A stretch of 43,668 bases of DNA, filler included, from Jimgerdemannia flammicorona (lineage: Eukaryota), in NCBI GenBank assembly GCA_003990765.1. It is 2 parts of 2 records of this genome, joined end to end, with 100 filler letters (N's around TTAATTAATTAA, not from the genome) between each part and the next. Parts side by side here need not be neighbours in the genome. Positions count along the whole stretch, not along the records: positions 21,889 to 43,668 come from RBNJ01001395.1; 1 more part is not named here. One strand, given 5' to 3'. Below are positions 1-43,668 of this stretch, piece by piece. The translations under genes and the position numbers were made by a program. Every line of letters begins with the position of its first letter. Position 1 is the first letter of the stretch. Below the pieces are notes generated by a model. The model ran no database searches and was not told the origin of the DNA. It saw only the letters and a program-made list of their open reading frames with translations.

Positions 1-465
1 GCCATCTCCCCTCCCATCCCGACATCACCCGAAAAGCAGTCACCTACGCCAGAACCGCGCTCGCCGGGAAGCTCGCCAAAGCCAGAGGGCCCCACCACAG
101 GCACCGAGGACCTGCAGGTAACCTACACTGAGCACTTGATGCCCAAGGTCGGCCGACTCCCTACGTAGCCCGAGACACACCGAGACAGCACCTTGTTGAC
201 GACGGCAAAAGGAAGAAGGCGCCGCACCAAAACGGATGCACTCCAGACGCAGCCGAAGATACCAGAAACCGCGAAAAAGTGGAGAAGACACCGATCCGAC
301 ACCGATAAAGGGGCAACTCATCACCATTGCCCTCCTCCCACTATGCCCATGCAGGCACAGCAAACCAACCTGAGGTAGAGGGGGTAACAATAGGGGAAAG
401 GGAACTCGGAAGGTCGCCTACCAAACCTTGTGACCGGTAAGGTAGCGGAGAAAGGGGCTTGTGTT

Positions 466-2690
466 CACCTTTCTCTAGTCCCTGATATCTCAGCCTAGCT
501 GCCAATACTCTCATCCTCACCTCCTCCTCTCTCCTCAGTAAATCCTGTAGCTTAGCCACCTCTAGCTTAACCCACTGAACCTGCCAGTCCATCTTCTCTT
601 CCTCCTCCAACAGCTCTGCTCATTGTAATAGTAGCTTTTTCAGCCACTGAGATGCCTACCAGACTCTTCTATGCCACTGAGTACTCCATACCTTCCCTGT
701 CTCTCTCCAAAAACACTGAGCCTCAGACTTCAATCTGCATCACTTCTATGCTCACATTCTCTCCTGTTAAATCCAAGTCCTGCTCAGTCTTGACATCTGT
801 CTCTAATTTCTGCTGTTCATCCAGAGCTACCAATAACTCTATACAATTCTCCCCATCCACCAGTTCCATGGTCACCTGGTACTCCTCACACACTATTTGC
901 CATTTTACCAGCCCATTTCTTGGCCCCCACAGATATGATATCTGCTCATTTGCAATATCCAGAAGAGTTGCCTCTTGAGTCCCATCTATCTTATACTCTT
1001 TCTCCTCTAATAGTGCTACCAGTATCTCATCTCTCAGTCTCCTTACCATGCCCTCACCCCTCAGCACTTCTCTCTAGAAGGCCTCACTGATTACTTGGAA
1101 ATCCACCTCTCCCAACTCCTCCACTACTACATTCTTTATAGCCTTCCACAGCCACTTTTCTCCACCAACTGCCTCCTTCCTTCAGGCTGACTTCTGCCCT
1201 CCAGCTCCTCTGCCCTCTTCCTTCTCAGTCCTTATAGATTCATCTCATCCATCTTTAGATACATCCTGTAACTCCTTCTCTCTAATGCCAGACACTCTAT
1301 ACTGAATTGAAGTCTCCTCTACCATCTCTGTATCTGCCGCCACCTCCTTCAACCCCAGTCCCAATTCACTCCCCTGGCCTTCCCCTTGTTGCTCTGGCTC
1401 AGCCTATATACTAGCTCTTATGCCCTCTCCTCCAGTTACCTTGGCACCCTTTGGTTCTCCTCCCAGGTGTAACAACAGCTCCTTCTGCACCTTCCTCTCC
1501 TGTCTCTTCTCCCAGAGAGTCTGGTCCATCTGCACCTTCTTGCCATTGATGACTTCAACCACTGTCCTTATCTCATACTTCTTCTAAGCCTTTTACCTCC
1601 TCTTGACTACTCCCACTATATCTTTCAGTACCTTCAGTAGGTTCTTCTCCTCCTCAGATATCTCTAGCACTTTCAATATCTTGTATTTCACTGGTCTCCA
1701 CCTTAGTACCACTGACCAGTCCCTCCCTTTCCCTGTATTCTTCTTTCCTACTAGCTTCACTTAGATATCTACATCTCCAGTCCTGAGCTCTGTCCCCTTC
1801 TAGACCTGAAATCCAATATTGACAATATTGCCAAACTTCTTGACAGTATTCTCTATCAGCTGTCTTGCTTTCTCCTTCCTAATAGTTAACAGGTCTGCTA
1901 CACCAGTTGAACCACCCAGAGGTTCCAGTGCATCACCTTGCTATTGGAACTGCTACTCTCCTAATTACCAGCCTCTTCTCTAAAGCCTCCAACAGTAGCT
2001 CCTCCTCCTTGAAGCTGATCTCTACTAACTTGAGCTTTTTCAAAAACTTCACTGAGGCTGCACTCTTCATCTCTTTAGTCAAGAGCCCCAGCACTATCTT
2101 TACCATCACCACTAGGCCCCAGAAGCACATTGTAACTGTAAATTTGGATCTTAACTTCTTGAGTAATAGAGCTGCCACCAGCCTCATCATACTATCTACT
2201 AGATTCCTAGGCCTCATGCTCTTCCCACAACTCAGTCCATCATCAGTAGTCTCATCTAGATTTTTTTCCAGATTGCCTGTTATGCTCTCATCAGCAGTCA
2301 CCTCATCAACCACTATACTATCAGCCCCACTACTCTGGCCCCCCAGGGGCTCCCCCCTTCCTCCCTATAGCTACCTTTCCCTTACTCAGCTCCAGCTACT
2401 CATCCAGTCCTGTTGCTCATACTTCTATCTTGACCTTATCAGCAAAGGTCAACTATCTGCTCTCCTGCTGCCTTGTTCCATCTCTTCTACCATCACTGAT
2501 CCTCTGTCTTCTTAGAGAGGTACTTGGCATCTCCAAATCTGCACCTTGATCTCACTCCATATACTGCCAGTCAAAGGCACTGAGGCCACCCTATCCCTAG
2601 ATTACTCATTGCTCACCATGTTATTAGTATCTTTCTACTAAAAATAATATTTGAAGTATTGTCAGAAGTTTGTACATATAACCTAATTGT
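466..2690 (-). mobile_element. L1/Tx1-like LINE copy 1: 5' end plus decayed ORF1, endonuclease deleted, 3' truncated
   Basis: ORF1 remnants (ATG 2619, stop 723; KFTVTMCFWGL..SVKFLKKLKLVEISF, EILVALLEEKEY) are homologous to ORF1 at 37920-39968. 466-720 matches the ORF2 linker (KLEVAKLQ..RLRYQGLEKGE). The 5' end begins ACAATT as in the other copies. Confidence 0.85.
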
Positions 2691-3706
2691 TACTAGAGAA
2701 AGATGCCTGATTAGATCCTATTATAGTAGAAAAGTAATATTAGATTATATAATTAGTATAGTTAAGGAGTTGAAATGAGAGATATTGATTGTGAGATTAT
2801 ATTATACAAAAGAGTATTATATCAAAGAGATCTTTTCCTCTAAAGACATTTTGTTTTATATTTTAATTTTAGATAAACAAAGAGTCTATCAGGTGAATGA
2901 TAGTCAGGAATACTAAAAGAGGTAGAGATTTCTGCACTTTCAAATAAAGGAGTTTATTTAGTATTAATATTTTAAAACAACTATAGGAGTCTAAAGTAAA
3001 TAGGAATTACCTATATTTTTTTATTTATTTTATACAACTTTATACATGTTATATCTCTTTGACTGTTTTGTACCTATATTTAAAAATAAGATTTTAAAAG
3101 TTTATAACTTTTATTATATAATAATTTTACCTTTGGTAAAAATTTTATAAAAAAAAAAAAATTTTTTTTTAAACAAATTGAGATATATTTTTAACAGAAA
3201 AACACTGTTTCAAAAAATTAATTTTTTTCAAACCTTAATTTGTCTGCTAAATAATTTTAAAAGATGATCTTATTTATAGTCAAAGAGATATAGTATTCTA
3301 TAAGAAAAATATCTGTTAAAGTATTTGGACCATATCTATATTCAAAATATTTATATTATTTGAAATAATATATAGATATATATATTGTCTGAATTATAGT
3401 CTCACTCAGTATCAATTTTACCATTAGTAGCTAGATAGTTATAATCTTGATATTTAGAATTAAACACCATAATCTAATAGCAAATATATATTCTATAAAT
3501 ATATATATCTATTATGAAATTAGTTTTTCTTTATTATTAATATATATAGATAAAAAAAGACAGCTTTGAAGATAAATTGTACTATTGTCCAAATATTAGC
3601 AAAGTCAATAAAGATAGATAATTATTACATTCTCATCATTGTTATTCTATTTCAATAATATTAGCAAATAATTAATTTTCTCTCAAAATAAGAAATAGAA
3701 GTTAGA

Positions 3707-5415
3707 TTTTTTTTTTTTATTTTATTTTTTATTTTTATCTCTCAGACTTCAATCTTTATTATAGTTCCAGTCTAACTCAATATAATATAGCAATCCCTCC
3801 CACTATCCAATCCCCCTAGGAGGATTGCCCCCTACTCCCTCATAATTAAATACATACTATTAGACCTATTAACCATTATCACCCTTCTATTGCTCTACCT
3901 ACAGATCTCCTCTACTAGATGGTAGTGATGCCTATCTTAAGAGTCCCACTCCAGCTACCAACTAGACAGAATATCTACCACTAGACCCTTCTATCATACT
4001 AGCTTTTCCTCCAATCATATTCTTCTCTCCTCCTCAAATACAAATAGCCAATGTCTAGCCAAACCCACCTATACTGCTATTACTCACTCAAGAGTAAGCC
4101 ACTTACTATCAATGTCCTCTAATAAATACTCCCTCAAATTCTCTCATCTGCTCCTTCCAACATCTTGCCTTCTTGATATACTAAGCTGATTACTCACTAC
4201 TATCCAGAAATTTCCAAGAATCTTAAACTCACTCAGTGAATATTCAGGCATCTGTATTAAACCTTCTTCCTGTTCTATATTATAGTACTTCTCATAATAA
4301 AATACTCTCCTATCTACCAAGTGTCTAAAGTGAAAATTCAACATAACATTTCTCCTTAACATATACCACCATATCACCCAGAATTTGGGAGAAAGCTATC
4401 AACACATCTCTACACACTAGGACCAGGCCTCTGCCCAGTTCCACTTCTCACTGATCCCCACCATCTACCAGGAGATAGGCTATAGATCTTGCCCTGGTCT
4501 GCTCTGATACTCTACTCTATCCTCTATATCAAAAGTTAACAAGCAGGAAGCCACTTAGTATCAATCTGTTCCACTGCCACATCACCAGTCCCCACTGTTT
4601 CTTCCTCTCATTATCTTGTCAGATAATTTAATTTAATGTGCTCCATCTATTACTTCCCATTAGAAACCTCTATATCTTAAGTGACCCCTGCTCCCCAGGT
4701 CCACCAATGATAGCAAATCACCTGAAGAGCTCCTCAGAGAGTACTTTCTCTCTCAGACCTTCTGCATTAGAGGTATCTATCCTCTCCCTTGCAACTCCAT
4801 AGCTCTCTTCAGCTACCATATCTGCAAACAGTAGAGTCTCTTAGAGAGGTCTACCTGACCCATATCTCCTTGATCCATTGGTAGTATAAGAATGTCCCAA
4901 CTAATCTGAGATCTCTCTTTAGTCCAGATCTAGCCCTTTACTATCTTCAAAAGCCTTTTCACTATCTAAGCTAAAAAGTCTAAGTAATATGCCAAATACT
5001 ACAACTTAGACAGCCAGTAAATATTCAGAATTAATACTTGGTCTATTAGAGAGATATAGCAATCTCCCTAACTCTGAAGTATCTCTCTCCAGCTAATCAC
5101 TCTCTGCTTCCACTAAATCTTGAGCAAGACAGACTCATACACTAACAGAAAAATCCCCAGATACTATACTGCTTTACCAGCAGAGACAATTGTTCCAATG
5201 ATATTTCCACCTATCAGATCATTCTCAAGTACCATTATCTCACACTTATACTAGTTGAGTTTTACTCCAGAATAGGTCTTATATCATTCCACAGTCTTCT
5301 TAAGAATCCTGACATTGGCAATTGAGCCAAGGTCAACTACAATTTATCTATAAAGTCTCCAACTTTCCAAACAATCCCAAAGATAGAGAGATCACTCACT
5401 CTATAGCAAATCCTA
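3707..5415 (-). mobile_element. LINE copy 2: 3' part (end of RT, C-terminal domain, 3' UTR, poly(A))
   Basis: Poly(T) tract at 3707-3735. IWWYMLRRNVMLNFHFRHLVD, GNDLIGGNIIGTIV and YLGIFL align with ORF2 of copies 4-6. Confidence 0.88.
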
Positions 5416-5984
5416 ACATTTGTATAATAATTACTTATTCTATCTCTATATATAGTAGCTGGAGCTATGAAAGCTAATAATTCAAAACAAAGTAAGATAT
5501 GTAATATTTGTTAAAATATGATTTAATTCACATTCTTATATTTATAGTTATTATTAAATATCTCATTATATTAAAAACCAATTACTTACAAAAGTCTATA
5601 CTCAGCCTAGTTTAGAATAATTACTATCTTATTACTATCATTTTATTCTTAAGTATATTTATTAGAATAATTTCAATATTGACTTATAATATATAGCAAA
5701 TAATAAATCTTGAACTCTTTTTCAAATGTTGAAAAAGTGAGGTATATTATCATTAGAGATCAATATAGTAGTTATAGTAATAAATTATAAGGTATACTTG
5801 GGTATACAGTAATATAACTAATTTATTTATAATTGGACATATGAAATTTAATTATGTGACTGATTGAGAAGATTCTCCTAATAGTAAATAGTTATATTAC
5901 TCAAGAAGAAATGTATACATATACTCAATAAATTCTATAAGCAGACTGATATAGAACAATATGAAATTTACTAAGTATACTAGT

Positions 5985-6779
5985 TGTAATACCTCTCACT
6001 TCTATCTCTCTCTTATACTTTGGATAATTAGGGAAGTAAGACTATTACTTAGGGACTTAGTACACAATGTGTACCAAGAAGCCTTTAGTTTGAGGAAGTG
6101 TTCACTTAAAAGTAGTTATAGCAGCAGTACCTTATCTTTCAAAGATCTTTCTCTTTTGCCCTATCTTTTAAGGATCTTGTTCTTTGCTGTGCATAGACTG
6201 AATTCACCTTGGAATTCAGGTTCAATGGGTTTACTTAAGTCTTTGGGGATTTATATACTAGTCTCAGTTCTGGCAGAAGTTAGCTAGACTTCTGGAGTTT
6301 AGTCAGAAACACTAGAGTTACTTAGATGTCATTACTAAGACTTAGGGGAATGTGTGTGTGTAGGGGGAACTTGATTCTTGTATCAAGGACAGAACTAAAA
6401 CTGCTTTATTTCAGATGGAAACTGAGGGGTATTTATACAAGTTGGTCCATGATTTCTGACTAAGTATGAGTGACTAATTTGGTAACTATAGTGAGGTTTG
6501 TGATTGCAACCTTTGTCAGGTAGTTTTTGGCAAAAACAACTTTGTGATCAGGACCTCAATTACTAGGCAATGATCAGCTGCTGTGGCAACAGTTGCTGCG
6601 GCGCCGATTGTCAGGGATAAACTGGATATCGTTTTTCGCGTCGTTTTCCGCATCGTTCGTTCGTTCGTCATTCGTAATATCATTCGTCACGCTCGATCGT
6701 ATGATGACGTCATCGCTCGCCGGGTCACGTGATCGCTCGTCGCGTCTCATCTGTTCACTTGCTCGTTCGTTCTATTACA
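5985..6779 (-). mobile_element. Solo LTR (795 bp)
   Basis: Termini TGTAATA...TATTACA. 5-bp TSD CTAGT at 5980-5984 and 6780-6784. Minus-strand TATA (GTATAAATACCCC) near 6426-6438, as in the other LTRs here. Confidence 0.85.
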
Positions 6780-6803
6780 CTAGTTTGAGGAGCTACCAGC
6801 AAC

Positions 6804-7226
6804 GAGCGAGGGCGCTGGGAGGATTTGAAATCTAGGCTAGTGGGTGGTGTGGGTAATGAATGGCTCACTGTAGGGTGGGTTTTAGCTATTTGGGTAGGGC
6901 TGACTGGACACTGGCTCTTCATGTTTGAGGAGAGATGACAGATAGGTCTGCAAGAAAAGTTACTAAGGTGGGAGGGGTTGATGGGTGAGTTATTGACAGG
7001 GTGGTGGGTGGGCTGGGGTCCCCAGGGTGGGCATCATCACCATCTGGTGGAAGGGATATGTGAACAGAGCAGTGGTTGGATTGTGATGGTTAATAATCTT
7101 ATGGTCTTTAATTGAGTAGAAGTAGAGAGAGAAGGGCCCCCTAGGGGGATTGGATAGGGGTGGGCTCAATGTATTTATATGGGATAGATTGGTGTATTAA
7201 TAAAGGAAGGAGTCCAAGAGACTATA

Positions 7227-7285
<59 letters not shown>
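6804..7285 (+). mobile_element. LINE copy 3: 5'-truncated insertion with ~60-nt poly(A) and 13-bp TSD
   Basis: Close reverse complement of ~8119-8570. TSD AGCTACCAGCAAC (6791-6803) / AGCTACCAGTAAT (7286-7298). Confidence 0.92.
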
Positions 7286-7290
<5 letters not shown>

Positions 7291-7760
7291 CCAGTAATAA
7301 TAATAGTAGGGTGCTAGATACTGATATGAATATATTACTTCTTAATAGATAATTATAAGCCATATTATCAAGATATATAATAATGAGAATTTTAATATTC
7401 TTTGTAAGTGAATGCTTATAAATATAGAAAACTAAAAGAGAACAGAACATGATATATATAAGAGAGCAGCATAGCATGATATGTAGAATAAGGTGTGGGT
7501 AATTCTGCCCTACTGTGCCTGGCATAGTCAAGCTGCTAGACAATAGTTAGCCTAGGTTTAATAGGAGTATAGAGTACTCAGTAATTAATAGAGAAGAGTT
7601 TTAGCCTATATAGTCTAGATTCCCTTCCAATAAAATCCATGGGACTTCAGGTTCATAAAATAAAAAAAAACAAGAGAGTAGCATATGTGATTGTTACTAT
7701 CAATGGAGTTATTAGAACTACTGAGTGATTTCTTTGATCTTCTTATTAGATAAGTATGTT

Positions 7761-7890
7761 GTCAAAAAGCAGTCATACATATATGACTGCTTTTCCGATG
7801 AGTGGCTTAGATAAACATTTTCATGCCTTCCTTATTGGAAAAGCAGTTATACCTGTTCAGGCATAAATAACTGCTTTCTGATGAGTGGCT
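7761..7890. repeat. Four alternating inverted copies of a ~20-bp motif
   Basis: AAAAGCAGTCATA-cata-TATGACTGCTTTT is a perfect 13-bp stem, followed by CTTATTGGAAAAGCAGTTAT...ATAACTGCTTTCTGATGAG. Confidence 0.8.
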
Positions 7891-8118
7891 AGTATCTTTT
7901 CTTCAAAAATGATGTTATAAGTATTACCAGAAGGTTGTGTAATCTGAATATTACTGGAGAAAGATGGGGAAAGATCTCTTTGATATGACACTCTTTTATA
8001 TAATATAATCTCACAATCAATATCTCTTATTTCAACTTCTTAACTATGCTAGTCATATAATCTAATATTACTCTTCTACTACAATAGGATCTAGTCAATA
8101 TATAACTCTTTCTACAAG

Positions 8119-8149
<31 letters not shown>

Positions 8150-8214
8150 GACTCTTAGACTCCTTTCTTTATTAATACACCAATCTATCCCATATAAATA
8201 CATTGAGCCCACCC

Positions 8215-11200
8215 CTATCCAATCACCCTAGGGGGCCCTTCTCCCTCTACTCCTTCTTGATTAAAGACCATAAGATCATTAACCATTGTAATCTGACCAC
8301 TACTCTGTTCACATATCCCTTCTACCAGATGGTAACAATACCTACCCCGGAGACCCCAGCCCACCCACCACTCTGTCAATAACTCACCCATCAACTCCTC
8401 CCACCTTAGCAACTTTTCCTGCAGACCTATCTGTTGCCCCTCTTCAAAAACAAAGAGCCAGTGTCCAGCCAGTCCTACTCAAATAGCTAAAACTCACCCT
8501 ACAGTGAGCCATTCATTTCCCACACCACCTACTAGCCTAGATTTCAAATCCTCCCAGTGCCCTCACTCCCCATCCAGCCTCTTCTCCAAACTCAACCAAT
8601 CCCCCACTGCTATCCAAAAGTCCCCTAGAATCTCACATTCTCCCAGCCAATGTTCTGGTATCTATACAAAACTCCCAACTTGCCCTACATTATAACACTC
8701 CTCACAATCTAAATGGCTACCATCCATCAGATGACCAGTACAGAAATTCAATATTACATTCATCTGCAGCATCCTCTACCATATCACTCAGAACTTGGGA
8801 GGAAGCCATCTCCTTACCTCAGTACTCCATGACCAGACTCTGGCCCAGTCCCACTCCTCACCAATTCTCACTACCTACCAACTACTTGGCCAAATATTCT
8901 GACCAAGACCCCACTAACACTTGATCCCATTACTAATATCAAACTCAGAAAGTGGAATGCCCCCCAGAAGCAGTCTGTCCCATCTCTACATAGCTGGTCT
9001 CTACAGCATCTCCCCCTCATTACTCCTCCAGTATAGGCCAATACAGTGTACTCCATCCACCACCCCCTACCAGAAGCCCTTATATCACAGTCATCAGCTT
9101 CTATCCAGGTCTACCAGAGATAGCAAATCTCCTAATGACCCCCAAGGAGAGAATCTCATCTCCCATACCTTCTGCATTAGTGGCACCCAACCCTCTCCTT
9201 GCAGTTCAACAGTTCTTTTCAACCACCAAGCTTGCAGGCAGCACAGCCTTTTAGAAAAATCCACAAGGCCTAGACCTCCCCTAGTCACTGATGCTGCAAG
9301 AGTATCCCAGCTGATCTGGGACCTCCTTCCTGCCCAAATCCAATCTCAAGCCAGTTTTGTCAGTCTCTTCACCACCTAAGCTGGAAAGTCTAAGTAATAG
9401 GTCACATGCCATAGCTTGGGGAACCAGTAGACATTCAAAATCAATACCTGACCTGCAAGGGAGATATGGCAACCTCCCCAACCTCTAAGGGCCTCCCCCC
9501 ACATGACCACCCTCCTTTCTCACCACACTCATGGTAAAACAGATCTATATACAGAGAGGAAGATACCCAGATACTGTACTATCTCTCTTGTGGGGACAAT
9601 TGTTCCAATGACATCCCCCCCCACTAGCCCATTCCCCAAAACCATTGTCTCACACTTATGCTAGTTGAGTTTTACTCCAGAGTGCACCTCATACCATTCC
9701 ACTATATCCTTAAGTGTCTCAACATCTGCCACTGATCTAAGTCTAACTACCATATTATCTGCAAAGGCCCCCACCTTCTACACCTCCCCATATATAGAGA
9801 GCCCTGCCACCTTTCATCATATTCTATCCATCAAAGGTTTCAATGAAAGAGCATAAAGAATAGGAGACAGCAGGTCCCCCTAAGGAACTCCTCTATCCAA
9901 GGGAAATGCCAAACTCCAGTGACCATTATATATCAGTATAGCTCTACTGCCCTCTAGCAGATTCAATATTGAAGCTCGAAATTGTGAGGGAACACCAATT
10001 CTATCCAGCACCTTTCCCAGCCATATATGCTGAACACAGTCATAGGTCTTCTCCTGGTCCAAAAAGACCAGTCTTCCATCCAGTCCACAAGCCTGAGCCC
10101 CTTCAATGATGCCATACACCCAGGCAGTCTCATCTCTGATAAGCCTGCCTCCAATAAAGCCCTACTGCTCCTCACCCAGCACCTGTTGGGCAACCTTCTG
10201 TAGCCTCACAATAATCACCTTAGTCACTATCTTCCTGTCTATATCCAGAAGCATGATCAGTCTCCAGTTCTTCCAGTCCTCTCTCCTCCCCTTGTCTTTG
10301 TACAATAAGGCCACCAGCCCCAAGTCCTGCTCTCCAACCCACTCACCATTCAGAAGAACATGGTCACAGAGGACTACCATCTCTCCTAACACTCCAGAGA
10401 CCTTCACCATCTTCTTCCAGAAGTCCCAAGGTAACCCATCCTCTCCTGGTACTGTCTCAATTTTAGTTGCTACAAGGACTCTCTGGATCTCCTCCTCTTG
10501 GACTAGTAAGATCAAGTCACCAAGTTCCTCTACTTGCAGTGAGTCCTACTCCTCCAGCATATCTCCAATTGCCTCTTCATCTGAACCCCCTTTCTTCTCA
10601 CTCTACAGACCCCTCCATCTCTCCTTCAGTATCCCCAAGATCTGTTGTGTGCCATACACCATTTCCCCCTCAGTATCAAAGACCTCATTCCATCAATATC
10701 ATACCCTCCTAGCTTGGAGGAGTCTAGACAAGTACCTAGTAGGCTGCTCTCCCTCCTCAAGCCCCTGCCACCATAATTTGGCAGCCATTTCTTTCATACA
10801 AATCTCCTCCTCCTCTCTCAATACCTGTTGCAGCTCCACTATCTCCAACTTTGCCCTCTCCAACCACCAATCCTCCACCTCTTCAAAAGAAAGCAAATCA
10901 GCCCATTTCATCTGCAATCTAATCAGCCTATTAGAAGCACACCTTACTCACTTCCTTCTTTGCCTCCCAGCCTCCCTACCAGCTCCTCCCCAATAAACTC
11001 TCACAGCCTCCTTCAACCTCATTCAATGGACACCCACAGAAGAACCCTCATATATCCAGCTAACAATCTTCTCTTGAATGTCCTCTACCCATGGATCCCA
11101 CAACACCTTCTCAGCCAGCAGAGAGGAGTTAAGGTGCCAATATCTGGGTCCATCTCCACTCTCCCCAAACCACCCCTACTCCAATAGCCCCCAGTAATCA

Positions 11201-11863
11201 GACCATGTGCATCACTCTACCTCCAGAGTCCTCCAAACATCCACACCCCAACATTTGGCCATCAGAATCCAGTCAATCCTTGTACTCAGTCCATTCACCC
11301 AGTATATATAGACCCTTGTGTTACCCACTGTATCCTGCCCATATCTCCTAAGGAGCTAAGGTTCTCCACCTCTTTCCACTTATCCAGACCACCACTCCTC
11401 TCACCTGCACTCCTCCCCCCATCCATCCTATCTAACTGTGGATCCTGCACCATATTAAAGTCACCTCCCAGAACATTGACACCTTCTTCTAAGAGAATGC
11501 TCTTCTTCAAAAGATCCCTAATCCACTCAATCCACTTACTCCTAACCACAGGGCAGTAGTAGGAGCTAATTCTTACCCAGGTTGATGCTATTCTCTCCAG
11601 ACCAAACAGTTACCCCATCTTCTGATTCTGCTCAAATCTCCTCTACCCTTCCTCATCAGAATCACTACTTTGCCACTCCAAGCAGTAGCTCCTCCCCATT
11701 CTCTAGTCCAATCCACCTGATTTTTCTCATCCTCACACCATACATCCTGCAGTAAAAAGAGATCAGCCTCTAATCTCTTAAGCTAAGTAAAAATGTTCTT
11801 ATGCTGCCCAGATCCCCTTAATCCATTCACATTCAGAGAGAAAATGTTAGTTGTACTGTTTAT
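8215..11863 (-). pseudogene. LINE ORF2 (APE endonuclease - RT - CCHC)
   Basis: NIFSLNVNGLRG, LGGDFN, RID, WxLNSSLL; PGEDGL, KNWRLIMLLDIDRKI, LDQEKTYD, GVP*GD, AFADN; CEEC..PEHWLGEC. Many stops. Confidence 0.92.
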
Positions 11864-11884
11864 AAGAAATAATGTTGATTATCA

Positions 11885-13911
11885 ATCTCATCCTCTATAA
11901 ATCTGCATTCAACTCCTCCTTTGTCAAGTTCAAGTCATATTCTGTAGCCAGTCCCTTTTCTTCAGCCTTCTGTACCTTCAACCCTACCAGAAGTTCAGCC
12001 ATTGCCCCATCCTCTTTCTCCTTGAAGTCCTCATGATATTCCAGGCATACCTCCTGCCAGAGTTATAACCCATGATGCTCTGCCCAATAGTAGGCAGCTC
12101 ACTTATTAGCAATGACTGCCAGCTCAGCCTCCCTTGCCTTATCAACCTCATATCTCTCCTCCTCCAGGAAAATCACAAGTATCTCTGCCTTCAGTGCTTC
12201 CACCACTCCATCTCTATATAGAATCCATGCCCAGTGCTCCTCAGGCATCACACACAGATCCACTTCCCCCAACTCCTCAGCTGTGAAGTTATCCATCATC
12301 TTGCTCATCTACAGCAGGTTCCCCACCTCCTTTCCTCCCAGCATCCCTGGCCTTCCAGCATTGAGCATCATGGTATGTATCTGCCCCTATACTAGTAGTC
12401 TCATCCCACCTCTCCTCTGGAATATCCACCAGCTCATCCTTATCAACTGCCACGATCTGTCCACCTTTTAACATGTCAGGAACCCCAAAGTATACCCTCT
12501 GAGCACCCCTCATCAGCTCATCCTCTGCTACCTGACCCCTTGTAGCTGGACCCTACCAGACCAGGGGGGAGTGTTGTCTAATACCAGTTCCCAGGCTTCG
12601 AATGTACCATCAGCATATAGGTCCTTGTATTGTACCTTCCCAGCTCCCTCCAGGCCCTCCACTATATCTCCTCTGCCCAGACACTTACCTCCACCCCTGC
12701 AGACTTTTCGGCATCTCTAGCCTTTACCTTCACCCCTCTCTCTATGCTCACCAGTAGCTCCCTCTGTCCCCTACACTCTTGAGCCCTCTTCCACTGCCCC
12801 TTATCAGTGTGAATATATTTCCCATCGATAATCTCCAGATGTATTGACTCTATATACAACTTCCAGGCCTTCACCCTCTTCTTGACAGTACTACTCAACT
12901 CCTCCAGAGTCTCTAACAAGTCCTCCTCCTCATCTTCACTCTCTTTCACCCTTGATACCCTACAGACAAGGCCCCCCACATCATCACCAAAGGTCAGTCA
13001 CTTGTCTTCCCCATAGCCTCCCTCTCAGCCAGTCTAATCCAGATATCCATATCCCCCATCCTGAAGGTAGTTCCCTCCCACATCTGGAAACTGATATCTA
13101 CCACATTACTATACTCTACCATCACCTCCTCCACTCTCCTCTTAGTCTCCTTCTTTGTCACCATAGGCACCCCCTTTACCAGTAACTACATCACCCTGGG
13201 GTCCCATCTCAAGCACCACACCATTGGGACCACTATCTTCCCTACTGCCACTCCAGACTTCAAAGTCTCTTCCAGTGGGCCCATATCCTCAAAGCCCACC
13301 TCAACTCCCTCCAGACTCTTCAGGAACTTCACTGAGGCAGCTCCAGCCACCTGCTTTGAGATAATCCCCAGAATCATCCTTGCTATTACTACCAAGTTCC
13401 AGAAGCACAAGGTAGCTACAAACTCTGAGATCAACTTCCTGAGCAATGGTGCCACCACCAGCACCATCACACTATCCACCAGATCTCCCTTCAGCTTTGG
13501 AAACCCCTGCCCCCTCTGGCCATCAGCCATCACATCTCTTTTTTTTTCCTAATTCTCTGTCACACTCCTATCAACAGTCACACTCCCAGTCACAGCATCT
13601 CTAGCACTTATACTCACATCTCTCACCTGAGTACTACTCCCCCTCTCAATGCTTGCCTTATCCTTCCCCTCAGCAGTACCAGCTCTAGTTCCAGCCAGCC
13701 ATCTACTTACCTTCACCTTGTCTGCAAAGCTAGAGGGGCCAGGCTTTTCCCCATTTTCACCTGACACCAGTCCTCCTCCAGAGCCCTCTCCACCCTTCAA
13801 CCCTCTAAAGGCCCCCATCTCTAGGCCATAACCTCTCCCTATATGCTGCCAGCTAAACACCCCAGGTCCACCTGACCCAGTATATCCATCAGAACTCTTG
13901 CTTAATGATAT
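11885..13911 (-). pseudogene. LINE ORF1 (RRM-like)
   Basis: EFVATLCFWNL..SVKFLKSLEGVEVGFE..LLVKGVP is colinear with 37920-39968. The start codon has decayed to ATA. Confidence 0.85.
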
Positions 13912-14359
13912 TTTTATAGTACCTTTTCTCTGAGTTATATTGAAAACTGTTGCTTGAAGTTGGTGTAATGTGAATTATACAGAAGAAAGGTGAAGTTTAT
14001 TTTTGATGTCAAAACTCTTATATTATTAGCTAATTATACCCCAACTTATATATTTCTCAAATATTTAAATGATGATAGTCAGTTTTTCTATATCTATTTT
14101 CAAAACATCAATGATCTTGAGAGGTATACAGAACTAGTTATAGATAAAACCCCATTTAGTAAATCTAGTAAATCTTATACATAGGCTATTTAGCTTTATA
14201 ATAATATTGATATAGTTGTTTATATATATTGCAGTATAATCTATGAGTTCAATTTATCTATATATCATAGATTTCTTTATCAAGGAGTCTCCACCACTCT
14301 GTTAATAATTTTTAAAGACTATTGAGGTGCATAACAAGAAAGGCCTATGTCCAAGATAG

Positions 14360-15689
14360 TGTAATGTGCCAGCTCAATGGAGGCAAATTACAAGGTTGGG
14401 GGTTGATGTAGTTTGGCTTGAGCCCCCAGTTACTTTGTCAAAAAGCAACAAAATGTTCTAAGATTCCTGAGGTCCTTGGTGTTTAGTGATATAATAGTCA
14501 AAGCTGGATATCTGCAAGCAATTTGTGTATTGATTTCCTAATTGAGATGGTTCTTCTGGATGTAGCGGTGATTTGTGAATGGGTTTCCTTCTTGAGTAGC
14601 AGTTGATTTCTTTGTGTAGCGCAACAATCTCCTTATATATAATAGTCTGGCAATTTAGTAGTTCTCCTTATGCGATTTCTGTGTGATGATCTTGTGTAGC
14701 ATGAGGGGATTCCTCATTCGGGTCAACTGGGAATGGCAGAATTTGTATGTAGCACAAGCGGTTTCCAAAAGTATGTGATTTCTGGCAAATGGCTTGATTT
14801 GGCATGGCTTCTCTGAAATAGCAGCTTACTGGGAATTATACTAGTGGCAGATTCTTCTTAGGTTCACTAGGAATATATGGCATGGTTTCTTCTGTACCGG
14901 GCCCACTGAGAATGACAAATAACTTAGATGTCGCAGATTCAGCTTCAACTGGGAATACTACTCAAATGGCACAGGTTCTTCTAGAAATGCAAATAACTTG
15001 AAAATGGCAGATGATGCAGATTCTTCCTGAATTGGTAGACTTCTTAAAAACAGTAGCTTAACTGGGAATTAACTCAGATTCTTAGCAAGTTACATCAAGA
15101 CTGGCTTCATTTGCATGAACAGGTCACTGCAAAGTTGTGTTGATAGACTGGCTTGTGGCAAGAATAAGACTCTCTAGGAATGTGGTAAATGACTTAGAAA
15201 TGGTGGCAAAGTTCTTCCTTGAACTTGGCAGCAAACTTGGATTCTTCAGACTTATCTGGCAAGCGAACCAAAAATGTACCAAACTCTTCTTTGTATCAGA
15301 AAGTGGACTGGAGTGGAGAAATAAGCTCACAATCTCCTAACAGTAGCTGTAGAGTTCCTCTCAAAGTATGGTAGGCAGACTTGTCTTTTGCTTCAATTTC
15401 GGACTGAGGTTTATTCACTCTTGTCTCTGGGGTAATTTACACAGGTTGGTTGCTATCTGGTTGCTATGTGGCTAACTATAGATCTGCTACTTATGGAAGG
15501 TGTACAGAGTCTGTATGGTGTACAGAGTCTGTACAGGTAAACAGACCCTTTCTGGTATATCTGGTTATTTATACAGTTTTCCACAGCAATGGTTGCTAGT
15601 TACTATGCTGTATGTTTATATCATCTTGGCTAATTGTTCATGTCATCTGGTTAAGGTATAATTTGGGTGGTATGTTTTGGTTTGTCACA
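14360..15689 (-). repeat. 3' LTR of gypsy 1 (~1.33 kb; left edge approximate)
   Basis: TGTAA...TCACA termini. On the minus strand it is preceded by a TAGTCTG-GGA-CAGACTA hairpin and a GGGGGCTAA PPT-like tract. TATA near 15563-15575. Confidence 0.7.
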
Positions 15690-15728
15690 TTAGCCCCCAC
15701 TAAAGGGTAGTCTGTCCCAGACTATTCT

Positions 15729-16244
15729 TCAGTCATCATCTCAATAAGTATAGGCTGCTTCTGTATCTATATCTGTTCCATCATCTTCATTGTCTGTACT
15801 AGGGTCACTCCATTCTATGGGCTTTTCTTCTTCTTCAGAGAATAGGATTTCGATAGAGTTGATGATACTCAAATAAGTAATAGGATTCATTCCTTGAATG
15901 TTATTCAAGGAGAATTGTGCCTATGTCAGGGCTGTGACATTTTATTTGTAAAGGATGTATAGTCTGTCTGCAGCAGTAGTGTCTCTTCTGGTCAGACTTG
16001 TGGTATTCCTGATATAGGTCTGCTCTGGGGCTGGGAGGTTCTGCAATTGTTCACCAATTGCATAATAGGCCTACAGTTGGTGGACTTGTAGTAGGTATCT
16101 GACCAGGGTGAGATTTTCTTAATGAGCTTGGATCCTCTGAAGGGGGCTTCCATTAAATTGGCCGAATTGGGGTAGAGGGACTGGTAGAGCTTGGAAGGAG
16201 CTGAGGACCAATGTCTGGAGGTACTGATCGATCCTTTGGCTCAT
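15729..16244 (-). pseudogene. Extra ORF3 of gypsy 1 (~171 aa, unknown function)
   Basis: ATG overlaps the pol stop (ATGA). A single frame MSQRIDQYL..AYYAIGEQL..AADRLYILYK..acidic tail is broken only by stops explainable as C->T. Confidence 0.7.
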
Positions 16245-17300
16245 GGTGTAGAGGGGAGATATAGTTTGAGGTGATTGATATGTACTGGTATTCTCAGAGT
16301 TTGTCCATCCAGGCTTCTTAAATAGATGCTGGTTCCTTTGATATTGTGTACAAGATAAGGCTCTTCCCATTTGGGTTCTAGTTTGGTGGCAAAATTCATT
16401 TTAATCATACTTCTCCAAACTAGTACTTGATCTCCAATCTTGATCTCCTGATCCTTCTGTTTTTGGTTATAATACTTCTTTTGTCTTTCTTGGGCTTTGA
16501 TGATCTGTTCTTAGGCTTGATTACATAACTGTTCTGCCTTCTTGAGGAGGTTTCTAAGATTCTCATAGTCAGCAGTTCTGGTTCTCTTGGCAAACATCAT
16601 TTTGAATGGCTTTTATTTAGTAGAGGTAGCAGGGGTATTCTGAATTTCCCATAGGATCTCAGGTAAGCAGAGGTCCCAATTAGTAGGATTGACTTGAACA
16701 AGTTCTTTCTTGATGGTCTGGTTCATTCTCTCTGTCATGCCATTGATCTGGGGGTAGTATGATGTGGTCCTTTTGAGGTAGATCTTGTGAATTCGGGTAT
16801 AACTTGTGATTATGTTATTGATGAATTCTATGCCTCGGTCAGAGATGAGTTCTTCTGGGAGTCCATATCTGAGTGTGAATCCATGGAGGAGGCCTACAAT
16901 GGTTAAGGCATCTGCGATTTCCATTGGAAAAGCCTCAGGCCACTTGGTCAGATGTTCCACAAATACAAGGATATATTTGTTTCTTCTTGGTATAACTGGT
17001 AAAGGTCCAATTACATCTACTCCCCATCTCTGAAAGATGTGAGTGGGTGGGGGAATTGGTTGCAAAGGGGCTTGATAGTTCTTTTTTTCTTAGTACTTCT
17101 GGTAAGTGTCACATTTCTGAATGATGTCTCAGACTTGAGTTCTGAGGTGAGATCAGTATTGATACAGTTTTCGAATCTTATCTTCTGTACTTGTCTGTCC
17201 TTGATGGGCTTTCTGATGTTCTTTACAGATGAGATCTTCTTGTGCCTCGATGGTCTGAGGAGCTTCCTTTAGGGTATAGTTCCTTGGGACACCCTTCTTC
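16241..17300 (-). pseudogene. pol: Integrase of gypsy 1
   Basis: H-x3-H..C zinc finger remnant; FQRWGVDVIGPLP, LISDRG, YYPQINGMTERMN; GPY/F-type KLEPKWEEPY. Confidence 0.95.
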
Positions 17301-17329
17301 TAGTTTATTGGGGCTGGCAGGAAAGTATA

Positions 17330-18720
17330 TCAACATTGTTGTGAGCTTTCCCTGCTTTGTGGATAATGGTGATTTTGTAATCCTGAAGGATAAGGATCTA
17401 GCGGGCTAGGATTCTGGTGGGTTCCTTGTAGTTGAATAACCATTTGAGGGCTGCATGGTCTGTGATCAGAGTAAACCTTTTTCTGATGAGGTAATGCTTG
17501 AACAGGGTGACTGCCTATATGACTGCAAGGCATTCCAGTTTGGTGTTACCATAGTTCATCTGCTGTTGATTGGTAGCTCTGCTTGCATAAGCTATCACAT
17601 AGTGCTGTTGATCAGGTCCTTCTTGGGCTAGAACTGCTCCAAGGCCATCTTTAGAGGCATCTGTATACAAGATGAATGGCTTCTATAGATTGGGATGCAC
17701 AAGGATTGATACTGTAGTCATGCGGTTTTTGAGTTCTTTGAAGGCTTTTCCTTGTGATTCTGTCCATTTGAATAGCACTTCTTTCTTGAGAAGGATCCGG
17801 ATTGGAGCAGCAATTTGAGCAAAGTATTTGATAAATCTTCTGTAGTAGGATACTAGCATCAGGAATGATAATGTTTCTTTTGGAGTCTTGGGTACTGGCC
17901 AATTGTTGATCTTCTCAGTTTTCTTTGGATCTGCATGGGTTCCTTCTTTTGAGACTATGAATCCAAGGAATTCAAGTTTCTGTTTCCCAAAGTAGCATTT
18001 CTTTGCATTCAGCCTTAAGTGGTTTTTGCGGGTGAGCTTGAAGAATTCCTCTAGGTGGTGCAGGTGTTCTTCGAAATTTGCTGAATAGATGTTGGAATCA
18101 TCCATGTATACAATCAGGCAGTAGTGTATCAGGGGGGCATAGACCGAATTCATCATCCTCTGGAAAGTGGGGGGTGTATTGCAAAGTCCAAAGGACATTC
18201 AGAGGTATTCGAACAGTTTTCCTAGAGCAAGGAAGGCTGTCTTTTGAATGTCTTTTAGGTCCATGGGGATCTCATGGAATCCTGCGAAGAGGTTCATACT
18301 GCTGAAGTATCTGGCATCTTGTAACTGATCCAAAAGATCATCAATTCTAGGCAGAGGATAGGCATCCTTTTCAGTAACTGAATTGAGTTTCCTGTAATCC
18401 ACACAGAGTCTCCATCCTCCTTTCTTTGGTACAATAAGTATAGGACTAGCCCAGTGGCTGGTAGAGGGTCGGATGACTCCATTGTCTAAGAGTTCTTGGA
18501 TGTGTTCTTTCTCAAATGTTTTTAGATGATGAGGTATTCTATAGGGTTTCTGCTGGATGGGTGTTGCATTTCCTGTATTTATGCTGTGGTGGTATGATGG
18601 ATTGTATGGCAGGTTGCCATAATCAGTAGTGAAGATATCTTGATACTTGTTGAGAAGTTCTACTAGTTGTTGCTGTTGTTGGGGTGTCAATTCTTCTCCA
18701 ATATTGGTGGAAGGCTTCAC
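17330..18720 (-). pseudogene. pol: Reverse transcriptase and RNase H of gypsy 1
   Basis: WASPILIVPKK, RLCVDYRKLN, YPLPRID, MSFGLCNTP, YMDD, FLGF; LYTDAS, KLECLAV, ITDH. Confidence 0.96.
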
Positions 18721-19127
18721 TGTGTCCTGGGTCGCAGAGGGGCCTTTCCTTTCTTCTGGGACCTTTTGCCATTTCCTGATAGGTTTAGTTCATAAACTTC
18801 CCTATGAGTTCAGTTGAGAAAAGACACCAGATGTCCTATGATGGTTCCTTTCGGCAAGATGATAGTCTCCCAACTTTGGTTGATTGTTCAGAAGTGTACT
18901 GGATTCATCTTGTCAGGGAATGTGTGTCCCTCTATGTCCAGGTGTGGGATATCTTCCTTGGGTTCAAAGAAAAGGTTTCTGGGGTCGGGTGGTGCAAAGA
19001 TTTCGAAGGTAGTTTGTTCTCTAGGCTCCAGGATGAGATTCTTGTATAGTCTGACTGGTTGCTGGTATACTTGCTGGGGAACATTCCTCTTGAGGTGGTT
19101 AACTTGAAGGAGATGTACCTCCTTCCT

Positions 19128-19537
19128 GTCTGAACTTCCAAATCCCTTAGCTTGTCTTGTTCCTTTAGTTAGTTCGGAGACTTCCTGTAACTGTGGGGTC
19201 TTGGCCTTCATGAAGACTGCTTGGGCAATCTTCTGTCCTCTAATGATTCAGTGTCATTCTGTACTGCTGTTGTATAGGATAACCTTGATTTCGCCTGTAT
19301 ATCCAGGGTCAATGGTTCCTCCTTCTACAGTTATCTCTTGTCTGGCAAGTCTGGACCTTGAGGTCAGTTGAATAAAAGCTCCTTGGGGTGGCTGCATGGC
19401 TAATCCAGTTCTGATCATGAAGGTTTTTCCAGGCTTGATAGATTCATCCTCCAGGCTGTGAAGATCATATCCTACATCCTCTGGGTGGGCTTTAGTCAGG
19501 GGTTTGGCCTTGGAGTGCAGCAGGATATACTGGGCAA
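19128..19537 (-). pseudogene. dut: dUTPase domain of gypsy 1 (between PR and RT)
   Basis: All five trimeric dUTPase motifs: VGYDL, SRSRL, GTIDPGYTGEI, KIAQAV, RQAKGFGSS. Confidence 0.93.
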
Positions 19538-20849
19538 TATCCTTGCTGAGTTTGGGCTTTCCTAAGGCTGAAGCTCTACTAGTGGAAAGCCTTCAAGCTC
19601 TAAGATTGAGGTGTGGCCATCTGGCTCCTGTAGAGGGGTCTCAGAGATAGTTAATTCCCCTCCTTCCTGTAGGATCAAGGGCTTCCATGAAGTTGATGGC
19701 ATCTTCTGCCCATCCTTGGCGGGTTGCATGTCTAATGAGAGCTAAGATGTCTTCTCCCAAATCATAGATCTTGAGGATTCTTTTTCTGGGCTTCTTGGTC
19801 TGACTTTTTCAAATCTGGCTTTTTGGATCTGGCTTCAGCTATCTCCTTTCTTCAAAGTGTGCACTGCAACATCATGACTGAGATGAATCTTCTGATGTCT
19901 GCAGTCTTGGCAGTCAGGGTGTCTTCCATGGTTGCAATATCCTATTGTCTAAAAATGATGTTCCTGGCTATTTATCTTTTGTTGTCTTGGGAATTGGTAT
20001 CCATCTTGATTATAGGTTGGGGGAAGAGTAGACAAGGGATATATTTCTGTTCAGGTGAAGAAGCCTTGTCCCCTAAATCAACTTTGTAACCTTGTGGTGA
20101 CTTCTTGAAAGGTGGTGGACTGTGCAAGAGTAGTTGGGGGTTCTGGTCTCTGGGGTCTCTGTCTTTCTTGTTGGTCCAACAGATGACACTGATAGCAGTA
20201 GTCTCAGGGAGAGTGGAAGACCATTTGGTGTAGACATCTTCCTAGTTGAAAAGCCTTTTCTTGGTGAGTTTCTTTCTTGGGGATAATGGTGATTATACTG
20301 GGTCCTTCTTCTGTATTCCAAGGGTCATTGTCTTTAGGTGGTGTTTAGTGAGGGTCATCCCAGGGAATGAGTTCAGGGACCTCTTCTTCATCAGGTGCTT
20401 CTTGTTCAGGAACTTCTTGATCAGAAGTTTCTTCTTCCTCAGATGATTCTTGACCCCAAATTGCTTATACTTCTGCAGCTTCAGTTGCAGGTATTTCTGG
20501 AATATATCTGCATTTCTTCTTCTTTCTTCTACACTCTGAGCAGGCTGTACCAGGTGATTTCCTTGTTCCCATGATCTTGGAGGAGTGCTCAGGACACTTG
20601 TGTCTCTTGAGGCATATAGGGCATTCTTTGGCTTCTCCTGCAATAGCTCCAATAGTGATAGGGATGGTGTTCTTGGCCCACACATTATCTTCTGGTCTGT
20701 CATCCACCAGATTGATTCAGAGATTGAGTCTGGGATCATTTCCATCTTTGGATTCTTCTTCCTCTTCTGTAGTAGACTCCTCGCTGCTGGCATATTCTTC
20801 CTGAATAGTGACCTTCTTCTTCTTCTTTGATTGCTTATAGCTGGTCACC

Positions 20850-21788
20850 TTAACTCTATACTTCTTGCCTCAGTAATCAAACTTGAGTACTTGTTGGCTG
20901 ATATCAATAACTGCATTCATTTCCTTCATCCAGTTGGTACCAAGAATCATGTCATAGGTGACAGCTTCAGTGACAACAGCTTTGGGGATAGAGAACTGAA
21001 TGTGTCCAAGAGAGATGGTGATATTTTATACTTCTCCAAGGGGTTGGGTTCAGGCTCCATCTGCTACTATGATGCTGAGGTTGGATGGTCCATCAATGGG
21101 CCATTGGAGGGTGTCCAAGAATCATTTGGCAATGACACAGACAGCTGCTCCTATGTCTATGAGGATTTTCGCTTTTTGTCCTCCAATATCTCTATATAAG
21201 TAGGTACTGACATGTCTTTTGGCTGCTTGGACAGGGATGGAAGCTGGTTCTTGCTGTGGGAATGGAACTTGACCAGTGCTAGACCTGGTGGTTCTCAGTA
21301 ATTTGTTTCAGACTCCAGCTGGTATCAGTTGCAAGAACTGCAGAAGAGGGACTTCCATCTTGGCTTCTTGAATCTTCTGCCAGGCTTCATTGTAAATGTC
21401 TCTAGGCATGATCTTTGGAGTATACTTCTTCTTAGGCTTTGGAGCAGCAGGTCTCTGTTCTTCTTGTTCCATTTCTTCATCTTCTGGTGGCAACTCATTT
21501 GTCTTGGGGACAAAAGGTGAGGGGGTTCAGGGAGGTGTTTCTACTTGTTCCTCCTTGTGGTCTCCATCCTCTTCTTGGATAATTCTTCTGCTGATGTTCC
21601 TGGATGGTCTTCCTATAGATCTCTTTCTTTTCTCTGCTGGATAGACTGTTTTCCAGATTGTAACCTTAGTGGGGTACAAGTCTAGGTCACTGTAGTCTTC
21701 ACTGTTGCTTGCTTCTTCGAAATCTTCAACAGGATGGGCTTCAGTCTTCTTGTACTGAGTGTCATTCCTTCAGTTTGGTGGTTCTGAG
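20850..21788 (-). pseudogene. Gag C-terminus/linker and aspartic protease of gypsy 1
   Basis: GQKAKILIDIGAAVCVIAK (decayed DTGA), YDMILGTNW; upstream AKMEVPLLQFLQL. Confidence 0.85.
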
Positions 21789-21888
21789 NNNNNNNNNNNN
21801 NNNNNNNNNNNNNNNNNNNNNNNNNNNNNNNNTTAATTAATTAANNNNNNNNNNNNNNNNNNNNNNNNNNNNNNNNNNNNNNNNNNNN
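21789..21888. other. 100-bp assembly gap containing a TTAATTAATTAA linker
   Basis: 44 N + 12 nt + 44 N. Confidence 0.97.
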
Positions 21889-24800
21889 CCCCCTACTCCT
21901 ACTCGATGAAAGGCCACTTTGTCTAATACTATCTCTACCCTCCCACCACTCTGTTCACAGATCCTTGCCACCAAACTGTGATATTGCCCCCCCTGAGGAC
22001 CCCAACCCACCCACCATCCAGTTAGCAGATCCCCCAACAACTCCTCCCACCTTAATATCTTCTCCTATAGCCCCATCTACCACTCCTCCTCAAATACAAA
22101 AAGCCAATATCCAGCCAGTCTCACCCACACTGCTAACACCCACCCTACAGTGAGCCAACTATCACCTATACCACTCACTAGCCAAGATCTCAAGTCCTCC
22201 CAGTGGCCTCCCTCACCTGCCAGCCTTCACTCCACACTCAGTCTATTCCCTATTTCTACCCAAAAGTCCCCCAAAATCTCACACTCTCTCAGCCAATGTT
22301 CTGGTGTCTACACAAGTCCACTAGCTTGCCCTATATTGTAACACTCCTCACAATCAAAATAGCCACCATCTACCAAATGCTCAGTGTGGAAATTCAACAT
22401 GGCATTTCTCTACAGTATTTGCCACCATACTATCCAGAACTTGGGAGGGAGCCACCTCTGCACCTCAGCACTCCAAGACCAGATACCCATCCAGTCCCAC
22501 TTCTTGCTGATCCCTGCCACCTGCCAGCCCCTTGGCCAAAGATCCTGGCTGAGACCTTGTTGACACTCCACACCATTTCCAATATCAAACTCAGCAAGTG
22601 AAGTACCCCCCAGGAGCAGTCTATCCCACTGCCATATATCTGAACCCCACATCACCTCCCCCTCATTGCCTTTCCAGCACAGGCCAATTCAGTGTACTCC
22701 ATCTACCACTCTCCACCAAAAGCCCTTAAACTGCAGCTGCCTATTTCTATTCAGTCTCACCAAAGAGAGCAGATCTCCTGAGGACCCTCAAGGGGAGGTT
22801 CTCATCTCCCACACCTTCTGCAGCAGTGGCACCCAACCCCCTCCCTGCAGTTCAGCAGCTCTCTTCAACCACCAGACTCTCAAGTAGTACAACCTCTTAG
22901 GGAAATCCATAAGGCCAAGACCTCCCCTGACCACTGGTATTGCAAGAGTATCCCAACTGATCTGGGATCTCCTCCCTGCCCAAATCCAATCTCTAGCCAC
23001 CTTCATCAGCCTCTTCACCACCCAAGCTGGGAAGTCTAGGTGATAGGCCACATACCATAACTTGGGGAACCAGTAGTGATACCCACCCTACCAGAGAGAT
23101 ATGGCAGCCTCCCCAACCTTGAAGGGCCTCCATCCAAATGATCACCCTGCTCTCCCACCACACTTATAGCAAGACAGAACCATATACAGAAAGGAAGATG
23201 CCCAGATACCACACCACCTCACCAGTAGGGACAATTGTTCCAATGATGTCTCCACTCACTAGCCCATTCCCTAGCACCATTGTCTCACACTTATGCCAGT
23301 TGAGCTTTACCCCAGAGTGAGCCTCATACTATTCCACTATCCCCTTAAGTATCTCAACATCTGCCACAGACCCAAGTCCAACCACTATGTCATCAGCAAA
23401 GGCCCCCACCTTCTACACTATACCATATATAGATAGCCCTGCCACTCTCTGGCAAATTCTATCCATCAAAGGCTCCAATGAAAGAGCATAGAGAATAGGA
23501 GACAGAGGGTCCCCCTGAGGAACTTCTCTTCCCAAAGAGAAAGCCAGATCTTGGTGATCATTACACATCAGTGCCACCTGACTGCTCTCCAGCAGATTCA
23601 ACATAGAAGTCTGAAATCTTGGAGGAATACTAATTCGATCCAATACCTTACCCAGTCATACCCACTGTACATAGTCATAGGCCTTCTCTTGGTCCAAAAA
23701 GACCAACCTTCCATCCAGTCCACAAGCCCGAGCCCCTTCAATAACACCATGCACCCATGTAGTCTCATCCCTAATAAGTCTGCCCCCAACAAAGCTCCAC
23801 TGCTCCTCCCCCAGCACCTGTTGGGCAACTTTCTGCAGCCTTGCAATAATCACCTTAGTCACTATCTTCCTGTCCATATCCAGAAGTATGATTAGTCTCC
23901 AATTCTTCTAGTCTTCCCTCCTCCCCTTGTCTTTGTACAATAAGGCCACCAGCCCAAGGTTCTGCTCTCCAACCCACTCACCACTCTGAAGAACATGGTC
24001 ACAGAGAGCAGCCATCTCACCTAAAACTTCAGGGACCTTTACCATCTTCTTCCAGAAGTCCCACAGTAACCCATCCTCCCCTGGCACTATTCTAAGCTTA
24101 GTTGCTGCAAAGACACTCTGGATCTCCTCTCCTTGCACCAGTAAGATCAAGTCACCCAGTCCAGCTACTTATAGCAGCCCCCACTCCTCTAGTGTATCTT
24201 CAATCACCTTCTCATCAGTACTCTCTTCCCCCTCACTCTACAAACCCTGTCATCTCTCCTTCAAAACCCCTAAGATTTGTTATATGCCATGCACCATATC
24301 CCCCTTAGTATCTAAGACCCCATCCCACCAATATCACACCCACCTAGCTTTGAGGAGTCTTGACAAGTACCTAGTAGGCCACTCACCCTCCTCAAGCCTC
24401 TGTCACCATAGTCTGGCAGCCATTCCTCACATATGAGTCTCCTTCTCCTCTCTCAACACCTATTGCAGTTTTACTATCTCCAATTTCACCTGCTCTATCC
24501 TCCAATCCTCCACCCCAACTGCAGTAAGCAGATCTGCCCAATCCATTTGCAGTTTCCTTAGTCTGCTGGAAGCATACCTCATGCACTTCCTCCTCTGTCT
24601 CCCAGCTGCTCTACTAGCTCCTCTCCAATAGACCCTCACAGCCTCTTTCAATCTCATCCAATGGACACCCATAGACAAACCCTCATGCCTCCAGATAAAA
24701 ACCTTCACCTGAATGTCCTCCACCCAAGAGTCCCACAACCCCTTCTCAGCCAGCAGGGAGGAGTTAAGGTGCTAATATCTGGATCCATCTCCACTCCCCC

Positions 24801-25939
24801 CAAACTGCCCCTGCTCTAACAGTCCCCAGTGATCAGACCATAGGCACTACTCCACCTCCAATATCTTTCAAACATCTGAACCCCAACACTCGACTATCAG
24901 AATCCAGTCAATCCTTGTACCCAAACCATTCATCCAATGTGTGTAGACCCTGGTGTTGCCCCACTGAGTTCTGCCCATATCCCCTAAGGAGCTCAAATTC
25001 TCCACCTCCTCCCATATATCCAGACCTCCACTTCTCCCCCCTGTATTCCTCTCTCCATCAGTTCTGTCTAGACTCTGATCCCAAACCATATTAAAGTCTC
25101 CACTGAGAACATCAACCCCTTCCTCCAAGAGAATACTCTCCTCCAGTAGCTCCTTAATCTATACAATTCTCTCACCCCTAACTGCTGGGTAGTAGCAAGA
25201 GCCAACCCTCACCAACTCCCATCCTGGCCAATGCCAATCTCCCCAGACCAAGTGATTACCCCAGCTCCTGATTCCCCCTAAGTCTCCTCTACCCTTCCTT
25301 ACCAGAATTGCCACTTTTCCAAACCAAGCAGTAGCCCCACCCCATTCTCTAGTCTACTCTACCCGATCATCCTTATCCTCACACTGTACATCCTGTAGTA
25401 AAAAGAGATCAGCCTCCAATCCCTTGAGCCAAGTAAAAATGTTCTTATACTGCCCAGATCTTCTTAACCCATTTACATTCAAAGAGAAAATATTGGTTGT
25501 ACTGTTCATAAAAAAATAATGTTATATACTGATCTCATCCTCTACAAGTCCACATTCGGCTCCTTCTACATCAAGTCCAAGTCATGTTCAGCAGCTAGTT
25601 CCCTTTCCCCAGCTTCCTATACTTCCAATCCTCTCAGAAGTTCCACTATCATACCATCTTCTCTCTCCTCAAAGTCCTCATGATACTCCAGACAGGCCTT
25701 CTGCTAGAGCTGCAAATCATGATGCTCTGCCCAACAGTAGACAGCCCACTCACCAGCAACAACCACTAGCTCTGCCTTCCTCACCTCATCAACCTCATAT
25801 CTCTCCTCCTCCAGGAAGATCACAAGAATCTCTACCTTCAGCACCTCCACCACTCCATCTCCTCACAGAATCTATGCCCAATGCTTCTCAGGCATTACAT
25901 GGAGATCCACTTCTCCCAATGCCTCAGCTGTGAGGTTAT
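21889..25939 (-). mobile_element. LINE copy 5: ORF2 (ATG 25509) and end of ORF1, interrupted by gypsy 2
   Basis: Same APE/RT motifs (QGDPLSP, AFADD). ORF1 breaks at NLTAEALGE exactly where the LTR begins. Confidence 0.93.
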
Positions 25940-26734
25940 TGTAAGAGGGTTGCTTTTTTGGGTAACCATTATATAGTTCTGGAAGGGTTTTCTGGAAGTT
26001 CTGGATATTCTGGAAGACTGTTTTCTTATGGTCAAGATCAATTTCATATAGAGTATATCCTCTATGCTTATTAATTTCAAGATTGGATTGACATCTCAAC
26101 CAAAGTCCTTTTTCGGACTAGTTCTGGATATTTAGGATTTTCCATATTTCAGGAAGTTTAAGAAACTAAGGCCAGCTTAGTTGAATTGGCATATCACTGC
26201 AGACAATACCCAATTAGGAAATTTCGTGATGGGGTTAGGAGTGGGACCTAATGGGGAGTAGATTTACTTAAGAGTGGTTTGTGGGTTATTAAATAGGTTT
26301 ATTTGCTATTTATGATATTGCTATACTAGGAATAGTTGTATGAAGGAATATTGTGGAGAAGTGCTCAAGAGTTGTGTTCAGATTGTTCAGGTCTTTTTGT
26401 CTGAGATTCTGAGGTCTGGGGGAGGGGGTATTTATACTAGTGAGGGGCTATCTGGACTATACTAGATATGGATGTAGCACTAAGTGCTTTGCTGAGTTGG
26501 AATACAGTCACATAGTATAGGTGTGATCTGATATATCAAGAGATCATCTGACTGCTGAGTCAGTTCACAGTCACGTCATACAAGGCTAATCTAACTATAC
26601 TATGACTGCTAAGCTATTTATAGGTTTAGGCACTGTCTGGTTAGTCTTTGATGATATCTTATTGATAACATCATCGCTGGCAAAGTCTGAGCAGTTTTCT
26701 GACTTCTGACATCATCAGTTTTAAGGTATCATCA
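25940..26734 (-). repeat. 3' LTR of gypsy 2 (right edge inferred)
   Basis: Starts TGTAAGAGGG and matches 37297-37844. The end is placed at TCATCA, next to the minus-strand purine tract AAGAGATAGAAG. Confidence 0.75.
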
Positions 26735-26809
26735 CTTCTATCTCTTGCAAGATTAAGGCTGTCTTTGGTGGCAGTGATTGTATAAGGATAACAGGTCTTG
26801 GTTCTCTTT

Positions 26810-27465
26810 TTTTTTAGTCTTCTGGTATATTTGCAAGGACTGGCCATTCTTGTCTAGGGCAAGGGCTCCTAATGTCACAGCTGGGGGTTCAAACCTCTCG
26901 AAAATGATATTTTCTGTAATCTGAGGCAATTTCTAGTAGTAATATCTATCACATAGATGACTTGAGATTGGTTTCAATGATGTCAGCTTTCTTGATTTCA
27001 GATGAAGTGTCCATCACTCTCTAATAGAGGTGATATAGATAGAGTGAACAGAGTTGTTCAAATGTATTTTGCTTCTGCTAAGTAATGAGGTCTTGTATAG
27101 TCACAGTGTATCTTGGTCTTGAGTTGATAAGTACAGTTCGTGAATCTTTTGGTAGATGAGATAGAGTTCTTCTTGTCTCAATTTGAGTTTGGTACTTTTG
27201 GTTTCCTTTTGTAATAGTACAGTATACCAAACTAGTTATAGCAGTTCAGAGTCAGTCTTATAGTTATAGTACTTCTTCTAGTATTCTTGTTTCTTGGCAG
27301 TGGGTTCTCATGCTTGCTGGTATATTTCATATAACCAGATGATCTCTTCAGTAACTTGTTTTGTAGTCTCGCATATGGTTTCCAAATTAGTTCTGAGGAT
27401 GCCATGCGATTTTGGTGGCTTAGAGGTTGTGCACTTACAACTCTCCCCTTCTTAGCTTTTGACAT
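26810..27465 (-). pseudogene. Putative extra ORF3 of gypsy 2 (~215 aa, probably helical)
   Basis: Protein-like frame EEIIWLYEIYQQA..KLRQEELYLIYQKIHELYLS..FEQLCSLYLYHLY, with transition stops and frameshifts. Confidence 0.5.
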
Positions 27466-27484
27466 CCTCGTTGGGGCCTTCTAA

Positions 27485-27600
27485 TTTATTCTGGTGTTGT
27501 TGTACCATTTGGATGGTTCTTGTGGCTATGTTTGTTGAGGATTTGTTCAACTTTGTATTCTTCTTGATCATTAATAATGACAGATACAGGTGATTCTGTG
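27485..27600 (-). pseudogene. Chromodomain remnant
   Basis: PVSVIINDQEEYKVEQILNKHS resembles the chromovirus EEYEVExILDxR motif; internally deleted. Confidence 0.75.
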
Positions 27601-27799
27601 GTTCGGTTCAGAAATGTATCTCAGGCTTTCTGGAGTAGTGATCTGATATGGCTGTCAACTTTGGAAAGTCTTCTTCAGAGTTCTTGGGTTCTCCTTTGGT
27701 TGGGCAGATGGAGATAGCAAAAAGAGGGCATTTCTTGGCCAATTTCTTGAGTTGTAGCTTATTGATGTAGGTGATCTTTGGTCCAGGGTCACTAGAATT

Positions 27800-28200
27800 G
27801 AGTGGGTTCTTTTTACCTTGTAGTTTGAAGTTATGGCATCCTTTCTTGATGGTCAGAGAATGGTTTACCCAATCAATCATGGGGTTCTCTTATTTCAATC
27901 ATGGGGTTCTAAGAATGATTTCATTGTCAGGGAGTGGTATGATCTGGAGAGTAACATATACTTGATAGTCACCAATTCAGAAGGGTAGATTGCAAACTTC
28001 TTTGCTAATAACATGTGAGGTTCTATCGGCTGTAACAACTGCTTGAGTTTGTTGTACTAGAGAGGTGAAGATCTTAAGTCTGTTAGCTGTTTCTTCATTA
28101 ATGAAGTTGCCTGAGGCACCACTGTCTATCATAATCTTGACAGGTGCTTGGTTGACAAAAGCTTTAAGTGTAAGCAGTTTGTCTGATCCAATGGTGGTGA
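27800..28200 (-). pseudogene. Aspartic protease of gypsy 2
   Basis: VKIMIDSGASGNFI, IILRTP*L..NPMIDW. Confidence 0.9.
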
Positions 28201-28395
28201 TTTCAGTTGTAGGAGCTTTCCTTCTGTTGGTTCTTCTTTGAGCCAGTTCATTGACACAAGAGAAGCAATCATCAATCATTCAGGAAGAGTACATTCCAAT
28301 GCTATGGGGGTATTGGCCACTTGGTATATATCCATCTTCAATTTTCTTATAAAATTGTTCTTCTTTGTTTTAGTAGGTTGGGCTGGGGCCTTGTT

Positions 28396-28803
28396 TGATG
28401 AGCCAAATCCTTTAGATCCTCAGATGGTGGGCAGTAGTTCAGAGACTTCTTTGACTGTCAGAGTTGACTTGATTTTTTTGAATAGGATCTGAGCAATGCA
28501 GAAACCTATGAGAATCTTGAAGGGTGTCCAACTATGGTTTCAGATGAGGACAATAATTTCGTCTATGTAATCTTCATCAATGACTCCTCCTTCTACTGAG
28601 AGTCCTTTTAATGCTAGGCTGCTGTGATAGCATATTCTTCCAAAATGTCCTTCAGGGATTTGGATACTGATTCCTGTGTAGACTTGTTTGACTTCTCGGT
28701 TGGAAACTGTAGCTTCTTTGGCTGCATACAGATCATATCCAGCTGTCTTTTGACTTCCTTTGGTCGGGGTCTTGGCAGTTTGTCTTAACTTGATGAAGTC
28801 CAG
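28396..28803 (-). pseudogene. dut: dUTPase domain of gypsy 2 (between gag and PR)
   Basis: TAGYDL, HSSLA, GVIDEDYIDEI, CIAQIL, GSKGFGSS. Confidence 0.92.
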
Positions 28804-28849
28804 TATTCTAGTGGTCAGGTTATTGAGGTGATGCAGAGTAGTAACAGTT

Positions 28850-30540
28850 GCTCATATTGCTGTTTGGGGTTTTTGGTTGGAGCAGGCACTGGCTATATGT
28901 CTTGTCTTTCGGCAATAGAAGTATGCTTCACTTCTTCGAAGTTTATTTCTTTTACCTTTGGTGAGTTTCTTGAAGATACTTGGCTGGGTGGGTTCATGAT
29001 TTCTGGGTGTCTATGAGGTGGATGTGGAGGGAGCTCGGGATGCTTCATGCTTGGGTTCTTCTTTCTTGGTCCAAGTCTTTTCCTTGTTGTTGAATTGTCT
29101 CCAGGTAGAATTGGTCCAGTTGTTAGGATTCGCTTGACCATAGTCTTAATTCTTGCTAGGAACCATTGTTGGTGATTGCAACCAACTAGGCAGTCTTGTT
29201 CTCAGATTTTTCTAGTAAGCCATTCAGGCAGTACATTGAATAAATAGTCTACTCTTGTACCATTTCATACTTCATCATTAGCAATATATCCTAGGCCAAC
29301 AGTATTCAGGAGTGACTCAAGTTTTGTACAGAAGGTTTCAAATTCTTCTTTGCCATGTACATCAAATTTGAGGTTGCAGAGTTTTACTCGAGATTCAGCA
29401 ATCATGGTTTCACTATAGTATTGAGCAATCATAAGTTGTTTGAGTCCAGGGGCTGCAGGATGGGCTCCATACCCTGGGGCATTATTTGCTGCATTCTGAG
29501 CAACTACTGCAGGTTGGGTATCCCATGTGAGGGGTTTTTCAGGAAGGGTTCACCACTATTCTTCAGCAGGTCCTTGAAAGAATATAACAACTTGGTAAAC
29601 ATAGGCTGTAGTGGTAGCAAAGAGTTGTTCCAGAGTGTGGTCTTGATTGTTTGTCAGAACGCAATCAGTAACTTGCTCATTGGTCCATTGATTGGCTTCG
29701 AAGTTGGTAGCAACTACACTAATGAAGCTTTGGACTTCTTGTGCAGTACCATTGAAGGTAGGTAGGCTCAGATTTTTGGTAGGTCAGGTCTATTTGGCTA
29801 AGGTAGTAATGGTTGCTGCCATTATTGCTACCTGGGCTGTGAGGTCTAGAATCTGTTGGTTTGCCATATTGTTTACTAGAGGCAGTTGGACTGCTGGTAG
29901 TGGTGTTACTGGTACTACTTGAGGTACTGGTGCAGAGTGTGATGGAGTTCTTTGGGTCTGTATAAGTTGCTGGAGTAGTAGTTGTGGGTCTGGAGTGAGG
30001 GCTTGATAGATAACTGTTTGTTATGTAGGTATATTCTGTCCTAATGGAGGTACTTCTCCTTCAGTGGTATATCTGGGATCAAATTCACTAAGATACTCCT
30101 CCTCCTCTTTGGTTTGGTCCCTGTGTAATTGGGTTTGCTTGGTGTTGAAGTAGATGGAATTAGTTATATACCTGATTTCAGATGGACTTAATTCAAAGTC
30201 AAGTTCAGGTTCAGTATTGATTTCAGATTCAGGTAGGGCTATAGCAGGGCCTGCTTCAGGTTTGGGGTCAGGTAGTTGATGAAGGGTTTCTCTTGCTTCT
30301 TCTTTAAGAATATGGCAGGCCTTGCTGTTCTGGAATTGGTAGTATAGTGCAGTCTTGGTCCTGGTATGGTGAAAGTCGATAGAGTTGAGCCACTTGGCTA
30401 TAGAGGCCTGGGCTTCATGAGGAACTAAGGCTAGAAAGAGTACTGTGTTGTCCTAGGTCACTCAGATTTGTAGAGCTGACAAAACTCTTATTGAGAAGAG
30501 TAAAGGCTTCAATAAGACCTTCTTCATCTTGACTTGTTGG
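28850..30540 (-). pseudogene. gag: Gag of gypsy 2 with long N-terminal extension
   Basis: LPTFNGTAQEVQSFI and VETFCTKLESLLNTVG are capsid-like. The frame continues across the hAT insertion site (ELLALH|PTSQDEE). Confidence 0.75.
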
Positions 30541-30569
30541 GTGTAGTGTAGTGTTCCGAACGAGTCAAT

Positions 30570-30890
30570 TCGAATCAAATCTGGATTTGATTCGTCACAT
30601 AATGGTTCGATCTGAATCTCAAATCTGAAGCCACCCAAATCAACTTGGATTAATCCAAATTACCCCATCTGAATCGCCCCATCTGAATCACCCATCCGAA
30701 CCACTCCAATCTGAATCACTCAATCTGAATCACTCAATCTGAATCACTCAATCTGAATCACTCAATCTGAATCACTCAATCCGAATCCTCCAATTCAAAT
30801 CCTCCAATTCAAATCCTCTAATTCAAATCCTCCAATCTGAATCCTCATCTGAATCCTTCAACTGAATCCTCCAATCCAAATCCTCCACAT
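30570..30890. repeat. hAT left subterminal repeats
   Basis: Tandem 14-mers TCTGAATCACTCAA and AATCCTCCAATTCA. Confidence 0.88.
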
Positions 30891-30987
30891 GACTCATATG
30901 CTAGATATATCCACAACATATTACACATATACACATATACAATACACACACACACACATACATGCACATGCAAACATGCAAACACAC

Positions 30988-32455
30988 ATGTCAACAGATC
31001 AGTCTTCAACAGTTCACAGTACCGATGATGCTTCAAGTCAAACATCCCTGATAGTTCCATACCTTCCATGCAATCCTTGCTCTGAAATCTGGCAACATTG
31101 TGCTAAGATAGGAGATGATGTTGTTTGTAATTATTGCAGATAAAAAATTAAGATGCACCTATTGACTTGTTTGACACATATATGATATTGTTTCATCCAC
31201 CCCCAATAAACTGCACCAGCCAGAAGTTCAAAATGCTTGGTGGTATGATCTCAAACATAAATCGATACATAAAAGACAAGTACTCTGACAAAATCAAAAA
31301 GAACACAGAGATAAATAAAATTGACATCCAAGCTGTGGTGAGTACATTTATCCAATTGCCCAACTATTTCTGTACCAACAATGCTGTTTAATCAAAAATA
31401 TTTAGCCATACTCTTCGGCAGAATTTTGAAATCGGCTCATTTGCTGGATTGTGTACACAGATCAGCCATTTACAACCATTGAGAGTGATTAATTACATAG
31501 CATCTTTGGCCTCCTCAAGCATTATTTATATTTGCCAAGTGCCGATACTATTTATAAAGATGTCCTGGAGGCCTATAGGAAGGAGCACAATAATCTCCAT
31601 CAGACACTTCAGGTAAAATAAGGGCAGCACCATAACCTTTGCAAGCTGAATTATATAAAAGAGTTCACCAATTTAACCTTATATTCAATAAGCAGAATTT
31701 GGCAGGCAAAATTTTATTTATAATTAACACATAGATATCCCCCAATGCAATTTCATTTCTGGGCATTACCGGTCATTGGATTGACCTCAATTGGCAGCTT
31801 AAATCTCTCACCCTTGACTTCATCAAACTTGCTGGCCCTCATTCTGGAGACAACATTGCAGATGCTTTTATTAGTTGTATCCAGGAGCTTGGGATCACAA
31901 TCAAGGTAAAAAAAGGGGGGCTTGCCATCAGGTCAGCATTTTGAGGGAGGTCCTTAAATAGAACAGATTTTGTTGGTTATTTATTTTCACATAATTCACC
32001 AACCAAATATTTCAAGTACAGATTTTGGCCATTATGATGGACAATGCCACAAACAACTCAACATTTTTCCAAGTTTTAGTAGCTAGCCTCAAACAGGAAA
32101 ACATGGCCTTTGGTACAGAAAGCTATCATGTGTAATGCCAGGTCCATATACTGAACCTCGCTATTCAGGACTATCTTATGTATGTAGACAAAACATCTGA
32201 GAGAGGAGGGGCCCTGAGTATAATTTCCAAGCTGCACAAACTGGTTGTGTCAGTCCGATTGTCCCCACAATGACGAGACAAATTCGCTGCACAGTGTAGG
32301 GCAATTAGTTTAGCTCTGAAAGAGTTTATATTAGACATCTGTATACATTAGAACTCAACATTTGTAATGATCCAGTATATGCTGGAGTTTGCTGTGGTAT
32401 GCATTCTTTTTTTCTTCAGTCAGCTGAAGCAACTGTTTCAGATGATGGAAGATTT

Positions 32456-32498
<43 letters not shown>

Positions 32499-33578
32499 CC
32501 AATAGATTCAACGATGGCTGCTGATAAGAAAATATGGGCCGAGGTTCTAGGTGAAAGTGAGTGGGTTATACTTAGGAATGTTGTCAGAGTTTTGGAAGTA
32601 AGTAGTGGTTACTCTGGCTCTATACTCATTTTGTCTGCCTCCACACAATGCAATATCTCACCACATATAACTGCCAGTGTTTTGACGATTGTATGAAGGA
32701 TATAGTCAAACAAACAACCCCAACAATAAGCTCTGCAATACCAGTATACAACCTTCTGATTAACTGGCTAGAGGACAAGCTCAAGGACAGGCTGGAGGAT
32801 TGTGGTGATTTACAGTTAAGCCTAGATCAGAGAGATGCCATGGAGGTTACTCTAAGCAAGCTCAGGAAATACTACTCCCAAACAGATACCACTGTATACT
32901 AAATCAGTACAGGTATGTCAATATCAGCATGTAGCTGTTGCCCCTTCTAAAACAGAGGAAACCCCACAAAAACTCACTCTCCTTTTTTTCAAACAGTGCT
33001 AGACCCATGCTTAAAACTACAATACCATAAAGATCAGGGCTGGGAGCAGTACTTCATTGAGAGAACCAAGCAGGCTGTAATCGAAGTGTACCAGAAAAAC
33101 TACACACTACCGCAAGGTTCTGGCTGAAGTCTAGACAAATATGCTGAGGGTTTCCTTCTGTCCCACATTTACTTCAGCAGAAAGAGGAAGAGGGAGCCAT
33201 TAGTGGAAGAGCTGCCATCAATAGATGAACTTACCATTTACCTCACCAGTGACCATGTGGTCCTGCTGGAGGGTGCGGAGGTGCTCAGCTGGTGGAAGGT
33301 GAGTTGTCAGGTGGGTATTGTCAGGTGGGTGTTGGGCCAATTTAACCCACCAATCTAACCACTGCTCTATCCACTGGGGCATGCAGCTGTATCAAATGGA
33401 CTTCTCTAGCCTATATAGTATGGCTCGGGACTACCTGGTGATTCCTGCCTCCAGCACTCCTATTGAGTGGGTGTTCTCAGGTAGGGTGGACCTTGTTGCC
33501 CCAAAGAGGTGTGCACTGAATACTGAGACAATCTGGGCATGTATGTATCTGAAGTCTTGGTGGGGCTCAGACTACTAA
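30988..33578 (+). pseudogene. hAT (Ac-like) transposase, ~8 introns
   Basis: BED finger SEIWQH..VCNYC; FLGITGHWID..HSGDNIA; MDNATNN; CQVHILNLAIQ; decayed TRWNST; MARDYLVIPASSTPIEWVFS dimerisation domain. GT-AG introns, e.g. 32912-32996 and 33299-33386. Confidence 0.95.
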
Positions 33579-33714
33579 AATTTGGTAGGTTTGCAGATAA
33601 GTTGGTTGGCCTTGTGGAATATTTAATACCTTTCAAATTAATATCTTTCAAAATAATAAAAAAGGAAAAAAAAAACCTGAGGACTTGGCCTAGAGTCTGT
33701 GGCCCAAGTGGGGC

Positions 33715-34185
33715 AGGGTTGGCAGCAGCAGTGGAGGGAGCATGCAATATTTGCAGCCCTCAGCCAGCAGCAAGGGGCAGTCCCAAGCTGCCAGTATCTG
33801 GGTCAGTGGGCAGATCGGTGGGCGGGTTGGTGGGTTGGCAGAGAGAGTGTGCAAAATTTGTGGCCCTCTGCCAGCAGCAAGGGGCAGCCCCAAGCCGCAA
33901 GTGTCTAGGTCAAGGGGGTAGGTGGAGGGAGCATGCAAAATTTGCGACCCTCCACCAGCAGTGAGGGGCAGCCCCAAGCTGTCAGCACCCAGGTCAGTGG
34001 GTGGGGTCAGTTGGTGGATTGGCAGGCACAGAGTCGGCGGAGGGAGCATGCAAAATTTGTGGCCCTCTGCTGGCAGCAAGGGGCAGCCCCAAGCTGCAAG
34101 TGTCCAGGATGGGTAGGGCAGGCAGAGGGAGCATGCAAAATTTGCAGCCCTCTGCCAGCAGCATAGGGGCAGCCCCAAGCCACAA
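33715..34185. repeat. Five ~85-110-bp tandem units
   Basis: Recurrent core GAGGGAGCATGCAAAATTTG-GGCCCTCTGCCAGCAGCAAGGGGCAGCCCCAAGCTGC. Confidence 0.9.
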
Positions 34186-34481
34186 AGAAGTCCAGGGCAG
34201 AGAGTGCTTCTAGTAGTCAGAGGGTGCTTCTGGCAGTCAGAGGGTGTTTTCAGTAGTCGAAGTCACCAGTTCAGGTCCCATGGGCACCCCAGCCCTGTGC
34301 CATAGTGCTGCACCAGCAGCACTACAGAGCAGGGCCAAGGGGCCAGTAGGGCCCTGCATAATAGCTAAGCTAGTGCTACATAAGAGGCACCCAGCCCACA
34401 TAAGACTACCCAACCTGCACAAAATGGCTGTCTAACCCACACAAAATGGCTGCCTAACCCTTATAAAAGATTGTCTAACCC

Positions 34482-36563
34482 TTACAAAAACTGCTCCACC
34501 CACTGGTCTCAGACCTTGATGAGCCTATCATCTGTTGTGAGTACAACGACTGTTGTGTCTGAGCTCTCCTCAAAGGCAATAGTACTATGGTGGTCATGTG
34601 GTTGGAATAGGATGGCCATGTTGGCCACAAACGAGACCCTGAAACTATAGGTGAGATTGTACCAGACTCTGCTGCTATTCTCTCAGTTTGGGCCCTTCCT
34701 TTCTGGGATGTAAAACATTACCAGGGTGACATTGTTGTCTGTGTATATGGGTAGAGATAGGTTGTACCTGATATATTCTGATATAATGCGAGCATATAGT
34801 TGGTGAACCCTTGGCCCAGGACCTCATACTGCCAGGCTGTACTGGTGGATGTCTGTTCTTGGTCTAGCCCTGAGAGCCCTGGCTTAGAAATCTGCCAAAA
34901 CAGATGGTAAATGGTCAGTCTTTTTTGTGTACGGGGGGGCAGAAACCCCCCAGGCTACAGCATCCTGAAAAAGCAGAGCTCCTCACCTCATATGGCACAC
35001 TAAATTGCACTAAGAATGTATGTACAGCTGCATCGAGATCACCACCAAGCTGGCCTACCATATGCTCTACCAATCTGCTCAAAGAACTCCAGATCATAGC
35101 TGCCATCACCACACAGGCCGTGTCATACTTACATGCAGTTTGCTCTTTAATAGTACTTCTAAAGTTCTGGTAGAGGTACAGAATCTTGTGCATCCCTAGA
35201 ATTGTATCAAAAAGAGTATATTGGTGAAGAGTGTGATTTATCTGGAGAGGGGTTAAAAAAAAAGGGAGATGAGTGCAGGAAATTTTGAAACTCCAGAACC
35301 CACCCTTTGCCAGTATTGCAGTATACCCAATTCCCATCCAAACCCCCCCTCCTTACTTTTTTCACCCCCTCTTTCCTGCCATCCAGTATTTGACACAATC
35401 CTTGCAAATCTCATTGATGTGGTAGTGAAGCTCATCGCCATAGAGGTTCCTTACCACCATCGCAACCACCTCTCCATGTTCATTAATAAAGATACATATG
35501 ATTCTCTTCATCGTTGATTACTCCTGCTGACCAATAGACCCCTTGGTCGAGTATGATTGGCTCTGATTCGAATGTAGACCCCCAAGCCTTGATGATGATG
35601 CTGGTACTGCTCATGCTGAATATCTTGCCCTTAAATTTCTCTATTTGATCAGACACCAGACATGGTTGAACTTGGGTAACTTTGAACTCTCCTTTTCAAT
35701 GAAACTGAGCCCTGATCTGAGGGACCAAGATAAGTATGTAGATGGGTTGTGTGCAGATGGGTTGCATGCAGGTGGGTTGTGTGTGGGTGGGTTGTGTGCG
35801 GGCAGGTTGCAGGTAGGTTGCATGCAGGTGGATTGCATGTGGGCAGGTTGCATGCAGGCAGGTTGCATGCAGGTGGATTGCATGTGGGTATAGGTGTTTT
35901 TTAGGGGGAGACCACATAAAAATGAAATTAAATAAAACACAGAGATGGGTATTTCAGAAAAAGAGTATGAGTGAGTGAGTGAGTGAGCTACATGCCAACA
36001 AGTTGCACACTGATAAGTTGCATGCCAATAAGTTGCACAAGTTGCACAAGATTGCTCATGAAGGCTTGCTTCTGTTTCTTTTGAGACCTCTGCCATGTGA
36101 TGTATTGACTCAATAGCTCAGCCACCAAAGGCATGCCTCACAACATCTGCCAGCCTTTCTTCATCTTGACCAGATGTTGCAAATAAAGTTGGCAGATCTC
36201 GCCATAGAGCTGTGGACCCTAAGAAAAGCACAAGATGAATTGGATTGTGCTGGGGAAGTTTAAATAAATACAAGTAAACAAGTGGTAATCAAGTGAGCAA
36301 CCTACATCTACTATCGGCTGCTCCAAAAAGGCTGCCATATACATAGCTGTGAGGTCTGTGAATTCTGAGGTCCAAAGGGCCATCGTGAGTTGTTGCCAGA
36401 ATTCTCCCTCATCCCCGCCATCACTATCACCATCACCACCACCACCACCATTATCTCTTTGGCTCTCAATGAGCAGCTTATATGCTGTCTATATGAGAAA
36501 GAATCTAACAATGTCAGCAGAGAGTGCATTTCCATCTCAAATACTCCCTCTTTTGATGATCAT
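34482..36563 (-). pseudogene. Spliced cargo gene, putative TET/JBP-like 2OG-Fe(II) dioxygenase with an unknown N-terminal region
   Basis: Exons ~36563-36306, 36249-~36048, 35716-35357, 35241-34987, 34891-34482. Motifs ILGM(H/R)K, VLGQGFTN, PI(Y/H)TD, YSFRVSFVANMAILF..HSTIA. Confidence 0.62.
35740..36050. repeat. GGTTGCATGCA / AGTTGCA short repeats in cargo intron 2
   Basis: Degenerate ~15-bp units seen directly. Confidence 0.8.
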
Positions 36564-36789
36564 TGCAGGGTAAAAAATGAGTAGACTGGACCAACATATG
36601 AATTAAGGACTGCTGTTTTGTTTGTTCATGATGCAGCAGGAAAGAACAAAGAAAAAGAACAAAGAAAAAGAACAAAGAAAAGAACAAAAGAAGAGAGGGA
36701 GTAAAAAGAAAGGGTGGTGTCACCAAAGTACGATAGGAAAAAAAAAACAAGAGCAAAATGAACAAAAGAAAGGGTGATGTTACCAAAGA

Positions 36790-37000
36790 TTTCAATCAGG
36801 ATGAATCAATCTGGATGGACCAATCCAGATGGACCAATCCAGATAGACCAATCCAGAACAATCCAAATGGATCAATCCAGATAGATCAATCTGGATTAAT
36901 CTGGATCAATCCAGATCAGATCATGAGACCAATCCAAGTTGATTCGAATCCATTATATGTATGACAAATCTGAATCAAATCTCATCTGGATCAACTCCAT
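36790..37000. repeat. hAT right subterminal repeats
   Basis: Repeated CAATCCAGAT / ATCTGGAT. Confidence 0.85.
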
Positions 37001-37280
37001 CCATTCAGAGCACTAGTGTAGTGCAAGGAGTTCGGTGAATAGAATTTCACTTATTTGCTGATTTAACTAGAGTATTTCTTTCTTTGAATGAAGTTTGTCC
37101 CACTTATTGCAGGGGTGGAGGTCAAATTGTCCTTGTATGTCAGGTTCAATTCTCTCCAGATTGTCAGATTATTCAGGCTAAATTCCAGTTCAGAGGTTGG
37201 GCTCTATACCAACTTGTAGGAATTTGCAGAGGGGTTTATAGTAGAGTGAGGAAGCATCTTGAAGCAGAATTGGATTGTAA

Positions 37281-37293
37281 ACTGCTACTACCA
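37281..37293 (-). promoter_or_regulatory. Primer-binding site of gypsy 2
   Basis: TGGTAGTAGCAGT lies 3 nt inside the 5' LTR; the TGG start is complementary to tRNA CCA. Confidence 0.7.
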
Positions 37294-37296
37294 AGT

Positions 37297-37844
37297 TGTA
37301 AGAGGGTTGCTTTTTTAAGTAACCATTACATAGTTCTGGAAGGGTTTTTTGAAAGTTTTGGATATTCTGGAAGACTGTTTTCTTATGGTCAAGATCAATT
37401 TTATATGGAGTATATCCTCTATGCTTATTGATTTCAAGATTGGGTTGACGTCTCAACCAAAGTCCTTTTTTGGACTAGTTCTGGATGTTCAGGATTTTCC
37501 ATATTTTAGGAAGTTTAAGAAACTAAGGCCAGCTTAGTTAAATTGGCATATCACTGCAGACAATACCCAATTAGGAAATTTTGTGATGGGGGTTAGGAGT
37601 GGGACCTAATAGGGAGTGGATTTACTTGAGAGTGATTTGTGGCTTATTAAATAGGTTTATTTGCTATTCATGATATTACTATACTAGGGGTAGTTGTGTG
37701 AAGGGATATTATTGGGAAGTACTCAGGAGTTGTGTTCAGATTGTTCAGATCTGAGATTCTGAGGTCTGGGGAAGGGGGTATTTATACTAGTAAGGGGCTA
37801 TCTGGACTATGCTAGATATGGATGTAGCACTAAGTGCTTTGCTG
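37297..37844 (-). repeat. 5' LTR of gypsy 2 (partial, cut by LINE copy 6)
   Basis: Colinear with 25940-26494 up to TAAGTGCTTTGCTG. Confidence 0.93.
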
Positions 37845-37919
37845 CACAGCCTACAATTCACATTACACATACTTTACAACACACTTTCAAATCGTTTATT
37901 GGAGAAAGATATTAAGGCA

Positions 37920-39968
37920 ATGTCAACCAGCAAGCAAGCCGATGTACATTCGAGGTCAGGTGGACCTGGGGCCTTCAACTGGCAGCATGTAGAGAGAGGG
38001 TATGGACTGGGAATGGGGTCTTTCGGTGGATCAAGTGGACTGAGCAGCTCAGGTGGTAGAGGCAGCACTGGTGGGGGGGCTGGAGAGCAGCAGGGAGGGA
38101 GCTTTACAGATGCACTTAAGGCTGGAGGTTGGCCAAGGGGTGCCGCAGTGGACAGGCAGGAGGAAAGGGGAAGCAGAAGGTTGGAGATGCTGGGGGAGCT
38201 GGGTCTTTGCTGGTGGGAGGTGGAGGGAGTAGAGTAGTGGCTGGGGGTAGTGGCAGGACTGCTGATGGTAGTGTGACAGTGGATCAGGAAAAAAAAAGAG
38301 ATGTGATGGCTGATGGCCAGGGGGGACAGGGGTTCCCAATACGGAAGAGGGACCTGGCTGATGGTGTAATGGGACTGATGGTGGCCCTGTTACTCAAGAA
38401 GTCAATCTCGGAGTTCGCGGCTACCTTGTGCTTCAGGGGCTTGGCAGTGACAGCGAGGATGGTCCTGGGGCTTATTTCGAGGCAGATGACTGGTGCAGCC
38501 TTAGTGAAGTTCTTGAAGGGCCTAGAGGGGGTTGAGGTGGGCTTTGAGGAGGCAGACCTACTGGACGAGGCTATGAAGTCAGGAGTGGTGATTGGGGAGA
38601 TAGTGGTCCCCATGATGAGGTGCTTAAGGTGGGACCCCAGAGTGGTGCAGCTTCTAGTGAGGGGGGTGCCCATAGTGACTAAGGAGGAGACTAGGAGGAG
38701 GGTGGAGGAGGTGATGGTAGAGTATGGTGATGTGGTGGACATTGGCTTTCAGCTGTGGGAGGGGACAACTTTCAGGATGGGTGACATCAATGTCAGGATT
38801 CGGTTGGCGGGGAAGGAGGCCACAGGGAAGACAAGTGACTGGCCCTCGGTACTGATGTAGGGGGCCATCATCTGTAGGGTATCAAGGGTAAAAGGGAGTG
38901 AAGAGGAGGAGGAGGACTTGTTGGAAGCACTGGAGGAGTTAGGTGGTGCTGTGGGGAGGAGGGCAAAGGCTTGGAAACTGTATGAGGAGTTGACACATCT
39001 GAAGGTTGTGGGCAGGAAGCATATCTGTATGGATAGGAAGCAGTGGGAGTAGGCCCAGGGACGTAAGAGGCAGAGGGAGCTGTTGGCAAGTATGATAGGT
39101 GGGGTGAAGAAGAAGTTGGGTGAAGCTGAGGAGTCTGGAGGCATTAAGGCTAGTGTCTGGACTGGCAAAGGAGGAGAGGAGGTGGAGGTGGAGGAGGCAG
39201 GGGCTGGGAAGGGGCTGGACAGGGACCCATTTGCTGATGGTACCTTCGAAGTATGGGAGCCAGTATTGGATGCCACCCCCCCCCCCACTTATCAGGAGGG
39301 GCCCACTTGGGAAGAGAGGGATGATGGAGGATACATAGATGCAGGGGGCCCAGCAGGTGTGCTTTGGAGTCCCTGATGCGACACAAGGGGGTCTGGTGGT
39401 GGCAGCTGATGAGGATGAGCTGGTGGATGTCCCTGAGAAGGAGTGGGATAAGGCTGCTAGTGTAGGAGCTGACACCATAATGTTGGATGCAGGACGACCG
39501 GGGACTCTGGGAGGGAAGGAGGTGGAGAACTTGTTGTGGATACACAAGGTGATGGATAATCTCATGGCAGAGGCTTTGGGGGAGGTGGACCTGCAGGCAA
39601 TGCCTGAGGAGCATTGAGCAAGGATTCTGCATGGTGATGGAATGGTGGAGGCACTGAAGGTGGAGATTCTGGCGATTTTGCTGGAAGAGGAGGGATATGA
39701 GGTTGACGAGGTGAGGAAGGCAGAGCTGGGGGTGGTCACTGGTGAGCAGGCGGACTACTGTTGGGCAGAGCATCATGGTCTGTAGCTCTGGCAGGAGGCC
39801 TGTCTGGAGTATCACAAGGACTTTGAGGAGCATGAAGATGGGGCAATAGTAGAACTTCTGGGTGAGTTGGAGGCACAGGAAGCTTGGGAGAGGGAACTAG
39901 CTGCTGAACATGACCTGGACTTGGTGCAGGAGGAGCAGGTTGCTGACTTATAGAGGATGGGACTCTGA
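37920..39968 (+). pseudogene. LINE ORF1 (~680 codons, RRM-like)
   Basis: VKFLKGLEGVEVGF, VQLLVRGVP, YGDVVDI, GDINVRIRL..WPSVL; several TAG/TGA stops. Confidence 0.87.
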
Positions 39969-39984
39969 TATATCATTATTCTTT

Positions 39985-42900
39985 ATGAACAGTACAACCA
40001 ACATTTTCTCCTTGAATGTGAATGGGCTAAGGGGCTCTGGGTGGCATAGGAACATTTTTACTTGGCTCAGGAATTGGAGGCTGATCTCTTTTTATTACAG
40101 GATGTTTGGTGTGAAGATGAGAATGATCAGATTGAGTGGACTAGGGAATGGGGAGGGGCTACTGCTTGGTTTGGAAAGGTAGCGATTCTGGTGAGGAAGG
40201 GCAGAGGAGACTTGGGGGGAATCAGGAGCTGGGGCGATCACTTAGTCTGGGGAGATTGGCATCAGCTAGGGTGGGAATTGGTGAAGGTGGGCTCTTGCTA
40301 CTGCCCTATAGCTAGGGGTGAGAGAACTACATGGATTAGGGGGCTGCTGGAGGAGGGTATTCTCTTGGAGGAAGGAGTCGATGTTCTTGGGGGGGACTTT
40401 AATATGGTTCAGGATCAGTGTCTGGACAGAACTGATGGAGGGAGGAGTGCTGGGGGTAGAAGTGGAGGTCTGAATATATGGGAAGAGGTGGAGATGTTGA
40501 GCTCCTTGGGGAATATGGGCCAAACAAGGTGGGGTGACACCAGGGTCTATACGCATTGGATGAATGGCTTAGGCACAAGGATTGACTGGATTCTGACAGT
40601 TGAGTGCTGGGGTTCAGATGTTTGGAAGGCATTGGAAGTGGAGTAGTGCCTATGGTCTGATTACTGGAGACTGTTGGGGCAGGGGCAGTTTGGGGGAAGT
40701 GGAGATGGACCTGGACATTGGCACCTTAACTCCTCCCTGCTGGCTGAGAAGGGGTTGTGGGAATTGTGGGTGGAGGACATTCAGGCAAAAGTTTATATCT
40801 GAAAGCATGAGGGGTTGCCTGTAGCTGTCTGCTGAATGAGGTTGAAAGAGGCTGCGAGGGTTTATTGGGGAGGGGTTGGTAGAGAGGCTGGGAGGCAGTG
40901 GAGGAGGTACACGAGGTGTACTTCCAGCAGGCTGAGGAGACTACAAATAGATTGGGCAGATTTGCTCACTATTGTAGGGGTGGAGGATTGGCGGATAGAA
41001 AGGGCGAAATTGGAGATAGTGGAACTATAACAGGTGTTGAGGGAAGAGGAGGAGACTCATATGCAGGGCATGACTGCTAGGCTACGGTGGCAGGGACTTG
41101 AGGAGGGTGAGCAGTCTACTAGGTACTTATCGAGACTTCTCAAAGCTAGGAGAGTGCATCATCAGTGGGATGGGGTCCTGGATGCTGATGGGGACATAGT
41201 ACATGGTACACAACAAATCTTGGGGGTCTTGAAGGAGAGATGGCAGGGCTTGTGGAGTGAGGGAGAAGGGGGTGTGGATGAGGCAGAGATTGCAAATATG
41301 TTAGATAAGTGGGGGCCATCACCGGTAGCTGGCCTGGGTGACTTGATCTTACTGGTGTAGAGAGAGGAGATCCAGAGAGTCCTGGCAGCAACTAAACTTG
41401 GGATGGCACCCAGGGAGGATGGATTGCCATGGGACTTCTGGAAAAAGATGGTAAATGTCCCCAGAGTTCTGGGTGAGATGGCTGCTCTCTGTGACCATGT
41501 CCTTCAGAGCAGTGAGTGGGTTGGAGAGTAGGATCTGGGGCTGGTGGCCTTATTGTACAAAGACTAGGGAAGGAGGGAAGACTGGAAGAACTAGAGGCTG
41601 ATCATACTTCTGGATATGGACAGGAAGATGGTGACTAAGGTGATTGTCGCTAGGCTGCAGAAAGTTGCCCAACAGGTGCTGGGGAAGGAGCAACAGGGCT
41701 TTGTTGGGGGCAGGCTAATAAGAGATGGGACTGTATGGGTTCATGGTGTCATTGAAGGGGCCTGGGCCTGTGGACTAGATGGAAGGTTGGTCTTTTTGGA
41801 CCAGGAGAAGGCCTACGACCATGTATGGTGGGTGTGACTGGGCAAGGTATTGGACTGAATTGGTGTTCCCCCAAGATTTAGGGCATCTATGTTGAGTCTG
41901 CTGGAAAGTAGTCAGGTAGCTCTAATGTGTAATGGTCACTGTGAGAGGGCATTTCCCTTGGGAAGAGGAGTTCCTCAGGGGGACACTCTGTCCCCTATTC
42001 TCTATGCCCTTTCACTGGAGCCATTGATGGATAGGATTCGCCAGAAGGTAGCAGGGCTCTTTATATATGGTATAGTGTGGAGGGTGGGGGCCTTTGCTAA
42101 TGATATAGTGGTTGGACTTGGGTCTGTAGTGGATGTAGAGGCACTTCAGGAGACTGTGGAATGGTATGAGGCTCACTTGGGGGTAAAGCTCAACTGGCAT
42201 AAGTGTGAGATGATGGTGCTAGGGAATGAGCTAGTGGGTGGGGATGTCATTGGAACAATTATCCCTACTGGTGAGGTGGTGCAGTATCTGGGCATCTTCC
42301 TCTCTATATATGGTTCTGTCTTGCCACAAGTGTGGTGGGAGAGCAGGGTGAATAGTTGGGGAGAGGCCCTTCAAGGTTGGGGAGGCCGCCATATCTCTCT
42401 AGCAGGGTGGGTGTCAATCCTGAATGTATATTGGTTCCCAAAGCTGTGGTATGTAGCATATCACCTCAACTTTCCAGTGTGGGTGGTGAAGAAGCTGATG
42501 AAGGTGGCTAGGAATTGGATTTGGGTGGGGAGGAGGTCCCAGGTCAGTTGGAATACTCTTGTGAGACCAGTAGTCAGGGGAGGTCTTGGCCTGGTAGATT
42601 TCTCTAAGAGGCTGCACTGCTTGTGAGCCTGGTGGTTGAAGAGAGCTGTGGAATTGCAGGGTGGAGGTTGGGTGCCTCTGCTGCAGAAGGTATGGGAGAT
42701 GTGAACATCCCCTTGAGGGTCCTCAGGAGATCTGCTCTCTTTGGTTGGGCTGAATGGAATTCAGAGGCTGTGGTTCAAGGGCTTTTGGTGGGGAGTGGCT
42801 GATGGAGCACACCGAATTGGCCTGCGCTGGCAAGGTAATGAGGGGGAGGTGGTGGGGGGGCCTAATATGTGGCATTGGGATAAACTGCTCCTGGAGGGTA

Positions 42901-43641
42901 CTCCATTGGCTGCATTCGATATTGGGGAGGGAGTAGAGTGTCAGCAGGGGCTTGGCCAGGATCTTTGGCCAGGTGGCTGGCAGGCAGTAGGAATCGGTGA
43001 GGAGTGGGACTGGGTGGGTATCTGGTCTTGGAGTGCAGAGGTACAGAGGTGGCTTCCTCCCAAGTTCTGGATGGTATGGTGGAGAATGTTGCGGAGAAAT
43101 ATCATGCTGAATTTCTACACCGGGCATTTGGTAGATGGTGGACAATTTGACTGTGAGGAGTGTTATGATGTTGGGTGAGCTGGGGGGCATGTACAGATGC
43201 CAGGACATTGGCTGGGAGAGTGTGAGGTTTTGGGGGAATTTTGGGCTGAAATAGAGGATAGACTGGGTATAGGGTGTCAGCTAGTGGGGGTGGGGGGTTG
43301 CTGGGAGGACTTAAGATCTAGGCTTGTGGGTGGGGTGGGTGATAGTTGGCTCACTGTAGGGTAGGTGTTAGCAGTATGGGTGGGACTAGCAGGACATTGG
43401 CTTTTTGTATTTGAGGAGGGGCAGCGGTTGGGGCTGCGAGAGAAGGTATTAAGGTGGGAGGAGCTGATGGGGGATCTGCTGACTGGATGGTGGGTGGGTT
43501 GGGGTCCTCAGGGGGGAAGACATTGCAGTTTGGTGGTAAGAATCTGTGGGCAGAGTGGTGGGAGAGTGGAGATAGTGTCCGACAGAGTGGTCTTTCATTG
43601 GTGATGAGGTGGGGTGGGGCCACCCAATGGGGATTGGATAG
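39985..43641 (+). pseudogene. LINE ORF2 (APE - RT - CCHC)
   Basis: MNSTTNIFSLNVNGLRG, LLQD, GGDFN, RIDWIL; LDQEKAYD, QGDTLSP, AFAND, YLG; CEEC..PGHWLGEC. Confidence 0.94.
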
Positions 43642-43668
43642 TGGGTGGTAATATTGTATACTTATTTA

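Follow-up and report, generated by a model that had tools for sequence, protein, structure and literature searches.

Does a fungal hAT transposon carry, as true cargo, a gene for an enzyme that would counter DNA methylation? The question is raised by a 43,668-nucleotide stretch of DNA from Jimgerdemannia flammicorona, filler included (the window). An earlier note, made from the sequence alone, had described a spliced TET/JBP-like dioxygenase gene within a hAT element of this window and had suggested that it might serve as a self-protection module. Our best explanation, with a probability of about two in three, is that positions 30549 to 37015 hold one copy, hypermutated and dead, of a multi-copy hAT whose family carries a three-exon dioxygenase gene of the TET/JBP kind, with a putative anti-silencing role.

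Borders and mobility of the hAT element

The hAT DNA transposon spans 6467 bases (30549-37015) and has 14-nt terminal inverted repeats, TAGTGTTCCGAACG on the left (30549-30562, plus strand) and, as the reverse complement, TAGTGCTCTGAATG on the right (37002-37015, minus strand). It is flanked by an 8-bp target-site duplication, GTGTAGTG, with the left copy at 30541-30548 and the right copy at 37016-37023. The ends are symmetrical, both reading TAGTG; when the right repeat is read as its reverse complement, 11 of 14 positions agree with the left one, all three mismatches being C/T, and terminal similarity, with indels, extends over about 60 bases. Two contigs of sequencing run X2 represent the empty site, fusing 30540 to 37016 so that 6475 bases are missing, equal to the 6467 bases of the element and 8 more, and two contigs of run X1 pass from 30548 into CAAGGAGTTC, which corresponds to window positions 37024-37033. 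An X2 contig has the left end of the hAT with a different flank, indicative of another insertion. Both the borders of the element and its movement as one unit are shown by these data. The bounding of the hAT by terminal repeats and a target-site duplication, as proposed in the earlier note, is borne out by the repeats themselves, by GTGTAGTG on both sides, by the empty-site contigs and by a transposase domain match (PF05699). This copy appears to have inserted into a Gypsy-like retroelement.

The transposase (30853-33578, plus strand) is decayed and consists of many ORF fragments in three frames, split by stops. One of the 13 fragments, the ORF at 33303-33578, matches the hAT C-terminal dimerisation domain (Pfam Dimer_Tnp_hAT, PF05699; E 3.1e-09, 36.9 bits where the cut-off is 21.4) over residues 29-86, equivalent to 33387-33560 on the plus strand. 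None of the other 12 fragments of this heavily decayed gene gave a Pfam match to a BED finger or an RNase-H-like DDE core. Candidate BED-finger-like and GITGHWID/HILNL-type motifs, of a kind typical of hAT elements, are visible in the transposase frames.

Repeats occupy several parts of the element. Short subterminal repeats with 14- and 42-bp units (ATCTGAATC...) are found on the left (30652-30887), and a roughly inverse set (CAATCCAGATGGA...) on the right (36793-36891). Tandem units of approximately 110-190 bp lie between the two convergent genes (33731-34185), identified by internal blastn (65-93% identity) and by joints in X1 contigs that go back within the array. Upstream of the dioxygenase domain is a tandem repeat with 15-, 30- and 45-bp periods (35736-35888); a Keratin_B2 Pfam match on a minus-strand piece was rejected as a low-complexity artefact of this repeat.

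Structure of the minus-strand gene

The minus strand contains a real, spliced and decayed gene that is convergent with the transposase, as the earlier note had maintained; homologue matches and shared introns establish this. Both introns match in position and phase those of L001, a homologue at 29-33% identity. Exon A (35304-35695, minus strand) encodes the N-terminal part of the domain; its 5' limit and start codon are unsettled. L001 exon 1 aligned in one frame to 35478-35302, running through both exon A stops (TGA at 35364-35362 and TAA at 35355-35353), and the exon is also broken by a frameshift near 35500. Intron 1 (35196-35303, minus strand; 108 nt, GTGGGT...CTAG, phase 1) interrupts the same Gly codon before M-H as L001 intron 1181-1266. 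Exon B (34987-35195, minus strand), flanked by the two conserved intron positions, is open over 69 whole codons plus the last two bases of the split Gly codon, and has weak similarity to L001 exon 2 (E 0.2). Intron 2 (34892-34986, minus strand; 95 nt, GTGAGG...CAG, phase 0) shares position and phase with L001 intron 1452-1533, and in both the window and L001 the junction is followed by 31 residues up to the Q of FTQ. Exon C, the last exon (34482-34891, minus strand), matches three relatives (P0002, P0003 and P0005); it contains a Y-T-D site as well as the distal His, and ends in the stop TAA (34484-34482). Its lesions comprise a 1-base loss at about 34803/34804 and TGA stops at 34685-34683 and 34511-34509.

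Much of the earlier gene description survives this reconstruction: the peptides that it quoted are present in minus-strand frames, its positions for Y-T-D (34745-34737), the distal His (34589-34587) and the terminal stop are correct, and its intron 34986-34892 is supported by the L001 counterpart. Other parts of its five-exon model did not fare as well. The proposed exons 1-2 (35990-36563, minus strand) are open frames within the element, and X1 contigs extend over them as they do elsewhere in it, but neither they nor the proposed intron 36305-36250 have a homologue by tblastn or a real Pfam match that would make them part of the dioxygenase gene. The proposed intron 35356-35242 is wrong, as 35352-35304 is coding (GGGVWMGIGYTAILAKG aligns with ASTGTYVSAGYTVNFASG of L001) and the real intron is 35303-35196, with GT..AG ends. 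In the peptide DTILGMHK, 'DTIL' is intron sequence, and the restoration of GMHK to GMRK is unsupported, L001 reading G-M-H. Finally, the frameshift of the last exon, which had been placed after ...YQNISG, is the 1-base loss described above and lies directly after GQGFT.

Relatives and the predicted metal site

A phmmer search of 1.84 billion representative proteins at E<=0.001 returned four matches, of which three are credible, so that the gene is very rare in protein databases. P0002, a 136-aa metagenome protein, matches the last exon with 68% identity (E 9.6e-39), followed by P0003 (40%, E 3.4e-16) and P0005 (29%, E 2.1e-04); all three are short, fungal-looking ORFs. The remaining protein, P0004 (1364 aa, repetitive, E 9e-05), was regarded as matching by chance and was excluded from the alignments, and two fragments of 63 and 67 aa (P0016 and P0018) were left out of alignment A2. 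Matched against the window by tblastn, P0002 gives E 5e-48, spread over two frames. Word-indexed searches against longer proteins, using a 145-aa frame, the read-through translation P0001 and alignment A1, found no match, and as a result no full-length annotated relative was obtained.

The relatives carry P-[TV]-H-[TV]-[DN], G-G and H-G-T motifs. All 15 aligned relatives share an invariant His48, at least 90% of them have His100, and the two His lie about 50 residues apart; Asp50 is found in most aligned relatives and is replaced by Asn in P0005. The H-x-D motif is H-T-D in P0002 and P0003 and either H-V-D or H-V-N in cluster 3; the window has Y-T-D (34737-34745, minus strand), where a single T>C change would convert TAC to the CAC of His. 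The distal His (34587-34589, minus strand) is part of H-S-T in the window, AGT standing where the relatives have the Gly codon of H-G-T. The reading frame of P0002 is open and its metal ligands are intact. These alignments show the H-x-D...H metal-ligand motif in the relatives, and the same ancestral site, now broken, in the window copy. The earlier note had predicted that undoing C>T/G>A decay would yield H-x-D, GG and H-G-T, and had recorded the first His as Tyr in this copy; P0002 shows exactly these motifs at the predicted places, and the residue that is Tyr here is the invariant His of the relatives.

Comparison with known TET/JBP carriers

Eleven lineages of DNA transposons, hAT among them, are reported to bear TET/JBP cargo, with 20 hAT families bearing TET genes in Puccinia (section 3.1.2 of Kojima, 2025; PMC12730594). 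Cargo of the kind seen in the window was thus first described in print in 2025, and the statement in the earlier note that no hAT association was known is out of date. The function of such cargo is described there as not experimentally validated (section 4.2).

The Puccinia elements grouped as hAT7 (Table S1 of PMC12730594) resemble the window element in being fungal hATs with a TET/JBP-type gene beside the transposase, in genomes whose repeats are heavily decayed by C-to-T change. However, the hAT7 subgroup is defined by a 7-bp duplication, and its elements start with CAACGGTGGGC..., whereas the window element starts with TAGTG and has an 8-bp duplication, consistent with the 6475 bases skipped at the empty site. 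In the rows for hAT7-1_PCor, hAT7-2_PCor and hAT7-1_PHor the gene precedes the transposase and runs in the same direction, rather than lying downstream and convergent as in the window. The hAT7 enzyme is of PU-type, with G-W-R-K, P-H-K-D and R-L-G-L-S motifs, while the window gene is PE-like. We considered and rejected the window G-M-H-K as a decayed G-W-R-K, the PU-type G-I-G-W-R-K corresponding to G-I-G-Y-T-A in the window; the latter is located at about 35333-35316, within the intron supposed by the earlier note.

The PE-type, reported from Pezizomycetes and Agaricus in Helitron1, IS3EU, Zisupton, EnSpm and Plavaka elements (PMC12730594), appears closest. By eye, PE-type rows and the gene family have their motifs in matching order and at matching spacing: first G-E-[IV]-V-A-M-V-x-R-N close to the start, then G-Y-[ST]-A, then G-G-x-[FW]-[FY]...Y-G-[IF]-R...N-T-x-V-x-[WF]-Q...H-G-T, and towards the C-terminus R-L-[IVL]-K. 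Between P0002 and Helitron-1_TuBo of Table S1, the ungapped stretch that runs from G-G to H-G-T has 13 identical residues of 31, and the N-terminal strand comparison with the same row has 8 of 11 identical (GEVVAMVVRNL against GEIVAMVYRNF); these are comparisons with Table S1 rows made by eye only and carry no tool score. Exact family words of 4 to 7 residues recovered only H-G-T-T and L-H-G-T from the PE rows. Across Table S1, LHGT, VHGT and HGTT are present and YGFG occurs once, at an unrelated place in a PU row, while HTDNN, DLHGT, YGFGV, LTTDDRL, WQYEV, PTHTD, PVHVD, IGMH, LGMH, YGFR, VAMVV, HGTVA, VTSGY and the 12-base end TAGTGTTCCGAA do not appear. No hAT is listed among the PE-type carriers of that paper, in contrast to the window gene. 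Its hallmark motif for the PE-type is H-x-E, in contrast to the H-T-D of P0002 and P0003 and the H-V-D/N of cluster 3, and because of this H-x-D we call the family PE-like rather than PE-type. Both lack the 2-oxoglutarate-binding Arg at the PU-type R-L-G-L-S position, which is Thr, Ala or Leu in the gene family. Another Arg, that of R-L-[IV]-K, is common to the window, P0002, P0003 and the PE-type and is missing from cluster 3; in P0002 it follows the distal His by 21 residues.

AG-type TET/JBP genes, of which CcTET of Coprinopsis is one, are linked to Kyakuja and Zisupton elements (Iyer et al., 2014, cited in PMC12730594) and are likewise fungal transposon-linked dioxygenases thought to oxidise 5-methylcytosine and hence to act on repeat-silencing methylation. 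They differ from the window gene in their transposon superfamily and are much more distant in sequence, and the AG-type has a solved structure and shown activity, whereas activity in the present family is putative.

Association of the gene with the hAT family

We placed 2942 X1 contigs on the stretch, covering all 30 bins. Distinct X1 contigs numbered 7-21 over the transposase and 4-19 over the dioxygenase gene (5 listed places each), noting that the depth of these Logan contigs, 150-360 bases in length, is not equivalent to copy number. Diverged contigs over the gene region include 19 at 34683 and 14 at 36535. Since many diverged X1 contigs hold the gene region, and likewise the transposase region, a one-off capture, a possibility named in the earlier note, is unlikely.

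The gene might still derive from another mobile element, such as a Helitron- or IS3EU-type TET carrier, or from a host locus, and have become nested in or recombined into the hAT lineage by accident; of the alternatives this endures best, although we regard it as improbable. Its appeal is that the closest relatives by eye reside in Helitron, IS3EU and Zisupton elements and not in hATs (PMC12730594), that repeat arrays lie between the gene and the transposase as well as between the gene and the right end, and that no contig among those listed, at 150-360 bases, spans gene and transposase together in a different copy. Yet the entire 6467 bases are missing together at the empty site, X1 contig numbers are alike over the gene and the transposase, and no notable inverted repeat brackets the gene, the best pair being 20 nt with 75% complementarity. 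Moreover, an old capture that subsequently spread with the family would be cargo anyway.

Fold and family of the predicted enzyme

Pfam Tet_JBP (PF12851), PF20515 and other 2-oxoglutarate (2OG) oxygenase families gave no match at E up to 10 in 11 minus-strand pieces of the window, in P0001, in the relatives P0002, P0003 and P0005, or in five L001 ORFs, two of which are upstream exons of the dioxygenase gene; the HMMER comparison with Tet_JBP and 2OG profiles suggested in the earlier note was thus negative. Solved structures were matched neither by sequence (P0001) nor by profile (A2) at E up to 10. AlphaFold modelling of P0002 with 15 sequences reached a pLDDT of 36.5, or 46.7 without an alignment, both too low to be of use, and fold searches with these models gave only chance-level rows; an ESM Atlas search with a 57-aa ORF produced no usable match. 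The ESM Atlas model of P0002, however, has a pTM of 0.59 and structural neighbours at TM 0.54-0.63. Seven of the 10 neighbours listed belong to clusters with a 2OG-Fe(II) or Tet_JBP Pfam family, and one more is named prolyl 4-hydroxylase. Among feature neighbours of P0002, the first named one, at rank 3 with a score of 0.91, is a PF20515 'Tet-like' cluster, and another cluster carries Tet_JBP. This fold evidence concerns predicted models of a relative, many of whose neighbours are prolyl-hydroxylase-like and not TET. From the Atlas neighbours and the by-eye motif similarity to the PE-type, we infer a dioxygenase fold for the gene product.

In the absence of a Pfam profile match, TET/JBP membership, as judged from motifs and models, is only moderately shown. 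PE-type proteins were themselves detected solely by HHpred and structure comparison (PMC12730594), so that failure of the profiles weakens the TET/JBP claim and does not exclude it. The earlier proposal of a TET/JBP-like dioxygenase accordingly stands on motif order and spacing and on 2OG-Fe(II) neighbours, and falls short on the Tet_JBP and PF20515 profiles.

A 2OG-Fe(II) oxygenase of a different family, prolyl-hydroxylase-like or similar and acting on a protein or small molecule instead of DNA bases, is slightly less probable again than an accidental link. Six of the 10 Atlas structural rows listed are PF13640/PF13759-type clusters or named prolyl/HIF hydroxylases, Tet_JBP appears in only one of the 10 and there in 28% of its members, and the canonical Arg is missing, all of which, together with the Pfam result, would suit such an enzyme. 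The feature neighbours, by contrast, place a Tet-like cluster first among those named, motif order and spacing fit the PE-type all the way between the N-terminal strand and H-G-T, a DNA-transposon setting follows the known TET/JBP pattern, and structure comparison ties the PE-type to CMD1, NgTET and CcTET with e-values below 1e-5 (section 3.2.3 of PMC12730594).

Equally doubtful in our estimate is a fourth, undescribed type of transposon TET/JBP-like enzyme, PE-like with H-x-D and without the usual 2OG Arg, captured by a conventional 8-bp hAT lineage. CMD1, a Chlamydomonas homologue of TET, attaches a glyceryl group to 5-methylcytosine and uses vitamin C to do so. By analogy, an enzyme of this type might employ a co-substrate other than 2-oxoglutarate and leave a product other than 5hmC on element DNA. 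CMD1 is the best HHpred match of the PE-type (E 1.4) as well as a structural neighbour of it (PMC12730594). The gene family, like the PE-type, lacks the usual Arg at the PU-type position; the resemblance of the window gene to CMD1 is second-hand and weak.

We therefore favour the reading given at the outset, of a hAT family whose three-exon gene, convergent with the transposase, would encode a 2-oxoglutarate/Fe(II)-type dioxygenase with a double-stranded beta-helix, of the TET/JBP kind and apparently most like the PE-type of fungal Helitron, IS3EU and Zisupton elements, yet with H-x-D rather than H-x-E (PMC12730594). TET-carrying transposons are thought to remove methylation marks used by hosts for silencing. 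The most likely task of the enzyme in active ancestors of the hAT was to oxidise 5-methylcytosine in the DNA of the element itself and probably in adjacent DNA as well, which would oppose both methylation-based silencing and C-to-T decay. The anti-methylation role envisaged in the earlier note, like the substrate of the enzyme, is putative. That a single hAT copy took up a host gene fragment once, by transduplication, and that the gene never served the element is very unlikely: hAT elements do capture host fragments, this copy is dead and the window holds only one, but the many diverged X1 contigs, a complete domain with three exons and two introns rather than a fragment, and the open frame and metal ligands of P0002 all speak against it.

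A conventional hAT lineage with 8-bp duplications and a PE-like H-x-D enzyme would join the carriers listed in 2025 and suggests that captures are wider than the 11 lineages reported (PMC12730594). As the copy is dead and the phenomenon is already in print there, the locus is of value mainly because it draws attention to an enzyme family with poor sampling, and not as a new principle.

Decay of the window copy

The window hAT copy is dead, its transposase and dioxygenase genes both destroyed by C>T/G>A decay. Of 43 residue differences between the window and P0002, 29 are undone by a single T>C or A>G change and four by the reverse, and the CpG observed/expected ratio of the element is 0.16. 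The dioxygenase copy has accumulated four premature stops, two frameshifts and the His-to-Tyr change at the metal ligand. The locus may be viewed as the record of an arms race, in which a putative anti-methylation gene fell to the very C-to-T decay against which it presumably worked. Some of these lesions are absent from contigs: where the window has the stop at 34685-34683, 19 of 19 X1 contigs have TGG (34683 T>C), and the base missing at about 34803, where X2 also has a loose end, is present in one X2 contig.

A mobile hAT element within a Gypsy-like retroelement

A discrete DNA transposon occupies 30549-37015. The terminal inverted repeats read TAGTGTTCCGAACG from 30549 inward and, in reverse complement up to 37015, TAGTGCTCTGAATG; 11 of their 14 positions are identical, all three mismatches being C/T, and short repeats are present inside each end. 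An eight-base target-site duplication, GTGTAGTG, lies directly outside both ends (30541-30548 and 37016-37023). Contigs of public sequencing runs (X1, X2) mapped onto 30000-37500 reveal the empty site. In two X2 contigs 30540 is followed directly by 37016, a jump of 6475 bases (the 6467-base element and one 8-base duplicate), and two X1 contigs go from 30548 directly into CAAGGAGTTC, the bases after the right duplicate; at this empty site the element is absent as one whole piece. A different flank precedes the left end in one X2 contig, which therefore represents another insertion. The element lies within a minus-strand Gypsy-like LTR retroelement (25939-37844) recognised by LTRs that are 92% identical (25939-26494 and 37296-37844) and by protease (27980-28279) and dUTPase (28543-28851) matches, indicating that the hAT inserted after the retroelement.

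The plus-strand transposase frame is interrupted many times. The hAT dimerisation domain PF05699 is recognised (E 3.1e-09) in one open reading frame, 33303-33578, and no hAT domain was found in the remaining 12 of the 13 transposase fragments scanned. A run of 38 A occupies 32460-32497 within this decayed region, and the window has comparable A runs at ~7223-7288 and T runs at 8119-8149. Between the two convergent genes are G/C-rich tandem units of ~110-190 bp (33731-34185), of which X1 contigs show copy-number variants as joints that go back.

Homologues and structure of the minus-strand gene

The earlier note had placed a convergent, spliced TET/JBP-like dioxygenase gene in this hAT at 34482-36563. 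No piece of it matched in a Pfam scan, and homologues now establish the gene as real. A phmmer search of 1.84 billion representative proteins with P0001, the translation of 34509-34823 (minus strand, one in-frame TGA read as X), gave four matches at E<=0.001. Three are unnamed open reading frames on metagenome contigs of ~1 kb that correspond to the last exon: P0002 (136 aa, 68% identical, E 9.6e-39), P0003 (134 aa, 40%, E 3.4e-16) and P0005 (128 aa, 29%, E 2.1e-04), the last representing a 28-member cluster (cluster 3). The fourth, P0004, a repetitive protein of 1364 aa, was taken as a chance match and dropped. By tblastn, P0002 is placed on the window in two frames (joint E 5e-48), with residues 2-28 at 34882-34802 (20/27 identical) and residues 24-133 at 34817-34488 (74/110 identical). 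No second copy of the gene was found within the window.

Upstream exons are provided by the distant cluster 3 homologue on two AT-rich JGI metagenome contigs, L001 (1-3666), where the gene looks intact and has three exons, and L002 (1-2870), where exon 1 and the last exon are each interrupted by one in-frame stop. Two open reading frames downstream of the gene in L001 (2320-2601 and 2661-2945) had no Pfam match. Exon 1 of L001 aligns to 35478-35302 in a single frame (window G-I-G-Y-T-A-I-L-A-K-G opposite S-A-G-Y-T-V-N-F-A-S-G), straight through the first half of an intron previously drawn at 35356-35242, which is therefore wrong. The corrected intron, 35303-35196 (minus, 108 nt, GTGGGT...CTAG), interrupts a Gly codon between its first and second bases, immediately ahead of M-H, exactly as the L001 intron 1181-1266 does. 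The intron at 34986-34892 is upheld, being phase 0 like that at 1452-1533 of L001, and from its junction to the Q of F-T-Q there are 31 residues in both genes. The dioxygenase domain thus comprises three minus-strand exons: exon A (ending at 35304), the N-terminal part of the domain, exon B (35195-34987), which is open, and exon C (34891-34482), terminating in TAA. The spliced, decayed gene of the earlier note thus stands with one intron replaced and without its first two exons (~36563-35990), which lack support from homologues or Pfam and are separated from the domain by a tandem repeat (35736-35888).

Decay of the window copy

Undoing C>T/G>A decay had been proposed to restore the catalytic motifs, and P0002 bears this out: P-I-Y-T-D, S-S-R and H-S-T of the window are P-T-H-T-D, G-G and H-G-T in P0002. 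Of 43 mismatched codons, 29 recover the P0002 residue through one T>C or A>G change on the window side, only four through the reverse change and seven through a transversion; in the 110-codon block, undoing 26 of 36 mismatches would raise identity to P0002 to 91%. Within the element CpG observed/expected stands at 0.16, and TG and CA are over-represented (~1.4); across nearly the whole window the CpG ratio is 0.0-0.2. X1 contigs differ from the window by 626 transitions and 47 transversions.

The gene is broken by a frameshift near 35500, four stops (35364-35362, 35355-35353, 34685-34683 and 34511-34509), the loss of one base at ~34803/4 and a His-to-Tyr change at 34745-34743 (all minus strand), and in this copy it can do nothing. 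The stop at 34685-34683 and the break at 34803 are private to the window copy. The former is TGG in all 19 X1 contigs over it and Trp in P0002; at the latter, an X2 contig that loses alignment continues as homologous sequence shifted by one base (24/29 positions agreeing by eye after one extra base), the extra base preserving the frame ...F-T-Q-L-Y... as in P0002.

A probable PE-like TET/JBP-type dioxygenase

The first His is the same in all 15 aligned relatives; at least 90% of them keep the distal His and the Gly after it, and ~50 residues separate the two His. The ESM Atlas's own model of P0002 has pTM 0.59, and the ten structural neighbours listed for it have TM 0.54-0.63 over 89-107 residues; seven of these ten are clusters with a 2OG-Fe(II) family (one with Tet_JBP in 28% of its members) and an eighth bears the name prolyl 4-hydroxylase 2OG dioxygenase. 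Ranked by Atlas features, 'Tet-like 2OG-Fe(II) oxygenase' (PF20515, score 0.91, 178 shared features) comes first among the clusters that have a name. Two AlphaFold models of P0002 (pLDDT 36.5 and 46.7) were too poor for use, and fold searches with them meaningless. We put the probability that the gene encodes a beta-helix dioxygenase at about 0.85, and consider it likely that the product belongs to the TET/JBP clade.

Set by eye, unscored, against the protein sequences in Table S1 of Kojima 2025 (PMC12730594), the family follows the PE-type of TET/JBP proteins from end to end. Window G-E-V-V-A-M-V-V-R-N-L shares 8 of 11 residues with G-E-I-V-A-M-V-Y-R-N-F of the PE-type Helitron-1_TuBo, window G-Y-T-A is the counterpart of PE-type G-Y-S-A, P0002 and Helitron-1_TuBo are identical at 13 of 31 ungapped positions from G-G to H-G-T, and these two proteins both finish with R-L-[IVL]-K. 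In the same table the PU-type found in rust hAT7 elements stands clearly further off. Two defining features are out of line: the family has H-x-D, whereas the PE-type hallmark is H-x-E (PMC12730594), and it lacks the Arg of PU-type R-L-G-L-S, as the PE-type does. Despite the end-to-end match, we therefore name the predicted enzyme only PE-like.

The earlier note's observation of a TET/JBP-like dioxygenase gene in a hAT is upheld in part, with the gene model revised, and its interpretation is likewise supported in part; the claim that no hAT link was known is superseded, since the same paper, which places TET/JBP genes in 11 DNA-transposon lineages, lists 20 Puccinia hAT families with 7-bp duplications and PU-type enzymes. 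It is the sole report that we found on this combination of topics. What is new here is limited to a conventional 8-bp hAT carrier, a PE-like H-x-D enzyme, the convergent orientation and a protein family barely represented in databases.

Cargo status and proposed function

X1 contigs of all likeness levels (2942; 336 at 99+%, 816 at 95-99%, 1243 at 90-95% and 547 under 90% identity) cover all 30 bins of 30000-37500. Distinct contigs are similar in number over the transposase (21, 11, 7, 9 and 12 at 32084, 32306, 32611, 33151 and 33522) and over the gene (19, 7, 9, 8 and 4 at 34683, 34758, 35011, 35021 and 35517). Such numbers speak against a one-off capture of the gene; with contigs this short, and depth being no measure of copy number, they fall short of proving gene-transposase linkage. 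By analogy with the published cases, the enzyme of active copies most likely oxidised 5mC on the element and probably on nearby DNA too, which would have eased silencing by methylation and reduced deamination. Section 4.2 of Kojima 2025 (PMC12730594) describes the function of transposon TET/JBP genes as not validated.

Other features of the window

Fragments of a second minus-strand Gypsy-like element lie at 16616-19592 (dUTPase 18891-19592, reverse transcriptase 17686-18789, integrase 16616-17089); LTR elements with a dUTPase are an uncommon subgroup. A plus-strand LINE-like element (40050-42623) has an endonuclease/exonuclease/phosphatase domain (40050-40643) and a reverse transcriptase (41859-42623). 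Blocks of several kb have very strong GC skew (8001-14000, ~-0.5; 22001-26000, ~-0.45; 38001-43000, ~+0.45) and contain long open frames with no Pfam match, e.g. 299 aa at 10097-10993; CpG observed/expected in these blocks is 0.0-0.17.
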